A DNA stretch of 64,000 nt from Clostridia bacterium (lineage in GTDB: Bacteria; Bacillota; Clostridia; Oscillospirales; CAG-272): the NCBI GenBank assembly GCA_017465885.1, contig JAFTVG010000011.1, positions 75,276 through 139,275 of the forward strand, read 5' to 3'. Positions 1-64,000 of this stretch are shown in pieces. Every line of letters starts with the position of its first letter. The first letter of the stretch is position 1. A program made the translations under genes and the position numbers. Under the pieces are notes generated by a model that saw only the letters and a program-made list of their open reading frames with translations, was not told the origin of the DNA and ran no database searches.

Positions 1-313
1 CTCGGCAAGTATGCCGCTGGGAGCAACCAGGGAAATGAGCTGTGAGCGCATCTCGCTGAACCTGAGGGCAGGGGATCGGATCATTATGGCAAGTGACGGG
101 GTGGCGTCGGACATTGAAGGATCGGTGTGGCTCAAGGACCTGCTTGCAGGCAGACTGAAAAACGACCCGCAGGGGCTTGCCGAGGACATCCTCGCCTTGT
201 GTAAGCAGGACAGCCATCCCGACGATCGCAGCGTGCTGGTCATTGACCTGCTTGACGCCGACGAGTCCTTAAAACAGCAACCATTCAAAAAGAAAGCCGA
301 CCCTCCCGCTTAA
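1..313 (+). CDS. C-terminal fragment of a PP2C-type (SpoIIE/RsbU-family) serine phosphatase; 5' end lies outside the window
   Basis: The ORF is open to the window edge. The tail ...RIIMASDGV...HPDDRSVLVIDL resembles the last PP2C motifs of SpoIIE-like phosphatases. Confidence 0.55.
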   Translation, partial: SASMPLGATREMSCERISLNLRAGDRIIMASDGVASDIEGSVWLKDLLAGRLKNDPQGLAEDILALCKQDSHPDDRSVLVIDLLDADESLKQQPFKKKADPPA

Positions 314-987
314 AAAAGTAGGGGGATCGGTTTGGTAATAGTCATTTTTTCGGGGGTAACGGCACATTCTAAGGCGCGTATCTCCACCCCCGCCGCTCTT
401 GCCGCCCGCAGCTCCCTTCCAAAATCGGGATCGGTTTGGTCGTTTGGCAAAAAGCCCTTCATGCCCGCCATCTGTATGATGAACAGCACCGAGGCGGAAT
501 AGCCCTCCCTTACGGCGAGGGTCAGCTCTCTTAAATGCTTGGCACCTCTTAAAGTGGGCGCATCGGGAAAGCGGACGATGCCCCCTTCTTCAAGGGTCAC
601 TCCCTTTATCTCGATAAAGCGGCGTGCCTCGCCCTTTTCCACATAAAAATCGAAGCGGGAGGAGCCGAAGGTGGTTTCGGGGCGGATGAGAGCGTCCTTG
701 CCGTAAAGGGCGCGCAGATATTCAAAAGCCGCGGCGTTAGGGGCGTTGCTGTCGATGTTTACAAGCATTTCGCCCTTTTTCACGGCAATGACGTCATATC
801 CCGTTTTGCGGGTATGTCCCTCGGGTGCTTTTTCAAGATAGATCTCCGCCCCGAACGTAAGCAGCTCCTTGCACCTGCCCGTATTTTTCACGTGGCATTT
901 CTCTTCCCTGCCGTCGATCTCCGCATAGGCGATAAAGCGGTTGGGGCGGGACAAAAACCTGCCCTTCACAACGTTCTTGTAGGTCAT
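310..987 (-). CDS. sfsA: Sugar fermentation stimulation protein SfsA (DNA/RNA nuclease SfsA family)
   Basis: 225 aa. The N-terminus KGRFLSRPNRFIAYAEIDGREEKCHVKNTGRCKELL is the typical SfsA signature, and the length is typical. Confidence 0.85.
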   Translation of the reverse strand: MTYKNVVKGRFLSRPNRFIAYAEIDGREEKCHVKNTGRCKELLTFGAEIYLEKAPEGHTRKTGYDVIAVKKGEMLVNIDSNAPNAAAFEYLRALYGKDALIRPETTFGSSRFDFYVEKGEARRFIEIKGVTLEEGGIVRFPDAPTLRGAKHLRELTLAVREGYSASVLFIIQMAGMKGFLPNDQTDPDFGRELRAARAAGVEIRALECAVTPEKMTITKPIPLLF

Positions 988-1050
988 TTTTCCTCCAAAA
1001 AGAAGGGAGTTGCCCTCAAATGCAGGACAACTCCCCGTTTTTTTGCTTTT

Positions 1051-2106
1051 TTACAGCGGCTGCTCGAAGAAGATCACCTGCTTCTTCTCGATGCTCTCAA
1101 ACGCCGCCTCGATCACCATCATATCACGAAGCATCTGCTCGTGGGTGACGATCTGGGTCGCTTTGCCGTCGATGGCATCGCAGAAGTTGCGGTAGAAATC
1201 GTGCACGTCGGATACGGGGCGCTCGATCTCGTAGGTATCGGTGGTCACCTCGTCTCTGGGTGCCATGGTCTTGGTCAGACCTGCCGCGGTCTGCACGGGA
1301 ACCACGTCGCTCTCGTGCCAAGCCTTGCAGTGCACCACCTTGGTCTTCTGCGTCCAGTCGGTGATGAGTGCGGTGCCCGAAAGACCTCTCATATAAAAAC
1401 GAGGCATTGCAAGGAAGTTTAACGTTCCTACCTCCACGTAGCCCTCTGCGCCGTTGTCGAAATAGAGATGGAGCTTGAAGCCGTCGTCCACTTCCTTGTT
1501 GGTGATGTTGTCTGCGGTGCAGTAAAGATGGGTGATCTTATGACCCTTAAAGAGCAGGAGCACCTGGTCCATGGTGTGGATGCCCCAGTCGTAAAGCATA
1601 CCGCCGCCGTATTCCTTCTGACCTCTCCAGTCGCTGGGAATGCCTCTGCTGCCGTGGATCCTCGATTCCACGTTGACGATCTCGCCGATCTCGCCGCTGT
1701 CCACGATCTTCTGCATAGCAAGATAGTCCACGTCCCATCTTCTGTTCTGATGGACGGTGAACAGCTTGCCCGTTTCTTCACTTACCGCGATCATTCTCTT
1801 CAACGACTCAACCCCAATGGTTACGGGCTTTTCGCAGATCACGTGCTTGCCTGCCTTTAACGCCTTGACCACCAGCTCCTCGTGCACGTCGTTGGGCACG
1901 GCGATGGTAACGAAATCCACGGTGGGATCGTTTAAAACAGCCTCGTAGCTGTCATAGGCGTAAATGCCGTTGTCTCTTGCCGCCTGCTGACGGTCTTCCT
2001 TGATATCGTAGGTGCCTGCCAGCTCCACCACGTCGCTCTTGAGTGCGTTTCTGGTGTGCCAACCGCCCATTCCGCCGTAGCCGATCACAACAACTCTCTT
2101 TTTCAT
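1051..2106 (-). CDS. Gfo/Idh/MocA family NAD(P)-dependent oxidoreductase
   Basis: Rossmann motif MKKRVVVIGYGGMGG at the N-terminus, and EKP motif (HVICEKPV). The start at 2106 places the GxGxxG loop at the usual position; an alternative upstream ATG lies at 2130. Confidence 0.85.
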   Translation of the reverse strand: MKKRVVVIGYGGMGGWHTRNALKSDVVELAGTYDIKEDRQQAARDNGIYAYDSYEAVLNDPTVDFVTIAVPNDVHEELVVKALKAGKHVICEKPVTIGVESLKRMIAVSEETGKLFTVHQNRRWDVDYLAMQKIVDSGEIGEIVNVESRIHGSRGIPSDWRGQKEYGGGMLYDWGIHTMDQVLLLFKGHKITHLYCTADNITNKEVDDGFKLHLYFDNGAEGYVEVGTLNFLAMPRFYMRGLSGTALITDWTQKTKVVHCKAWHESDVVPVQTAAGLTKTMAPRDEVTTDTYEIERPVSDVHDFYRNFCDAIDGKATQIVTHEQMLRDMMVIEAAFESIEKKQVIFFEQPL

Positions 2107-2311
2107 CACTATACTGCCTTTCTTTTTCATTAGACATTCCTATACGAAGCCATTATACTACAATTCCTTTCATTTTTCAAGAGCATTTTTGCTTTTTTTC
2201 AAAAGATGGAAAACTTTTGGCAAAAAAGATACGCCGTACACCCGAAGGCGTGCGACGCATCAAGAAAGAGAGGAAACGCTGAATATTCTTTTGCTTTTTC
2301 TTTTTATGCCC

Positions 2312-3406
2312 TTACCTTTGCTCATACTCCTTTTTCTTTTTCAAGAACCGCAACGTCACGATGCCGATCCCCAAGCAAAGCCCCGAAACAAGCAGGTAAA
2401 GGGCGGTATTGTCACCCGTTTGGGGAGGGTTTTCTTCCATAGCGTCAAGCTCGGCTACTCGCGCCTCCAGCGCGGCGATGTTCTTTTTGAATTCACTGTC
2501 TTCTCCCTGCCAATCAAAACCCGTTGTCTCATTGGCATTTTTGAGCATCCGCTTTATACCCGGTGTGTTGATCTTATGCCCCAACATCCACTCGACCAGG
2601 CTTTTTCCAGCGTACTCCTCATATTGATCGTTGTATTGGAGCCGCCACATCTGTTGAATTTTGCCATCCACTACCATACCGTAAGGAAGAACGCACAGCT
2701 CCCTGACCTTGTTTTCATCAGGCAAATACAGGGCGTCAATCAAATAGCTTTGGTCGTAATTGCAGGAAAGAGCCCCCTGCTCCTTCAACGCTTCAAATTC
2801 CTCGTCTGTATACATAGAGAGCTTTTCTCTGATCGTATCCGGATTCTGACGCGACAGCTCGCAAGCTGCACGAAGCTCCTCCTTGGTGATTCCAAACTCC
2901 TCAATACACCCCCGCATATAGGGCAAATGCTGGTCATAAACAGTGCTACTGTAAGAGCCCCATTGATCCTCATATTCATAGTCCGTGATATAAATGCACC
3001 GCTCGTTTAAAATTTGATTCAATTCCTCTGAATAAATGTAATAGACATCTTCTACCGACGGCAAATATTGCAGCTGTCGATCAGCGGGAAGCTCCCACGA
3101 AGGTCCGTTTTCATAGTATTCTGCCTCGCGCCGCTCAAATGTCAAGCTGTCAAAGGCATCGGTATAAAAGAGAACGGTCATATTGTTTCCAAGGATCGGG
3201 CAGTTCGGAATAACCGAATCCACAAGACCGGTAGTTCTGATCTCCCCCTCTGCCTCGTTTTTCCGATCCCACAGCTTTTCGTAATCCATATCTACCCACA
3301 GGTCGTTTTCCTTGGCAGATACCCCGAAAGGCAACAGCAAAAGTGCTATGAGGGTCAGGGCAACAAGGGCGGTCAGTCTTTTCACTGTTTTTTTGGTGGT
3401 TTTCAT
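2312..3406 (-). CDS. Secreted surface protein of unknown family with C-terminal (S/P)PXTG sorting signal (paralog 1)
   Basis: Signal peptide (LLLLPFGVSA). The C-terminus has PPQTGD, then a hydrophobic stretch, then RFLKKKKEYEQR. An RBS (aaggaaagga) lies upstream. It shares long blocks with the adjacent gene (LTVLFYTDAFDSLTFERR; RGCIEEFGITKEEL; DALYLPDE). Confidence 0.7.
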   Translation of the reverse strand: MKTTKKTVKRLTALVALTLIALLLLPFGVSAKENDLWVDMDYEKLWDRKNEAEGEIRTTGLVDSVIPNCPILGNNMTVLFYTDAFDSLTFERREAEYYENGPSWELPADRQLQYLPSVEDVYYIYSEELNQILNERCIYITDYEYEDQWGSYSSTVYDQHLPYMRGCIEEFGITKEELRAACELSRQNPDTIREKLSMYTDEEFEALKEQGALSCNYDQSYLIDALYLPDENKVRELCVLPYGMVVDGKIQQMWRLQYNDQYEEYAGKSLVEWMLGHKINTPGIKRMLKNANETTGFDWQGEDSEFKKNIAALEARVAELDAMEENPPQTGDNTALYLLVSGLCLGIGIVTLRFLKKKKEYEQR

Positions 3407-3433
3407 TTTTATATTCCTTTCCTTATAAACGGC

Positions 3434-4489
3434 TCAAAGGTCGTTTTCGTTCTTTTTAATGCGCCGTACGCTCAAAACAAGCGCCGCCGCAGCTCCAACA
3501 AGGATGAAAAGATAAAGAGCGGTACGATCACCCGTTTGGGGAGGATCGTCGTCGAAGTCGTCAAGGGGCTCGAGCATGGCGTTTTGCAGAGAATAAAGCT
3601 GTGCCCCCGCGCCGTTTTGCAGATATTCAAACTCCTCCGCTGCCAAAAAGGCGTTTTCAAGGAAGCGGGCGAAGCCGGGATTTTGAATATCGCTGGTCAT
3701 CAAATGCGCCGCAATGGCACCGTTGCCGTCGTGCATCAGCTCTGCCAAAGTGACGATCTGCCCGTCCACCAGAGCGGCAAAGGGGTAAAGGCAGAGGGCA
3801 GTCACGTCCGCTTCATCGGGCAGGTAGAGTGCGTCCACGATATAGTCGTTTTCGGGAATGCAGGTGAGCAGGCCTCTGCTCTTCATTTGCTCAAATTCCT
3901 CGTCGGTGAACATCGAAAGCTTTTCTCTGATGGCGTCGGGATCGCTTCTTGAAAGGGCGTACGCCGCCAAAAGCTCCTCCTTGGTGATGCCGAATTCCTC
4001 GATACAACCGCGAAGATAGGGCAGCACCTGCGTGCGCTCGCCGTCTTTGATCTCAATGCAACGTCTGTCAAGAATTTCGGAGAGCTGCTCGCTGAAGATA
4101 TAGGAGGTGCCGCCTCTGTAGCCGTGGTAGACGGTGGGCAGATAGAGCGTTTCTCTCTCGCAGGGAATATGCCAGAAAGCGCCTTGGGGGGCTTGTGCAT
4201 TTTCAAAGATCCTTCTTTCAAAGGTCAGAGAGTCAAAGGCGTCGGTATAAAAAAGGACGGTGAGATCGTTGCCCATAAAGGGGCACAGGGGGATCATCCC
4301 CTCCATCAAGCCGGTGCGCACCATTTCGCCCTCGGCTTCGTATTTCTTTGCCCACAGCTCTTCACTTGACCCCTCCTGCCACAGCTCCTGACCGCTTGCG
4401 GCAATACCTGAGAGAAGAGAGAGCAGTACGGTCAGACAAAGGAGGGCGACCGCACCCTTTTTCATCATATTCTTCACCGAGTTTTTCAT
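3434..4489 (-). CDS. Secreted surface protein of unknown family with C-terminal (S/P)PXTG sorting signal (paralog 2)
   Basis: Signal peptide. The C-terminus has PPQTGD, then a TM stretch, then RRIKKNENDL. RBS ggaaggag. It is a tandem paralog of 2312-3406. Confidence 0.7.
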   Translation of the reverse strand: MKNSVKNMMKKGAVALLCLTVLLSLLSGIAASGQELWQEGSSEELWAKKYEAEGEMVRTGLMEGMIPLCPFMGNDLTVLFYTDAFDSLTFERRIFENAQAPQGAFWHIPCERETLYLPTVYHGYRGGTSYIFSEQLSEILDRRCIEIKDGERTQVLPYLRGCIEEFGITKEELLAAYALSRSDPDAIREKLSMFTDEEFEQMKSRGLLTCIPENDYIVDALYLPDEADVTALCLYPFAALVDGQIVTLAELMHDGNGAIAAHLMTSDIQNPGFARFLENAFLAAEEFEYLQNGAGAQLYSLQNAMLEPLDDFDDDPPQTGDRTALYLFILVGAAAALVLSVRRIKKNENDL

Positions 4490-4519
4490 TTTTTACTCCT
4501 TCCCGAGAACGCTTCGTCC

Positions 4520-5015
4520 ATCTCTTTTTTCTTTCGTTTGGCTCTTCACTATATAAGTACAGTTTTTTTCTTGAAAATCAACGCAAAATATAAAATTTTT
4601 CAAAAAAATTTTTCGTGTACGAAAGGTCTTTTTTCTTGCCTTTCGCCCTTCACCATATAAGTACGGTTTTTTTCTTGAAAATCAACGCAAAATATAAAAT
4701 TTTTCAAAAAATTTTTTCGTGTACGAAAGATTCTTTTCTTTCCTTTCGCCCTTCACCATATAAGTACGTTTTTTTCCTTAAAAATCAACGCAAAATATAA
4801 AATTTTTCAAAAAAATTTTTTCGTGTACGAAAGGTCTTTTTTCTTGCCTTTCGCCCTTCACCATATAAGTACGGTTTTTTTCTTGAAAATCAACGCAAAA
4901 CATAAAATTTTTCAAAATTTTTTCGTGTACGAAAGATTCTTTTCTTTCCTTTCGCCCTTCACCACATAAGCACGGTTTTTTTCTTGAAAATCAACGCAAG
5001 CCACAAATTTTTCAC
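4520..5015. repeat. Tandem direct repeat of about 102-104 bp in 4 full copies plus a diverged proximal copy, located in a divergent intergenic region
   Basis: The palindrome TTTCGT-GT-ACGAAA recurs at 4611, 4715, 4819 and 4921. The block CTTCACCATATAAGTAC...CTTGAAAATCAACGCAAAATATAAAATTTTTC recurs with the same period. Units alternate between two subtypes (GGTCTTTTTTCTTGCC versus ATTCTTTTCTTTCC), which implies a higher-order unit of about 208 bp. Confidence 0.9.
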
Positions 5016-5016
5016 C

Positions 5017-5046
5017 GCAAAAAAGGCAGGGCTCCATCCCTGCCTT
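5017..5046 (-). terminator. Hairpin with a U-tract on the minus strand at the distal edge of the repeat array (possible insulator or terminator)
   Basis: AAGGCAGGG-ctccat-CCCTGCCTT forms a 9-bp stem. On the minus strand it is followed by TTTTTT. No obvious minus-strand gene ends here. Confidence 0.35.
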
Positions 5047-5103
5047 CCCCTTCGGTCAAAGCTGTCCGCTTGGCTCATTTTTCCTGCCGCTTGCGAAAAA
5101 TCA

Positions 5104-5132
5104 TTGATTTTTTTATCGGTTCGTGCTATAGT
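5104..5132 (+). promoter_or_regulatory. Sigma-A-type promoter for the SGNH hydrolase gene
   Basis: TTGATT, 17-nt spacer, TATAGT, located about 40 nt upstream of the RBS and ATG at 5170. Confidence 0.5.
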
Positions 5133-5169
5133 TAAGGATAGAAATGCTTCCCGAAAGGAGGTCGCACAA

Positions 5170-6147
5170 ATGTTTTATAACGTCTCCCGCTCCTCTATCC
5201 GTTTCATCGGCAGGTGGGCACCGCTTCGCTACGGTATGGCGGCAACCGCCCCCGGAGCCTATATTGAGCTTGCCTTTGAAGGCTCTGAGGTCACCCTTTA
5301 TTTTGACGTGCAGGATCTGACTCTGCCCTTCCCCCATCTATGGGTGGAGCTTGACGGGGGTGGTCTTTACGAAACGCCCGTTGACCGCTATCTGCGCGTC
5401 AGAGCAAAAAAAGAGGGCGGTCACTTTTTACGCATCTATTTTAAGGGTGCGCGCGAAACGGCAAACCGCTGGCACCATCCCCTGCAGGGCTACGTCCTCT
5501 TCACCGGCTTTGAGGCGCAAGGCGAGGGCGCACTCCCAAAGGACGGGCGCAAGACGCTGGAGCTGATCGGCGATTCCATCACCGAGGGGGTGCTCATCGA
5601 TCCCCAATACGCCCCCAACTGCGAAAACGATCAATATAACCGTCCCTATCAGGACGACGCCCTTTCCACCTACGGCTTTCTTCTTGCCCAAAGGCTGAAC
5701 CTCATCCCTCTTTTTTGCGGCTACGGTGCTACGGGCGTGACAAAGGGCGGATGCGGCGGCGTGCCAAGCGCGCCGGAAACCTATCCCTATTGCTTTGAAA
5801 ATGCCCATGTTGGCTATGCCCCTGCCGACTTTACCCTCATCAACCACGGCACCAACGACAGACACAACCCCCATCTGTTCAAGGAGGGCTACACGGCTTT
5901 GCTTGATCTGGTGTTTGCCCGAAATGAAAACGCCCGCGTTGCCTGCATCATCCCCTTCTGCGGGGCATTTGCCGAGGAGCTTAAGGAGCTGGTGCCCGTT
6001 TACGCCAAGAAAAGGGGCAAGGAAAACGCTCTTTTGCTGATTGACACCGCGGGGTGGCTGCCTCCCGACCCCCTGCACCCCTTAAGAGAGGGGCACGCCT
6101 TGGCGGCAACGCGGCTTGCGGAGATCCTTTCATCCTTTTTCATTTAA
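5170..6147 (+). CDS. SGNH/GDSL-family hydrolase with an N-terminal beta-sandwich-like domain (carbohydrate esterase-like)
   Basis: RBS gaaaggagg lies 8 nt before the ATG at 5170. SGNH blocks are present: LIGDSITEG (block I), NHGTNDR (block III) and DPLHPLREGH (block V, DxxH). The longer ORF-track start at 4984 runs into the tandem repeats. Confidence 0.75.
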   Translation: MFYNVSRSSIRFIGRWAPLRYGMAATAPGAYIELAFEGSEVTLYFDVQDLTLPFPHLWVELDGGGLYETPVDRYLRVRAKKEGGHFLRIYFKGARETANRWHHPLQGYVLFTGFEAQGEGALPKDGRKTLELIGDSITEGVLIDPQYAPNCENDQYNRPYQDDALSTYGFLLAQRLNLIPLFCGYGATGVTKGGCGGVPSAPETYPYCFENAHVGYAPADFTLINHGTNDRHNPHLFKEGYTALLDLVFARNENARVACIIPFCGAFAEELKELVPVYAKKRGKENALLLIDTAGWLPPDPLHPLREGHALAATRLAEILSSFFI

Positions 6148-6155
6148 CGAAAAAA

Positions 6156-6190
6156 GAAAGCCGAAGCGCTTTTCCCACGCATCGGCTTTC
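6156..6190. terminator. Bidirectional hairpin between convergent genes
   Basis: GAAAGCCGA...TCGGCTTTC stem, flanked by an A-run on the left and a T-rich tract on the right. Confidence 0.5.
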
Positions 6191-6201
6191 CATTCGTTTG
6201 T

Positions 6202-7293
6202 TTAGTTTTCTTCCACCTTGCCCGTCTTTTCGTCCACGAGCTGTGCCATCTGGCTCATCTTTTTGGGCAGGGCAAAAAGGAAGGTGCTTCCCTTGCCTAC
6301 GGCACTTTCCACCTTTACCGTTGCCCCAAGAAGCAGACCGATCTGCTTGACCAAGGCAAGCCCCAAGCCGTTTCCCTCGGTGGTGTGAGAGCGGTCGGTC
6401 TGGTAAAAACGGTCGAAGATGCGCGCCATCTCCTCCTCCGTGAGCCCCGGACCCTCGTCGCCGATCCGCGCAACGATCCACTCCTCATCCTCCTTTAAGG
6501 AGATGGAGAGTCTTCCGCCCTTGGGAGAAAACTTGATGGCGTTTGAGATCAGGTTGACCCAGACGTGGGAAAGAACGCTCTCGTCGGTCTCGTATAAAAG
6601 CTCGTCCATATCGATATCCAAGGAAAGATCCTTTTCCATCCATTGCTTTTCAAATAGCAGCAGGGCGTGGCGGATCTGCTCGTCGATGTAAAACTCGCTT
6701 TGCTCGGTGACGTACTGCTGGTTTTCAAGCTTGGTCAGTAACAGAATATTCGTGGAAAGACCCGATAAGCGCTCGGACTCCTTCACGATGAAGTCGATAT
6801 ACTCCCTTTTCTGCTCCTCGTTTAGGGTATCGTCCAGCTGAAGCTGCTTGGCAAAGCCGCGGATGGACACGATGGGCGTCTTGAATTCGTGGGAAAAATT
6901 GTTGATGAAGTCCTTGCGAAACAGCTCCGTTCCCTCAAGCTCCCCCGCCATCCGGTTGAAGTTTTTATATAGATCGGTATAGTCCCCTTCACCCTGGGGC
7001 ACCTCCACGCGGGCGGAAAAGTCGCCGTTTTCCACCTTTTGCATAGCATCGTTCAAATTCTTCATGGGCTTTAAAATATGCTTGACGAGCAGCGGAAGAA
7101 CGAGCATAGACAAGATCATACTGGCAATTGCGCAGAAGAAAGGGATAATAAGGGGCGATCTTGAAATAAAAAGAGTCAAAGGAAAGCGCAGATGAAAGCT
7201 TACGATCACTAAAAGAGCCACGATGGTGCCCATTGCAAGCTGGGTTGCCAATATGAGCAGGGCGGTCTTAAAAAAGAGTGATTTGTATTTCAT
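6202..7293 (-). CDS. Sensor histidine kinase (HssS-like, two N-terminal TM segments)
   Basis: HisKA H-box FSHEFKTPIVSIRGF. HATPase blocks NLISNAIKF, GDEGPGL and GNGLGLALV. Overlaps the response-regulator gene by 4 bp. Confidence 0.85.
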   Translation of the reverse strand: MKYKSLFFKTALLILATQLAMGTIVALLVIVSFHLRFPLTLFISRSPLIIPFFCAIASMILSMLVLPLLVKHILKPMKNLNDAMQKVENGDFSARVEVPQGEGDYTDLYKNFNRMAGELEGTELFRKDFINNFSHEFKTPIVSIRGFAKQLQLDDTLNEEQKREYIDFIVKESERLSGLSTNILLLTKLENQQYVTEQSEFYIDEQIRHALLLFEKQWMEKDLSLDIDMDELLYETDESVLSHVWVNLISNAIKFSPKGGRLSISLKEDEEWIVARIGDEGPGLTEEEMARIFDRFYQTDRSHTTEGNGLGLALVKQIGLLLGATVKVESAVGKGSTFLFALPKKMSQMAQLVDEKTGKVEEN

Positions 7294-7964
7294 TTCAAAT
7301 ATACCGCCTTGTAGCCAAGACCCCTGACGGTGACGATCTCAAAATCCTCGTTGCCCCTGAAGCGGTCGCGCAGACGGTTGACATGCACGTCCACCGTGCG
7401 CTCGTCGGTGTCGCAGTCCATTGCCCAGATCTCGTCCATTAACTGACGGCGGGTGAAGATCTGCCCCGGATAGGACAAAAGCTTGAAAAGCAGAAGGAAT
7501 TCCTTCTGGGGCGGCTCACTGCGCACCCCCTTTTCGGTGACCGTCATCCCGCTGTAATCAAGAACGGTGGAGCCCACGGAGATCTTTTTTTCGGAGGCAA
7601 TGCGGGAACGGCGCAAAAGAGCGGTGATCCGCCACAGCAGCTCCTCCTCGTCCACGGGCTTGGTCATATAATCATCAGTGCCCGCCAAAAAGCCCTCTTT
7701 TTTATCTCTGTGCGTCTGCTTGGCGGTGACCATCAGTATGGGCAGGGTGCTGTTGCCCTGACGAAGAGTTCGGGCAAACTCGTATCCGTCCATTTCGGGC
7801 ATCATCACGTCAAGGACCACCAGATCCACGTGCTGCTCGTCAAGCAGCTCCAGCCCCTCCACGCCGTTTGCGGCGGTGTGCACGGTATAGCCCGCTCTGC
7901 CAAGGACGGCTTGCATCAGTCTTCTTTGAATGGGATCGTCTTCCACGACCATAATATTGAACAT
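7290..7964 (-). CDS. OmpR-family response regulator (HssR-like)
   Basis: Receiver domain (VVEDD...DLVVLDVMMP...TAKQ...KPV) plus a winged-helix output (VDVHVNRLRDRF...VRGLGYK). GFLAGTDDYMTKP resembles HssR-type regulators. Confidence 0.85.
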   Translation of the reverse strand: MFNIMVVEDDPIQRRLMQAVLGRAGYTVHTAANGVEGLELLDEQHVDLVVLDVMMPEMDGYEFARTLRQGNSTLPILMVTAKQTHRDKKEGFLAGTDDYMTKPVDEEELLWRITALLRRSRIASEKKISVGSTVLDYSGMTVTEKGVRSEPPQKEFLLLFKLLSYPGQIFTRRQLMDEIWAMDCDTDERTVDVHVNRLRDRFRGNEDFEIVTVRGLGYKAVYLK

Positions 7965-8136
7965 ACGCGTCTCCTTTTCATATATCGAGCTTCTCTTTTA
8001 TGCTATCATACTACCTTTTTAATTTTAATTCAATATAAATTTCACAAATATTCACGCCAGCGGTAAAAAAGTTCAAGTGCAGTTCATTTTTGGATGATAT
8101 ACTGCTTTGGTAAAATGGCAAGAAAGGTCTAAAAAC

Positions 8137-11100
8137 ATGCTCAAACTCCAACAAATCACAAAAACCTACGACGTGGGAGGCGACCTGAAGGTACAGGCGC
8201 TGCGCGGTATCGATCTGGAATTCCGCAAGAGCGAATTCGTCTCCATCCTCGGCCCCTCGGGCTGCGGAAAAACCACCCTTTTGAATATCATCGGCGGACT
8301 TGACAGAAACACCACGGGTGATCTGTTCATTTCGGGCAAATCCACCGCCCATTATGGCGATCGAGAGTGGGATAACTACAGAAACCACTCCATCGGCTTC
8401 GTCTTCCAAAGCTATAACCTGATCCCTCATATGGACGTGCTTGCAAACGTGGAGCTTGCCCCCACCATTTCGGGCGTATCCAAGGCAGAGCGGCGCATCC
8501 GCTCTGTGGAGGCGTTAAAGAAGGTGGGCCTGGGCGATCAGCTTCATAAAAAGCCCAATCAGCTCTCGGGCGGTCAGATGCAGAGAGTTGCCATCGCAAG
8601 AGCGCTGGTCAACGATCCCGAGATCCTTTTGGCAGACGAGCCCACCGGCGCTCTTGACACCGTTACAAGCGTACAGATCATGGAGCTTTTGAAGGAGATC
8701 TCCAAGGATCGCCTGATCATTATGGTCACCCATAACCCCGATCTCGCCGAAGAATACTCCTCCCGTATCATCAAATTGAAGGACGGTCTTGTGGTGGACG
8801 ACTCCGATCCCTACGTGGCACCCGTTGCGGCAAAGGAGGAGGCGAGCCCCGCCGTACAGCCCGTAAAGAAGAAAAAGAAAAAGGAAAAGATGGCCTCCAT
8901 GTCCTTCTTCACCGCCCTTTCCCTTTCCACCAAGAACCTGCTGACGAAGAAAGCCAGAACGGCGCTGGTCAGCTTTGCGGGCTCCATAGGCATCATCGGT
9001 ATCGCCCTCATTCTCTCCCTTTCAAACGGCGTACAGATCTTCATCGATCAGGTGCAGGAGGACACTCTGTCTGCCTATCCCTTGAGCATCAATAAATATT
9101 CCTCCGACACCGCCGCCCTCTACGAGGCGATGGTCAAGGTGGAAAACAACACCACCGAATTTGAAGAGGACCGCATCTATCCCGACGATTCACTGGGTAG
9201 TATGATGAGCGCGATGACCCAGATCAAGACAAACAACATCGAAGGCTTTATCGACTACTTTGAAGAGCACAAAGGCGAGCTTAAGGGCAGTCTGAACGCC
9301 TACAAGCTGATCTACGATCTGACCATCCCCGTTTACACCGTCTTCGAGTCGGAGGGCAAAGAGTCGGTCATTCAGACCAACCCCACCTCTATCTTTGACT
9401 ATATGGGTGAGGAGATCAAGACCATGATGTCCTCTATGACCGCTCTGGCAGGTGGAAACACCGGTATGACCTTCTATCAGGAAATGCTTGAAGGGGTGGA
9501 CGGTGAGCTGATCAACCCCGTGGTCAAGGAGCAATACGACCTGGTGGGCGAAAACAGCCGCTGGCCCGAAAACGCCAACGAGGTGGTGCTTGTGGTGGGT
9601 GAAAACAACCGCATCAGCAATATGGCGCTCTACGCTTTGGGCTTCAAGGACCCCAACGAGATCGAAGAGGTGCTGGGCTCGCTGATGGACCCCAACAAGG
9701 AATATGACAACAAGATCGAGGAGGGCTTCTACTATGAACTGGACGACTTCATCGGTCACACCTTTACCTACGTTTTGCCCACCGACTATTTCTATAACGA
9801 TGAAGACAGCGGTCATTACACGGTGAACGGCAAAAAGTATCCCATCTGGAACGACCGCAGAGAGCAGATCGGCTTCAAGGAGAGCGACTTCCTTGAGCAA
9901 TACGGCAAGGATCTGACGGTGGTGGGCATCATCCGTCCCGATCCCGATGCCACCTCCACCTCTATTTCCTCCCCTATCGCCTACACCGCCGCTCTGACCC
10001 GCGACATCATCGCGCAGGTGGAAAAAACCGACCTTGCCATCCAGCAAAAGGCCACCCCCGACTACGACGTGTTCAGCGGCACCACCTTTGAGGAAATGGA
10101 ATTTACCAAGGAAAACATCGACGTCTTCCTTGATATGCTGAAGACAGATCAGAAGCAGAGCCTGATCATGATGATCAATCAGATGATGCAGACCGCCTTC
10201 ACCGAAGAGCGTCTGCCCGCCACCCTGCAGGCTCTGGACGATCAGTCCTTTGCCACCATGGTGAAGATGTACGCTCCCAACTATACCAAGGCAAACGTGG
10301 GCGAGTTCGTGGCAAGTCTTGATGAACAAAGTGCCATGGCACTGATCGGAATGCTGACCCAACAGACCGGTCAGCCCATCACCACGGAAAGCCTGCCTGC
10401 CGTTCTTTCTATGATGGACGACGAGTCCTTTAACGGCATCGTTGCCATGTTTGATAAGTCTGCCCCCAAATATTCCAAGGATCAAATCGACGCCTTCCTT
10501 GAAGCCATCGGGGAGGCAGGCAGAGGGGCAATGCTGGAGCAGTTCAAAAAGAACATCGTGGTCACCGAGGAAAATCTGGCGCAGACCCTTTCGGGCGTGA
10601 CCGACGAGGAGTACGAGCAGCTCACCGCCTACTATCTGCCCGAGGATCAGCGTACCACCTACGAAACCAACCTGACCAAGATCGGCTACCAGGATAAGAG
10701 CCGCGTCAATTCCATCCAGCTCTTCGCCGTGGACTTTAACGGCAAGGACGAGATCAAGGCATTCGTGAACAAGTATAACGAATACGCCGTCAACAAGGCG
10801 ATGGAAGAGGATCCCGGCAAGGATGAGAAAGAATACGACAAGTACAAGGTGGAGATCAGCGATATGATCGGAGCGCTGATGTCGGGCATCAACGTGATCA
10901 TCAACGCCATCTCCTACGTGCTCATCGCCTTCGTTGCCATTTCGCTGGTGGTTTCCTCCATTATGATCGCCATCATCACCTATATCTCGGTGTTGGAGCG
11001 CATCAAGGAGATCGGTATTCTCAGATCGCTGGGTGCTTCCAAGAAAAACGTCCGTCAAGTCTTCAATGCCGAGACGCTGATCGAGGGCTTCATTTCGGGT

Positions 11101-11313
11101 GCCCTTGGCATCATCGTCACCCTGATCGTCTGCCTGATCGCCAACCCCATCATCCACGAGCTGACGAATTTAAACAACATCAACGCCACCCTGCCCGTCC
11201 TCGCCGTGCCGATCCTTATCGGCATCAGCGTGCTTCTCAACGTCATCGCAGGTCTGGTTCCCGCATACCTGGCATCCAAGAAAGACCCCGTGATCGCTCT
11301 GAGAAGCGAATAA
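8137..11313 (+). CDS. Fused ABC transporter ATP-binding protein / FtsX-family (MacB/HrtB-like) permease with a very large extracytoplasmic domain
   Basis: Walker A GPSGCGKTT, signature LSGGQMQRV and Walker B LLADEPTGALD at the N-terminus. One TM lies near aa 290, followed by about 600 aa of extracytoplasmic sequence and a C-terminal FtsX-type TM bundle (ERIKEIGILRSLGASK). ATG at 8137 with RBS gaaagg. Transcribed divergently from the two-component system. Confidence 0.85.
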   Translation: MLKLQQITKTYDVGGDLKVQALRGIDLEFRKSEFVSILGPSGCGKTTLLNIIGGLDRNTTGDLFISGKSTAHYGDREWDNYRNHSIGFVFQSYNLIPHMDVLANVELAPTISGVSKAERRIRSVEALKKVGLGDQLHKKPNQLSGGQMQRVAIARALVNDPEILLADEPTGALDTVTSVQIMELLKEISKDRLIIMVTHNPDLAEEYSSRIIKLKDGLVVDDSDPYVAPVAAKEEASPAVQPVKKKKKKEKMASMSFFTALSLSTKNLLTKKARTALVSFAGSIGIIGIALILSLSNGVQIFIDQVQEDTLSAYPLSINKYSSDTAALYEAMVKVENNTTEFEEDRIYPDDSLGSMMSAMTQIKTNNIEGFIDYFEEHKGELKGSLNAYKLIYDLTIPVYTVFESEGKESVIQTNPTSIFDYMGEEIKTMMSSMTALAGGNTGMTFYQEMLEGVDGELINPVVKEQYDLVGENSRWPENANEVVLVVGENNRISNMALYALGFKDPNEIEEVLGSLMDPNKEYDNKIEEGFYYELDDFIGHTFTYVLPTDYFYNDEDSGHYTVNGKKYPIWNDRREQIGFKESDFLEQYGKDLTVVGIIRPDPDATSTSISSPIAYTAALTRDIIAQVEKTDLAIQQKATPDYDVFSGTTFEEMEFTKENIDVFLDMLKTDQKQSLIMMINQMMQTAFTEERLPATLQALDDQSFATMVKMYAPNYTKANVGEFVASLDEQSAMALIGMLTQQTGQPITTESLPAVLSMMDDESFNGIVAMFDKSAPKYSKDQIDAFLEAIGEAGRGAMLEQFKKNIVVTEENLAQTLSGVTDEEYEQLTAYYLPEDQRTTYETNLTKIGYQDKSRVNSIQLFAVDFNGKDEIKAFVNKYNEYAVNKAMEEDPGKDEKEYDKYKVEISDMIGALMSGINVIINAISYVLIAFVAISLVVSSIMIAIITYISVLERIKEIGILRSLGASKKNVRQVFNAETLIEGFISGALGIIVTLIVCLIANPIIHELTNLNNINATLPVLAVPILIGISVLLNVIAGLVPAYLASKKDPVIALRSE

Positions 11314-11336
11314 GCGGCAACCGTTCTTCAAAAGTT

Positions 11337-11380
11337 GCGGGCTGTTCTCCGGAGGAGGACAGCCCGCTTTCACTTTTTTG
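11337..11380 (+). terminator. Rho-independent terminator after the ABC gene
   Basis: GCGGGCTGT...ACAGCCCGC stem followed by TTTCACTTTTTT. Confidence 0.6.
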
Positions 11381-11436
11381 GTCCTTTAAGTCGGCTTTTG
11401 TCCACGAAAAACGCGAAGCCTTTTGAAAAAAAGAGG

Positions 11437-11465
11437 TTGACATCTCAACAAGTTTGTGCTATAAT
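11437..11465 (+). promoter_or_regulatory. Consensus sigma-A promoter
   Basis: TTGACA, 17-nt spacer, TATAAT, exact. Confidence 0.7.
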
Positions 11466-11471
11466 GTCCAA

Positions 11472-11491
11472 GATGTTGATAAGTCAACATC
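11472..11491 (+). promoter_or_regulatory. Perfect 8-4-8 palindrome at the transcription start region (operator or 5' hairpin)
   Basis: GATGTTGA-taag-TCAACATC lies immediately downstream of the -10. A related GTTGACATC overlaps the -35. Confidence 0.4.
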
Positions 11492-11533
11492 AGAGTTCCA
11501 AAAGAGCGCAAAAAGAGAAAGGACCAATGATTT

Positions 11534-12772
11534 ATGAAAAAGAACACTTTAAAAAAGGCAGTTGCCATCGTCTGTGCCTGCCTTGCGGCTTTGCTTGTTG
11601 CCGCGGCGATCGCAATAGGCGCGCTGTGGGGAAACGAGATCTCCTCGGTTGCCTCCATCAAGCAGATTGCCGATGCAAACGAGCAAAACAAAAGTGCCCC
11701 CGTTTATCTGATGGACGTGAAGGGCGACTACTATTTTGACGACTTCTTGAAGGAGGGCGGTGCCTCAAACGACGGCGCACTGATCGACTTCGTGGTTGAA
11801 AACATCACCAAGGGCATCATTCCCATCACCATCTCCTCGCCCGACATCGGCTGCTCCTCCTTTACAGGCGTCAGCCCCGAAGGAGAGCGGTATTTCGGCA
11901 GAAACTACGATTTTTCCACCTCCACGGCGATGATCGTGAGAACCAATCCGGGAAAGGGCAGATACGCCTCTATCTCCAGCGTGGATCTGCAGTTTTTGGG
12001 CATCAAGGACGGTGTCCCTCTTGACGGGCTTTACGATAAGCTGCTCTGCCTTGCCGCCGCCTACGCGCCCCTTGACGGCATCAACGAGGCAGGGGTGTCC
12101 TGCGGCATCTATATGTCCTATCAGGGCAAGGAGGGCGAGGTCGTCTCCACAAATCAGCAGACCGACAAGCCCGACCTGACCTCCACCACCATGCTTCGGA
12201 TGATCCTTGACTATGCGGGTTCTGTCGACGAGGCAGTAGAGCTGGTGAAGCAGTACGACCTGCACGACAGCGCAAACACCTCCTTTCACTATATGGTGGC
12301 GGATGCCACGGGCAGATCTGCCATCCTTGAATGGGTAAACGCCACCGACTCTGCCGACACCGACGGCAGTAAGCGTACCCTGCGGGTCTACTATAACGAC
12401 GAAGACGCCTCCCTTGGTCAAAAGGAAGGGGAAAACGACTTCCAATATATCACCAATTTCATCGTCACCCCCGACTATTACGAAAACACCGAGGATATGA
12501 CCGGTCTTGACCGCTATGACGGCATCGAAGCCGCCATCAACCCCGACGGATCCAACACCGCAGGCGTGATGGACGAGCAAAAGGCACTCGACCTTCTGAA
12601 GCTGGTGGGGCGCAGAAGATGGGACGCCGAGCACGGCAAGACCGACTCCAACACCATCACCGTTTGGTCTGCCCTTTATAATCTCACCGACAAGACCGTT
12701 TTGTGGGTGAGCAACGAGGGATTTGATGAGGAGGATGCGGTTTTCACCTTTGATTTCTCCTATCTTGACTGA
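11534..12772 (+). CDS. Linear amide C-N hydrolase, choloylglycine hydrolase (Ntn, peptidase C59) family, membrane-anchored or secreted
   Basis: N-terminal signal/anchor. The candidate nucleophile Cys sits in SPDIGCSSFTG, followed by RYFGRNYDF, typical of bile-salt-hydrolase/penicillin-V-acylase-like Ntn hydrolases. Confidence 0.7.
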   Translation: MKKNTLKKAVAIVCACLAALLVAAAIAIGALWGNEISSVASIKQIADANEQNKSAPVYLMDVKGDYYFDDFLKEGGASNDGALIDFVVENITKGIIPITISSPDIGCSSFTGVSPEGERYFGRNYDFSTSTAMIVRTNPGKGRYASISSVDLQFLGIKDGVPLDGLYDKLLCLAAAYAPLDGINEAGVSCGIYMSYQGKEGEVVSTNQQTDKPDLTSTTMLRMILDYAGSVDEAVELVKQYDLHDSANTSFHYMVADATGRSAILEWVNATDSADTDGSKRTLRVYYNDEDASLGQKEGENDFQYITNFIVTPDYYENTEDMTGLDRYDGIEAAINPDGSNTAGVMDEQKALDLLKLVGRRRWDAEHGKTDSNTITVWSALYNLTDKTVLWVSNEGFDEEDAVFTFDFSYLD

Positions 12773-12791
12773 GAAAAGGCGGCGCACTTGA

Positions 12792-14006
12792 ATGTTTATT
12801 CTTAAAAAGCTGGGATGCCGTCTTTTCCAGGCGGTATTCCGCGCCGCACTTCCCTTTTTACCCTACAGAGATCCCGTCATCCTTTCGGACTGTGATGCCC
12901 TTGGGGCAGTCTTACAAAAAGAAGGACTTGACAGGGTGCTGGTGGTGACAGACCGGGGGATCGTATCGCACGGTCTGACCCGCCCCCTTGAAGAAAGCCT
13001 GAGTAGGGCGGGGATCGAATTTTTCATCTACGATCAGACAAAAGCAAACCCCACGGTGCAAAACGTGGAGGACGCCCGTGCCCTTTATTTGAGGGAAGGC
13101 TGTCAGGGTCTTGTCGCCATCGGAGGCGGGTCTGCAATGGACTGTGCCAAGGCGGTGGGCGCACGGATCGCCTATCCCCAAAAAAGTCTTGCACAGCTTG
13201 GCGGCATTCTGCGGGTGCGAAGACCCCTGCCGCTGCTCGTTGCCGTGCCCACCACGGCGGGCACGGGAAGCGAGACCACCTTGGCGGCGGTGATCACCGA
13301 CGAAAAAAGCCATCACAAATACGCGCTGATGAGCTTTCCCCTCATTCCCCGTTACGCTCTGCTTGATCCTGCCCTCACCTGCTCCCTGCCGCACCACCTG
13401 ACGGCGACCACCGGAATGGACGCTCTGACCCACGCGGTGGAGGCATACATCGGCAGATCCACCACCAAAAAGACCCGAAGGATGGCGCTTGAAGCCACCG
13501 CGTTGGTCTTTGAAAACCTGAAAAGGGCGTATGACGAGGGCGGCGATCTTGAAGCAAGAGCAAAGATGCTGAAAGCCGCCTATCTTGCGGGTGGAGTATT
13601 TTCAAGATCCTACGTGGGCTACGTACACGCCATCGCCCATTCGCTGGGCGGACAGTACGGCACGCCCCACGGTCTTGCAAACGCGGTGATCCTGCCCTAT
13701 TTTTTAGAGGCATACGGACAGACCGTCCACAAAAAGCTATACCGTCTTGGCATTGCCGCAGGGGTATGCACCGAAAAAGACAGCCCCAAGGAAGGGGCAA
13801 AAAAATTCATTTCCGCCGTGAAGGCGTTAAACGCCTCCATGGGTATTCCCGAAAAGCTTTCGGGGATCCGAAAAGAAGATATTTCCATTATGGCAAAGCA
13901 CGCCGAACGGGAGGCAAATCCCCTTTATCCCGTACCCATACTGATGACAGAAAACGAGCTTGCGGTGTTTTATGAACAGATCGCAGATTGGAGTAACGAA
14001 TTATGA
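12792..14006 (+). CDS. Iron-containing (group III) alcohol dehydrogenase
   Basis: GGGSAMDCAK and the metal-binding His cluster (HAVEAY...HAIAHSLGGQYGTPHG) are typical of Fe-ADH. Confidence 0.85.
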   Translation: MFILKKLGCRLFQAVFRAALPFLPYRDPVILSDCDALGAVLQKEGLDRVLVVTDRGIVSHGLTRPLEESLSRAGIEFFIYDQTKANPTVQNVEDARALYLREGCQGLVAIGGGSAMDCAKAVGARIAYPQKSLAQLGGILRVRRPLPLLVAVPTTAGTGSETTLAAVITDEKSHHKYALMSFPLIPRYALLDPALTCSLPHHLTATTGMDALTHAVEAYIGRSTTKKTRRMALEATALVFENLKRAYDEGGDLEARAKMLKAAYLAGGVFSRSYVGYVHAIAHSLGGQYGTPHGLANAVILPYFLEAYGQTVHKKLYRLGIAAGVCTEKDSPKEGAKKFISAVKALNASMGIPEKLSGIRKEDISIMAKHAEREANPLYPVPILMTENELAVFYEQIADWSNEL

Positions 14007-15385
14007 CAAGTCAAGAGATCAAAGCCCTTCTTGAAAAGCAACGCGCCTTTTATAAGAGCGGCGCCACCCTTCCCGTGGATTTCCGCAAAAGACAGTTAAA
14101 GAAGCTTTACGCCTCGGTGAAGGCGCATGAGCAGGAGATAAACGATGCCCTAAAAAGCGATCTTGGCAAAAGCGCTTACGAGGGTTTTATGTGCGAAAGC
14201 GGTCTGGTGCTCACCGAGATCGGCTATATGATCTCCCACACCAAGGGCTTTGCCCGCAAAAAAAGAGTGCCCACTCCGCTGGCACAGTTTTATTCCCACA
14301 GCTACAAGATCGCCGTTCCCTACGGCAACGTGCTGATCATGAGCCCCTGGAATTATCCCTTCTTGCTGACCCTTGACCCCCTTGCCGATGCCATTGCCGC
14401 AGGAAACACCGCCATCGTCAAGCCCAGCGCCTATTCCCCCGCCACGGGACGGATCGTTTCCACCATCATCAAAGAATGCTTTCCTCCCGAATACGTGGCG
14501 GTGGTGGAGGGGGGCAGAGAGGAAAACAAGTCTTTACTGGACGAAAAGTTTGACCTCATCTTCTTTACGGGAAGCCAGAGCGTGGGCAAGGAGGTGTTAA
14601 GGCACGCCGCCGAGCATCTGACCCCCGCCGTTCTGGAGCTGGGTGGAAAGAGTCCCTGCATCGTGGACGAAAGTGCCGATCTTGCCCTTGCCGCAAGACG
14701 GATCGTCTTTGGCAAATATCTCAATTGCGGGCAGACCTGCGTTGCCCCCGACTACGTCCTCTGCCACGAATCGGTGAAGGACGCCTTTCTTGCCGAAGTC
14801 AAAAAGCAGATCGAAAAGCAATTCGGCGCCCACCCCTTAAGCAATCCCGATTACGGCAGGATCGTCAACAAAAAGCACTTCGACCGTCTTTGCAAGCTGA
14901 TAGACGAAAAGAAGGTGGTATACGGAGGAGAGCGGGACGAACAGGGCTTGCGCATTGCCCCCACCGTGATGGACGGGGTGACTCCCAAGGACGCCGTGAT
15001 GAAGGAGGAGATCTTCGGACCCCTTATGCCCATTCTGACCTACACCGATTTTGAAAGGCTGATCCAAGAGCAGAAGGATCTGCCCAAGCCCCTTGCCCTC
15101 TATCTCTTCTCCAAAAACAAGAAGCACATCAAAATGGTGGAGGGGCAGCTTTGCTACGGCGGAGGATGCATCAACGACGTGGTCATCCATCTTGCCACCT
15201 CGTCCATGGGCTTTGGAGGGGTAGGAGAAAGCGGTATGGGCTCTTACCACGGCAAGGAGGGCTTTGACGCCTTTTCCCACTACAAGTCCATCGTGGACAA
15301 AAAGTGCTTCATCGACCTGCCCATGCGCTATCAGCCCTACGGCAGAACGCTTTATGAAAAGCTGCTGCATCTTTTTTTGAGGTGA
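14003..15385 (+). CDS. Aldehyde dehydrogenase family protein (ALDH3-like, 460 aa)
   Basis: ELGGKSP, the catalytic Cys context NCGQTCVAPDY, and EEIFGP. Overlaps the ADH stop by 4 bp. Confidence 0.85.
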   Translation: MTSQEIKALLEKQRAFYKSGATLPVDFRKRQLKKLYASVKAHEQEINDALKSDLGKSAYEGFMCESGLVLTEIGYMISHTKGFARKKRVPTPLAQFYSHSYKIAVPYGNVLIMSPWNYPFLLTLDPLADAIAAGNTAIVKPSAYSPATGRIVSTIIKECFPPEYVAVVEGGREENKSLLDEKFDLIFFTGSQSVGKEVLRHAAEHLTPAVLELGGKSPCIVDESADLALAARRIVFGKYLNCGQTCVAPDYVLCHESVKDAFLAEVKKQIEKQFGAHPLSNPDYGRIVNKKHFDRLCKLIDEKKVVYGGERDEQGLRIAPTVMDGVTPKDAVMKEEIFGPLMPILTYTDFERLIQEQKDLPKPLALYLFSKNKKHIKMVEGQLCYGGGCINDVVIHLATSSMGFGGVGESGMGSYHGKEGFDAFSHYKSIVDKKCFIDLPMRYQPYGRTLYEKLLHLFLR

Positions 15386-15423
15386 AAACAAAACGACATT
15401 CCTCCAAAAATGTTACTGCAACT

Positions 15424-15461
15424 AAAAAAACTGCAAGGTCCAAAGACCTTGCAGTTTTTTT
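15424..15461. terminator. Bidirectional rho-independent terminator between convergent operons
   Basis: A-run, CTGCAAGGTC-caaa-GACCTTGCAG, then a T-run. Confidence 0.8.
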
Positions 15462-15463
15462 AT

Positions 15464-15934
15464 TCAGTTCCAGGGCTCCACCTTATAAACGTCAATGTGG
15501 GGGAATTCCTCACCATCCAGCTGATAGTATCCAAGTACCCCTTCCACGATCACCCAGGATTTCTCTTCGGGATAACTGCCATCGCGGGTGACCAGCTCAA
15601 AGTCGGTGTAGCAGCAGTTGGCGTTGTCCGCCACCGTCAGATAGTGATAACCGTCATCGCCCGTGTAGTACTGTCCGCCGAAGCGCACCGTCTTGCCCGC
15701 GAACTCTTCAAAATAGATCTGGATCTCCACCGCCTTATTATACTGCTCGGCGGCGTCAAGAACGGCAAGATCAAGGAAGCTTTCCTCCTCTTCCTCCTCA
15801 AGGCTGAAGGACTGCCACCACTCACTTTCGCTCTGCGAGGGCTTTTGCACCTCAGGGGGCGTTGAGGTCTGTCCGTTACAAGAGCAAAGAGCGAGCATCA
15901 GCGCCGCAAGAACGATCAAAACGATCCTTTTCAT
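15464..15934 (-). CDS. Small lipoprotein of unknown function, last gene of the zinc-uptake operon
   Basis: Lipobox LALCSC, an acidic run EEEEEE, and a CC pair (NANCCYTD). The start overlaps the znuB-like stop by 4 bp, with an RBS inside the upstream gene. Confidence 0.6.
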   Translation of the reverse strand: MKRIVLIVLAALMLALCSCNGQTSTPPEVQKPSQSESEWWQSFSLEEEEEESFLDLAVLDAAEQYNKAVEIQIYFEEFAGKTVRFGGQYYTGDDGYHYLTVADNANCCYTDFELVTRDGSYPEEKSWVIVEGVLGYYQLDGEEFPHIDVYKVEPWN

Positions 15935-16845
15935 TTGTTTTTTTCTCCTTTCGCAAGGGCTTTTTTACCCTTTGCCCGATCGGTGACCGCCTTGATGCCC
16001 ATACAAAGAAGGAGCGTAAGGACGTTGAAGCAAACCACGCAGGGACCGATGGGCAAGGAAGACACCTGGTGTCCGAATTTGAACTGAATAACAGCCGAGA
16101 ACACCAGACCCAGGCAGAAATTCAGCGCAGACAGCAGGGCGGCAACGGTGATCACGCTTTTGAAGCGCTTGCAGATGCGCATTGCCGAAAGCGCGGGGAA
16201 AACGATGAGTGCCGAGATCATGATCGAGCCAATCATCTTCATCCCCACCACGATGGTCACCGCGGTAAGCACGGCGATCAGGATATTGTAAAAAGAGGCG
16301 TTGGTGCCTGCCGATCTTGCAAAGGCAGGATCGAAGGTGATGGCAAAGATCTTGGAAAAGAGCAGGACGAAGATGAGGATCACACCCACGGCGAGGATGA
16401 CGCTCAGCGTCACGTCGGCACTCTTTAAGGCAAGGATCGAGGTGCCGAAGAGCGAGGAACACACGTCGCCCGCGCCCTTGTTTGCCACGCTGTAGATCAC
16501 GTATCCCGCGGCGACCGCCCCCGTGCTGAGCATGGCAATGGCGGCATCACCCTTGATCTTTCCGCTTTCGGAAAGAAGAAGGAGCACCACGGCGGCAACC
16601 ACCACCAAAGGCATGGTGATGAGCATCTGCTTGCCCTCTGACACGCCAAGGGCGGCAGCAATGGCAAGAGCGCAAAAGCCCATATGGGAAAGACCGTCAC
16701 CGATCATAGAATATCTTTTCAGCACCAGCGGCACGCCGAGAATTGCGGCACACACGGCGGTGAGCAGTCCCACCACCAGCGCCTTTACAAGAAGGGGCGC
16801 CAAATTCTCGCTGAACAGCGTTTCAAAGGAAATAACGAGCTGCAT
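15931..16845 (-). CDS. znuB: Metal (zinc/manganese) ABC transporter permease
   Basis: Polytopic membrane protein of about 300 aa with the ZnuB/TroCD-type pattern, sitting between the ATPase gene and the lipoprotein gene. Confidence 0.75.
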   Translation of the reverse strand: MQLVISFETLFSENLAPLLVKALVVGLLTAVCAAILGVPLVLKRYSMIGDGLSHMGFCALAIAAALGVSEGKQMLITMPLVVVAAVVLLLLSESGKIKGDAAIAMLSTGAVAAGYVIYSVANKGAGDVCSSLFGTSILALKSADVTLSVILAVGVILIFVLLFSKIFAITFDPAFARSAGTNASFYNILIAVLTAVTIVVGMKMIGSIMISALIVFPALSAMRICKRFKSVITVAALLSALNFCLGLVFSAVIQFKFGHQVSSLPIGPCVVCFNVLTLLLCMGIKAVTDRAKGKKALAKGEKNK

Positions 16846-16848
16846 TCA

Positions 16849-17556
16849 TCAAACCTCTCTTTCCTTCGCTAAAACGGATTCTCTGTCATATCCCTCTGTT
16901 GCTCCGAAATAAAGCATCCTTCTGCCTAAATGGAGGATGTGGGTGGCGTACTGCATTGCCTTTTCGGGATCGTGGGAGATCATGATCACCGCCATCCCCT
17001 CCTTTTTGTTCAGATCGTCGATCAGCCCGTAAAGCTCCTCGGTGACCACAGGGTCAAGACCGGCGGTGGGCTCATCAAGCAGGATCAGATCCTCTGCGGC
17101 GCAAAGAGCGCGGGCAAGCAGGGCTCTCTGCTTTTGTCCCCCCGAAAGCTCCTTAAAGGAGCGGTCTTTTAAGTGGGTGATCTTCATCAGCTCGATATTT
17201 TTCTCGGCAAGGGCTTTATCTGCCTTGGTGTAAAAGGGCATAAAGCGTCTTTTGCCCTGACAACCCGACAAAACGACCTCCTTCACGCTTGCGGGGAAGT
17301 CCGCCTGCCCGGGCTGCTGCTGGGGCAGATAGCCGATGGCATTCTTTTTTAAGCCGGGGGCTCTTTCGATCTTGCCTGCCATGGGAGAAAGGAAACCTAA
17401 AAGCGACTTCATCATGGTGGACTTGCCCGAGCCGTTCTGACCCAGCACGCAAAGATACTGACCCTTTTCGATGGAAAAATCAAGCCCTTCGATCACAGGC
17501 ATTCCCTCGTAGCCGAGGGTCACGTTTTCAAAACGGATCAAGGTCTGTTCATTCAT
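16849..17556 (-). CDS. znuC: Metal ABC transporter ATP-binding protein
   Basis: Walker A GQNGSGKST, signature LSGGQKQRA, Walker B LILLDEPTAGLD. Confidence 0.8.
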   Translation of the reverse strand: MNEQTLIRFENVTLGYEGMPVIEGLDFSIEKGQYLCVLGQNGSGKSTMMKSLLGFLSPMAGKIERAPGLKKNAIGYLPQQQPGQADFPASVKEVVLSGCQGKRRFMPFYTKADKALAEKNIELMKITHLKDRSFKELSGGQKQRALLARALCAAEDLILLDEPTAGLDPVVTEELYGLIDDLNKKEGMAVIMISHDPEKAMQYATHILHLGRRMLYFGATEGYDRESVLAKEREV

Positions 17557-17565
17557 ATAAGCTCC

Positions 17566-18558
17566 TTATTCTGCCCCGAGGGCGATCTTTAAAACGTTGA
17601 GGTTTTGCTCCATTAGCGAGATATAATCCTGACTCTCAAAGTCCTTTTCGGAAAGGATATGGCAGGAATGGAGCATCATCGCCTGCCCGCCCGTTCTCTT
17701 TGCCAGCGCTTCGGCATAGGAAGGATTGGAGTTTTCCATATAGAGGATGGCAGGCAGTCCCAGCTCGGACGCCTTTTTATAAAGGGCGTCCAGGGTGGTC
17801 AGCGAGGGCTCCACCGCCGAGGAGCATCCGAGAAATGCGGCATCAGCAAGAATGCCGTAGTCATTGCAAAGATAGCGGAAGGGGAAACGGTCGGCAAAGA
17901 TCAGGGTATTAAAAGTCTTTTTTTCCTTTAATTCCTCGAATTTGCCGTCAAGAACCGCCAGCTTTTCTTTATACGCCTTTGCATTTTCCTCGTAAAACGA
18001 GGCGTTTTCGGGGTCGATTTGCACCAGCTCGACAAGAATGCCCTCCACCAGCTCCATTGCTCTTTTGGGAGAGGTCCAGACGTGCTCGTCAAGCTCCTCC
18101 TCGTGATCGTGATCGTGGTCGTGATCGTGGTCATGCTCTTCCTCCTCCATCCCGGGGGTGGCGTCGTTACAAAGGGGCTCGTCGATCATGGAAAGCATGG
18201 TTTTATAAACGGCGTCCGACTTGATCGAGGATTGAAGCTCCGCCATCAACGCCCCGTCGGACTCTCCGCCCACAAACAAAAAGAGATCTGCTTCGTGAAG
18301 CTCGTCAAGCTTTGCAATGGAGATGTCCTTGAGCCCAAAGGAATGGGTCTCGGTACCGGGCATCATCAGCATTTCCGCCCGCACCTTGTCTCCTGCAATG
18401 TTTCTTAAAAAATCGTATTGAGGGAATACGGTGCAGACCACGTAAGGTCTGCCATCCTCCTGCCCTCCCCCAAAGGAGATATTGCAGGCGGTAAAAGCCC
18501 CCAAAAGAAGGGCTAAACAAAGGGCAAAAGCCCCAAAACGGCTGAATGTTCTGATCAT
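17566..18558 (-). CDS. znuA: Metal ABC transporter substrate-binding lipoprotein with a His/Asp-rich loop (ZnuA/AdcA-like)
   Basis: Lipobox GAFTAC, an EEEHDHDHDHDHDHEEE loop, and the cluster-9 SBP pattern. Start chosen at MIRTF (18558) with RBS ggagaggaag; the longer ORF-track start would overlap zur. Confidence 0.75.
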   Translation of the reverse strand: MIRTFSRFGAFALCLALLLGAFTACNISFGGGQEDGRPYVVCTVFPQYDFLRNIAGDKVRAEMLMMPGTETHSFGLKDISIAKLDELHEADLFLFVGGESDGALMAELQSSIKSDAVYKTMLSMIDEPLCNDATPGMEEEEHDHDHDHDHDHEEELDEHVWTSPKRAMELVEGILVELVQIDPENASFYEENAKAYKEKLAVLDGKFEELKEKKTFNTLIFADRFPFRYLCNDYGILADAAFLGCSSAVEPSLTTLDALYKKASELGLPAILYMENSNPSYAEALAKRTGGQAMMLHSCHILSEKDFESQDYISLMEQNLNVLKIALGAE

Positions 18559-18574
18559 CGGTCTTCCTCTCCGC

Positions 18575-19006
18575 TCACGTGCGGTTCTCTCTTTTTTCTT
18601 CATCGGTGCATTTTCCGCAAACGCCGTAAAGAACGCTTGCGCTGTTATCCACCGCAAAACGGTGGTTTTTTTCAATGTGGCGCAAAAGCTCGCTGGAAAG
18701 TCCGCATTCCAAATGGACCAGCGCCCCGCATTTGGTGCATTTCAGATGAAGATGCCCCTTGCAGTCGCTTTCGCTGTGATATTGATAAAGCCATCCTCGT
18801 CCCTGCTGCTTGGGGAAGCGCCTTAAGATCCCGTCCTCGGTCAGCTGCACCACCAAACGGTAGATCGTGCTTTTTCCAAGGGTCGCTCCCTCCTCGTCCT
18901 CCACCGCAAAGATCTCTGCAAGCTGTTCTGCCGAGAACTGCTTTTCGGGATGGCTTTTTAAAAAGGCGGTCAAAAGTTTTTTCTGTTCTGTCTGATATTT
19001 GCTCAT
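18575..19006 (-). CDS. zur: Fur-family transcriptional repressor, probably Zur
   Basis: 143 aa with a winged-helix N-terminus and two CxxC pairs (CTKCG ... CGKC). It is the first gene of the zinc transporter operon. Confidence 0.7.
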   Translation of the reverse strand: MSKYQTEQKKLLTAFLKSHPEKQFSAEQLAEIFAVEDEEGATLGKSTIYRLVVQLTEDGILRRFPKQQGRGWLYQYHSESDCKGHLHLKCTKCGALVHLECGLSSELLRHIEKNHRFAVDNSASVLYGVCGKCTDEEKRENRT

Positions 19007-19041
19007 ATTACCCTATTTTATAAATTGAGAATTACTCTTGA

Positions 19042-19070
19042 ATTATAGCGAAAAAGTTTTATTTTGTCAA
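19042..19070 (-). promoter_or_regulatory. Consensus sigma-A promoter of the zur-znu operon
   Basis: On the minus strand: TTGACA (19070-19065), 17-nt spacer, TATAAT (19047-19042). Confidence 0.7.
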
Positions 19071-19078
19071 GAGCATTT

Positions 19079-19093
19079 TGAAAATAATTCTCA
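19079..19093. promoter_or_regulatory. Fur/Zur-box-like 7-1-7 palindrome just upstream of the -35
   Basis: TGAGAAT-T-ATTTTCA (minus-strand reading) has one mismatch from perfect dyad symmetry and resembles TGATAATnATTATCA. A related half-site copy, TTGAGAATTACTCTTGAA, lies at 19025-19042 overlapping the -10. Confidence 0.45.
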
Positions 19094-19140
19094 AATTGAG
19101 GAGGCATTTTCAACGAAAAAGCCGTGAGGGGGATCATTCC

Positions 19141-20289
19141 TCACGGCTCTGTATATTCAAAAAAGGGCAGGATCATTTCAAAGCAGAGGCAAAGTCCGGG
19201 CAAAAGACTGTCTATCTCCACGTACTCTTCTCTGGTATGCGCCCCCTTGCCCTGACAACAGCCCACGCAAAGAGCGGGAATGCCCATAGAAAGGGGGATA
19301 TTACAGTCAGTGGACCCGGGCACGAAGGATACTTCCCTGCCGTAATGGGCAAGATACGCCGCTTTAGCCCGCTTTTCAAGGGCACCTTGCGCCCCTTCGT
19401 CCACCTTCACCCCGCAGGGGCGTTCCCCTATAGGCGTGACGGTAAGACGGGCGGAGGGCAGGTCAAACGCCTTTACCGTCCGTTCAAAAAAGTCCTTCAT
19501 ATAGGCAAGGCTCTCAGCGCTGTCCGAGCGGAACTCATAAAGCATCTCGGCATCCTGCGCGATGGTGTTTACCGAGGTACCGCCCGTTATCCTGCCCACG
19601 TTGTAGGTGGTTTTGCCTTCCTTTGGCAAGACCACCTTGTCAAGAGCGCAGATCAGCTCTGCCAAATGGGTGATGGCGTTCTTGTTTCCAAAGGCGTTAA
19701 AGGAATGCCCGCCCGCCGTTTTCACCGACACCCGATAGCGCATAGAGCCCACCGCGCGGTTCACGGCATAGCCCTGATCCATACTGTCAAAGGTGACAAG
19801 CTCTCTTACCCGCCCTCCGTAGCGGTCCATCAGGGCTCTACAACCCTTTAAGTTGCCCAGCCCCTCCTCACCGCTGTTGATGACCAGCAAAACCCCGCCG
19901 TCTGCGGGCGAAAGTCCCGTTTGGGCAAGATACTTCATTGCCATCAGCAAAGCAACAACGTTTGCGCTGTTATCCCCAATGCCCGGACAAAAGATCTTCC
20001 CCTCCTCTTGCCGCAAGGGCAAGGGCTGCTCATCGGGAAAAACCACGTCGCTGTGCGCCATAAAAACACGGATGGGTCCTTCCCCCTCACAGTTTATGGG
20101 GAAGACCACGTTGAGCGCTTCGTCGATATATACGCCCTGCGCGCCCTGCGCCTGCAGCCAATCCTTGCAAAAGGAGGCACGCCGCTCCTCTCTTCCCGAA
20201 AAGGCGGGAATTACGGCAAGACGCAAAAGCAGGTCCAGCGCCTCCTGACGATGCTCCCCTACATAGTCTAAAGTCCTTTGCTCAAGCAT
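19141..20289 (-). CDS. M20-family metallopeptidase / deacylase
   Basis: The pattern MAHSDVVFP...GIGDNSANV...NSGEEG is typical of M20/M25/M40 metal ligands. 382 aa. Confidence 0.75.
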   Translation of the reverse strand: MLEQRTLDYVGEHRQEALDLLLRLAVIPAFSGREERRASFCKDWLQAQGAQGVYIDEALNVVFPINCEGEGPIRVFMAHSDVVFPDEQPLPLRQEEGKIFCPGIGDNSANVVALLMAMKYLAQTGLSPADGGVLLVINSGEEGLGNLKGCRALMDRYGGRVRELVTFDSMDQGYAVNRAVGSMRYRVSVKTAGGHSFNAFGNKNAITHLAELICALDKVVLPKEGKTTYNVGRITGGTSVNTIAQDAEMLYEFRSDSAESLAYMKDFFERTVKAFDLPSARLTVTPIGERPCGVKVDEGAQGALEKRAKAAYLAHYGREVSFVPGSTDCNIPLSMGIPALCVGCCQGKGAHTREEYVEIDSLLPGLCLCFEMILPFFEYTEP

Positions 20290-21577
20290 CCTTTTTCTCC
20301 TTTCGCTTCACCGTTATAAGCAGCAGGAAGAGCGCCAATACTGCCGCGGCAACCAGGGCGGCGATGAAAATGCCCTCATTGGGCACGAAGGAGGTCGTGC
20401 CGTCGTTGTTTAAAACAGTCTCAGCGTTTTTTAACACCATTTTGCCGATAAAAGGACCGATTACACCGGGCAAAAGAACCTGGGCAAAGATGCGCACTCC
20501 CTGAAGCATCCCCGATTTTCCCTCGGGCGTCAGCGCTCTGATGCGCGCACCGAAGACCGCCATACCCGCAAGGTAGCCGCACATCATCAAAAGCGAACCA
20601 ATAAAGACAAGTGCCGTGCCTTTGAAGAAAATGAGCAGAATATAGCCTGCCATCAGCCACAAAAGGCTGATCCAAGAGGAAAAGGCAAAGCCCTTCTTGT
20701 CATAGACCCTGCCCCACAAGGCGGTGACCACCGAGGCAAGGATGATGGCGGGCGCCATAATCAGCACGTAGTCGGTCATCTTCAGCGACACCTCGTAATA
20801 GAGGATGAGATAGGGCATAAAGATCTGAATGGAGATATTGAACAGCACGAAGGCGCAAAGGCTGAAGTAAAGAGAGGCGTTGCTCTTGACGGTGGAGGGC
20901 AGGAAGCCGTAAAAGACCGTTTTGAAGTATCCTTCCTTCACCGGAGCGATCTTGGGCTCCTTGATAAGGAAAAAGCCAAGCACACCCACCAACAGCACCA
21001 CACCGCCGATGATGAAAAAGACTGCCGTCCAGCTTCCTTCTTTATCAAGATCAAAAGCCATAAAGCCGCCGAAGACCGCCAATATGGCAACCAAAGGCAT
21101 CATAGCGTTGATCCCCTCCGCCGCACCGCGGTTTGAAGGATCGGTGCTGTCGGTCAGCCACGCGTTGAAGGCGGCATCGTTGGCGGTAGAGCCGAAAAAG
21201 GTCATCAGGCAGTCAAGAACGATGGTCAGCGACACCCCCACCGCGGCGGCGGAAAGAGTCTGCGGAATGACCGCCGAGATCAGATCCTTTTTTAAAAGGG
21301 CAAAGGCAAGGATGGAAATGCCCCAAAGGATATAGACCATACACATAAAGAGCTTTCTTTTCCCCACCTTGTCCGAAAGCGCGCCCATAAAAACGGTGGT
21401 CACCGTTGCCGCCACCGCACTTGCGCCCACCATCAGCGAAATATCGCCTGCCGAGGCATTAAACATCTTATACATAAAGACGTTTAAATACATATTCTCC
21501 ACCACCCAGGCGATCTGTCCGATCAGGCTGAAGATGGTGAGTGCCGTCCAAAACTTTGGGGATAGCCTTTTTTTCAT
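20282..21577 (-). CDS. MFS transporter
   Basis: About 12 predicted TM helices. The loop motif GALSDKVGKRK is typical of MFS motif A. Confidence 0.75.
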   Translation of the reverse strand: MKKRLSPKFWTALTIFSLIGQIAWVVENMYLNVFMYKMFNASAGDISLMVGASAVAATVTTVFMGALSDKVGKRKLFMCMVYILWGISILAFALLKKDLISAVIPQTLSAAAVGVSLTIVLDCLMTFFGSTANDAAFNAWLTDSTDPSNRGAAEGINAMMPLVAILAVFGGFMAFDLDKEGSWTAVFFIIGGVVLLVGVLGFFLIKEPKIAPVKEGYFKTVFYGFLPSTVKSNASLYFSLCAFVLFNISIQIFMPYLILYYEVSLKMTDYVLIMAPAIILASVVTALWGRVYDKKGFAFSSWISLLWLMAGYILLIFFKGTALVFIGSLLMMCGYLAGMAVFGARIRALTPEGKSGMLQGVRIFAQVLLPGVIGPFIGKMVLKNAETVLNNDGTTSFVPNEGIFIAALVAAAVLALFLLLITVKRKEKKDA

Positions 21578-21658
21578 AGCAAAATCCTTTCTTTATATGA
21601 GTTTACCGTTTACAGTATAACACAAAAAGGCGCGGTTGTAAAGCAACAGTTTTAAGCA

Positions 21659-21687
21659 TTGACAAACCAAGCTCTATATGCTATACT
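21659..21687 (+). promoter_or_regulatory. Sigma-A promoter
   Basis: TTGACA, 17-nt spacer, TATACT, followed by a leader of about 75 nt containing the hairpin AGAGGA-tctc-TCCTCT. Confidence 0.6.
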
Positions 21688-21764
21688 AAAAAAGAGGATC
21701 TCTCCTCTTTACGGATCAAGCCGCAGGGGCAAGCCCCAAATTCATTCGGAAGATCCAAAAAGCA

Positions 21765-22352
21765 ATGAGCATTCCCACTTTAAAAGAGCATATCAACGAC
21801 TATTTATCGGGCAGGATTTCAAGAGAGGAGCTGGATCAAAAGCTTGACACCCTGCATCATCAGGTGATCCTGCGTCTGAAGGACGATCTCTATTTTGAGG
21901 ATCTCTTTCTTTCCGCCCTGCTGCCCCATCTGACTGCCCTTCCCGAGCAGGCATATAGCGATGAAGAGCTGCGCCTTCTTTTAAAGGCACTTGAGGATGG
22001 ACAGCCCTTTTGCCTGCCCTGCTTCATCACCCTTTCGCCCCGTCACCTAAACGACCACGATCTGAATGTGCTTTGCCTTGGAGAAGATTACCTGAAAAAA
22101 GGAGAGCTGCACGAAAGCCCTCTTTTTGAAAACAAGCGCTATGAATTTGAGATCCCCAAAACGCTGCCCTCTCTGATGGCAAAGGATCTTTTGTACCTTT
22201 TATGGATGGCAAAAAAGCCCGAATGGGTGCTTTCTAAAACAGGTCTTGACCGCAGGGAGCTGAAAGAAAAGATCCAAAGCCTCGTTCTCCTGCTATCGGG
22301 AATGAGGACGGCATACCTGAGAGTGGGCGTAGACTGCGCCGCGGTGCTTTGA
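21765..22352 (+). CDS. Hypothetical cytoplasmic protein (195 aa)
   Basis: Clean ORF with its own promoter. No recognisable motif. Confidence 0.5.
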   Translation: MSIPTLKEHINDYLSGRISREELDQKLDTLHHQVILRLKDDLYFEDLFLSALLPHLTALPEQAYSDEELRLLLKALEDGQPFCLPCFITLSPRHLNDHDLNVLCLGEDYLKKGELHESPLFENKRYEFEIPKTLPSLMAKDLLYLLWMAKKPEWVLSKTGLDRRELKEKIQSLVLLLSGMRTAYLRVGVDCAAVL

Positions 22353-22532
22353 CTGCCGCGTTTCGCTCATTTTTTTAATACCCGGATAGACCGCATTCAG
22401 CGTGCTGTAACAGCAACCGAAGCGGTCTTTTGATTTATTGCAAAAAACAAAAAATTTTTGACATTCCTGCAACCGTTGTCAAAAAAAGTTGCTTGTATGG
22501 TTGAAGGCCTTTAAAGACAGAAAGGAGTGCGT

Positions 22533-23093
22533 ATGGATGACAGCATGATCGTGGACCAGTATTTGTCACGAAACGAAGAAGCCATTAAAAGCACTGCGGC
22601 TAAATATGGAAAAGCACTCAATACGCTGGCATTTTCTTTTTTGGAAGATCACGCCACGGCGGATGAATGTGAAAACGACACCTATTTTGCCGCTTGGAAT
22701 GCCATTCCGCCCCACGAACCAAGAAACTATCTCTTCCCCTTTTTACGCAAGATCACAAGACAGCTCTGCTTGAACCGCATCAAAGAAGGCAAGCGGCAAA
22801 AGCGCCGGGCGGAGATCGTTCAAATGAGCGAAGAGATGGCAAACTGTCTGCCCTCTGCTCAAAGCGTGGAAAGCGAGCTTGACGCGCAAGCGCTGGGCAA
22901 AGCCATCAGCAGTTTTTTAAAATCGATTTCGAAGGATCGCAGAGAGGTGTTCGTTCGCCGATACTGGTATCTTGAATCGATAAAAAGCATCGCCGATCAC
23001 TGCGGCATCAGCGAGAGCAACACCAAAAGCATTCTTTTCAGAACCAGAACCGAACTAAAACTTTATCTTGAAAAGGAGGGCTATACGATATGA
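22533..23093 (+). CDS. ECF-type RNA polymerase sigma factor
   Basis: About 186 aa. Has a region-2-like segment (DTYFAAWNAIP) and a region-4 HTH (SIKSIADHCGISESNTKSILFRTRTELKLYL). RBS aaaggag. Overlaps the next gene by 4 bp. Confidence 0.8.
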   Translation: MDDSMIVDQYLSRNEEAIKSTAAKYGKALNTLAFSFLEDHATADECENDTYFAAWNAIPPHEPRNYLFPFLRKITRQLCLNRIKEGKRQKRRAEIVQMSEEMANCLPSAQSVESELDAQALGKAISSFLKSISKDRREVFVRRYWYLESIKSIADHCGISESNTKSILFRTRTELKLYLEKEGYTI

Positions 23094-24229
23094 ATCAACG
23101 AGATCCATTAGAACTGATCGGGTATCTTGACGATTCGTTAATTGACGAAATCACCCCCTGCCCTACCCCCCAAAAACGCCCTTTGCGCTTTCGCTATCTT
23201 GCCGTTGCCGCGCTGATTGCCGCGTTGCTCACTGCCCTGACCGCCTTCGTATTCGCGTTCATCAAGCATCCCCCCACGGCGACAGACCCTTTGCCACCCT
23301 CGGAAAGCTTGATTTTACCCGAGGACGATCTGCTTTACGTCACGATAGACATCAACCCCTCGGTGGAGTTTACCGTAAAAGGACAGACAGTCATTGCCTT
23401 TAAGGCGTACAATGATGACGGCGCCGCGATCCTGAAGGACGAGGAATACTGCGGCAAGCATCTTTCCTCGGTGATTCCTGCCTTTATGGAAAAGCTGATG
23501 GAGGAGGGGTATTTAAAGCCCGGAGATGATCTGTCCGTCCTGCTGATCTCTGCAAGAGGAAGCACCGACTCGGCAATCGAAGCCTTGCTTGATACCGTAG
23601 TGGACATTGCGGAAAAAACGCTTTCGGAAGAGCAAATTCAAGCCTGCCTATTGGCAGAACCCATTTTAGATGCGCAAAAGGCAGAGGAAATGGCTGACCT
23701 TTACGGCGTTTCTCCCGGAAAGATCCAGTATTTGATGAATATTTTCGAGTACGACATGGATCTGGTCCCCGCGGATGCCGCCGAATTCACCCTTGTGGAG
23801 CTGTTCCGCATTGATATGAAGCGCCGTCTTTACCCGCCCAAATATCAAGTAGGTGAATATGACGAGTACGGTGAGTTGGTGCTGTACGTATCCATCTACG
23901 AGGAACCAAATCACCAATACGTCCCCTTTGAGGCACTGTCCAAGGAAGAGCAGGCAGAGCTGAAGAGAAATTATTCTCAAGAAGACCTTGACATTATGTT
24001 TGCCCCCCGCGTCTGGACGACGATGCCAAACGTGGTGGGACTTCCCAAAGAAGAGGCAGTTGATCTGTTGCACAGCCGCAACATTGCGGTGCGTATCACC
24101 TACGTTCACAGCCTCGATCATCTGGTAAGCGGCGACGATTTTAAACGGGGCGACTGCGTCAAACAGGAATTCAAGCCGGGACGACGGCACAATTCCGATG
24201 CCATCGTCACCATCTGGGTCTATCAATAG
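23090..24229 (+). CDS. Putative single-pass anti-sigma factor with a C-terminal extracytoplasmic PASTA-like domain
   Basis: Translationally coupled to the ECF sigma gene. Short cytoplasmic N-terminus, one TM (YLAVAALIAALLTALTAFVFAFI), and a last ~70 aa (MPNVVGLPKEEAVDLLHSRNIAVRITYVHS...GDCVKQEFKPGRRHNSDAIVTIWV) that follows the PASTA pattern. Confidence 0.6.
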   Translation: MNQRDPLELIGYLDDSLIDEITPCPTPQKRPLRFRYLAVAALIAALLTALTAFVFAFIKHPPTATDPLPPSESLILPEDDLLYVTIDINPSVEFTVKGQTVIAFKAYNDDGAAILKDEEYCGKHLSSVIPAFMEKLMEEGYLKPGDDLSVLLISARGSTDSAIEALLDTVVDIAEKTLSEEQIQACLLAEPILDAQKAEEMADLYGVSPGKIQYLMNIFEYDMDLVPADAAEFTLVELFRIDMKRRLYPPKYQVGEYDEYGELVLYVSIYEEPNHQYVPFEALSKEEQAELKRNYSQEDLDIMFAPRVWTTMPNVVGLPKEEAVDLLHSRNIAVRITYVHSLDHLVSGDDFKRGDCVKQEFKPGRRHNSDAIVTIWVYQ

Positions 24230-24258
24230 TACCCAACACAAAGAAAGGAACGTCATTT

Positions 24259-25560
24259 ATGAAACGAACGATAAAATTACTGTCTATGTTGCTTTTCGTT
24301 GCAATAGTGCTTTGCACTCTTGGCGGATGCACGGACGATTCCCTGCCAAGTACCGGGGAAAGCTCCCCCACGCTTCCCTCCTCCAAGGAGCCCCCGGCCA
24401 CCAAGCCCGCAGAGCAGCCCTCTGCCGATCCTTCCTCAACGCTTCCCGTTGATCCCCCCTTTTTGAAGGAGTTCGTTACCGAGGACGACCTGATCGGAGC
24501 AGTTTACTGCCAGACTTTCGGCGATTTGAAAGAGCATTTTAAAATGGAAGGTCAAAAGGGAAAAGAGGATATGACCTACGAATGGAAGCACGAAAGCGGC
24601 GGCACGCTTGTAGTGACCCTTGATTTTCCCATGTCCTTTCACATCACCCTCAGCGACTACGTCATCAAATCTATGAAGCTCCTGCCCAATGACTCTATTT
24701 CGTCCGTAAAGATCGGCGTTAAGATCCGTCCCGGTGCACATGCAGAAGAGGTTGCAACCGACATTATAAACGGGCTCTCCGTTTCGGGAGATCTGGTCAA
24801 GGACGTGATGTACAACTACGATTTCTCTCAAATGGGCTATTGGTTTTATTCGCTGATCCCCGAAAGCGATGAGGGTCTTCCCGAATTCTCGGGATGCGGT
24901 CTTGAAGGCTATCTTCCCTGCGGATGGTATTTCGTCAATGAATTCGACACCGAAAGCGAAGAAGCCTCAAGGGCTGCCATAGCAGAGCTTCTCTGCGCTC
25001 AGCTTTCCCGCTTTAACGAAACGGTTTTGGAAAGCACGTTAAAAGAGCATCAGGACTATATGGCAAAGCATTACCCCGGCGTCCCCTGTGCAAAGACCTT
25101 TACCCAGCTGTTGACCATGGCGTCGCTCATTCAGGCAGACGGTATCGGTCGCCCTGAATTTTACCCCACCATTGCCGCAACCTACTTTAACCGCTTGGGC
25201 GCTGACTCCTATGAAAACATCCAGGGCAGGCTTTGCAGTCCCGCTTCGCTTTATTTTGAGGTTTACAAAATTACGGGGCTTCACGGCAGAGTGGAAGGGC
25301 TGAACATTGGCGAATACGATCATTATGATTTTGACTTCAACACCTTCAAGCAGGCGGGCATCCCCTCTTCCCCCGTATGCTCTCCCTCGCCCGAGGCACT
25401 TGCCGCGGCAGTAACACCCAAAAAGGATTGTGCGTATTATTACTATGCGCCCGTTTCCCGGGATCAAAGCACCACACCCATGGCGTTGTATTTTGCGCAA
25501 ACGGCTGAAGAATTCATTGCCGATTGCAAAAAAACGGGATGGCGCGTCCTGCCCGATTAA
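24259..25560 (+). CDS. Lipoprotein with a C-terminal YceG/MltG-like domain (catalytic motif altered)
   Basis: Lipobox TLGGC. The C-terminal half aligns by eye to MltG: MASLIQADGIGRPE..YFNRL / FNTFKQAGIPSSPVCSPSPEALAAAVTP / YYYY. The E. coli EKE motif corresponds to QAD here (25132-25140). Confidence 0.55.
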   Translation: MKRTIKLLSMLLFVAIVLCTLGGCTDDSLPSTGESSPTLPSSKEPPATKPAEQPSADPSSTLPVDPPFLKEFVTEDDLIGAVYCQTFGDLKEHFKMEGQKGKEDMTYEWKHESGGTLVVTLDFPMSFHITLSDYVIKSMKLLPNDSISSVKIGVKIRPGAHAEEVATDIINGLSVSGDLVKDVMYNYDFSQMGYWFYSLIPESDEGLPEFSGCGLEGYLPCGWYFVNEFDTESEEASRAAIAELLCAQLSRFNETVLESTLKEHQDYMAKHYPGVPCAKTFTQLLTMASLIQADGIGRPEFYPTIAATYFNRLGADSYENIQGRLCSPASLYFEVYKITGLHGRVEGLNIGEYDHYDFDFNTFKQAGIPSSPVCSPSPEALAAAVTPKKDCAYYYYAPVSRDQSTTPMALYFAQTAEEFIADCKKTGWRVLPD

Positions 25561-25599
25561 AAAAGATCTTAAACCACCGTAAAAGAAAGGAAATCGAAA

Positions 25600-25800
25600 G
25601 TGAATAGCTTTGGAAAAAATCTGAAAGACTGCCGAGAGCAGTCGGGATACACCCAAAAAAGACTGGGGAATGCCCTGGCGCTCACTCCGCAGGCTATTTC
25701 CAAATGGGAAACGGGCGTTTCCCTCCCCGATTTGATCACTCTTGCAAAGATTTCTCACATTCTGAACGTCAGCGCAGATGCGTTGCTGAATGGCTGCTGA
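25600..25800 (+). CDS. Small XRE-family HTH protein (66 aa)
   Basis: GTG start with RBS aaaggaaa. HTH_3 pattern GYTQKRLGNALALTPQAISKWETG. Confidence 0.7.
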   Translation: MNSFGKNLKDCREQSGYTQKRLGNALALTPQAISKWETGVSLPDLITLAKISHILNVSADALLNGC

Positions 25801-25890
25801 CACGGATGATCACAAAGAGGTGCTTCCCGCAGGTGCGGCGGAAAGCACCTCTTTTTTGTTTTTTTAACATATTTCTTTTTTGAAATGTTC

Positions 25891-25919
25891 TTGACAACAG
25901 CCCCTTACCGTGCTATACT
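25891..25919 (+). promoter_or_regulatory. Sigma-A promoter driving the riboswitch-folT unit
   Basis: TTGACA, 17-nt spacer, TATACT. Confidence 0.7.
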
Positions 25920-25941
25920 GAAAACACAAAATAAAACCAAA

Positions 25942-26037
25942 ACAGAGTAAGCTTTTTTGCGTAAAGTGCCGTGGGGACGGGGAGTTGCCCGACGGACGAA
26001 GGCTATGCCGCGGTAAAAAGGCTGCATCCCGCTGTTG
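25942..26037 (+). ncRNA. THF (tetrahydrofolate) riboswitch
   Basis: ACAGAGUAAG..GCGUAAAGUG..ACGAAGGC..GCCGCGGU..GCAUCCCGCUGU matches, block by block, the conserved THF-riboswitch core as I recall it (AGAGUAG..GCGUUAAGUG..ACGAAGC..GCGCGGUG..GCAUCCGCUC). It lies upstream of a folate-type ECF S component. ACCTCC (26057-26062) can pair with the SD GGAGGT (26090-26095). Confidence 0.8.
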
Positions 26038-26101
26038 CATAAGGACTTTTATAAAAACCTCCCTATGCAGCCACAGGAACGCTGTATAAGGAGGTCTTTT
26101 T

Positions 26102-26719
26102 ATGAAAAAAAACAATCAAAACACCCCTATCACCCGTTCTTCAAGAGAAAAAACAAGATACGCCTTGAAGCTTCTGTCTGCCTGCGCGCTGATGACCGCC
26201 CTTTCGGTGGTGCTTGACGGCTTTCTTGCCATCCCCGTGGGGGGCGGGATCAAGTTCACCTTCGGCTTCCTGCCCCCTGCCATCATCGGTATGCTCTACG
26301 GGCCTCTGCCCTCGGCGCTGGTCTTCGGGATTGCCGATCTGATCGCCGTTTTCACGGGGCTGTCCTTCGGTCCCTTCCATCCCGGATTTACCTTTTGCAA
26401 CATCCTGATGGGACTCTGCTTCGGGCTGCTCCTGCATCCCGATCCCCTGCCCTTTTTTAAGAAGAAGCTTCTCCCCTCCCATCCGCGGCTTCGCCTGACG
26501 ATCGGTGTGATCGTCCCCTCGCTTTTCAACAATTTGGTCTGCGGACTGCTTCTAAACACCTGGTGGGTGAGTATGATCTATGGCTCCAAGACCTATTTCG
26601 GCTGGTTTTTATACCGCCTGCCCCAATATGCAGTGATGATCCCCGTTTACGTCATCCTGCTCTTTACCCTTGCAAAGATTGCCCCCACCCTTCGAAGGAT
26701 GGGCTTTGGCAAGGCTTGA
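26102..26719 (+). CDS. folT: Folate-family ECF transporter S component
   Basis: 205-aa membrane protein with about 6 TM helices and an S-component-like pattern, directly controlled by a THF riboswitch. Confidence 0.7.
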   Translation: MKKNNQNTPITRSSREKTRYALKLLSACALMTALSVVLDGFLAIPVGGGIKFTFGFLPPAIIGMLYGPLPSALVFGIADLIAVFTGLSFGPFHPGFTFCNILMGLCFGLLLHPDPLPFFKKKLLPSHPRLRLTIGVIVPSLFNNLVCGLLLNTWWVSMIYGSKTYFGWFLYRLPQYAVMIPVYVILLFTLAKIAPTLRRMGFGKA

Positions 26720-26784
26720 ACAAAAAGAAAACCGCTTCGCTCTCCAAAGGAAAGCGAAACGGTTTTTGTTTTTGGCGGGAGTGA

Positions 26785-27288
26785 TTATCTTGCTCTTTTC
26801 TTCTTTTTCTTTTTACCGCCAAGTGCCACGATCAGCGAAAGCAGACCGTCAATAACAAGGAAGACACCCACCAGGATCATCACCCATGCCAGCGCCGCGC
26901 CGCTGTTGAAGAGCAGCACCAGCGCCGCCGCAATGCAGATGATGGGCTCGATAAAGCCGATGACCACCACAAAGCCGTTCTTTTTCTTCTTTTTCTCGAA
27001 AATGCGGCGGATCAGCTCCACGATGCCGTAAATGCCCAGGACGATCGCCAGAACGAAGAGTGCGATGTCCACCAGCGTCCATCCGATGACCAGCACCGCC
27101 ACGCCGATGATGCCCTCGATGACTGCCGTGATCACCTTGAAGCGGATCAGGTCAAGAACTGCCAGCACGATCAGCCCGATGCCCAGCACCGTCATACAAA
27201 TGGACAGTACCTCGGTCTTATAAATGATGAACAGCACGCCCAGCGCGATGGTCAGCAAAGCCGAGAGCAATTTGGTTACTCTTTTCAT
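26785..27288 (-). CDS. Small polytopic membrane protein (DUF308/HdeD-like repeats)
   Basis: Repeated GxxxIxxG TM hairpins and a Lys-rich tail. RBS aaagga precedes the second ATG (27288). Confidence 0.5.
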   Translation of the reverse strand: MKRVTKLLSALLTIALGVLFIIYKTEVLSICMTVLGIGLIVLAVLDLIRFKVITAVIEGIIGVAVLVIGWTLVDIALFVLAIVLGIYGIVELIRRIFEKKKKKNGFVVVIGFIEPIICIAAALVLLFNSGAALAWVMILVGVFLVIDGLLSLIVALGGKKKKKKRAR

Positions 27289-27356
27289 AAAAATTCCTTT
27301 CATTTTGATCGGGATGCGGAAAACCGCATCCCGATCCTTTTATTCTATTCCCTGCC

Positions 27357-28748
27357 TTAGTGCTTGTTGAATGCACAGAAGGACTTGTAGGTCATATATA
27401 AGTCTGCCTTGGAGATGCACTCGTAGGGTGCGTGCATAGACAGCACAGGGACGCCCAGGTCTACCACGTCGATGTTCTTGCTGGAGATGTAGATGGCAAC
27501 CGTTCCGCCGCCGCCCTGGTCCACCTTACCAAGCTCGCCGGTCTGCCACAGAACCTCTTCCTCATCGAAGATGTCTGCAACGAAGCCCACGAACTCTGCC
27601 GAAGCATCGTTGGTGCCGCCCTTACCGCCGGAGCCGGTATACTTGGTCAGAACCACGCCGCCGTTGATGGTGCAGGCGTTCTTGGAATCGTGCACCTCGG
27701 GGAAGTTGGGGTCAAACGCCGCGTTCACGTCGGCAGACAGACATTTGCTGTTGTTCTTTACCACGTTGAAGTTGGCACCCAGATTCTTGGACATCTCGTC
27801 GATCAGATCAAGGAAGATGCCGCTCTGCATACCGGTGTTGCCGCCCGAGCCCACCTCTTCCTTGTCGGCAAGGATGGCAAGCACGGTGTGCACGCTTCCC
27901 TCGGTATCCAGCAGGGCGCGCAGTGCGGGGTGGGAGCACACTCTGTCGTCGTGGCCGTATGCGCCGATGAGCGAACGGTCAAAGCCGATCTCTCTTGCAT
28001 TGAAGGCAGGCACGATGGACAGCTCTGCAGAAAGGAAGTCCTTTTCCACGATGCCGTACTTTTCATTCAAGATCTGCATCATATGCAGCTTTACGCCGCC
28101 CTCCGCGCTGTTGTCGTAGGGGGTAGAGCCGATGATGATGTTCAGCTTCTCGCCGGGGATGGCTTCTCTTAAGGTTCTTGCCATCTGGTCCTTTGCCAGG
28201 TGAGGAAGCAGGTCGGAGATATAGAATACGGGGTCGGTATCCTTGTCACCGATGCACACGTCCACCGTTTCGCCGCCCTTCTTGACCACCACGCCGTGGA
28301 GTGCCAAAGGCATTGCCAGCCACTGATACTTCTTGATGCCGCCGTAATAGTGGGTCTTGAAGTAGCCGATGCCGCCGTCCTCGTAAAGAGGATTGGGCTT
28401 TAAGTCGATGCGGGGAGAGTCGATGTGAGAAGCAGAGATACGAATACCCTTCTCCAGATCCTCCGAGCCGATACGGAAGGCATAAAGAGCCTTACCGCGG
28501 TTGTTGAGATAATACTTGCCGCCCTTTTCGATCTTGTCACCCAGATGATACTCAGCATATCCTGCCTTTTTAAGCATCTCGATGCCGGTCTTCACCGCTT
28601 CTCTCTCGGTCTTGGCGTTGTCAAGGAACCACATATACTCTTTTGCGTATTCCTCCATTGCCGCCTTGTCCTCGTCGGTCATTACCTCGTAAGCGTTCTT
28701 CTTTTTCATGAAGAGCTCTTCCTTCAGGGTCTTTGCATCCTTTTCCAT
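27357..28748 (-). CDS. M18-family aminopeptidase (aminopeptidase 1 / aspartyl aminopeptidase-like)
   Basis: 463 aa. SASHIDSPRIDLKPNP, GHDDRVC and SMHAPYE motifs are typical of M18. Confidence 0.8.
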   Translation of the reverse strand: MEKDAKTLKEELFMKKKNAYEVMTDEDKAAMEEYAKEYMWFLDNAKTEREAVKTGIEMLKKAGYAEYHLGDKIEKGGKYYLNNRGKALYAFRIGSEDLEKGIRISASHIDSPRIDLKPNPLYEDGGIGYFKTHYYGGIKKYQWLAMPLALHGVVVKKGGETVDVCIGDKDTDPVFYISDLLPHLAKDQMARTLREAIPGEKLNIIIGSTPYDNSAEGGVKLHMMQILNEKYGIVEKDFLSAELSIVPAFNAREIGFDRSLIGAYGHDDRVCSHPALRALLDTEGSVHTVLAILADKEEVGSGGNTGMQSGIFLDLIDEMSKNLGANFNVVKNNSKCLSADVNAAFDPNFPEVHDSKNACTINGGVVLTKYTGSGGKGGTNDASAEFVGFVADIFDEEEVLWQTGELGKVDQGGGGTVAIYISSKNIDVVDLGVPVLSMHAPYECISKADLYMTYKSFCAFNKH

Positions 28749-28787
28749 GACGTTATACCTTCCTTCTTTAAAAAATTTATAGTGAAT

Positions 28788-29423
28788 TTATTGCGTAACT
28801 GAATTTTGGGGTGTCTGCTGCTCTAACACCCGATCATAAAGAGCATAGGCGTTTCTGATCCGCTCAAGATAGATCCGACTGCTCTCTTTAGGCACGTTTT
28901 CAACCGTTATTCCGTCCACCGAGCAGGCAGGATCCTTTAACCACTGCCGCACCTTGCCGATGCCTGCGTGATAGGCAAGGTGGGCGGTGTCCCAGCTACC
29001 CGTCAGATCGTAAAGCTCTCTTAAATACTCTGTGCAAAAATCAATGTTCACCCCGGGGTCCTTCAGATCCTCGGGATCGTAAGGCACGCCCCGCTTGGCG
29101 CATTGCTCCTTGTAGGTGGAGGGAAGCATCTGCATCAATCCAACCGCCCCCGCCTCTGAGATCACGGCAGGCCGAAAGCTGCTCTCGGTTAAGATCACCG
29201 CGTAAATACGCGCCGCAGACACGCCGTGCTTTTGGCTTGCTGCCAACACCTCTTCCTCGTAAGCCAGAGTGACCTGCGATCCCTGCTCCTCGGTCCTCAG
29301 CCCCTCCATCCGATCCACAGCCAGATATCCAAGTGCGCCCAGCGCCGCAAGCAACGCCACGCAAAGGATCAGCGCCGTCAGATAAAGGGGGGCTTCCCCT
29401 CTTTTTTGCCGCTTCATCAGCAC
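28788..29423 (-). CDS. Lytic transglycosylase (SLT domain), membrane-anchored
   Basis: N-terminal TM anchor, catalytic Glu context ILTESSFRP, and AVGLMQMLPSTY. Confidence 0.8.
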   Translation of the reverse strand: MLMKRQKRGEAPLYLTALILCVALLAALGALGYLAVDRMEGLRTEEQGSQVTLAYEEEVLAASQKHGVSAARIYAVILTESSFRPAVISEAGAVGLMQMLPSTYKEQCAKRGVPYDPEDLKDPGVNIDFCTEYLRELYDLTGSWDTAHLAYHAGIGKVRQWLKDPACSVDGITVENVPKESSRIYLERIRNAYALYDRVLEQQTPQNSVTQ

Positions 29424-30013
29424 ACCCCGTGGTCCCGCAGGACGCGTTCAAGCGCCCGTTCGGGGTCGTTTCCCCCGCCGTTTTCGATCACGGCGTGGCA
29501 TCTCTTTTCATACTCCTCTACGGACATCTGCTTTGACATTCGCAAAAGGGCATCTTCCTTTGAAATGCCGTCTCTTTTCATAATGCGGGAAAGCCGCTCC
29601 TCCTTCGGCGCACTCACGCAAAGGATGAGCCGGTAATCTCCCTCAAAGCCTGCTTCAAAAAGCTGAGGAGCATCCACCGCCGCCGCTTTTGCTCCCGCCT
29701 GCTCCTGCTCTTCAAGAAAGGCAAGGCAGCGGGCGCGCACAAGAGGATAGACGATCCTCTGTACCCTTTTCATCATCTCTTCATTTCCAAAAACGATGGG
29801 GGCAAGGACACCTCGGTCCACTCCGCCGCCGGGATGGCAGACGTTCGTTCCAAGCTCCTTACTTAAGCGCACGGCAAGGTCGTTTGAGGCATACAGACGG
29901 TGCACCACGGCATCGCAGTCAAGGGAAACGATCCCTCTTTTTTCAAGCAAAGAACAGACGTAGCCCTTTCCGCTTCCGCTTGGTCCTGTGATTGCAATAC
30001 GGATCATACGCAC
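29417..30013 (-). CDS. coaE: Dephospho-CoA kinase
   Basis: 198 aa. P-loop IAITGPSGSGKG and the typical CoaE length and layout. Confidence 0.8.
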   Translation of the reverse strand: MRMIRIAITGPSGSGKGYVCSLLEKRGIVSLDCDAVVHRLYASNDLAVRLSKELGTNVCHPGGGVDRGVLAPIVFGNEEMMKRVQRIVYPLVRARCLAFLEEQEQAGAKAAAVDAPQLFEAGFEGDYRLILCVSAPKEERLSRIMKRDGISKEDALLRMSKQMSVEEYEKRCHAVIENGGGNDPERALERVLRDHGVC

Positions 30014-30277
30014 TCCTTTCCTCTCCTTATACTTTAATACCTGAAAGCGATTTTGTCAACCGTTTTTTAAAAAATCTCTGCCAAAAGCAAAGATTTTTAA
30101 AAAACGCCCCGCTCCGCTCTCCCATTGTATGCCCCAAAATCTCAGCACAAAACGCGTTTTTGACCCTTTTGCCCCTCTTTTTTGAAAATTTCAAAAAAAA
30201 TTTCAGGATATGACTGTACAAAAGACAATTTTTGTGCTATACTGTCAGTAAGTAAACAAGGAAAGGTGGGTATCACA

Positions 30278-30523
30278 GTGGAAGAACGCAACGAAAGCAA
30301 AAACAAGGTCGTCAAAACGATCGTCATCATTCTGGTGATCTTAGGTCTTATCTCCGCCGTGGTAGTGGTTTTAGGTTACCTTTACAAGAAGTTCAAGAAA
30401 GCCGTAGCAGCCTTCAACGAGGATCTGGCAGGTGAAGAACTAAACGAGCAGGACCTGACCGATATGCGCGGCAAGAACGTAGAAGAGCACGCCGCAGGCT
30501 GTCGGATCAACTGCGCTGACTGA
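30278..30523 (+). CDS. Small single-pass membrane protein (about 81 aa)
   Basis: GTG start preceded by aaggaaaggtgg. One TM (IVIILVILGLISAVVVVLGYL). Extended -10 promoter (TGcTATACT) at 30235-30243. Function unknown. Confidence 0.4.
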   Translation: MEERNESKNKVVKTIVIILVILGLISAVVVVLGYLYKKFKKAVAAFNEDLAGEELNEQDLTDMRGKNVEEHAAGCRINCAD

Positions 30524-30605
30524 CCGTAAAAAAACAGGTGGTCTTTGCCGTAAGGGAAAGATCACCTTCGTTTTTTATCCCTAAAGCAAGCAATAAGGAT
30601 TTCCT

Positions 30606-31163
30606 ATGACACGCAAAAAAGACTCTATCAAAAACCTCTGTCTTTCTGCCCTGCTGACCGCCGTCCTCATTCTTTGCTCCATGCTGAGCATTCCGCTTGG
30701 AGCGGGACGGGTGACCCTGCAGCTTTTGGCTGTCCTGCTTCTCGGCGGACTGCTTCCCCCTCTTTACACCCTGCTCTCCCTTGGCGCCTACCTGCTTTTG
30801 GGGGCACTGGGTCTTCCCGTATTTGCAGGCTTTACGGGCGGCTTCGGGGTGCTTTTCGGCGCAACGGGCGGCTTTTTGCTGGGATTTTTGCCGGCAGGAC
30901 TGCTTTTCGGCCTGCTTTATAAACGAAAAAAGACCTTTCAAAACGCACTCTTGTCGGGCATTCTTCCTCTGCTGGTCTGCTATCTTTTCGGATGTCTGCA
31001 GTACCTTCATTATCTTCCAAAGGAGGGCGGAGGTGTTGCACTCCTGCTCTTCATCCTGCCCTGCCTGCTGCCCGACGCCTTAAAGCTCCTTCTTGCCGCC
31101 ATCCTTTTGCCCCCTCTTTCAAGGGCGCTTGAAAAGGGGACGGTTACTGCAGGCGCAGAGTGA
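30606..31163 (+). CDS. bioY: Biotin transporter BioY (ECF S component)
   Basis: 185-aa membrane protein with the BioY-like pattern, adjacent to birA. Confidence 0.8.
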   Translation: MTRKKDSIKNLCLSALLTAVLILCSMLSIPLGAGRVTLQLLAVLLLGGLLPPLYTLLSLGAYLLLGALGLPVFAGFTGGFGVLFGATGGFLLGFLPAGLLFGLLYKRKKTFQNALLSGILPLLVCYLFGCLQYLHYLPKEGGGVALLLFILPCLLPDALKLLLAAILLPPLSRALEKGTVTAGAE

Positions 31164-31911
31164 TCTCTCCTCCGTGAAAGACAAGTCTTTCACCATCGGC
31201 ATTTAAAACGATGCCGCCGTCGCCGTCAAAGCCCAAAACGGTTCCGAAAAAGCACTCCTCTCCCTTGAGAAGCTTTACCCTTTTTCCAAGAACCACCGAG
31301 CGGGCGGTGTATTCTTCCATAAAAGAGCGGTCGGCAGGATCGCAAACGTAGGCTTCAAGGGCACGGTAGATCTCCAGTGCCATTGCCTGACGGTCGATGC
31401 GCACGCCAAGACTGCCCGCAATGCCCGCAAGCTCGGGGGGGAACTCCTCGGTATGCAGATTGATGCCCACGCCCACGATCAGCTTGCTTTGAACATCCAA
31501 AGCGCCGACAGACTCCACCAAGATCCCGCACACCTTTTTTTCTTCATAATACAGATCGTTGACCCATTTGATGCCCACCTTTTTTCCACAGTGCTTTTCG
31601 ATGACGCGGGCACACACCACTGCAGCGGCAGGGGTCAGCGCCAAAAAGGAATGAAGGGGCTCATGGGTGGTGTAAAGGCAGGAAAAGTACAGTCCGGTAT
31701 CCTCCGGCGAATAAAAGCTTCTGCCCAGCCGTCCTCTGCCTGCGCTCTGCCCTTCCGCGATGAACAGCCCGCGTGTGACTCCCTGCGCAGCCGCCTGCTT
31801 TGCCCGCAGGTTGGTGGAATCGGTCAGACCGTAGCGATAAACGGCAATGCCGTCCTCCTCCCGATGCACCGTGGGCAAGCACGACCTCTTTGTTTCTTCT
31901 CTTTCGGGCAT
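31144..31911 (-). CDS. birA: Biotin--[acetyl-CoA-carboxylase] ligase, class I (no N-terminal HTH)
   Basis: GRGRLGRSF biotin-binding loop, KWVNDL, and a C-terminal SH3-like tail. Only 255 aa, so it lacks a repressor domain. Confidence 0.8.
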   Translation of the reverse strand: MPEREETKRSCLPTVHREEDGIAVYRYGLTDSTNLRAKQAAAQGVTRGLFIAEGQSAGRGRLGRSFYSPEDTGLYFSCLYTTHEPLHSFLALTPAAAVVCARVIEKHCGKKVGIKWVNDLYYEEKKVCGILVESVGALDVQSKLIVGVGINLHTEEFPPELAGIAGSLGVRIDRQAMALEIYRALEAYVCDPADRSFMEEYTARSVVLGKRVKLLKGEECFFGTVLGFDGDGGIVLNADGERLVFHGGEITLRLQ

Positions 31912-32018
31912 ATCGTTTTCCCCCTTTCGATCTTTTTTACAGTATACCTCTTTTTCATCATAAAATCAAGTGCTTTTTGCTCTCTTGAAAAGACAGGAGG
32001 GCACACGGAAAGGAACAC

Positions 32019-32748
32019 CATGAGCCAAGCCCCCTTCCAGATCGAGCTTGCCGACATCAGCATCGGGCTTACCGACCGCTACGGACTGCTCAAGAGCCAC
32101 TGCAAAGAATATCTTACAAGCAAGCCCCCCCTCTTTACCGTCAGCGTCAGTGACGAGGAGATCCGACGCACCATGTCCTTGGGCGATGAGCAAATGCAAA
32201 ACGATCCCGCCCTATCGGAGCTGGTCTGCGTTTACAGAGCCATCTGCAAGACCCTTCCCCGATACGGCGTCTTTCTCTTTCACTGTGCCGCCATCGAATT
32301 TGAAGGCAAGGCGTATTTGTTCTCCGCCCCCAGCGGCACGGGCAAATCCACCCACATCAGGCTTTGGAGAGAGTGCTTTGGAAACCGCATTTCCATCATC
32401 AACGGCGACAAGCCCCTTTTGCGCCCCGAAAAGGACGGAAGCATCACCGTTTTCTCCTCCCCCTGGGCAGGCAAAGAGGGCTGGCAAAGAAAATGCGCCT
32501 ATCCTCTGGGCGGGCTGTGCTTTTTAAGACAGGGGGAACGAAACGAGATCTGTGCCCTTGACAGCGGACAGAGCGGTCGGCTGATCCTGAAGCAGATCCT
32601 CTTCCCCTCCGATGCGGATGCCTTGAAAAGCACCCTGACCTTTGCCGACACCCTGGCGGCGAGCGTGCCCGTCTTCTCCCTTGCCTGCACCATTTCAAAA
32701 GAGGCGGCACTGATGAGCTTTTCCGCTATGACGGGAGAGCAGGTCTGA
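32019..32748 (+). CDS. Uncharacterised P-loop protein, HPr-kinase-C-terminal-domain-like
   Basis: Start at MSQAPF (32019). The upstream part of the ORF-track entry is antisense to birA. FSAPSGTGKSTH P-loop in an HprK-related context. Confidence 0.45.
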
Positions 32749-32833
32749 AGACAGCCGCTCCTTTAAACAAGAGCGGCTTTTGAAGGAAAGAAAAAAATCT
32801 TTAAAAAAATCGAAAAAAATTTCAAAATACCCC

Positions 32834-32862
32834 TTGACAAATCGCCAACAATTTGGTATACT
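32834..32862 (+). promoter_or_regulatory. Sigma-A promoter of tRNA-Thr
   Basis: TTGACA, 17-nt spacer, TATACT. Confidence 0.7.
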
Positions 32863-32879
32863 CCTTCTTGCGTCAAGGC

Positions 32880-32956
32880 GCTGGTATGGCTCAGTTGGTA
32901 GAGCACATCCTTGGTAAGGATGAGGTCATCAGTTCGAATCTGATTACCAGCTCCAG
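32880..32956 (+). tRNA. tRNA-Thr (anticodon GGU), CCA encoded
   Basis: Cloverleaf folded by hand: acceptor GCTGGTA/TACCAGC, D stem GCTC/GAGC, anticodon stem CATCC/GGATG with loop TTGGTAA, T stem ATCAG/CTGAT. Confidence 0.9.
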
Positions 32957-32959
32957 CAC

Positions 32960-32989
32960 CCGCAGATCGAAAGGTCTGCGGGTTTTTTA
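32960..32989 (+). terminator. Rho-independent terminator after tRNA-Thr
   Basis: CCCGCAGA...TCTGCGGG stem followed by TTTTTT. Confidence 0.8.
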
Positions 32990-33083
32990 TTTGCTATTTG
33001 TTTACATATAGTATTTGACAAGCCCACCGACTTTGTGGTATACTTATACCATAAATTCGATATGCGATCACGGAGAGACCGTT

Positions 33084-34754
33084 ATGCTTTTAAAAAAGAC
33101 CCTTTGCATTCTTCTCTGCCTGCTGACGGCGGCAGGCATTCTTGCGTCCTGCTCCAAGGGCCAAACCACCATCCCCGCCCTGCCATCCGCCCCCTCGGGT
33201 GAAACGGGCGAGAGCGGAAGCACCGATCTGCCCCCCGCAGGATGTCTTCACACCAATACCAAAAGGATCGCCGACAAGGATGCCACCTGCACGGCGGACG
33301 GCTACGAGGACAAGCTGAAATGCAAGGACTGCGGCGAGGTGCTGGACGCCAGCGGAACCGTCCTTTACGCCAAGGGACATCAATACAAAAACCGCTCCTG
33401 CGTCTACTGCGATAAGCCCGAGCCCGACGTTGCCACCGAGGGTGTTTTCCCGGGTACGAGTACCTATTGGAAGCTTTATACCGACGGTGAACTGGAGATC
33501 GGCGGCGAGGGAGCCACCCCCGATTTTGACGAAGCAGACGACAGTTATTTTTATAAATACAACAAAGCAGTCACCTCCATCGTGGTATCACGGGGGGTAA
33601 CGCGCATCGGTGACAACCTTTGCAGAGTGCTCAAGGAGGCGGAGAGCATCAGCATCTCCTCCACCGTCACCGAGATCGGCGACCACGCCTTTGACGGATG
33701 GGAGCTGGAGGAGCTGAACCTGCCCCTCCGACTGGAAAAGCTGGGCGACGAAAATTTCACCTCCAACAAGCTCTTTTTCTTGGAGCTGCCCAATACCCTG
33801 ACGTACGTGGGCGCAGGATGCTTTGAATCTACACAGCTCATTACCCTGAGAGTGCCCTCCTCGGTGACCACCTTTAAAACGGTGAAGGGACAGTTCTCCA
33901 ATCTGGAAAACCTCGCCTTTACGGGAAGCATGGAGCAGCTTATGCATCTGGATCTGGGCAGACACCTGAAGGTAGACGGAAAATGCGCGCTGGTAAACGT
34001 GCTTTGCAACTTTACGGATGCGGCAAACAGTCTGCCCTACTGCACCAAACGAGGACAAAAGGAGGGGGATTTCACCTATATCGTCTATACCGACAAAACG
34101 GCTCGGATCTCCAAATACAGCGGTACGGCAGAGGATTTGGTCATCCCCGAAAAGATCGGCGGATATACCGTAACCGGCATACACAACACCTGCTTTGAGG
34201 AAAGCGGGGCGCTGGTGAAAGTGACCCTGCCAAAGACACTGAAGACCATCGGCAGAGAGGCCTTCGTTGACAGCTCCATTTCCGAGCTGGTCATCCTCTC
34301 CCCCGAGGTGCGGGTAGCAGACTTTGCCTTTAAGGGCTGTGCTTCGCTGAGCAAGTTGACCTTTGAGGGCGTCTTTACCGACATAGGACACGGCGCGTTC
34401 TCGGCAACGCATATTTCAAACATCAACCTCTCTCCCAAAATGGACGCTCTGCGCGAGTCGGCGTTGGCTCAGACAGAGGTCAAGATCCGAGATTTTACGC
34501 AATTTGACTATATCGGCGACAGCGCACTTGCATACACCTCCCTTGGAAGTGACATCGACCTGACGGGCGTCAAGGAGATCGGCTTCGGTGCCTTTTACCG
34601 CGCGGGAGTGTTGGGCGCAAACGTGACCAACGTGGGCAAGATCGGGGCATATGCCTTCCACCTCAACGGAAACCTGGATAATGACAACGTGATCGGTATT
34701 GCAACCGTTAAAAGCATCGATCCTGCAGCATTCGAATTCAAAACAGCCCCATAA
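33084..34754 (+). CDS. Lipoprotein with BspA-type leucine-rich repeats
   Basis: RBS ggagag plus ATG at 33084. Lipobox ILASC. Repeated units of about 23 aa of the form ...I..I.D.AF..C..L..I.LP. Confidence 0.75.
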   Translation: MLLKKTLCILLCLLTAAGILASCSKGQTTIPALPSAPSGETGESGSTDLPPAGCLHTNTKRIADKDATCTADGYEDKLKCKDCGEVLDASGTVLYAKGHQYKNRSCVYCDKPEPDVATEGVFPGTSTYWKLYTDGELEIGGEGATPDFDEADDSYFYKYNKAVTSIVVSRGVTRIGDNLCRVLKEAESISISSTVTEIGDHAFDGWELEELNLPLRLEKLGDENFTSNKLFFLELPNTLTYVGAGCFESTQLITLRVPSSVTTFKTVKGQFSNLENLAFTGSMEQLMHLDLGRHLKVDGKCALVNVLCNFTDAANSLPYCTKRGQKEGDFTYIVYTDKTARISKYSGTAEDLVIPEKIGGYTVTGIHNTCFEESGALVKVTLPKTLKTIGREAFVDSSISELVILSPEVRVADFAFKGCASLSKLTFEGVFTDIGHGAFSATHISNINLSPKMDALRESALAQTEVKIRDFTQFDYIGDSALAYTSLGSDIDLTGVKEIGFGAFYRAGVLGANVTNVGKIGAYAFHLNGNLDNDNVIGIATVKSIDPAAFEFKTAP

Positions 34755-34764
34755 ACGGAAAGAA

Positions 34765-34805
34765 AACGGCGTTTCTGCCTGAGAAAGGCGGGAACGCCGT
34801 TTTTA
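34765..34805 (+). terminator. Rho-independent terminator
   Basis: AACGGCGTT...AACGCCGTT stem followed by TTTTT. Confidence 0.6.
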
Positions 34806-34957
34806 CAAGAACGGGAAAACAGGCCAAACAGATGGCGAAATAACGCAGGATGACCGCAAAAACAGTACAAAGCACCCCATTCCTAAAAAAGCGTCAAAAA
34901 CGCTCGGAAAAGCGGGCGCTTTTTTGTATTTTTTTTAGAAAAATTCGAAAAAAAGTG

Positions 34958-34986
34958 TTGACAAAACGGGGATTGTGTGGTAGAAT
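34958..34986 (+). promoter_or_regulatory. Sigma-A promoter of the tRNA-Met/tRNA-Glu pair
   Basis: TTGACA, 17-nt spacer, TAGAAT, with TG at -15/-14. Confidence 0.7.
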
Positions 34987-35040
34987 ACACAAGCGCCCAA
35001 GGAACGCTTGCGAAAATCGCTCGATCCGAAGGAGCAACGT

Positions 35041-35117
35041 GGCGGAATAGCTCAGCTGGCTAGAGCAATCGGTTCATACCCGGTAGGTCGTGGGTTCAAG
35101 TCCAACTTCCGCTACCA
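35041..35117 (+). tRNA. tRNA-Met (anticodon CAU, elongator-like), CCA encoded
   Basis: Acceptor GGCGGAA/TTCCGCT (G1-U72). Anticodon arm ATCGG-TTCATAC-CCGGT resembles Firmicute elongator tRNA-Met. The T stem has one G-A mismatch. Confidence 0.8.
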
Positions 35118-35119
35118 TT

Positions 35120-35194
35120 GGCCCGTTGGTCAAGAGGTTAAGACACCGCCCTTTCACGGCAGTAACATGGGTTCGATTCCCGTACGGGTCACCA
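35120..35194 (+). tRNA. tRNA-Glu (anticodon UUC), CCA encoded
   Basis: Close to the Bacillus tRNA-Glu sequence as I recall it (GGCCCGUUGGUCAAG.GGUUAAGACACCGCCCUUUCACGGC.GUAAC). There is one C-A mismatch in the anticodon stem. Confidence 0.85.
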
Positions 35195-35199
35195 AAAAA

Positions 35200-35238
35200 G
35201 ATAACATCCGAACTTTTAAGTTCGGATGTTATCTTTTT
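35200..35238 (+). terminator. Rho-independent terminator after tRNA-Glu
   Basis: 14-bp stem GATAACATCCGAAC/GTTCGGATGTTATC followed by TTTTT. Confidence 0.85.
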
Positions 35239-35240
35239 AT

Positions 35241-35403
35241 CCAAGCCGCAGGCTTGGTATGGAATCACGCGTCAGCGTGTATGGAATCGCCTCAGGCGCA
35301 TGGCATCACCGAAGGTGCATTTTCTGCGGCTTGATTACATACGCGACTGCGTCGCAATTCCATTCCGCAACGAGTTGCGGATTCCATACACGCCTACGGC
35401 GTG
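35241..35403 (+). other. Array 1 of seven mini-hairpins interleaved with inverted 8-9-mer words, immediately 5' of a four-helix-bundle gene
   Basis: Hairpins lie at 35241-57, 35266-79, 35288-98, 35307-17, 35343-55, 35365-80 and 35390-402. The words TATGGAAT (35258, 35280) are mirrored by AATTCCATT (35356) and ATTCCATAC (35381), which could form nested long-range stems. Confidence 0.8.
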
Positions 35404-35427
35404 ATTTGGATGCGAAAGGAGAATGAT

Positions 35428-35781
35428 ATGGCAAAGAATTTATTGCTTGAATATTCCGAAAAATTGGCTTGCGAAATTGCAGCGCTTTGCAACGAGCACA
35501 AAATAGACTCCAATACAGCATATCAAATCAAAAAATCATCATCAAGTGTTTTCGCCAACATTTCCGAAGCTCAATATCCTCAAAGTCTTGCCGATATGCT
35601 ATCTAAGTTTGAGATTGCACGCAAGGAATGTATCGAAACAGAAAGCTGGCTCAAATTGATTTTTTCGTCAGAATGCATTGACGAAGAAACCTTTAAGAAA
35701 TACCGCAATCTCTGTGGAAGAATTCGCAGGATGTTAACATCTTCTTGCATTACAATTGAAAACAAATTAAAGCAAGGTTGA
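35428..35781 (+). CDS. Four-helix-bundle protein (23S rRNA intervening-sequence protein / Avd-like family)
   Basis: 117 aa. RBS aaaggag. The family pattern ...SSSSVFANISEAQ...F..KFEIARKECIETESWLKLI... is present. Terminator CAAGGTT-gaaa-AACCTTG plus a T-run lies at 35771-35797. Confidence 0.75.
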   Translation: MAKNLLLEYSEKLACEIAALCNEHKIDSNTAYQIKKSSSSVFANISEAQYPQSLADMLSKFEIARKECIETESWLKLIFSSECIDEETFKKYRNLCGRIRRMLTSSCITIENKLKQG

Positions 35782-35799
35782 AAAACCTTGCTTTTTTAG

Positions 35800-35935
35800 T
35801 GGGTTCGGGCTTCTGCCCGATTCTGTCCCAGCGTGAGCGCAGGGACGGTGCGAGGTGGGCGCCGCCATTTGGCGGTGGACATCCACGCGCATGCTTGCCC
35901 TAGACGCAAGCGTCTGGGATTTCTATTTTTAATAG
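35800..35935 (+). other. GC-rich cluster of short hairpins in an AT-rich context (possible small structured RNA or element remnant)
   Basis: TCGGGC-ttct-GCCCGA, GTCCC...GGGAC, GCCGCC-attt-GGCGGT, GTGGA-ca-TCCAC and CCCTAGACGC..GCGTCTGGG, followed by a T-rich tract. Confidence 0.35.
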
Positions 35936-36005
35936 ATTTTTCACTCTTGAATAAACATCATCGGAGGTGCTAAGTTGAATCAATAACAACTAATCCGTTT
36001 CGGTA

Positions 36006-36017
36006 TTATTCCCATTC
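36006..36017. repeat. Degenerate att-core copy (TTATTCCCATTC)
   Basis: 11 of 12 nt identical to the guaA stop-region repeat. It lies exactly 113 bp from the first arm-type heptamer, the same spacing as in the intact element. Confidence 0.55.
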
Positions 36018-36118
36018 TTTTTTGGAAATCTTCTTTGGCTTACTTATATCCTAAATAATATCCCAACCGGCGGTTTTGAGCCCGTTTTTCCACTCATTAT
36101 TTTATTTTTCAAAATTTT

Positions 36119-36137
36119 TGTTGCAGAAAATGTTGCA
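36119..36137. promoter_or_regulatory. Paired arm-type repeats of element A, left end (TGTTGCA x2)
   Basis: TGTTGCAgaaaaTGTTGCA. Confidence 0.45.
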
Positions 36138-36173
36138 AAATCGCTTGTGGGATAGTGCCGAGTGGCTTAAGAG

Positions 36174-37475
36174 TTACGGCCTCACCATTCGAACCGTGTG
36201 CTCTGTTTGTTTTGTTTTTACCAACCCAAGTTTATCGCAAATATGAAGTAGTTCCTTGTTTAATACAGGAACATCAATATAAGTTTGTTTTCCGGCTATT
36301 GATAGCACGTACTCAAGAAGACGAGTACCAAATCCATTACGCTGATACTTCCCCTCAATGTATAGATTATCTATATGTCCGTTATGTACCGTAACGATTC
36401 CGATTTCTCTTCCAAAAGATATGCTATACAGTTTTCCACCGCTTGAAATGACTTTGTTGATTTTTTCTGCAATGATTTTTTCTTCCGTGATGTATCTTGC
36501 CTCGTTTTCTTCTCTGGACAAACTGTAATCAAACCTTCCGTATCGATTTACATATCGGCAGATATGCTCAACTTGTTCAGTAGTGCCCGAAAACTCTCCA
36601 ATTATAATTTGGGTTCCCATAGCAGCCACAATCTGCGAGTCGGGATTTGACCATGGTTTGTTGATTCCCCAAAAGATTGAATTATTGGAGTTCGTATCCA
36701 AACCTGAGAGCAGGTCTTTGCGATTACATATTACTTTATAATTTCTACGCTTGAAATAAAACATATTGCTCTCACAAGTAAAGATAGAACTTATCCTTTG
36801 TCCTTGATGTATCAATGCGTCTTTCAACGACAGCAAATCTACATCATTCGGAACGGTGTCATAAATACCGTCAAATAAACGGAAACAAGCCCAATAATCC
36901 TTAACTTCCGGTACTATGCTTGATGTCCAACTTGCATAACAATTCACCAATTGCATCAACACATATTTTCCGTCAAAATTATGAAAATCTTCTTCAGAAA
37001 TCGGTTTTGATTTTTGTTCTGTATATGGTTTTCCTACTGTCTGCAACTGAACAGCAATGATATCTCCGTCATCAAAAATTCGTTCTGTGTGCACATTCGG
37101 CTTAATTTTCTTCTTTGGTAGTTGCGGTGATAGTAGTTTTTCTTTGAACTCGGCAAGTTTCTTTTTTCTGGAATCCAAAGTCTTTTGACCGGCTTCTTGC
37201 CACAACGCCAAACCAAAACCGCTATCAATCATTTCAAGTGCTTTGTTCCTTACAGAATCAGTTAAAATCCCTTTCTTCCACATAAAATCAGCGAGCGAAT
37301 AAATATAGTTGCACCATTCTTCTTCGTCTGATTCATCAAACATTTCTGACCTGATATAGTTATCAATCCGTTGCAACGCTTCTTCTACATCAAACTTATA
37401 GAAGGCGGCGGTATATTCAATATATAAATCTTTTGCAGTATCATTTCCTGTGATACTGGTATTCCAAGTTCCCAT
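36174..37475 (-). CDS. Fusion protein: DUF4259-like N-terminus plus an unknown middle region plus a C-terminal GNAT acetyltransferase fold
   Basis: Strong RBS aggaggt. The N-terminus MGTWNTSITGNDTAKD resembles the DUF4259 start (MGTWGxGxFDNDxAxD). The C-terminus IDNLYIEGKYQRNGFGTRLLEYV matches the GNAT motif A (Q/RxxGxG). Confidence 0.55.
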   Translation of the reverse strand: MGTWNTSITGNDTAKDLYIEYTAAFYKFDVEEALQRIDNYIRSEMFDESDEEEWCNYIYSLADFMWKKGILTDSVRNKALEMIDSGFGLALWQEAGQKTLDSRKKKLAEFKEKLLSPQLPKKKIKPNVHTERIFDDGDIIAVQLQTVGKPYTEQKSKPISEEDFHNFDGKYVLMQLVNCYASWTSSIVPEVKDYWACFRLFDGIYDTVPNDVDLLSLKDALIHQGQRISSIFTCESNMFYFKRRNYKVICNRKDLLSGLDTNSNNSIFWGINKPWSNPDSQIVAAMGTQIIIGEFSGTTEQVEHICRYVNRYGRFDYSLSREENEARYITEEKIIAEKINKVISSGGKLYSISFGREIGIVTVHNGHIDNLYIEGKYQRNGFGTRLLEYVLSIAGKQTYIDVPVLNKELLHICDKLGLVKTKQTEHTVRMVRP

Positions 37476-37539
37476 ACGTTACCTCCTATTTACTTAAAAG
37501 CCACTTGCAACCATTCCTCTTCACGCTTTTTATATTGAG

Positions 37540-37557
37540 TGTTGCAAAAGTGTTGCA
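37540..37557. promoter_or_regulatory. Paired arm-type repeats of element A, right end (TGTTGCA x2, 11-bp spacing)
   Basis: TGTTGCAaaagTGTTGCA. Confidence 0.45.
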
Positions 37558-37569
37558 GCGCGTTTTTCG

Positions 37570-37986
37570 TCAATTGCAGAAATGCCCGAAAGCCCTTTGT
37601 TTCCAAGGGTTTTCGGGCACTTGTACGCCGGTTAATTGTTTTGATTTTATAGTTGTAACAGTCGAAACTAACATTCTGCGAAGCTCAATACACGCACTTT
37701 GCATTTTATTAAACTCATTTTCACTAATCGAATTAGTTTCATAAAGAAGCTCAAGCCAGTATTCGCTCTCGTTACATTCTTTTAGTGCTATCTCAAACTT
37801 TGAAATAAAATCCTTTGTACCTTGCGCGTACTGCGCCTCGTGGACGTTTGCGCCAACCGACGTGCCACTTTTAAGCAACTAATTGATTAAAACGCCTTCT
37901 ATTCTGCTTTCTCTTAACCGTCTGCAAAGAAAAACTATTTCTTTGGCAAATGCTTTTGATTTATCTCTCAAGATACTGTCTGCCAT
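37570..37986 (-). pseudogene. Four-helix-bundle protein gene interrupted by an in-frame TAG and extended at its 3' end into the element-A terminus
   Basis: ATG at 37986 with RBS aaaggagaaa. It reads MADSILRDKSKAFAKEIVFLCRRLRESRIEGVLIN-TAG(37881-37879)-LLKSGTSVGANVHEAQ..., where family members usually have Gln. The C-terminus runs about 20 aa past the family end, through the 37584-37618 hairpin. Confidence 0.65.
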
Positions 37987-38002
37987 AGTTTTTCTCCTTT
38001 TT

Positions 38003-38156
38003 AGTTATGAGTTTAAAGTTATGAGAGTGCTTCGCACTCGTTATGATATGATTGCCTCGTTCTTTCAACTGCACCGAAGGTGCATCATAACTTGACGAAG
38101 CCAACCATAACTCATAACTTGCCCAAAGGGCAATCATAGTTCATTTTGCTTCGCAA
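38003..38156 (-). other. Array 2 of mini-hairpins interleaved with inverted words, immediately 5' of the second four-helix-bundle gene
   Basis: Hairpins lie at 38026-38, 38071-83, 38120-32 and 38146-56. The words AGTTATGAG (38003, 38017) and CGTTATGAT (38039) are mirrored by ATCATAACT (38084) and CTCATAACT (38111). It shares CACCGAAGGTGCAT with array 1. Confidence 0.8.
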
Positions 38157-38158
38157 AA

Positions 38159-38170
38159 TTATTCCCACTC
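38159..38170. repeat. att core, distal copy (TTATTCCCACTC)
   Basis: Identical 12-mer to 47151-47162, which is the stop codon plus the last three codons of guaA. Confidence 0.7.
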
Positions 38171-38271
38171 AAGATTGATTATTTTATCAATGGTTTTTAT
38201 GGGGCTATTTAGTCTATTTATTCTCATTTTTTGCGCCTAAAATCTCACAAAAATTTGGCTCTCAAAAATAT

Positions 38272-38289
38272 TGGTACGATTTTGGTACG
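38272..38289. promoter_or_regulatory. Paired arm-type repeats of element B, left end (TGGTACG x2, 11-bp spacing)
   Basis: TGGTACGattttGGTACGc, 113 bp from the att core. Confidence 0.55.
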
Positions 38290-38435
38290 CCATAAAAAAG
38301 CTGTTTTTCGTGTGTTTCACGGGGTAGTTTATATTTTCAACCTGCTATCCGAACAACATCAAAAAACGGCGTTTTTTTGCCCTTTTTGAGAGGGATAATT
38401 GCGAGGTTTCCATACTCTGTCCGAGTAATCATTTT

Positions 38436-39353
38436 TTATTGCTCTAACAAGTATATTTTACCCTCTGCTCTTAAAACGGAAATATCATAATAACGATATA
38501 TCGCTTCGATCATTTCTCCGTCTTTCTCTGCTTCACCAATGCCGGAACTCCATACACGCAGAAAACTATATTCTTTTGTTTCGGAGTTATACTGACCTAA
38601 AAAATCATAGGTGGTAGTTTCCTTAACGCTTTCTTCACCGTCCGCATATATCAAATCCGTATAGGCATATTGCTTTTGGCTTGTATCAACTTGAATACCG
38701 TAATTGTTATACTTACCCGACAATTCAAAGGCAACGCTTTGCTCTTTTTCTATGTCAATGAGAGAATAGTATTCTTCTTTAAGAGAGATACCCCACCAAA
38801 CAGCAAGATCATCAATTTCCCCAAAGGCATTCTCTTTCCAATAGGGGTACTCTATCACATCAAAATAATCGTTCCAATTATCAAGCGTTATAGTAATTTC
38901 TTTGGAATTGGTATGTGTTGTCTGCGTATCGTCTGTGTTTACGCCGCCATTATCAACATATTCTTTGTCTTTGGCAACAAAATCAGCGGGTCTGTAGTAT
39001 ATCTCTGTATCATACTTTAAGACGGTCTTTCCGTTTTCGTCTGCAATTTCCAAAACACCGCTTACGCCGTTTTTATCAAGCGTAAAAATGAATTGATTTA
39101 GATCGGCAATATATTCCCATTTTGCGCTTTCACCCTTATAGATACAAGTGCCGTCCTCTTGCAAAGTGATTGTTGCAACTTGATATGTTATCTCATTATC
39201 AAAACGAGATTTAAGGGAGTTTGCTTTCCATTCTCCCATATAATCCGAAATAGATTGTTTATCGTTGTTATTCTCTTTTTGATTATCATTATTACAAGCG
39301 GAAAATGAAAACAACATTACAACCGCTAATAACAGTACAAATAATTTTTTCAT
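38436..39353 (-). CDS. Lipoprotein of unknown function (305 aa), element cargo
   Basis: Lipobox FSFSAC and RBS aggagc. Confidence 0.6.
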   Translation of the reverse strand: MKKLFVLLLAVVMLFSFSACNNDNQKENNNDKQSISDYMGEWKANSLKSRFDNEITYQVATITLQEDGTCIYKGESAKWEYIADLNQFIFTLDKNGVSGVLEIADENGKTVLKYDTEIYYRPADFVAKDKEYVDNGGVNTDDTQTTHTNSKEITITLDNWNDYFDVIEYPYWKENAFGEIDDLAVWWGISLKEEYYSLIDIEKEQSVAFELSGKYNNYGIQVDTSQKQYAYTDLIYADGEESVKETTTYDFLGQYNSETKEYSFLRVWSSGIGEAEKDGEMIEAIYRYYDISVLRAEGKIYLLEQ

Positions 39354-39538
39354 TTGTGCCGCTCCTACTGACGATTTATTTTAAGTAATTATAACATAAA
39401 ATTGTGAATAAAGCAACTGACAGAAACAATTATACCTACAATCAGCAACTTTTTTCGTTTTTTCACGAAAAGCAACGAAATAAATCACCAATGTTTCTAT
39501 GGGAAACATCACTCTTGGTAAAATTATATAAAGAGGTG

Positions 39539-39841
39539 ATGTTTATGATTGTATGCTTGTCTGTGCGCTTGAAAGAATTGCGCATAAATAAAAATCTAAC
39601 ACAAGCGCAAGTTGCTCAATATGTGGGTGTTACCCGTGCCGTTATAAGTGCATACGAAACGGATATACGGCAACCGTCTTATGATATACTGATACGCCTT
39701 GCGCTGTTATACGGCGTTACAACCGACTATCTATTATGTATTGATAGTAAACGGTATTTGGATATATCGGGTCTATCGGAGCGGGAAGCCGCCGCAGTAT
39801 GCGAAATGGTTAATGTATTTATGGAAAACAAAAAGAAATGA
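39539..39841 (+). CDS. XRE-family HTH transcriptional regulator
   Basis: RBS aaagaggtg. HTH_3 pattern LTQAQVAQYVGVTRAVISAYETD. The palindrome ATGTTTC-tatgg-GAAACAT lies upstream (39490-39508). Confidence 0.7.
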   Translation: MFMIVCLSVRLKELRINKNLTQAQVAQYVGVTRAVISAYETDIRQPSYDILIRLALLYGVTTDYLLCIDSKRYLDISGLSEREAAAVCEMVNVFMENKKK

Positions 39842-39852
39842 GGTACATATCT

Positions 39853-40542
39853 ATGAAAAAAAGAATATTATCACTCTTAATGGCTGTATGCCTTATGACA
39901 ACGCTTGTCAGCGTTTGCTCCGTGTCCGCTTCTGCTGCGGAAGGTGATGTTTATGTTTATGCCTACAACGCAAGAGCAAAAGCCGGAGAAACGGTTGAAA
40001 TCCCCTTTTATATCAATTCTGAGGAAGAATTTGCTTGCTTGACCTTTACTCCCGATTTTGATTTTACCGCTTTAGAGTTGGTTAATGTTGAGTGTGGCAT
40101 ACCGGGCGGTAGCTTTATATACAACGAAAATCCCACCAACCCTAAATTTATTTGGTATCACCCTCAAAATATGGCTGTCGGACAAGAACCCGTTTTCACT
40201 TTAACCTTTGTTGTTAAAGAGGGAGCAAGAGAGGGCAAATATCCCGTTACGCTCCTTTTTAACGAAAACGATATTTGCGATGAAAACGGCTCCCGTATTC
40301 CCCTGCAAGTGGAGGCGGGGGAAATCACAATATTTCGCTATCTTCTCGCCGATGTCAATAACGATCTTTCTGTTGATAGTGCTGATGTTGTTAAGCTTGC
40401 TCGTTATTTGGTTTATTTGGAAACGGAGATCAACACATACGGAGCAGATGTAAACAAGGATAGCAATGTTGATGGCAGGGACTTAATCAAACTTGCACGC
40501 CATATGGCAGGGGCAGAAATGATCGAGGGCGCAGGATATTAA
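39853..40542 (+). CDS. Secreted cohesin-dockerin protein (small adaptor scaffoldin-like)
   Basis: Signal peptide. A cohesin-like beta-sandwich pattern (AKAGETVEIPFYINS...FTLTFVVKEGAREGKYPVTLLF...GEITI) is followed by two dockerin Ca-binding repeats (DVNNDLSVDSADVVKLARYL / DVNKDSNVDGRDLIKLARHM). Confidence 0.7.
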   Translation: MKKRILSLLMAVCLMTTLVSVCSVSASAAEGDVYVYAYNARAKAGETVEIPFYINSEEEFACLTFTPDFDFTALELVNVECGIPGGSFIYNENPTNPKFIWYHPQNMAVGQEPVFTLTFVVKEGAREGKYPVTLLFNENDICDENGSRIPLQVEAGEITIFRYLLADVNNDLSVDSADVVKLARYLVYLETEINTYGADVNKDSNVDGRDLIKLARHMAGAEMIEGAGY

Positions 40543-40627
40543 CCGACTTTTCAAGCATACAATCAAATACATAATAGCAATAGACCGTCAGCAATGGCGG
40601 TCTATTTGCTTTGTTGAATAATAATAT

Positions 40628-41317
40628 TCAAAACTGCCCTTGCTCCAAAACAAGCTCTTGCTTGTACTTATAAAAACTGTTTCGGGATATTCCGGCAAGG
40701 CGTTGACATTCGGCGTTGTTTAGAGATCCGCCAAAATCAATTAAATGTATGCGGATAATCTCTTTTGCCGCTATGCTCTTTTTGGTGGTGAGCTTTGCGC
40801 CCTTTTGTTGTCCTATCTGCTTTCCGTTCAGCCGAGCGGTTATAATGCCCTCTTTGGTGCGTTGGTGTAGGTCTGTTACCTCTTTTTCCGCTTGCTCAAA
40901 TGCTATCCTTATTTGCTCTTTGGCTAATTCCATTAGATATTTATTGATACCCTCTAAAATATAATCCACAGCCGTCCCCGTGAGCTTTACAGAGCTTGCT
41001 ACCGCCTTTTTATAGGTCTGTGTATTGATTTGCGGCTCTTTAAGGAAAACAAGCTCTACGCCCCTATTGTAAAGCTCTTGATATACCGCAAAGCCGTCAG
41101 CGGCGTTACGGGACATTCTTGACACAGAGTCAAAAACTATCATATCCCCCTCAACTACGATTTTTAGCAATTTATCAAAATTAGGGCGGGATAGTTTCGT
41201 ACCCGTAAACTCGTCTTGTAAAATGATCGCTTTAGGGTACGCCGTTTTTATATTTCGTATCTGTCTGTCAATGCTTTGTTTAGGCGTGGAAATTCGTGCA
41301 TATCCGTATATTGTCAT
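40628..41317 (-). CDS. Small serine recombinase (resolvase/invertase family)
   Basis: MTIYGYARISTPKQSIDRQ contains the catalytic Ser motif, and there is a C-terminal HTH. 229 aa. Confidence 0.85.
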   Translation of the reverse strand: MTIYGYARISTPKQSIDRQIRNIKTAYPKAIILQDEFTGTKLSRPNFDKLLKIVVEGDMIVFDSVSRMSRNAADGFAVYQELYNRGVELVFLKEPQINTQTYKKAVASSVKLTGTAVDYILEGINKYLMELAKEQIRIAFEQAEKEVTDLHQRTKEGIITARLNGKQIGQQKGAKLTTKKSIAAKEIIRIHLIDFGGSLNNAECQRLAGISRNSFYKYKQELVLEQGQF

Positions 41318-41361
41318 TGGTTATATTCCTTTCTGTGTTCAAATTTAACGACCGTCTGATT

Positions 41362-41441
41362 TGGTACGCTGTGATAAGGCAAAAACGCCTTGCGCCGTCT
41401 GCGCTTTTGGTACAATCGTGAAATAGGTCAGTTTTGGTACT
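41362..41441. promoter_or_regulatory. Three TTTGGTAC(G/A/T) repeats upstream of the serine recombinase gene (res-like or extra arm sites)
   Basis: TGGTACG at 41362, TGGTACA at 41408 and TGGTACT at 41435. This is the same heptamer family as at both element ends. Confidence 0.45.
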
Positions 41442-41485
41442 GTGTGAGAGGGGCAGGGACTAACCCTGCCGCCCCTCGTTGACTT

Positions 41486-41602
41486 TTATATAATCCGCTT
41501 GTATGCAAGAATAAAGAATATCACCCCTGCAACTATCGGCAAAACTGCGGACAATATCAAAAGTAAGAAAATCACAATGCAAGTTTCTGTATCGTTCAGC
41601 AT
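41486..41602 (-). CDS. 38-aa hydrophobic peptide, translationally coupled to the SprT-like gene (not in the ORF track)
   Basis: The ATG lies 6 nt after the SprT-like stop, and RBS agagggg lies inside the upstream gene's end. Sequence MLNDTETCIVIFLLLILSAVLPIVAGVIFFILAYKRII has one TM plus a basic tail. Confidence 0.4.
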   Translation of the reverse strand: MLNDTETCIVIFLLLILSAVLPIVAGVIFFILAYKRII

Positions 41603-41608
41603 TGCACA

Positions 41609-42259
41609 TCACCCCTCTATCATTTTCACGGCGCAATCACCGCATACAATGTTTACTGTGCGCGTTGCTCTAACTATCGTATGACAGCAAGGGCAGATAT
41701 AACGGCGGCTATTGCCTTTTGCGGTTGTGGTGATTTGAATACCACCGCTTGCGGAATGTGCGCCAACACCAACAGACATATATCCTATATCATTTCGGCA
41801 CATTTCTATTTCCCGTAGCTCGTTATGGTTTAACAGCCATTCAAGCAGGGTATCGTCCGGCTCTGTATGCGACCACCCGTATTTTTCTGTTTTGGTGCAT
41901 ATCAACCCGTGATCTCTACAAGCGGTTGCAAATGCTTTGTTGTGATATGTTCCGTTCCTTGATGTGTCTTGAATGTTCAGTATGGTATCATTGTACATAT
42001 GTACCATTTCGTGAAGCAATGAAGCGGTGATAGCTTCAAGCGGTCTGTTTAGTGTTCCGCTTGCTATATTGATTTCACGCTTTTGTGTATCTCCGGCACT
42101 CCAAGCATCCCACGGCGTATAGTGTGCGTATGATCGGCTTGACGGCGTTACAGTTATAACGGGCGTGTCAAGTGCATTGTTGAACATATCGGCGTTTAAT
42201 GCCCTAAACATTTTCTCTAATTGGTTGACAAGTCTTGACATATTGGTTACTTGTTTCAT
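41609..42259 (-). CDS. SprT-like zinc metalloprotease domain protein with a C-terminal zinc ribbon
   Basis: HEMVH (HExxH) in the context SLLHEMVHMYN. The C-terminus has CPCCH...CGDC. Confidence 0.7.
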   Translation of the reverse strand: MKQVTNMSRLVNQLEKMFRALNADMFNNALDTPVITVTPSSRSYAHYTPWDAWSAGDTQKREINIASGTLNRPLEAITASLLHEMVHMYNDTILNIQDTSRNGTYHNKAFATACRDHGLICTKTEKYGWSHTEPDDTLLEWLLNHNELREIEMCRNDIGYMSVGVGAHSASGGIQITTTAKGNSRRYICPCCHTIVRATRTVNIVCGDCAVKMIEG

Positions 42260-42401
42260 AGTTATTTACTCCCTTTCAATTATATTGATATTGATTTTAA
42301 GGGAGCGGGCGTGTATAATATTATTGTCCCGCTCCCCTGCGGTTGTGGGTCAAGTGTCTTGTATGATTGCTTTGGTCGGCGGTTTATACAAGGCACTTTC
42401 T

Positions 42402-42677
42402 TTATGCAATACTAAAGCGGCGGCTTGCCGTCTGTTTGGTGTACTGCTTGTACATATCGGCGTGTTCTTTCTTAAATGATGTAGTATCAAATCTGTTACT
42501 TAACACAGAAGTCCAACGGCAAATAAAACGCCCTGCTTCTAATTCTTCCGTGTCCCTTGCAAGCATTTCGGCTTTGATTTCGTCCCTTAATGCTTCGGCT
42601 TCTGCTCTGGCTTCTTCTGCAAGTGTTTCCCACTCTTGCAACTTTGCGATCTTGCTTTCCATTTCGTGTGTTGACAT
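42402..42677 (-). CDS. Small coiled-coil hypothetical protein (91 aa)
   Basis: RBS aagggga. Charged helical N-terminus. Function unknown. Confidence 0.5.
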   Translation of the reverse strand: MSTHEMESKIAKLQEWETLAEEARAEAEALRDEIKAEMLARDTEELEAGRFICRWTSVLSNRFDTTSFKKEHADMYKQYTKQTASRRFSIA

Positions 42678-42744
42678 TGTTATTGTCCCCTTTGTTAATA
42701 TATTCGGCGTGGGCGTTTGCCCTTGCCGTGATTATAGTATAGCA

Positions 42745-42822
42745 CATTGCGCAATGGTCGTCAATAGGCACATTGCACAATGTTCTTTTTGACGATTTGT
42801 TTATTTTGTACATTGCACAATG
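42745..42822. promoter_or_regulatory. Three CATTGCnCAATG operator palindromes overlapping divergent promoters
   Basis: CATTGCGCAATG at 42745, CATTGCACAATG at 42771 and at 42811. The plus promoter is TTGCAC (42813), 17-nt spacer, TGcTATAAT (42833-42841). The minus promoter is TTGACG, 17-nt spacer, TATACT, with operator 1 in its spacer. Confidence 0.6.
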
Positions 42823-42867
42823 TTCCAAAGTGTGCTATAATGATGTATATAATTAGGGGGTGCTATT

Positions 42868-43107
42868 ATGGCTTATAAAGACAGATCAACCGCAATCAAA
42901 TACAATAACGAATACAACAAGCAAGCGTATGACCGTATTAACTTGACCGTCCCCAAAGGAAAAAAGGAAAGCATACAGACGGCGGCGCAGGCGAACGGCG
43001 AAAGCGTGAACGCATTTATTAACAGATTGATTGATACCGAGCTTGAACGCATAGAGCAAGGCGAGGGTATTTCCCATATTTCACGCCGGACGGACGATAA
43101 AAAATAA
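42868..43107 (+). CDS. Ribbon-helix-helix (CopG/Arc-like) DNA-binding protein
   Basis: 79 aa. RINLTVPKGKKESIQTAAQANGESVNAFINRLI fits a beta-strand plus two helices RHH pattern. Candidate repressor for the adjacent operators. Confidence 0.55.
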   Translation: MAYKDRSTAIKYNNEYNKQAYDRINLTVPKGKKESIQTAAQANGESVNAFINRLIDTELERIEQGEGISHISRRTDDKK

Positions 43108-43255
43108 GCAAGTTGTTTGATCTTTCTCACACCGGCATTTTTGAAAATTAACATTCAAAACGAAACGGCATAAAAAAAGAGCGGCTTGCGCCGCTCCTAA
43201 AAACACATATCTATATAGCAAAACGGACGATTGATTTCGTCCGTTATTTTTTTGC

Positions 43256-43543
43256 TTATATTAGATATTCCTCTGTATCTGTACCAACCGTTTCAAGCAT
43301 AATCTTACCTCCGAGCCGAAAGGCGTGAGCAAATATTTCACACTCTATAACGCCGTTCATTTCATTTAGGCAATCCTCGTATTTTTCAAGTATTTCCTTT
43401 TGCTTGTCGGTCATTGTGGCGGTGAGTTCATCACGATTACGCCCCATAAGATCAAGCAAGTGTTTAATCCGCTTGTTGCCGTCCGTGCATTGTTCTTGTG
43501 GGTGTACATTGCCGTACCATAATTCTTCAAGTATTCCTCTCAT
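43256..43543 (-). CDS. Small conserved hypothetical protein (95 aa), of a kind common on clostridial mobile elements
   Basis: RBS aaaaggg. The start ILEELWYGNVHPQEQ recalls a recurrent MGE-borne family. Function unknown. Confidence 0.5.
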   Translation of the reverse strand: MRGILEELWYGNVHPQEQCTDGNKRIKHLLDLMGRNRDELTATMTDKQKEILEKYEDCLNEMNGVIECEIFAHAFRLGGKIMLETVGTDTEEYLI

Positions 43544-43585
43544 AATATGCGCCCTTTTCTGTTTTTCTTTACTCCATTATACCAC

Positions 43586-43763
43586 GCCGAAAATGCGTTG
43601 CACACTTCAATTTTTGATTTAGGCGCACTATGAAAATACGGAGATTGGCGTAATTTCAAGGGTGCTGTAAGCAACGCTTAATAGTGTATATAGAAAGTAC
43701 GCATTTTTCGGCACTTCGATTTAGACACATACCGAAAGGGCGTATTTTTCGCACTTTTATAGG
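43586..43763. repeat. Iteron-like direct and inverted repeats upstream of the putative replication/DNA-binding genes
   Basis: ACGCATTTTTCGGCACTTCGATTTAGACACA (43699-43729) has a partial direct copy GCGTATTTTTCGCACTT (43740-43756), an inverted partial copy GCCGAAAATGCGT (43586-43598), and the related CACTTCAATTTTTGATTTAGGCGCA (43603-43627). Confidence 0.4.
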
Positions 43764-43828
43764 GGTATGTCAATTTTTTCTTATGGTGTATAAGAAAACG
43801 CTATCACGAAAGAAAGGAGAACAAGAGT

Positions 43829-44023
43829 ATGGATTTACTTATGACCTACACAAACAGTATTCATATCACCGAAACGGACAAGGGCATTGAAATAGTGATT
43901 GACAAGCCGTCCGAGATTTACGATTGGCTACAAGAGATCAAAGCGTATTATGAAACCGATCTGTTTTCTGTTCTATATGACTTAATCAGAACGGAACGAG
44001 AGAACGAGCGGGACGAGCTTTGA
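43829..44023 (+). CDS. Small hypothetical protein (64 aa)
   Basis: RBS gaaaggaga. Acidic C-terminus. Confidence 0.45.
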   Translation: MDLLMTYTNSIHITETDKGIEIVIDKPSEIYDWLQEIKAYYETDLFSVLYDLIRTERENERDEL

Positions 44024-44131
44024 TTTATCCATTTATGAAAGGAGCGTGATAAACGCAAAAACGCCCATAACGGCAGGGACAAACGCCGTTGAATTAAAGG
44101 GAAACAATCAAATAGAAAAGGCAAATAAGCA

Positions 44132-44728
44132 ATGGGTAATATTTATATATACCACACATCACCAAACCAAAGAAGCGTTATAACGCATAAAACGCTGTCC
44201 GATAAAGAACACCCATACGGGATATGTAATATAGCGGCTACGCTAACCGCCGCAAAAGAGCTAACCGACAGAGCATATAAACTGTATATCCGAATGTCAT
44301 TACACCAAGACGGGCATACCTACGCTTTAAGTCCCGTTGAGATTAACAATAGTATTGGTATGACAGATAAGCGTTACAGAGAAGCGGTAAAAGAATTGAT
44401 TGATAAAGGTTATTTGGTGCAACACAAAGACCATAAAAGCGTGTATATCTTTTACGAAGCTCCGGCTATTGACAATGTTTCAGTATTGCCAAAAGAGATA
44501 GGCTATCTACCCCAAACGGAAAGTACAACCGTCCATAATGACTATATAGAACAGCCGATATGGGAAGTCAAACCGTCTGTTTCGGGGGGAGAAATAATAG
44601 ATAATATTACATCTCAAATACATAATAATACTGATACTACATTGCCGGATTTAAGTTTTATAACCAACAAAGGAAAAAGCAATAATGACTTGTTTCCAAG
44701 TCTGCAAAATGAAGATTTACCATTTTAA
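44132..44728 (+). CDS. Putative winged-helix DNA-binding / replication-initiator-like protein
   Basis: The segment SPVEINNSIGMTDKRYREAVKELIDKGYL looks like a wHTH. It lies downstream of the iteron-like repeats. The assignment is weak. Confidence 0.35.
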   Translation: MGNIYIYHTSPNQRSVITHKTLSDKEHPYGICNIAATLTAAKELTDRAYKLYIRMSLHQDGHTYALSPVEINNSIGMTDKRYREAVKELIDKGYLVQHKDHKSVYIFYEAPAIDNVSVLPKEIGYLPQTESTTVHNDYIEQPIWEVKPSVSGGEIIDNITSQIHNNTDTTLPDLSFITNKGKSNNDLFPSLQNEDLPF

Positions 44729-44840
44729 CACCGTTGCGGAACTATGAGATAATTCCGCTGTTTTTGGTAAATGAATTGTGGGGTGAGCGTTTTAGCTTGC
44801 CCCATTTTGATATTTACAGAATAGAAAGGAACACCACTTT

Positions 44841-45599
44841 ATGAGCATAACAGAATTAGTCCGCAATTACGCTATAAGCGTTAATGATAACGATATGTAC
44901 ATTACGGTATTGCGAAGCGGCAAAACATACTACACCAACTATGACAAAGGTTTTTATGAACTGATGAAAAGCGGCATTTTCACGGGAGCGGGAACAAACG
45001 GCAATAGCAAAGGTGATTATTTGAAATTCACTTGTACCCATACCGATTTTGACCCGTATTTTCATCACATTGTTTTTTGCTATTACTATCGAGGATTGCG
45101 CAAGGACAACTACATTGATGTTTTACGCCAATTCAGCAACGAATTATCAAAAAGCAAATTGAATGTAGATCATCTGCAAGACGGGATTTACAACAACAGA
45201 AAATGGAATTTATCTCTTATGCCTAAAGCTGATAATATGCAAAAAAGGCACTTTGACAAGCGTTTTAAGAATATCTTTGACATAGTGTCTGCTTATGACG
45301 GAGAGGGATATAGAGTACAGCTTACATACCTAAACAAAGGCATACGAGCGGTAAGGTATTATTGTGATACGCCTAATGACTTGAACGCATTATATCGTTA
45401 CCTAAAGGCGCATAAATGGGAACTGCGCAAGGCAAAAGCGGGTGTGCAGCTATCCGATAGTTTTTATTCTTCCTCTGGTGATTTTGAAAATTATTATTCA
45501 AACACATTTCCGCAACTTGTACCCAATGAGGAAATACACGGTATGCAACGGCATTTAGTGAAAATGCGGAAAAATGCGTTTTCTCAATACAGAGGATAA
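44841..45599 (+). CDS. HNH-like nuclease domain protein
   Basis: LNVDHLQDGIYNNRKWNLSLMPKADNMQK fits the H-N-(H/N) pattern of HNH_3/AP2-associated endonucleases. Confidence 0.5.
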   Translation: MSITELVRNYAISVNDNDMYITVLRSGKTYYTNYDKGFYELMKSGIFTGAGTNGNSKGDYLKFTCTHTDFDPYFHHIVFCYYYRGLRKDNYIDVLRQFSNELSKSKLNVDHLQDGIYNNRKWNLSLMPKADNMQKRHFDKRFKNIFDIVSAYDGEGYRVQLTYLNKGIRAVRYYCDTPNDLNALYRYLKAHKWELRKAKAGVQLSDSFYSSSGDFENYYSNTFPQLVPNEEIHGMQRHLVKMRKNAFSQYRG

Positions 45600-45701
45600 A
45601 ATAACTGTTTTATAAACAAAATACATCGTCATTTTGGCTTTTACAGCCGTTTACGGCTCAAATCCTTGTTGTTAGCAGGAGAATGACCCAAAGGAGCAAA
45701 A

Positions 45702-45890
45702 ATGACTAATAGACCCAATAACGAAGAATTATTTTACACCGTTGACGATATTATAAACATACTCAATGTTTCAAGATCAACGGCATATAGAGAAATCAAA
45801 AAATTAAACGAAGAGCTGAAAAAGCAAGGTTATATCACCATTTGCGGTAAAGTGCCTATAAAGTTTTTTCGGGAGCGGTGGTACTGTTGA
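45702..45890 (+). CDS. Excisionase-like HTH protein (Xis/MerR-type small DNA-binding protein)
   Basis: 62 aa. LFYTVDDIINILNVSRSTAYREIKKL. Lies immediately upstream of the integrase. Confidence 0.65.
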   Translation: MTNRPNNEELFYTVDDIINILNVSRSTAYREIKKLNEELKKQGYITICGKVPIKFFRERWYC

Positions 45891-45965
45891 CAAAGATTTT
45901 GAAGTGTGCAAACGCCACGCGAAATGGTAAAATTATTATATATGGATTAAAGGAATTGAAACACT

Positions 45966-47051
45966 ATGGCAGTACAAAAATACACCGCTAAAAACGGAAA
46001 ACAACTATGGTATTTTTCAGTTAGATACACCGATTGGACGGGTGAGCGGAAACGGAAAAAGCAAGAGGGATTTAAGACCCAAAGAGAAGCAAAAGAAGCA
46101 GAATCCGACTTTTTGAATAGCAAAAGGACGGATATTGACATTACTTTTGAAAATCTTGTAAAGGCGTATGTAGAGAACAGAAACGCCCGAATAGAGCAAA
46201 CTACTTTAGCAACCAAAGGGCATATGATACGGACAAAGATATTGCCCTACTTTGCTAAAATGCCTTTAAGCAAGATTGATACCGCTACCGTTATGAATTG
46301 GCAAACGGAGCTTATGAACTACCGCAACCCAAAGACAAATAAGCCGTATTCGCAAACATACCTACGGCAGATACACAATCAGTTATCAACGATCTTTAAC
46401 TTTGCAATTCGATATTACGGATTATCAAGAAATCCCGCCCAACTGTGCGGCAGTATGGGTAAACAGAACGCTGAAAAATTTGATTTTTGGACTTATGACG
46501 AATTTCAAAAGTTTATCCAAGCCGCAAAGGACGATATAAACGCTTATACAATATACAATCTGTTCTTTTATAGCGGTATGCGTATGGGTGAATTACTTGC
46601 CCTTACGCTGAATGATTTTGACTTTGATAAATGTACCGTATCAATCAACAAAAGTCTTGCCGTCATTGACGGTGAGCAGACAACAAAGAAAACCAAAACG
46701 GAAAAGAGTAAACGCATTGTTGCGTTGCCCGTTCCGATAATGGAAATGATAAAAGAATATGCAGGGCATTTGTACGAATACAACCCTGCAAACAGATTAT
46801 TTATATCAAGCAAAACATCACTACATAGAGATATGCGCAAGTATTGCGAGATCTCCGGCGTGCGCAAAATTAAAGTACACGAACTGCGCCACAGCCACGC
46901 AAGCCATTTAATTGAGTTAGGCGTTTCTCCGCTTTCGATAAGTGAGCGGTTAGGACACGAAGATATAAAAACAACGCTTAACACATATTCGCATTTGTAC
47001 CCAAACAAGCAAAGTGAGATAGCGGAAATCCTTACGGAATATGTGCTATGA
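45966..47051 (+). CDS. Tyrosine site-specific integrase with an N-terminal arm-binding (AP2-like) domain
   Basis: The N-terminus KNGKQLWYFSVRYTDWTGERKRKKQEGFKTQREAKEAE is typical of Tn916/phage Int arm-binding domains. The C-terminus has R...HELRHSHASHL...GHEDIKTTLNTYSH, containing the catalytic R-H-R-H/Y residues. Confidence 0.9.
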   Translation: MAVQKYTAKNGKQLWYFSVRYTDWTGERKRKKQEGFKTQREAKEAESDFLNSKRTDIDITFENLVKAYVENRNARIEQTTLATKGHMIRTKILPYFAKMPLSKIDTATVMNWQTELMNYRNPKTNKPYSQTYLRQIHNQLSTIFNFAIRYYGLSRNPAQLCGSMGKQNAEKFDFWTYDEFQKFIQAAKDDINAYTIYNLFFYSGMRMGELLALTLNDFDFDKCTVSINKSLAVIDGEQTTKKTKTEKSKRIVALPVPIMEMIKEYAGHLYEYNPANRLFISSKTSLHRDMRKYCEISGVRKIKVHELRHSHASHLIELGVSPLSISERLGHEDIKTTLNTYSHLYPNKQSEIAEILTEYVL

Positions 47052-47072
47052 TAGCGGGGTGATAGCGAATAA

Positions 47073-47090
47073 TGGTACGAATGTGGTACG
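47073..47090. promoter_or_regulatory. Paired arm-type repeats of element B, right end (TGGTACG x2, 11-bp spacing)
   Basis: TGGTACGaatgTGGTACG, about 60 bp from the att core. Confidence 0.55.
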
Positions 47091-47150
47091 CTGACAAAAC
47101 AAAAACGCCCGAAAACCCTGTATTTTCAAGGCTTTCGGGCATTATTTATT

Positions 47151-47162
47151 TTATTCCCACTC
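47151..47162. repeat. att core, guaA-proximal copy (TTATTCCCACTC)
   Basis: The reverse complement encodes E-W-E-stop of guaA. Identical to 38159-38170. Confidence 0.7.
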
Positions 47163-48158
47163 GATGGTTCCGGTGGGCTTGGGCGTGAGGTCATAGAGGA
47201 CGCGGTTGATACCCTCTACTTCGGAGGTGATGCGCGCGGTGATCTTGTGGAGGATCTCGTAGGGGATCTCCTCAATGCTGGCAGTCATCGCGTCCTTGGT
47301 ATTGACGGCACGGATGATGGCAGGCCAACCCTCATAGCGGCCGTCGTCCTTTACGCCCACCGACTTGATGTCGGGAATGATCACGAAATACTGCCACACC
47401 TTGCCTGCAAGTCCGCAATGATCAAACTCCTCACGCAGGATGGCGTCTGCCTCACGCAGCGCGTGAAGTCTGTCTCTGGTGATGGCTCCAAGGCAACGCA
47501 CGCCCAGACCCGGTCCGGGGAAGGGCTGACGGTATACCATCGCGTGGGGCAGTCCGAGTGCCTCGCCGACCACTCTGACCTCGTCCTTGTAAAGGAGCTT
47601 GATGGGCTCTACCAAGTCAAACTGCAGATCCTCGGGAAGTCCGCCCACGTTGTGGTGAGACTTGACTGCCTTCTTACCCTCTGCCTGCTTGATGCTTTCC
47701 AAAATGTCAGGATAGATGGTGCCCTGCGCCAAGAAGGAGATACCCTCCTGCTTGCGCGCCTCGTCCGCGAAGACCTCGATGAATTCCTTACCGATGATCT
47801 TTCTCTTGGACTCGGGATCGGATACGCCCGCAAGAAGATCAAGGAAGCGGTCGGTTGCGTCAACGTACACAAGGTTTGCATCCAGCTCCTTGCCGAAGAT
47901 CTCGATAACGTTCTCAGACTCGTTCTTGCGCATCAGACCGTGGTTTACGTGCACGCAGACCAACTGCTTGCCGATCGCCTTGATGAGCAGCGCGGCAACC
48001 ACAGAGCTGTCTACCCCGCCCGACAGCGCCAAAAGCACCTTTTTGTCGCCTACCTGCGCTCTGACCTTTGCCACCTCTTCTTCGATGAAGGCGTTTGCCT
48101 GCTCAAACGTGGTGATACGCTCAAAGCTTTCGGGACGAACGTTCTTTTCCATTTCCAT
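47151..48158 (-). CDS. guaA: GMP synthase ATP-pyrophosphatase plus dimerisation domains only (no glutamine amidotransferase domain)
   Basis: RBS ggagga plus ATG at 48158. PP-loop LALSGGVDSSV near residue 45. The C-terminus KPTGTIEWE is the canonical GuaA end. 335 aa, compared with about 510-525 aa for fused bacterial GuaA as I recall it. Confidence 0.85.
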   Translation of the reverse strand: MEMEKNVRPESFERITTFEQANAFIEEEVAKVRAQVGDKKVLLALSGGVDSSVVAALLIKAIGKQLVCVHVNHGLMRKNESENVIEIFGKELDANLVYVDATDRFLDLLAGVSDPESKRKIIGKEFIEVFADEARKQEGISFLAQGTIYPDILESIKQAEGKKAVKSHHNVGGLPEDLQFDLVEPIKLLYKDEVRVVGEALGLPHAMVYRQPFPGPGLGVRCLGAITRDRLHALREADAILREEFDHCGLAGKVWQYFVIIPDIKSVGVKDDGRYEGWPAIIRAVNTKDAMTASIEEIPYEILHKITARITSEVEGINRVLYDLTPKPTGTIEWE

Positions 48159-48239
48159 ACCTTTGATCCTCCATATCTTCTTTTCATTTCGGGAGCGTAC
48201 TCCCTTACTCTTATCAAATTTTGCTCTTTTATGGAAAAT

Positions 48240-48268
48240 ATCATAGCACAAATCGAAAAAACAGTCAA
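48240..48268 (-). promoter_or_regulatory. Sigma-A promoter of guaA
   Basis: Minus strand: TTGACT (48268-48263), 17-nt spacer, TATGAT (48245-48240). Confidence 0.6.
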
Positions 48269-48434
48269 GAGCACTTTGCGAATTTTTTTGATTTTTTTCG
48301 CACACCGCCCTCTTTTTTTCTACCCGATCGTTCTTTTTTCCCCTGCCCAAAAATTACAATAAATAATCCTTTCTCCTTTATCCCACACTAAAAGCGTGCC
48401 GACCACGCTCGGACTATCAAACAAGGAGAAAATC

Positions 48435-48872
48435 GTGAGACCTACCGACCAGACCGAACGGTTATACCGTGAAATATACAAAAATGCCGCTATGGGGCTG
48501 GGCACTACCGCCCATCTTTTAAAAACCAACCGAAGCCGCAATATGTCGGATGCTTTGCGTATGCAAAACGCCGAATACAGCGCCATCTGCAAAAACGCCA
48601 AAAGCCGTATGCTGGAGCGGGGCAAGACGGTGAAGGGGCTGTCCCCTATGGAAAAAATGCGCACCGACGGCATGGTATCGCTGAATCTGATGATCAACGA
48701 CAGCGACAGCCACGTAGCACAGATGATGATGACGGGCAGTACCATGGGGATGATCAACGCCGAAAAGGAGTTAAGAAAAAACCCCTCTGCCGACCCCTAT
48801 GCCAAGGCGCTGATGCGCCATCTTTCCGACTTTGAAAAGAACACCCTTGACAAAATGAAAGGCTTTTTATAA
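48435..48872 (+). CDS. Hypothetical helical protein (about 145 aa)
   Basis: GTG at 48435 preceded by aaggaga. No recognisable motif. Confidence 0.45.
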   Translation: MRPTDQTERLYREIYKNAAMGLGTTAHLLKTNRSRNMSDALRMQNAEYSAICKNAKSRMLERGKTVKGLSPMEKMRTDGMVSLNLMINDSDSHVAQMMMTGSTMGMINAEKELRKNPSADPYAKALMRHLSDFEKNTLDKMKGFL

Positions 48873-48883
48873 GCGCGCTCTTC

Positions 48884-48912
48884 TTGACAAAGCTCTTCTT
48901 TTGCGGTATAAT
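48884..48912 (+). promoter_or_regulatory. Consensus sigma-A promoter
   Basis: TTGACA, 17-nt spacer, TATAAT, exact. It shows that the ORF-track start at 48884 is not coding. Confidence 0.7.
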
Positions 48913-48952
48913 CGGGGAAGGAAACCAATTTAAGAAAGGACGGTATCGTTTT

Positions 48953-49270
48953 TTGAAAAAAATTCTTTTTACCGTATGTACTCTGCTGACCGCTTCTGCT
49001 CTTCCCTGCCTTGCCTTTGCAGAGGATGCTTCACCCTCTCTTTCCGCCGATGCCATCATGGAGATCGTCTGGTACGTGATCCTGGTCCTTTTGTTTGGCG
49101 GCGGACTGATCGCCATTTCAAAATGGAGCAAAAAGATCAACGAGCGGGATGAGCAGCTAAAGCAAGAGCTTTCGCAGCTTAGTGAGGACGACCAAGAGAG
49201 AGACCACGATCCCGAAGAGCAATCGGACGAGCACGATGAAAAGCAAGAAGAGGACGAGCAAAACGGCTGA
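48953..49270 (+). CDS. Small secreted or membrane protein with a highly acidic C-terminal tail
   Basis: Possible TTG start. Signal peptide LLTASALPCLAFA, one TM, then a DEQ-rich tail. Confidence 0.4.
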   Translation: MKKILFTVCTLLTASALPCLAFAEDASPSLSADAIMEIVWYVILVLLFGGGLIAISKWSKKINERDEQLKQELSQLSEDDQERDHDPEEQSDEHDEKQEEDEQNG

Positions 49271-49281
49271 TCCTCTTTTAT

Positions 49282-49322
49282 AAAAATCCCTCCTGCGGAG
49301 GTCTCCGCAGGAGGGATTTTTC
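49282..49322. terminator. Bidirectional rho-independent terminator
   Basis: AAAAATCCCTCCTGCGGAG-gt-CTCCGCAGGAGGGATTTTT. Confidence 0.85.
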
Positions 49323-49348
49323 TGTTTATCGGTTTTTTATCCGGTCAA

Positions 49349-52300
49349 TCAGTTCATTTTTGCATAAACCTTTTTGCCTGCAAAAGCCACTGCCGCAAGG
49401 CAGAGAACCGAAAGCAGAACGAAGAGCATCGTCTGTTCACCGGTCACGGGAGGCTCTACAGGAGGATCTACGGGAGGATCTACGGGAGGATCTACAGGAG
49501 GATCTACAGGAGGATCCACGGGCTCGCTCCAATCGTCGGTCAGCTCTTCGAAGAGTGCCGTGTAGGTCACGCCGGCGGTCACTGCGGGCAGAGCGGTGCC
49601 TGCCTCGTAAAGAGTGGTGCCATCGGACCAGCCGAGGAAGACGTAGAAGGTCTCGCTGTTTTCACCGTATACGGGATTCTTGTAGGGATCTGCAACTACG
49701 GGAATATCACCCTCTGCAAACTTTTTCTCGGTTGCCACACCGTCTACCACGAAGATCAAAGTCTGGATGGTGGGGTCGGTGTAGGCGTGAACCTCTGCAA
49801 AGTGCAGAGCCCAGTTGGAGGAGTTGTAGGTACCGTAGATACGGAAGTAACGGTACTCGCCGATATCGTTGCCGCAAGCAAAGCGATAAGAGCCGTTACT
49901 GGGATCCTCGGTATGCTGTTCGCCGATGTAGTCCCACTTGGACAGGGGCAGAGTAGGATCGTTGGTTGCATAAACATCGAACTGATAATATCTGCTGCCC
50001 TGATAGAAGCCAACGTCGAAAGCAGAAACGATTACCTTTTCGCCGAAGTCTACCTGAACGTAGTCTTCGTTTTCCTTGGCTGCATAGCCGGGAGTTGCGG
50101 TTACTTCGTCATAAATGGGCTCAGCGTTTACTCTGAACTTGTTCACGTCCGAAGTGCCCATATATGCCAGATTGCCTTCCTCGTCATAAAGCATCACGGT
50201 TACAACGTAGGAGGAATCGTACTGAGGGATAAACTGATTCTCACCCTCTGCTTCGCAAACGTTGAAGCGCCACAGTCCGAGAGGCTCGTACTGGGAGGAG
50301 GGCTGCATATCGGACAGCTTCATTGCCGAAGAAACGTATGCACCGTTTTCGCGGTTTCTTTCACCGTCGGTGAAGAGCAGACGAACGGTATAAGCGGACA
50401 GATCCAGCTTGTTGCCTGCCTCGTCCTTTAAGATGGTGAGTAGCTCGGTCACGTTGTTTCTGTTTTCAAAGCCCTGAATGTCGCCGTAAACGTAAGGCGT
50501 TACAGACAGATCTGCCACGCTGCGCTCAGCCACGGTTGCGGCTGCCAGAGCGGCATTGTCCTCTGCGACCACGCTCATCAGCTCACTTGCGGTCACGCCG
50601 TTGAGAACCAGCTTCACGTTGGTGCAGCCGTCAAGAACCTTTGCGCCAACACTCTCGATACCGCCGAAAACGGTCACGGTCACGCCGTTGGCACCGCAGG
50701 CAAGAGCGCCCTCGCCCAGCGTGCTCACGCCCTCGCCGATGAAGATCTTTTCTACCTTGTCAAGGCCCTTGAATGCATCCTTACCGATGCTGTCTACAGA
50801 ATTGGGGAATACGAAGATCTCGGTGATCTCGTCTGCAAAGCGGGTCCAGGGATAGGTCTCTTCTTCAACGTCGCCCGTTCCGCCGATGATCAGCTTGCCG
50901 GCCTCAAGAGTCCATCTGTAGCCGTCAAACTGGTCGTACCAGTGCAGGTCGCCCACGTAGGTCTCATAATCGTTGTCGGTCATTTCCTTAGTGATGTCGG
51001 TGCCGTCGCCCATAGTCACCTTCATGGACAGCTCCTTGAGCACCTTGGGTGCGGGGAAGGTCTCGATCTCAGCAAAGTGAGCGCCCCAGTTTGCAGAGTT
51101 GTAGGTGCAGATGAAGCGCACGTAACGGTAGGAAGCGTAGTTTCCGTCATCATCGGGCTGTACCTTTACCTCGTAAGCGCCGCTGCTGGTCACGTCATCG
51201 GACTTTTCACCGATGAGCGTCCACTTGGACAGAGGCAGAGTGTTGTCGTTGGAAGCAAAGACAAGATACTTATAGTATCTGGAAGCGATGCACATGGTGA
51301 TCTTGAAGGATCCGATGGGCAGAGACTCGCCCAGATCCTGCTCAATGTAGTTGTGCTGGCAAGCAAGGGAGGGAGTTGCCGTTCTCTCTTCAAAGATGGG
51401 CTCCTCGTTTACCTTGAACTTGTTCACGTCAGATTTGCCGGTATAAGCCAGAACGCCGTTCTCATCATAGAGCATCACGGTGATCACGTAAGAGGAATCG
51501 TACTGAGGAATGAACTGATTTTCACCCTCAGCCTGGCAGACGTTGAAGCGCCACAGTCCCAAGCCATCATCCTTGGAGGAGGGCTGCATATCGGACAGCT
51601 TCATTGCCGCAGAGAACCAGCCGCCGTTTTCACGGATTCTTTCGCCGTCGGTGAAGAGCAAGCGAACGGAGTACTTCTCTAAATCAACGTTATTGCCTTC
51701 TGCGTCCTTGATGATGGTCAGCAGCTCGGTCACATTGTTTCTGTTTTCAAAGCCCTGAATGTCGCCGTTCACGTAAGGAGTAACGGTCAGGCTCTTCACG
51801 GTGTTTTCGGTAAAGGCAGCACCTGCTAAAACGGCATTGTCTGCATTTACCACGCCCAGGACCGCGTCCTTGGTGGCGTTGTTGAGAACGACCTTTACGT
51901 TGGTGCAGCCGTCAAGAACCTTTGCGCCAACGGAGGTCAGGGTCGCGGGAGCGGTAACGGTGATACCGTCTGCGCCGCAAGCCAGCGCGCCTTCGCCAAG
52001 GGTGGTCACACCCTCGCCGATGTAGATCTTTTCAACCTTGGTAAGGCCCTTGAAGGCGTCCTTGCCGATGGTGGTTACGGTGTTGGGGAATACGAAGATC
52101 TCGGTGATCTCGTTTGCAAAGGGAGTCCAGGGATAGCTGTCTCCCTCAACGGCACCCTTACCGCTGATAAGCAGCTTGCCTGCGCGCAGCGCCCATTCGT
52201 AGCCGTCTTCAAAGGCGTCGTACCAGGTAATGTCGCCGTATGCCGCAGTATAGGAACCCGTGTCGCCGTCGGTCACGGTGGCGGTGATGTCTTCTCCGTA

Positions 52301-52426
52301 AGGATCGGTAAAGGTGGTGCCTTCGTAAGCGACCGCGTCGTCAGCCGCAGAGCCAAGTGCCATTGCGGGAACGAGAGAAAGAACCATTACCAATGCCAAC
52401 AGAAAAGCTACTACTCTATTTTTCAT
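49349..52426 (-). CDS. Large surface protein with duplicated [LRR plus F5/8-type-C (discoidin)-like] module, a PPVD repeat stalk and a (S/P)PXTG-type sorting signal
   Basis: Signal peptide. Two homologous halves of about 427 aa. Discoidin-like ends (YRYVRFICTYNSANWGAHFAEIETF / YRYFRIYGTYNSSNWALHFAEVHAY). (PVDP)n is followed by PPVTGE, a TM stretch and KKVYAKMN. Confidence 0.75.
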   Translation of the reverse strand: MKNRVVAFLLALVMVLSLVPAMALGSAADDAVAYEGTTFTDPYGEDITATVTDGDTGSYTAAYGDITWYDAFEDGYEWALRAGKLLISGKGAVEGDSYPWTPFANEITEIFVFPNTVTTIGKDAFKGLTKVEKIYIGEGVTTLGEGALACGADGITVTAPATLTSVGAKVLDGCTNVKVVLNNATKDAVLGVVNADNAVLAGAAFTENTVKSLTVTPYVNGDIQGFENRNNVTELLTIIKDAEGNNVDLEKYSVRLLFTDGERIRENGGWFSAAMKLSDMQPSSKDDGLGLWRFNVCQAEGENQFIPQYDSSYVITVMLYDENGVLAYTGKSDVNKFKVNEEPIFEERTATPSLACQHNYIEQDLGESLPIGSFKITMCIASRYYKYLVFASNDNTLPLSKWTLIGEKSDDVTSSGAYEVKVQPDDDGNYASYRYVRFICTYNSANWGAHFAEIETFPAPKVLKELSMKVTMGDGTDITKEMTDNDYETYVGDLHWYDQFDGYRWTLEAGKLIIGGTGDVEEETYPWTRFADEITEIFVFPNSVDSIGKDAFKGLDKVEKIFIGEGVSTLGEGALACGANGVTVTVFGGIESVGAKVLDGCTNVKLVLNGVTASELMSVVAEDNAALAAATVAERSVADLSVTPYVYGDIQGFENRNNVTELLTILKDEAGNKLDLSAYTVRLLFTDGERNRENGAYVSSAMKLSDMQPSSQYEPLGLWRFNVCEAEGENQFIPQYDSSYVVTVMLYDEEGNLAYMGTSDVNKFRVNAEPIYDEVTATPGYAAKENEDYVQVDFGEKVIVSAFDVGFYQGSRYYQFDVYATNDPTLPLSKWDYIGEQHTEDPSNGSYRFACGNDIGEYRYFRIYGTYNSSNWALHFAEVHAYTDPTIQTLIFVVDGVATEKKFAEGDIPVVADPYKNPVYGENSETFYVFLGWSDGTTLYEAGTALPAVTAGVTYTALFEELTDDWSEPVDPPVDPPVDPPVDPPVDPPVEPPVTGEQTMLFVLLSVLCLAAVAFAGKKVYAKMN

Positions 52427-52478
52427 AATGCTTCTCCTTAGTTTTCAATTAGTGGGAAAGGATGTTCGGGGAAATGCA

Positions 52479-54188
52479 TCAAACCAGATCCTGCCAGTAA
52501 AGAGCAGAGGATTCGGTGTAGTCTACTGCGATCTGCTTATAGCCAACCAGATCTTCGCCGTCATAGACCAGAACGATCATATCGTAAACGTTGGTCTTGC
52601 CGTTATCGGTGGTCAGATCGTCCATACCTGCATCGTATACGGGCAGACGGTAAAGCACGTTGCTGTTGCCCTTCAGATCGTATACCTTGTACGCCTTGGT
52701 GGATACGCACTTGTAATCGCCCTCCACGTCGGCATCCTTATACCAGATCTCAAAGGTGTAATCCTTGGATGCGGGCAGCTCGGTGTCGGAGAACTGATAA
52801 GAAAGCAGGAATTTGTTGTTGGTCACATTGAAAGCGGAGGGCGCGTATTCCTTGCCGTCCTTGATATAGGAGGTCTGATAGAAGGCACCCTTGGTCAGGT
52901 TGTTGTAAACGCCATCCTCGGCACTTGCGTCAACCTGCGTCAGCCACTGAAGCCATTCCTGAGGCAGAGCCTTCTTGATGGGCTCAGCATCGGGGCTTAC
53001 TCTGTAAAGATCAAAGCCCTTGAAGGAGAACTTTTCAAATTCATAGGTCTCGCCCTCGTAGGTAACGGGCTCGCTTGCCATCAGACCGGTCTGCTCGTTG
53101 AAATAGAAGATGTTGCCCATCAGCGACTGCCAGCCGGTGAGTGCCTCACCATCCTGATAATAACGGATGCCGCCGTCCTCTTCCTTGAAGCCGCAGTCGG
53201 TCTTGATCTGCAGGTCAGCCCACAGCATATAGTGGTCGGAGTGTACGGGAGAGGTTACTCTGCCGGTCTCCATCTGAGTCACGGTATTGGCGGTGGAAAT
53301 GATGTTGTCGATCGCACCGTCTTCTTCGTTGGTCACGTAGTAGTTACCGAAAACGTTTGCGAAGTTGCAGTAGGGGAAGTGAGGTCCGATCTCCTCGGGA
53401 TCCTGGCTGTTCAGGTCGCCAACGAGGATCGCGATCTGCTTGGACTGCATCTCCTTGGCAAGAATGGGGAACTGCTTGTCACGTGCGCTCTTCTCGGGCC
53501 AGGTGAGGTGGGTGTTATAGAAATCAACCTGTACGCCGTTAACGTCGATCACTGCGTGACCGTATGCACGCTGTTCACCGCCGCCGGGCAGTAAAATGGT
53601 CTCGAAGCTGACGATGGGGTACTTGGAAAGAATACCGTGGCCGTATGCACCGCCGTCGAAGGTGAAACACTTGGAGTAGCCGTAGTATTCATAGCCGGTC
53701 TCCTCGGACAAGAGCTTCATCGTATCCTGCTTCTTGTTACGGTTGGTGTTTTGGTCAACCTCTTGCACACCAACGATGTCCAGCTCCATATCCAGGATGT
53801 CCTTGGCAAGGATCTTGAAGTTATGACCCACGCCCGAGCCGTTCTGGATGTTGTAGGTAGCAACTCTGATGTCAATAGGCTCCGACTTTGCTCCGGGAAC
53901 GCTGGCAGGAACGCTCAGGGTCGCGCCGCCAAGCACGCCCAGCATCACGGTGGCATCGGCGAGCGAAACCAGACCGTCGTCGTTCAAGTCGTAGTCCTCG
54001 GGAACCTCGTCGGTGGGCTTTTCCAGCGCATTCAGCAGAACCGATGCATCGGAAATGTTCACGACTCCGTCTCCTGACAGATCGTAATCCGCCTCTTCAT
54101 CTGCCCACGAGCCGAGCACGAAGAGTGAGCCCGAAAGCATGGTCAGCACAAAAAGGAAGGACAATGCGGAAAGTATTCTTTTTTTCAT
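52479..54188 (-). CDS. Secreted dockerin - endonuclease/exonuclease/phosphatase (EEP) domain - cell-wall-binding-repeat protein
   Basis: RBS aaaggag plus ATG at 54188. Dockerin repeats DLSGDGVVNISDASVLLNAL / DLNDDGLVSLADATVMLGVL. EEP motifs VATYNIQNG, VGVQEV, SDHYMLWADL. A CW_binding-like repeat GWQSLMGNIFYFNEQTGLM. Confidence 0.75.
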   Translation of the reverse strand: MKKRILSALSFLFVLTMLSGSLFVLGSWADEEADYDLSGDGVVNISDASVLLNALEKPTDEVPEDYDLNDDGLVSLADATVMLGVLGGATLSVPASVPGAKSEPIDIRVATYNIQNGSGVGHNFKILAKDILDMELDIVGVQEVDQNTNRNKKQDTMKLLSEETGYEYYGYSKCFTFDGGAYGHGILSKYPIVSFETILLPGGGEQRAYGHAVIDVNGVQVDFYNTHLTWPEKSARDKQFPILAKEMQSKQIAILVGDLNSQDPEEIGPHFPYCNFANVFGNYYVTNEEDGAIDNIISTANTVTQMETGRVTSPVHSDHYMLWADLQIKTDCGFKEEDGGIRYYQDGEALTGWQSLMGNIFYFNEQTGLMASEPVTYEGETYEFEKFSFKGFDLYRVSPDAEPIKKALPQEWLQWLTQVDASAEDGVYNNLTKGAFYQTSYIKDGKEYAPSAFNVTNNKFLLSYQFSDTELPASKDYTFEIWYKDADVEGDYKCVSTKAYKVYDLKGNSNVLYRLPVYDAGMDDLTTDNGKTNVYDMIVLVYDGEDLVGYKQIAVDYTESSALYWQDLV

Positions 54189-54413
54189 GTTGATACTCCT
54201 TTTTTGTATTTCTCGCAGATACAGCGATACAAGTGTATTGTACACAATTCATTCACACAATACAAGACAAATTTGATGAATTTTAACTCTTATAAGACAA
54301 AAATTGCTCTTTTGTTTTTTGCTCATTTTCCAAGGATTTTTCCAACTTTCAAAAAAACAAGCCAACTTCCCAAATGCAACAGTCAAACGCACACACTTTG
54401 TGCGTTTTTAAAG

Positions 54414-54448
54414 CAAAAGTCCGCAGTTTTTTAATCTGCGGACTTTTG
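54414..54448 (-). terminator. Terminator of the PhoPR-like operon (bidirectional hairpin)
   Basis: AGTCCGCAG-ttttttaat-CTGCGGACT, flanked by A and T runs. Confidence 0.6.
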
Positions 54449-54484
54449 AGACAAAAATTTTGGGACGCACTTCAAGCAAGAGGT

Positions 54485-56155
54485 TCAGTCTGCCTGCTCC
54501 TTCTTGCTTTCGGGCAGTAAAACTGTTACCGTCGTGCCCTTGCCCACGGCACTTTCAAGGGTGATCTCTCCGCCGTGGAGCATCACGGCGTGCTTCACGA
54601 TGGAAAGCCCCAGACCGGTGCCGCCCACAGCCTTGGAGCGGCTCTTGTCCACTCTGTAAAAGCGCTCGAAGATGCGGCTCTGCTCCCCTTGCTCGATGCC
54701 GATGCCGTTGTCCTTCACCAAAAGGGCTACCTGCCCTTCCCGTCTCTGCACAAGGATCTTCACCCATCCGCCCGGACGGTTATAAATGATGGCGTTGTCG
54801 CAAAGGTTGAAAAGCATTTCTTGAAGGGTGGCGGGAATACCCGAGGTGACAGCCTCCTCCCCCTCCACCGTCAGGGTGATCTGCTGTTTTTCCGCCTTTC
54901 TTGACAAGGCCTCCTGCACCGAGCAAGCCAGCTGCATCAGATCCACCTCGGAAAAGCCCTCGCGGATCTGCCCTTCGTCAAGGCGTGACAGCTTGATGAT
55001 GTCCTCAATAAGAGCAAGCAGTCTTGCCGCCTCGGTGCGGATCCCGCGGCAGATCTCGCCGTGATCCTCCGGTCGGGCAATGCCCTCTGCGATGATCTCC
55101 GAGGAGCCCATAATGGTGGTCAGCGGTGTCTTTAATTCGTGGGAGACGTTGGCTGTGAACTCTCTTCGCATCTGCTCGGCGCTCTCCCTCTCGGTCACGT
55201 CTGCGGCAAGCAAAACGGCAGCAAAGGATCTCTCTCCCGTGATGGGATAGGCGGTGACCTGATAGATCCTTCCCTTCTTCTCCAACCGAGCCACGCCGCC
55301 CTGACCCGCGAAGGTCCGCTCAAGCAGCTCCTTGACCGTCTGCTCCTTGCAGATCCGCAGATAGGACAGGTCTGTCAGATCGTAGCGGTCAAACAGCCTT
55401 CCCGCGGCGCGGTTTGCCGACAGCACCGTTTTTTCAAAGGAAAAGACCACGAACGCCTCCTCCATATTGTCGGTGATCAGGGCAAACTCCTGCTGTTTTT
55501 CCTTGAGCTGACCCATCTGCTCCTCGATGCGCTTGTTCTGACGGTCAAGACGCATCAACAGGGGATCGAATTCGTCGTAGGTGTCGTTTTCAAGGGGGCG
55601 ATCCAGATTCAAGCCGGCAAAGGGCGCCATAATGGATGCCGTCAAATGCTTTGCCACCAATGCCGCCAGCGCCACGCAAAGGATCAGAACCAACGCGATC
55701 ACCGTGGCACTTTCATTGATCATATCGATCAAGCTTCGTTCGGTGACGGCAATCCGAAGGATATTTCCATCCTCCGCAATTGCGGCAACGTAGCAGGAAT
55801 TGACTCCCACCGTTGCAGAGGGGCGCACCGCACTGCCAAAGCCTCCTTCAAGGGCTTCCAACACCTCTTCGCGGTCAATATGGTTTTCCATATCGGTGGC
55901 ATTTGCCACGCTGTCGTAAAGAACCGTACCGTCCCGATAGATCAGCGTTATGCGCTCGCTCTTTGACGTCACCTGATGTAAATAGTCCAGCCTGCCGATG
56001 TCATAGCCCTTCACCAGATAGTCCAGCTCACTGCGCAGGGCAGAAAGGCGAGCCTCCTCCTGCTGACCGTAAAGGGCAAAGAGCACTCCCGCGGCAGACA
56101 ACAGGATCAACACCACCGAGGTCAGGCAAATGGCTTTGAAAATGGTACTTTTCAT
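54485..56155 (-). CDS. Sensor histidine kinase (PhoR/WalK-like, with an extracytoplasmic loop and a PAS-like region)
   Basis: H-box VSHELKTPLTTIMG. N, G1 and G2 boxes (CDNAIIYN, DNGIGI, GGTGLGLSIV). Confidence 0.85.
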   Translation of the reverse strand: MKSTIFKAICLTSVVLILLSAAGVLFALYGQQEEARLSALRSELDYLVKGYDIGRLDYLHQVTSKSERITLIYRDGTVLYDSVANATDMENHIDREEVLEALEGGFGSAVRPSATVGVNSCYVAAIAEDGNILRIAVTERSLIDMINESATVIALVLILCVALAALVAKHLTASIMAPFAGLNLDRPLENDTYDEFDPLLMRLDRQNKRIEEQMGQLKEKQQEFALITDNMEEAFVVFSFEKTVLSANRAAGRLFDRYDLTDLSYLRICKEQTVKELLERTFAGQGGVARLEKKGRIYQVTAYPITGERSFAAVLLAADVTERESAEQMRREFTANVSHELKTPLTTIMGSSEIIAEGIARPEDHGEICRGIRTEAARLLALIEDIIKLSRLDEGQIREGFSEVDLMQLACSVQEALSRKAEKQQITLTVEGEEAVTSGIPATLQEMLFNLCDNAIIYNRPGGWVKILVQRREGQVALLVKDNGIGIEQGEQSRIFERFYRVDKSRSKAVGGTGLGLSIVKHAVMLHGGEITLESAVGKGTTVTVLLPESKKEQAD

Positions 56156-56832
56156 ACCGTCTCTCCGATTCGATAGCCAACACCTCTGACCGTTTCGATC
56201 AGATTGCCCTCCTGACCCAGCTTTGCCCGCAGGGTACGGACGTGCACGTCGGCGGTACGGGTCTCGCCGTCGAAATTGTAGCCCCAGACCTTTTCAAGAA
56301 TGATATCGCGGGTGAGCACCTTGTTTTTGTTTTCCATCAACAGCTTTAAAAGCTGGTATTCCTTCAAGGTGAGATCCACTCTTTTTTCAAGAACAAAGAC
56401 CTCGTGCGCCTCGTCGTCAAGCAGGATCCCGCCGATGCGGATCTTGGAGGATGCCGCCACAGAGCCTGCACCGCTGCGCCGCAACACCGCTCTGATACGG
56501 GAGAGCAGCTCCATCATCCCAAAGGGCTTGGTCACGTAATCGTCTGCCCCTTGGTCAAGCCCCACCACCTTGTCGTATTCGCCGTTTTTGGCGGTGAGAA
56601 TGATTACGGGAATGCCCGCCGTTTGCCCGTCGGCTCTCAAGTGCTTTAAAATGGAGATGCCGTCCTCCCCCGGGAGCATCAGATCCAGCAGGATCAGCTC
56701 GGGCTTCTCTTCCTTCAGCGCGGCAAAAAGCCCTGCGCCGTCCTCAAAGCCCACCGCTTCAAAGCCGCTGTTGTTGAGCGTATATACGACCAGTTGACGG
56801 ATGCCTCCATCGTCTTCCACATAGTAAATCAT
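56152..56832 (-). CDS. OmpR-family response regulator (PhoP-like)
   Basis: Receiver domain (YVEDD...LILLDLMLP...TAK) plus wHTH (VHVRTLRAKL...VRGVGYR). 4-bp overlap with the kinase gene. Confidence 0.85.
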   Translation of the reverse strand: MIYYVEDDGGIRQLVVYTLNNSGFEAVGFEDGAGLFAALKEEKPELILLDLMLPGEDGISILKHLRADGQTAGIPVIILTAKNGEYDKVVGLDQGADDYVTKPFGMMELLSRIRAVLRRSGAGSVAASSKIRIGGILLDDEAHEVFVLEKRVDLTLKEYQLLKLLMENKNKVLTRDIILEKVWGYNFDGETRTADVHVRTLRAKLGQEGNLIETVRGVGYRIGETV

Positions 56833-57025
56833 TCTTTCCTCCGTAAGATCCTTGGATAAAAGCGTTCTTGTTTTCTACCGTTCAGTATACACCTTTTTTT
56901 CAAAAATTGCAACGGGCAAGAGAAACTTTGGCGGGATCAAAATAAAAAAAGCACGCCCGCCCTCTTTTGACCTTTTTTGCAAAGGCCTCGTGTTAAACTG
57001 TTCTCGTGATGAAAGGCAGAGGCTT

Positions 57026-57775
57026 ATGGAACTGTACGCAGATCTTTTTTTGCTCGTCAACTTTTTTTGCGACCTGCTTGTGCTTTGGGTGTGTGCAAGG
57101 CTTCTTTACCGCAGGGTAAAAAAGCGCCGGCTTTTTTTCTCGGCAGCCATCGGTGCTCTTTACGCCCTAACGTGGATGCTTCTTTACCCCGCACCCCTTC
57201 TTCTTTTTTTCCTTTCTTTTCTCTGCTCCCTTTTGATGGTGCTTGCCGCCTTCGGCTTTCACGGTTGGAGCGTCTTTTTCAAAGCCCTTGGATCTTTTTA
57301 TCTGACCTGTCTTTTGCTTGGCGGGGCGGCGAGCGGCGTTTATGCCGCCATCGGCAGAGTTCTGCCTCCCCTTTACGCCCTGCTCACCCTCACCCTCTGT
57401 CTTGGTTCCGGCACCCTCTTTTGCCTTTTCTTCGGAAGACTGCTTATAAAGGAAAGGCGGAAAGAAAGCGCTATGCTGACTTTCGTGGCGGACGGGAAAT
57501 GCTATCGTGTAAAAGGGCTTGTGGATAGCGGCAATCTCCTCCTTGATCCCCTCTCCCTTTTTCCCGCCGTTCTTCTCGATCCCTCCCTTTTTGATCTTCC
57601 TCCCCCCTGCGATCGCACCCTCCTCATCAAGACTGCCGCAGGCGAAGAGCTCTTGCCCTCCTTTTTACCCGAAAAAGCCACGGTCGACGGCATTGAGCGG
57701 TGCATTTGCATCGTGCTCTGCCCGCCGCCCCACGGATCCTTCGGGGGCTTTCCCGCTCTGCTTCCTCTTTTTTAA
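57026..57775 (+). CDS. spoIIGA: Sigma-E processing peptidase SpoIIGA
   Basis: Starts [20 protein letters not shown] with five TM helices. Aspartic protease motif GLVDSGNLL. Lies immediately upstream of sigE. Confidence 0.8.
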
Positions 57776-57861
57776 ACGCTTTGCAAGAATTGCTTTTACA
57801 TAAAAAAACAGCCGTCAAGACGGCTGATCATCCTATTTTCAAGAAAGGACGCCCTTTTTCT

Positions 57862-58572
57862 ATGAACACCGTGAAACGTCTTTACACCAAGCTCGTCTGC
57901 TTTCTCTATACCACCGTGGACGAAAACGAGCTTTTTTACATAAACGGCTCGGACACCCTGCCCACGCCTCTGGGAAAGGAGGATGAGCAGGCACTCATCT
58001 ACCGTCTGGGCAAGGATCTGTCGGTCAGAGACACCTTGGTGGAGCACAATCTGCGGTTGGTGGTCTACATCGCCAAAAAGTTTGAAAACACAGGCATCAA
58101 CATTGAGGATCTCATCTCCATCGGCACCATCGGACTGATCAAAGCCATCAACACCTTCCGTGCAGATAAGAGCATCAAGCTGGCAACCTACGCCTCCCGT
58201 TGCATTGAAAACGAGATCCTGATGTTTATCCGCAAAACGGCGGGCATGAAGCAGGAGGTCTCCTTCGACGAGCCGTTAAACGTGGACAGAGACGGCAACG
58301 AGCTTCTTTTATCCGACGTGCTGGGAAGCGAGGAGGATACCGTCTTTGCCTCCATCGAATTCGAGGAGGACCGCAAAACGGTACATAAGGCATTAGAGGA
58401 GCTGGAGCCGAGGGAACGGGTCATCATCGAGCTGCGTTACGGTCTTTGCGGCGGCAAAGAGCATACCCAAAAGGAGGTGGCAGATATGCTGGGCATCTCC
58501 CAATCCTACATCTCCCGCCTTGAAAAAAAGATCATCGAGCGGTTAAAGGACCGCATCGGGGCGTTGATCTGA
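57862..58572 (+). CDS. sigE: Sporulation sigma factor SigE (pro-sigma-E)
   Basis: Pro-sequence plus [21 protein letters not shown] (compare B. subtilis YYIGGSEALPPPLSKDEEQ). Sigma-70 regions 2-4 are present, and the gene follows spoIIGA. Confidence 0.85.
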
Positions 58573-58615
58573 AAAAGCGCCCTTTGTTTTTACAAACATA
58601 GAGTACAAAAAATCG

Positions 58616-58650
58616 AAAAAGCAGACTGCCATATTGACAGTCTGCTTTTT
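58616..58650. terminator. Bidirectional rho-independent terminator
   Basis: AAAAAGCAGACTGCC-atat-TGACAGTCTGCTTTTT. Confidence 0.8.
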
Positions 58651-58671
58651 CGGTTTTTTGTATCAAAACAT

Positions 58672-61600
58672 CTATACCTTGCCAGAAAGAAGCGTTAACA
58701 GCCCCGTCACATCGGAAATAGTAACCTCTTCGGTATCATCAAGCTTCATCGCAGGGTAAAGCACTACGCCATCCACGATAGCTTGCTTTTGCTCCTCTTC
58801 GCTCATTGCCAAAAACGTAAGCATTTGCGTCACATCAGAGATAGTCACTTGTCCGTTAGCATCCACATCTCCAAGAAGCATCACAGTAATGATGGTATCT
58901 GCGGTCACATGATGAACCGTGTAGGAATCTGTTTGATCTGCTGAGTTTTCCTTTTGAAGAATCTCGTAACTCACGCCCTTGTCATAGCTCACCGTTACAA
59001 TATAGGGTTTTTCACAGGTAACTTCAAAGATATTGATTCCTATTACCCATCCTCCCTCCGGCGCAACGATCACAGCTCCCGACAAGCCTGCACCAACGCT
59101 ATTTAAAGTAATTGCAACACTCTCTCCCGAACCGTCTGAAGGGCTGTCGCCCGAATCGCCGGAGCCGCTTTCGGTATTACCGCTTGAAGCTCCTCCCGAT
59201 TCACTTCCAGAAGAACCATCGCCGGTGTTTCCGCCCTCGTCGTCTGTTTCGCCGCCGGAAGAGCCGCCTTGGCTCTCATTATTACCATCATTTCCTCCCG
59301 ATTCAGTAGAATCATCGCCTTCCTCTTCTCCCGAAGAATCACCTGAACCGCCGCCTGCGCCATCCTCGGGTTTTTCCATTTCTTGCGCTACCCAAGTCAA
59401 CATCCCACCGTAGTTTTGAAGCATTGAAGAAGTCCAAGCCGAGTTATTTGAGGGATAGTAGCAGGTGGCTTCGACATCGCTGAATGCCGATGTCCCAATA
59501 ATCGGCGCATTCCAATTAAAAACAACATTTTTAATTTTAGTGCACATATCAAAGGCGTATCCACCAATTTCATCAATACCGGCACCAATTGTTAAACTTT
59601 TTAACTTGCACTGATAAAAAGCATATTCCCCAATGCTTTTTACACCATCAGGAATCACAATACTACTAAGGCATTCACACCAGCTAAAGCATTGATCACC
59701 GATATGTTCAAGAGTACTAGGCAAAACAATACTTTGAAAATTGCGGCACGGGTAATATCCGCTGTAAATTGTATAAGAGCCACACCCCGAGAACGCCTTG
59801 TTGCCAATACTAACTAACCCTTCAGGCAAAACCAAACTAGATAATGCAGCACAGCTTGCAAACGCCGAATTACCAATTGTAGTAATCATTGCAGGCAGAT
59901 CCACTTTTTCAAGTCTGTAACAAGACATAAATAAACTGTCTGGAATATAGGTCAAGCTATCTGGTAAAACCACATCGGTCAAATACGCACTTTCACAAAA
60001 TGCACCTTTGCCTACCTCAAACACCCCCTCCGGAACTGTAACAGACGTTAATTGTGATTTGGAAAAAGCAACTTCTCCGATCTCTGTAAGTCCCTTCGAA
60101 AGTTCTATAACGGAAAAAGCGGTTTGATAAAAAGCTTTTGAACCAATCCTCGAAATCGTGTCGGGCATAGAAACACTACTCAATACCGTACAGCTATAGA
60201 ACGCACCGTCTCCAATAGAAGTTACCCCGTTTTCAATAACAACGCTTCTAACAGATGTGCGTTGCTCGTACCATGGAGCATATATCAACTCATCGACCAC
60301 ATAATCGTACATGGTACCGGTTCCCGAAATTGTCAGCATCCCATCCTCGCTCAGCGACCAAGTTAACTTATCTCCACACTTATTTCCAATCTCCTCTTCT
60401 CCTTCATAGGTCCAAATGAGATCTCCGCCAAAGTCAGCAGTGGTGAATTCCAAAGTATATGTGCCGTTTTCCGCAGGATAGTAACAGGTAGCAACTACTC
60501 CTACAAACGCCTGCGCATCAATAGCAGGAACATCCCCCGTAAAATCCACTCGCGATAAACCACTGCAACCACCAAAAGCGCTTGCTTCGATCTGTGTTAC
60601 AGAAGCTGGAATCGTGATCTCTTCAAACGCAGTACATCCAGAAAAAACACCCGTGCTAAGCACCTGCAAATTATCGGAAAGCTTTATCTCCCGAACGCTT
60701 GTACAGTTTTGGAATGCATATTGATCTACCAATACAGTACTGTTTGGAAGTCGAATTTGAGAAAGCGCCGTACCACTGTACGCATAACTTCCAATCGTCT
60801 CTACACTGCTTGGAATGCGGACATCGGACCAAGCTGAAAGATTGTAAAATGCATACGAACCGATCGTTTTTACACTATCGGGCACTGTCATTTCCGTAAG
60901 AGCTGAAAGCCCATAAAAAGCATTTTTTCCAATCGTCTGCACCCCCGAAGGAAGATCCACACGCTGTAGCTCAGAACATCCATAAAACAGTCGGTCGGAA
61001 ATCGTTAGAAGTCGGTCTGAAAGACTTGATGATTCTAAAGCATCACATCCTTCAAAAGCGCCTGCTCCTAACTCCGTCACACTATCCGGAAGGGATACTT
61101 CCGAAAGAGCATCACACTCTGCAAAAGCGTTCATTCCAACTTGTGTCACAGTAGAAGGAATTGTTATGCTTTTTAAGTTTTTGCAGTACGCAAAAGCAGA
61201 ATTTCCGATAGATGTAATATGATCGGGAATCACGTACTGTTCAAAATTACATCCATAAAACAAAGCATCATTCAGCGTGGTCACAGCTTGCGGAATAGTA
61301 ACCGGCTCCAAGGAAGTACAACCGGAAAACACCGCCGCATCAATTGATGAAACACTTTCCGGAATATCTAGTTCTTTCAAATTTGAACAGTCACTGAATG
61401 CACCTGCTGAAATACTTTGCAAACTTGAGGGCAACTGAACTTGGTTTAAATTTTCACAAGCAGCAAAAGAATATTTACCAATAGTTAAAACCCCCTCCGA
61501 AATTGTCAAATCAGTAATGAGCGAATAATCATAAAATGCAAACTCACCAATACGACTTACATCCTCCGGAATAATTAATTCACCTTCAACAGCTTTTCCT

Positions 61601-62175
61601 CCCGCATACAGAGTCACAGCATAGTCTATCCACATACCGTTTTCATAGACCGATCTGGTAGATGCCGGATTTTCTCCATAATAGAAATCTATTCCGCACC
61701 ATGCCGTTAGACTATCCACATACACGCTTCGCAGAGCATCGCAACCAAAAAACGCCCATTGATCCACAGTCTTTAGCCCCGTTCCAACTGTAACCGAAGA
61801 TAAATTTCTGCACTCCATAAACGCTTGATACCCAATAGAAGAAACGTCATCTCCCAAAATCACTTCAACCAAATTGTCGCAATCATAAAAGGAACACTTA
61901 CTCACGCTTGTTACGCCGTCTTCAAAGATGACTTTTTTTATATATGGCCTACGCTCAGCCCAAGGCATCGTCGCGCCTGTGCTAGAGTATGTATATTCCT
62001 CCATTTCCCCTGTGCCTGAAACAGTAAGCGTTCCCTCGTCATCCAATGTCCACATTAAGTTTTCACCGCAAGTGCCACTGGCTATGATTTGAGACGCCAA
62101 TGCCGTTACGGGAAACATCCCCAACAGCAATGCAAAACAAAGAATCCACGCTACTGTTCTCATAGAAACTCTCAT
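58672..62175 (-). CDS. Very large secreted BspA-type leucine-rich-repeat protein with a Gly/Ser/Asp/Glu-rich linker and a C-terminal dockerin
   Basis: RBS aaaggtgg plus ATG at 62175. Signal peptide. Dozens of LRR_5-like units (I..I...AF..C..L..V.IP). A GGSGDSSGEE... linker. C-terminal dockerin repeats DVDANGQVTISDVTQMLTFL / LDDTEEVTISDVTGLLTLL. Confidence 0.8.
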   Translation of the reverse strand: MRVSMRTVAWILCFALLLGMFPVTALASQIIASGTCGENLMWTLDDEGTLTVSGTGEMEEYTYSSTGATMPWAERRPYIKKVIFEDGVTSVSKCSFYDCDNLVEVILGDDVSSIGYQAFMECRNLSSVTVGTGLKTVDQWAFFGCDALRSVYVDSLTAWCGIDFYYGENPASTRSVYENGMWIDYAVTLYAGGKAVEGELIIPEDVSRIGEFAFYDYSLITDLTISEGVLTIGKYSFAACENLNQVQLPSSLQSISAGAFSDCSNLKELDIPESVSSIDAAVFSGCTSLEPVTIPQAVTTLNDALFYGCNFEQYVIPDHITSIGNSAFAYCKNLKSITIPSTVTQVGMNAFAECDALSEVSLPDSVTELGAGAFEGCDALESSSLSDRLLTISDRLFYGCSELQRVDLPSGVQTIGKNAFYGLSALTEMTVPDSVKTIGSYAFYNLSAWSDVRIPSSVETIGSYAYSGTALSQIRLPNSTVLVDQYAFQNCTSVREIKLSDNLQVLSTGVFSGCTAFEEITIPASVTQIEASAFGGCSGLSRVDFTGDVPAIDAQAFVGVVATCYYPAENGTYTLEFTTADFGGDLIWTYEGEEEIGNKCGDKLTWSLSEDGMLTISGTGTMYDYVVDELIYAPWYEQRTSVRSVVIENGVTSIGDGAFYSCTVLSSVSMPDTISRIGSKAFYQTAFSVIELSKGLTEIGEVAFSKSQLTSVTVPEGVFEVGKGAFCESAYLTDVVLPDSLTYIPDSLFMSCYRLEKVDLPAMITTIGNSAFASCAALSSLVLPEGLVSIGNKAFSGCGSYTIYSGYYPCRNFQSIVLPSTLEHIGDQCFSWCECLSSIVIPDGVKSIGEYAFYQCKLKSLTIGAGIDEIGGYAFDMCTKIKNVVFNWNAPIIGTSAFSDVEATCYYPSNNSAWTSSMLQNYGGMLTWVAQEMEKPEDGAGGGSGDSSGEEEGDDSTESGGNDGNNESQGGSSGGETDDEGGNTGDGSSGSESGGASSGNTESGSGDSGDSPSDGSGESVAITLNSVGAGLSGAVIVAPEGGWVIGINIFEVTCEKPYIVTVSYDKGVSYEILQKENSADQTDSYTVHHVTADTIITVMLLGDVDANGQVTISDVTQMLTFLAMSEEEQKQAIVDGVVLYPAMKLDDTEEVTISDVTGLLTLLSGKV

Positions 62176-62240
62176 TGTAAATACCACCTTTACTATAAAT
62201 TTTTGTGTAGGGCAATTCTACCTTCCACAAAAAGTATTTA

Positions 62241-62708
62241 TTAAAGCTGTCCCGAAACGGCAAGATAGACCATAAAGCCCACGATGGCAAGGGCGGTGAC
62301 CACCGTGCCCACGCAGGCAAGGATGAGCGTTTTTTTCCGATCTTCCTTGATCTTTTCAAGCTCCTCGATCTGTCTTTGGCGCTTGATCTCGGCACGCTGC
62401 TCGTCGCTGAGGCTCTCGTCAAGATCCTCCTGCTCAAGCTCCTCCACGTCCTCGATATCCTCGATATTCTCTACGAATTCGTAGTCCTCGGGAAGCTCGC
62501 CCTCCTCGTCCTGCTCGTCTTGCAGGTCGGACTCCCCCTCCGTGATCGAAAGCTCTTCGCCGCTTTCAGCCAGTTCCTTGCGGCGCTTCAGCTCCTCCAC
62601 CATCATAAAGGCGGCGTAATCCGAAATGCTGTCCCGCTCCTCGGTGAGCACTCGTTTAATGTCCTCCTCACTCATGGACATAATGACCATTCTGCTGTAG
62701 CTTGCCAT
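62241..62708 (-). CDS. Acidic protein with a C-terminal membrane anchor (155 aa)
   Basis: RBS gggaggaag. An E/D-rich middle region and a terminal TM (LILACVGTVVTALAIVGFMVYLAV). Confidence 0.5.
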   Translation of the reverse strand: MASYSRMVIMSMSEEDIKRVLTEERDSISDYAAFMMVEELKRRKELAESGEELSITEGESDLQDEQDEEGELPEDYEFVENIEDIEDVEELEQEDLDESLSDEQRAEIKRQRQIEELEKIKEDRKKTLILACVGTVVTALAIVGFMVYLAVSGQL

Positions 62709-62734
62709 ACTTCCTCCCTTGTGCCCCGCACACC

Positions 62735-63976
62735 TTATTTCTGCTCAAAGAAGCGGATCTCTCCGATATTTTCAGCGTACGCAAAGCCGCTAAAGCCACT
62801 CTTTTCCAGGTTTGAAAGGAGCTTGCCCACCTTTTTGGGCTTCAGATACAGAGCGCAATCGTACTCCTCTCTCAGCCCTTCCGCCGCCTCGTAGGCATCG
62901 GCAAAGGAGCCCTCGTAGATGATCGCCAGCTTCTTTTTGCCGCCGAGAGAAACGCTCATACCCTGCTCTTGCAAAATTCCGAAGATGCGCTCAAAGCCGA
63001 TGGAGAAGCCCACGGCAGGCACCTGCTCGCCGATAAACTTGCCCACCAGATTGTCGTATCTGCCGCCGCCCGCGATGGCACCGGGGTAACCGGGCAATGC
63101 CACCTCGAAAACGGTACCGGTATAGTAGCCCTGTCCGCGGATCAGGGTCAGGTCAAAGACCACGTTATATCTGTCCTTTGCAAGGTACAGACTGTTTTCA
63201 AGGATGCCCTGCAGTCTTACGCCCGCCTCACACTCTTCACCGATAAAGTCAAGGGCTCTTTTAAGGGTCACCTGCTCCTCAAAGAGGGTCAGCAGCTTGG
63301 CAGCAGAGTCTTCGTTGCATCCCTTTTCAAGAAGCTCCTTTTTCACGCCCTCTGCCCCGATCTTATCAAGCTTGTCAAGGCTGATGCAGACGCTGTCAAA
63401 TTTCTCTTCCTCAAAGCCGCAAACGGTGAGCACTGCGCGCAACACCCTTCTGTCGTTGACCTTTACGGTAAAGCCCTCAAAGCCCACCTTTAAAAGGGCT
63501 TTGGCGGTGGTGGCGATCAGCTCGATCTCGCAGTCGCTTCCGCTGTCGCCCAGCACGTCGATGTCGCACTGCACGAATTCGCGAAGTCTGCCCTTCTGGG
63601 GTCTTTCGGCTCTGTAGACCCTGTCTGTCTGGATGCACTTGAAGGGGGTGGGCAGATGGGCGCGGTTTGCCGCATAGTAACGGCAAAGAGGCAGGGTCAG
63701 GTCGTAGCGCAGACCCATATCCGCCAGATTCTTGTAGTCGCCCTTTTCCAGCGCGCTTTCAAGCTTTTCCCCTCTCTTCATCACCTTGAAGATCAGGTTT
63801 AAGTTTTCGCCTCCCTCGCTCTTGTCAAGGTTTTCGATATCCTCTAAAATGGGAGTGGTGATGCGGTTGTAGCCTGCGGCTCTGTACACCGACAGGATGG
63901 TCTCCTGCAAACGGTCACGTAAAGCCGTTTGCTCGGGCAAATAATCGTTTGTGCCCTTAACGGGATTGATCTTCAT
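62735..63976 (-). CDS. hisS: Histidine--tRNA ligase
   Basis: The N-terminus KGTNDYLPEQ and class II motif 2 (RVYRAERPQKGRLREFVQCDIDVLG) are typical of HisS. 413 aa. Confidence 0.85.
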   Translation of the reverse strand: MKINPVKGTNDYLPEQTALRDRLQETILSVYRAAGYNRITTPILEDIENLDKSEGGENLNLIFKVMKRGEKLESALEKGDYKNLADMGLRYDLTLPLCRYYAANRAHLPTPFKCIQTDRVYRAERPQKGRLREFVQCDIDVLGDSGSDCEIELIATTAKALLKVGFEGFTVKVNDRRVLRAVLTVCGFEEEKFDSVCISLDKLDKIGAEGVKKELLEKGCNEDSAAKLLTLFEEQVTLKRALDFIGEECEAGVRLQGILENSLYLAKDRYNVVFDLTLIRGQGYYTGTVFEVALPGYPGAIAGGGRYDNLVGKFIGEQVPAVGFSIGFERIFGILQEQGMSVSLGGKKKLAIIYEGSFADAYEAAEGLREEYDCALYLKPKKVGKLLSNLEKSGFSGFAYAENIGEIRFFEQK

Positions 63977-64000
63977 ATTTCTTCTTCCTTTCTGTCATAA

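Follow-up and report, generated by a model that had tools for sequence, protein, structure and literature searches.

Two word-and-hairpin arrays upstream of four-helix-bundle genes as candidate members of a family of modular extragenic palindromic repeats in Clostridia

Arrays at two loci

We analyzed a stretch of 64,000 nucleotides from a Clostridia bacterium genome (hereafter, the window) in which two genes of the four-helix-bundle (4HB) protein family, 4HB1 and 4HB2, are each preceded on the 5' side by a dense array of mini-hairpins. The first-pass annotation had described both arrays as structured, and folding confirms this: on both strands they fold better than dinucleotide shuffles (z = -4.5, -4.6, -6.2 and -5.1), with 0 of 200 shuffles equal. 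A simple hairpin-cluster detector proved too noisy (93 clusters in 20 shuffles) and was therefore swapped for one that looks for hairpins joined by similar linkers (0.1 per shuffled window), by which array 1 is the sole comparable match in 64 kb. In a scan of the window, the array words are clustered at the two arrays only. The features of the first locus are as follows.

35120..35194, + strand: tRNA-Glu(UUC), by ARAGORN and Rfam; upstream anchor of array 1
35200..35233, + strand: intrinsic terminator hairpin with a 16-bp perfect stem; T-run enters the array start TTTTATCC
35237-35406, + strand: array 1, structured word/hairpin array 5' of 4HB1
35237..35333, + strand: array 1 left half, with TTATCC, hp1 and stem A:A' around three word+hairpin units
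35241-57, + strand: hp1, CCAAGCC-GCA-GGCTTGG
35258-65, + strand: word W1, TATGGAAT
35266-79, + strand: hp2
35280-87, + strand: word W2, TATGGAAT
35288-98, + strand: hp3
35299-306, + strand: word W3, CATGGCAT
35307-17, + strand: hp4, CACCGAAGGTG
35334..35406, + strand: array 1 right half, inverse units closing with GATT
35334-42, + strand: degenerate word ATTACATAC
35343-55, + strand: hp5
35356-64, + strand: word AATTCCATT
35365-80, + strand: hp6
35381-89, + strand: word ATTCCATAC
35390-402, + strand: hp7
35428..35781, + strand: 4HB1 gene, 117 aa, PF05635/TIGR02436 by profile match and PDB 2RLD
35769..35794, + strand: terminator hairpin overlapping the 4HB1 stop codon, conserved in orthologues

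Array 1 follows the final gene of a tRNA-Met/tRNA-Glu pair, and the order tRNA, terminator, array, 4HB gene recurs at related loci. Its seven hairpins parted by words, as originally annotated, map to 35241-35402. Two long-range complements are present (35257-66 with 35380-89 at 10/10 positions; 35281-90 with 35354-63 at 9/10). The annotation had omitted three features: the perfect 10-bp long-range pair formed by stem A (35242-51) and A' (35324-33), the terminator after tRNA-Glu, and the pseudogene status of 4HB2. The DNA fold of the left half is a cloverleaf; the right-half loops are T..C on the + strand, i.e., G..A on the opposite strand. Between the end of the array and the 4HB1 start codon there are 23 nt, with a Shine-Dalgarno (SD) sequence and no promoter. 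A sigma-70 scan found no promoter anywhere in 35000-38400, so that the scan is unable to place the 4HB transcription starts. Over its full length, the 4HB1 protein matches both family profiles, with 67.6 bits for PF05635 (cut-off 33.8) and 71.3 bits for TIGR02436 (cut-off 24); it matches PDB 2RLD with E = 6e-13.

The second locus has the following features.

37633..37986, - strand: 4HB2 pseudogene, by orthologue comparison
38003..38138 (38003-38159 in the wider sense), - strand: array 2, word family GTTATGA/TCATAAC
38071-83, - strand: central hairpin of array 2, gene orientation
38047-56 with 38129-38, - strand: long-range pair of array 2, with inverse units next, ending at the SD sequence
38143-59, - strand: hairpin ATTTTGCGAAGCAAAAT beside array 2
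38159-70, - strand: displaced guaA 3' end fragment TTATTCCCACTC, following that hairpin
38171..47150, unstranded: 9-kb integrative element of low GC, which splits guaA from array 2
45966-47051, strand not given: tyrosine integrase, part of the 9-kb element
38159-70 and 47151-62, unstranded: direct repeat TTATTCCCACTC at the ends of the 9-kb element
38272-89 and 47073-90, unstranded: arm-type repeats TGGTACG of the 9-kb element

Array 2 contains GTTATGA three times and then CATAACT three times, with mini-hairpins in between; in gene orientation, hp1 TTGCCCTTTGGGCAA comes first, followed by word+hairpin units. The stems 38040-47/38084-91 and 38016-25/38111-20 are both perfect, and CACCGAAGGTGCAT is common to both arrays on the + strand (35307-20 and 38073-86). 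The proposal that array 2 follows the same plan with a different word and a shared central motif stands, and we read arrays 1 and 2 as two copies of one family drawn from two word classes. Array 2 ends about 10 nt ahead of the 4HB2 start codon. The 4HB2 protein matches the profile over its full length (69.5 bits against PF05635, 97.3 bits against TIGR02436); the gene carries an in-frame TAG (37879-81) where orthologues carry Gln, and its native stop TAA has become TTA (37633-35). In orthologous loci, intact guaA lies directly at the corresponding site, and the array 2 plan is conserved downstream of guaA in every 4HB2 orthologue locus examined. The segment 38143..38170 is the original guaA-hairpin-array 2-4HB2 junction. 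The 9-kb integrative element is outside the array family.

Array organization across genomes

The layout recurs at 80 loci counted at species level and in 84 hits from metagenomes, and the hosts are gut and rumen Oscillospirales (Oscillospiraceae, Acutalibacteraceae and Christensenellaceae MAGs). Related loci share a fixed plan consisting of a terminator, TTATCCAA, a 10-11 bp stem A:A' around three units, and 2-6 inverse units, where each unit is an 8-nt word plus a mini-hairpin of 4-8 bp. The sets of 133 and 172 distinct hairpins (~300 in total) are more than 95% Watson-Crick paired. Their stems vary freely, and what is kept is the pairing, the G..A loops and the words. The word pairs switch together by lineage (GGA/TCC, GTA/TAC, GTC/GAC, ATC/GAT), which upholds the earlier view of an architecture conserved under compensatory substitution. 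In 40 sequences, stem A:A' shows 99.5% pairing and three covarying pairs, and RNAalifold predicts it; its G-U wobbles lie on the top (sense) strand. The nested word-word stems fared less well: their complements exist at the positions given above, but position-specific covariation is absent, as the odd word W3 is itself conserved and finds its match in W'1 in 11% of arrays only, and unit number is constant at three on the left versus 2-6 on the right.

The two halves differ in strand preference. Across the 133 + 172 hairpins, loops are G..A on the left half and T..C on the right half, and internal GT:AC counts come to 7:2 for the left half versus 6:13 for the right, though these are small counts (20 vs 8). 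Since the two halves bear their G..A loops and tolerated G-T wobbles on opposite strands, a DNA-level element is favored over a single RNA. Class II arrays, including array 2, have loop polarity opposite to class I.

Searches against Rfam 15 gave no hit for the arrays at the gathering threshold or at E <= 10, in keeping with the claim that no described RNA class fits, and TRF found no tandem repeat on array 1 or array 2. We found no description of such arrays in the literature on the protein family with hairpins, cassettes or tRNA. A phage or plasmid origin was dropped, as a phage collection, a plasmid collection and viral contigs contained no relatives of the arrays or of the 4HB proteins. 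Also dropped from sequence were a CsrA-type GGA sponge, a DnaA box (TTATCCAA versus TTATCCACA), Xer/dif-like half-sites and a small-ORF reading, on the grounds that they fit one word class only or that hairpin length changes are not multiples of three.

Genomic setting

As to position, the rule that holds best is the presence of an intrinsic terminator directly 5' of the array, usually that of a tRNA gene. A perfect hairpin ends no more than 10 nt before TTATCC in 102/121 arrays, and 62/107 arrays (58%) begin 26-43 nt past intact tRNA genes of 14 isoacceptor types. The upstream anchor is most often the tRNA that closes an operon; array 2 has guaA in this place. Near-identical terminator+array modules stand behind different upstream genes. 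Long loci usually hold a single array, with two exact-pattern hits on one 120-kb contig and two arrays in the 64-kb window.

At the 3' side, lineages differ. In the GTA lineage, 34/75 arrays (45%) have at their end a promoter of the consensus extended -10 type, TTGAWY-N13-15-TGNTANNNT, compared with 2% of control windows; the last array unit supplies the -35 box of this outward, predicted sigma-A promoter. In the GGA lineage, to which array 1 belongs, almost none of the arrays (1/49) have the pattern, and a promoter is recognizable on neither side of the array. A class-II-type array with a GTA-lineage-like promoter precedes a non-4HB gene.

These promoters bear on a model, in line with the earlier suggestion of a functional RNA, in which the array is a structured 5' leader regulating translation or stability of the 4HB mRNA, with nested word helices stacking the hairpins. 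The GTA-lineage promoter lies between array and gene, also in 4HB-linked copies, and therefore places the array upstream of the transcription start and not in a leader. A leader would agree with gaps of 23 and ~10 nt that hold the SD sequence alone, with the absence of a sigma-70-like promoter between array and gene or elsewhere in 35000-38400, with strong sense-strand folding, with the array carried by 96-100% of 4HB1/4HB2 orthologues, and with the sense-strand wobbles of A:A'. It is at odds with the other genes that follow 74% of arrays, the strong terminators directly 5' of them, a right half optimized on the antisense strand, word-word pairs that lack matched copy numbers as well as covariation, and an array 2 that is intact despite the decay of 4HB2. 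We therefore consider a general leader improbable; as array 1 ends so close to the 4HB1 start codon, a leader role is possible there.

Linkage to four-helix-bundle genes

Orthologues of 4HB1 occur in 80 species-level genomes at 72-98% identity. An array lies upstream in 69/72 species-level 4HB1 loci, the three exceptions being interrupted or partial arrays, and at all 4HB2 loci examined. The converse does not hold. A 4HB gene comes next after 17/65 (26%) independently sampled arrays (5/14 in the GGA lineage, 11/44 in the GTA lineage), from a metagenome sample that was drawn with a single exact 5' pattern and in which the GTA lineage is dominant; the other 48/65 precede diverse unrelated genes, several of them housekeeping genes. 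Arrays without a 4HB gene were followed by 4HB remnants in two cases only (loci L030 and L097). The linkage is one-sided, with P(array given 4HB) ~1 and P(4HB given array) ~0.25, and this suggests that the 4HB protein needs or uses the array in cis. The idea that the arrays are a device of the 4HB family must accordingly be given up: 4HB genes are the commonest neighbor of arrays and are not under a private riboregulator. Of the opposite possibility, generic REP/BIME-like palindromes without 4HB linkage, the generic part holds and the absence of linkage does not, since the linkage is real, if one-sided. Some gene calls, of 139-180 aa, wrongly include the array as an N-terminal extension of the 4HB protein.

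We know of no function for the TIGR02436 family outside the Avd protein of diversity-generating retroelements (DGRs). Such a retroelement was ruled out here, as neighboring ORFs (GNAT-domain, XRE regulator, cohesin/dockerin, resolvase and SprT-like proteins) include no reverse transcriptase and repeat searches revealed no template/variable repeat pair. A type III toxin-antitoxin system (ToxI-like) was rejected as well: TRF reports no tandem repeat, the units differ in sequence, and the proteins have no match among PADLOC defense models.

The asymmetric linkage would be expected of self-propagating repeats of the REPIN/RAYT kind, in which the dedicated partner would be the 4HB protein, a nucleic-acid binder resembling Avd and encoded beside master copies. 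Arrays on both sides of some 4HB genes (L001, L018, L024, L030, L073), the near-identical modules behind different upstream genes, and the many contigs that end at arrays point the same way, and the selfish 23S rRNA intervening sequences have a 4HB family member as their sole ORF (PMC4990558). Yet the 4HB protein has no catalytic motif and no linked nuclease, and near arrays we found no transposase other than that of an unrelated DDE IS, in a search for RAYTs that covered the flanks. One genome holds several word types without a matching 4HB paralogue (e.g., ATC-type arrays), and copy number is apparently low. Arrays are also kept at orthologous positions in species whose proteins are 72-98% identical, and this retention suggests that they serve the host. 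Self-propagation with a 4HB partner is, in our judgment, unlikely.

Rearrangement and possible mobility

Arrays are found truncated at word boundaries. L078 is without the left half, L177 has its halves permuted, L012 carries an IS1182-like insertion inside the array, and duplicated terminator/array modules occur. Among insertion/deletion pairs in all-against-all comparisons, we found only one IS insertion and two rearrangements, the latter explained by unequal crossover. As for the proposal that array plus ORF form a discrete mobile cassette, the evidence in its favor is anecdotal (L024, L030, L067, L118).

Another possibility is that terminator and array together form a site resembling attC, folded as single-stranded DNA, at which cassettes are captured and lost at tRNA and guaA 3' ends through a recombinase acting in trans, with the 4HB protein as an accessory factor. 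As in attC, structure is kept while sequence varies, and there are reverse-complementary 8-mers; the 3' ends of tRNA genes and of guaA, where the arrays lie, are hot spots of integration. A tRNA 3' fragment, terminator and array are repeated around units of 0.6-2.5 kb in L024, L118 and L067, L001 and L002 diverge starting exactly after the array, and in L027 and L030 units are flanked on both sides by a 42-bp terminator. Other observations count against such a site. A second tRNA 3' end within ~3 kb downstream was seen in 3/62 tRNA-linked arrays only, by which a reading as an integrated element was rejected, and long loci hold one array each, by which cassette trains were rejected. A tblastn search with the tyrosine integrase, the serine recombinase and a 433-aa protein of the window returned no hits in 780 kb of array-bearing loci. 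The differences among L027, L030 and L159 are accounted for by unequal crossover, with the second L030 array keeping the first 25 nt of the 4HB gene; the words misfit the attC R'/R'' consensus, and several downstream genes are housekeeping genes. We regard a recombination site as doubtful.

The array could instead represent the fused ends of a non-autonomous transposon (MITE) that inserts into the terminator T-tract, its words being subterminal transposase-binding sites. The pseudo-dyad arrangement of three units versus 2-6 inverse units would suit this, as would the constant TTTAT on the left with TTTAT-like bases past the final GATT in many copies, and arrays strictly adjoin terminators. But the array takes the same terminator sequence along with it, which places the terminator inside the repeat and not in the target. 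Clean terminal inverted repeats and reproducible target duplications are lacking, nothing like the variable hairpins between words occurs in known transposon ends, and the all-against-all comparisons contain no empty-site/filled-site pair. We consider this origin very improbable.

Discussion

Our preferred reading, to which we assign a probability of about one half, is that the arrays form a large family, so far undescribed, of modular palindromic repeats in extragenic DNA, of a BIME/REP/BOX-like kind and with a function as boundary modules. Such an element would be portable, made up of a terminator, a hairpin fence and a promoter, and would separate a heavily transcribed upstream gene from the next transcription unit. 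It would work as folded DNA, either as a cruciform or as transient single strands on both strands. The opposite loop polarity of class II means that a simple fence facing incoming transcription misfits some copies. The repeated words would also make the element prone to unit gain and loss, rearrangement and IS insertion, which would explain why arrays coincide with places where variable DNA segments join. The proposals of insulation, cruciform extrusion and promoter activity are inferred from the sequences compared here.

A more speculative extension, which we think unlikely, is that TIGR02436 proteins are dedicated partners of the arrays and bind folded word+GNA-hairpin units on single-stranded DNA. 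Arrays and proteins would then constitute a repeat/protein system at tRNA and guaA 3' ends, either a non-enzymatic analogue of REPIN-RAYT or an attC-like Gram-positive platform marking cassette accretion.

If the description holds, these abundant gut and rumen Clostridia carry an unrecognized class of structured intergenic element, one that would cause metagenome assemblies to break at tRNA loci and may define where transcription units begin and end. Constant 8-mers between covarying mini-hairpins, in halves optimized on opposite strands, would be an unusual evolutionary signature and would offer a clean case in nature for testing whether structural selection acts on DNA or on RNA. The near-obligatory array 5' of two TIGR02436 subfamilies would provide a first concrete, testable ligand hypothesis for a very large protein family.

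Relation to known repeat systems

The 4HB genes share their PF05635/TIGR02436 family with 23S rRNA intervening sequences and DGR Avd, as well as a small lone ORF in a structured, stable-RNA-associated context (PMC4990558). The present copies differ in lying outside rRNA with no stem enclosing the ORF, and, from DGR Avd, in having no reverse transcriptase or template/variable repeats nearby.

Like the BIME/REP/REPIN sequences of enterobacteria, the arrays are extragenic, lie at the 3' ends of transcription units, and are GC-rich mosaics of short palindromes in opposed orientations with conserved linker motifs and variable unit number. REP clusters are IS insertion targets (Tobes & Pareja 2006, as cited in PMC8040213), as an array is in L012. 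The arrays keep the linkers (words) and vary the palindromes, whereas REP does the reverse; their layout is fixed and polar (terminator, A:A' around three units, inverse units), they are strongly tied to tRNA terminators, and the host is Gram-positive. A conserved palindrome with a RAYT (Y1 HUH) is not what we find, given ~300 distinct hairpins and no RAYT in the searched flanks.

BOX elements of Streptococcus pneumoniae (boxA-boxB(n)-boxC) and Correia elements of Neisseria are also modular intergenic repeats with variable internal modules and complementary outer parts, and can supply promoters or terminators to neighbors. The arrays have no sequence similarity to them, are built of 20-25 bp word+hairpin modules with non-conserved stems, have a promoter in one lineage only, and lack terminal inverted repeats or a TA duplication.

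With attC sites (e.g., VCRs), the arrays share a conserved fold with variable sequence, reverse-complementary boxes of 7-8 nt, strand asymmetry in what is probably a single-stranded DNA fold, and a position between genes of the same orientation. They differ in being terminator-anchored, upstream of promoter-bearing genes, one per locus versus cassette trains, and without IntI; the words TATGGAAT and GTTATGA misfit R''(RYYYAAC)/R'(GTTRRRY).

Streptomyces telomeres and parvovirus ITRs are multi-palindrome single-stranded DNA folds with C-GNA-G mini-hairpins. The arrays are internal chromosomal sequences, not termini, and have no terminal protein or Rep system; what they have in common with these folds is a stem around several small palindromes and GNA/GNNA loops closed by C:G, as in GCGAAGC.

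Two hairpin-and-word arrays

The repeat arrays of the window, array 1 and array 2, most likely belong to a new family of modular extragenic palindromic repeats. Reading of positions 35100-38300 and a repeat search agree nearly base for base with the first-pass annotation of both. Array 1 contains seven perfect mini-hairpins with stems of 4-7 bp and loops of 2-4 nt, and the words between them are, in order, TATGGAAT, TATGGAAT, CATGGCAT, then AATTCCATT and ATTCCATAC. Array 2 has three copies of GTTATGA and then three of CATAACT, with mini-hairpins in between; CACCGAAGGTGCAT is common to both arrays on the plus strand. The ORFs 3' of the arrays, 4HB1 and 4HB2, encode PF05635/TIGR02436 four-helix-bundle proteins. 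Folding is 4.5-6.2 SD better than that of dinucleotide shuffles in all four strand/array combinations, and a detector of hairpins with similar linkers between them makes one comparable find per ten shuffled windows. The array words form no further cluster elsewhere in the 64-kb window.

Features of the window
25941-26036: THF riboswitch (88 bits), 5' of ORF 26102-26719
35200-33: terminator hairpin, 16 bp, directly 3' of tRNA-Glu
35237-35406: array 1
35242-51 with 35324-33: perfect 10-bp long-range pair in array 1
35795-35925: GC-rich block of ~130 bp just 3' of the 4HB1 terminator, with four further hairpins
36174-37475, minus strand: 433-aa protein with C-terminal GNAT domain, between the two convergent 4HB cassettes
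37633-37986, minus strand: 4HB2, a pseudogene
38003-38159: array 2
38159-70 and 47151-62: 12-bp direct repeats TTATTCCCACTC, bracketing the 9-kb element
38171-47150: low-GC integrative element, 9 kb, in the 3' end of guaA
38272-89 and 47073-90: arm-type repeats TGGTACG, two per end, the 9-kb element's own
40628-41317: small serine recombinase, in the 9-kb element
45966-47051: tyrosine integrase with arm-binding domain, in the 9-kb element
47151-48350: guaA

Absent from the first-pass annotation are the 10-bp pair, the terminator hairpin and the pseudogene status of 4HB2, which has an in-frame TAG at 37879-81 where all orthologues have CAG (a conserved Gln) and whose native stop TAA has become TTA at 37633-35. 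Array 2, on its 5' side, remains intact. The low-GC stretch from ~35.9 to 47 kb includes the 9-kb element, which also carries an XRE regulator and a cohesin/dockerin protein. Without this element the order is guaA - hairpin - array 2 - 4HB2, which parallels tRNA-Glu - terminator - array 1 - 4HB1.

The start of the GC-rich block, TAGTGGGTTCGGGCTTCTGCCC, looks like the T-arm and 3' portion of another tRNA; four related loci (L012, L015, L017, L025) keep the block, and related loci diverge right after it. The N-terminal part of the 433-aa protein looks immunity-protein-like by eye, and a search of 780 kb of related loci found no homologue.

A common plan

The anatomy of the family was derived from ~130 distinct arrays. 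From 5' to 3', an intrinsic terminator, TTTTATCCAAKCC and a first hairpin (hp1) precede three units of a word W and a hairpin; there follow a short T-rich linker and A', which pairs with segment A (the 5' arm and loop of hp1), and then 2-6 units of a word W' and a hairpin, and GATT. The distinct hairpins (133 left-half, 172 right-half) are >95% Watson-Crick; their stems are under structural constraint, whereas the sequence is free to vary. In an alignment of 40 sequences the A:A' stem is 99.5% paired and covaries at three positions (G-C/U-A, C-G/A-U, C-G/U-A), with its G-U wobbles on the top strand. It pairs better than all controls with slid columns, and RNAalifold predicts it independently. 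The left half of array 1 folds into a stem enclosing three hairpins; in L078, a related locus without the three inner units, A:A' is a simple hairpin. W and W' switch together among lineages (TATGGAAT/ATTCCATA, TATGTAAT/ATTACATA, TATGTCAT/ATGACATA, TATATCAT/ATGATATA), and a second word class (class II) has GTTATGA/TCATAAC and GTTATAT/ATATCACT.

The mirrored words had been proposed to close nested long-range stems. Their complementarity is real but lacks position specificity: within an array, every W' copy complements the W1 type (80% match); the conserved W3 stands out as an odd word, with a GGC or GTC core, and its presumed partner W'1 fits in only 11% of arrays; and W' units vary in number, W being constant at three. 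The simpler reading, supported by loop composition, is that the right half would consist of inverted units of the same kind. Left-half loops on the top strand are G..A (GNA or GNNA, often of the C-GAA-G / GCGAAGC type); in the right half the top strand has T..C loops, equivalent to G..A on the bottom strand. The G-T versus A-C mismatches that are tolerated split in the same way (7:2 left, 6:13 right). Class II arrays, array 2 among them, have the two halves in the opposite polarity, and in L177 the halves are permuted. Because one RNA cannot hold the favoured loop type in both halves, we infer, rather than conclude, since the wobble counts are small, that the array folds at the DNA level using both strands.

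Genes and predicted promoters beside the arrays

Close homologues of 4HB1 number in the thousands in rumen and gut metagenomes, and orthologues (72-98% identity) occur in 80 species-level MAGs of Oscillospiraceae, Acutalibacteraceae and Christensenellaceae. An array lies upstream in 69 of the 72 4HB1 loci with enough upstream sequence; in the exceptions it is split by an IS1182-like element (L012), lacks its left half (L078) or has variant words (L079). 4HB2 orthologues (80-96% identity) always lie just 3' of guaA, behind a GTTATGA/TCATAAC-type array. The proposal that every 4HB gene is preceded by an array thus holds essentially without exception for these two subfamilies. The element in L012 (1080-2957, DDE transposase of 516 aa) sits inside the array at a word boundary, reminiscent of REP sequences, which are targeted by IS. 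Many database homologues of 4HB1 (protein hits P0003-P0093) are annotated at 139-190 aa; the array is free of stops, and gene callers seem to have run the ORF on through it, so that the repeat looks to be the cause of a systematic mis-annotation.

Further word classes (GATGATATAC, GTGAAAT) with the same array grammar occur downstream of 4HB genes, some as same-orientation units only, so that some 4HB genes are array-flanked on both sides.

Arrays downstream of 4HB genes in related loci
L001, 4437-4548
L018, 3499-3605
L024, 2406-2509
L073, 1537-1628
L031, 3503-3616

A gene-independent search of the metagenome collection, with the array 5' start as the pattern, returned 84 matches. Among the 65 with at least 650 bp downstream, a 4HB gene came next in only 17 (26%; 5/14 in the GGA lineage, that of array 1, and 11/44 in the GTA lineage), and specificity of the array for 4HB genes was rejected. 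By eye, the other downstream genes include those for an RluA-type pseudouridine synthase, cyclophilin, FeoA, a ClC channel, a glycosyltransferase, XRE regulators, GNAT enzymes, lipoproteins and small membrane proteins; 4HB gene remnants are rare there (2 cases).

The strongest positional rule is on the upstream side. An intact tRNA gene, of 14 isoacceptor types, lies 26-43 nt before the array start in 62 of 107 arrays, 20 further arrays follow a remnant resembling a tRNA 3' end, and a perfect hairpin ends within 10 nt of TTATCC in 102 of 121. The same terminator sequences occur before arrays behind different genes, so the terminator moves together with the repeat. In L101, L110, L124, L146, L154, L158 and L165 a conserved ~45-nt sequence (...TCAGTTTTCAGGCACATTTAATTCGTGCCATTAGGTTCAAATTACCC) recurs, which may be the 3' end of a stable RNA or of another repeat and ends exactly at the terminator and array start.

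The pattern TTGAWY-N13-15-TGNTANNNT follows 34 of 75 GTA-lineage arrays (random windows, 2%), its -35 box being the TTGATT of the array's last unit. The promoter block TTTTATGCTATAMT follows both 4HB-linked and unlinked arrays, plus a class-II-type array in L085; arrays bearing it would lie upstream of the predicted transcription start. A role as leader is possible in the GGA lineage, where the block follows just 1 of 49 arrays: array 1 ends 23 nt from the ATG, and a sigma-70 consensus scan of 35000-38400 found no promoter on either strand, a depletion relative to shuffles (8.0 +/- 2.7).

Junctions and mobility

Several loci have short units with repeated modules around them, each module made up of a tRNA 3' fragment, a terminator and an array.

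Loci with repeated modules
L024: 0.6-kb array-plus-4HB unit
L118
L067
L011, 3490-3768: ~280-bp insert between two copies of a 23-nt tRNA-Glu 3' end

The L011 insert is GC-rich, hairpin-dense and gene-less, and may be a miniature non-autonomous integrative element.

These modules, and the divergence of L001 from L002 directly after the second, downstream array, would suit a dedicated cassette system. However, a second tRNA 3' end lies within ~3 kb in only 3 of the 62 tRNA-linked arrays, long loci hold a single array, a search of 780 kb around the arrays found no recombinase homologue, and unequal crossover at repeated 42-bp terminators and arrays best accounts for the series L027/L030/L159, with 25 nt from the start of a 4HB gene still present in the second L030 array. 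Of the suggestion that array-plus-4HB units are mobile cassettes at junctions, the coincidence with junctions therefore stands, and the evidence for mobility is anecdotal. We attribute the coincidence to arrays being repeats at integration hot spots; the loci compared gave no evidence for arrays as proven recombination sites.

Relation to known repeats

Neither Rfam nor the literature yielded a match, in agreement with the first-pass remark that no described RNA or repeat class has such a layout, and there was none in viral contigs, the phage collection or the plasmid collection. We rate the arrays as a new family within a known kind of element, exemplified by BIME/REP, BOX and Correia elements. 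Four features set them apart: the linkers are constant and the stems hypervariable, a half in which a stem encloses three hairpins faces an inverse half, the arrays lie strictly next to terminators, mostly those of tRNA operons, and one lineage has a predicted outward promoter built in. Our preferred mechanism is a boundary module that would act at the DNA level, as terminator, hairpin fence and promoter. If the 4HB link is functional, the importance of the family rises sharply. That link, although one-sided, is far above chance, and recalls both the relation between REP and RAYT and the selfish 23S rRNA intervening sequences in which this protein family is also embedded (PMC4990558); by these analogies, the most interesting reading is that the 4HB protein may bind or use the arrays.
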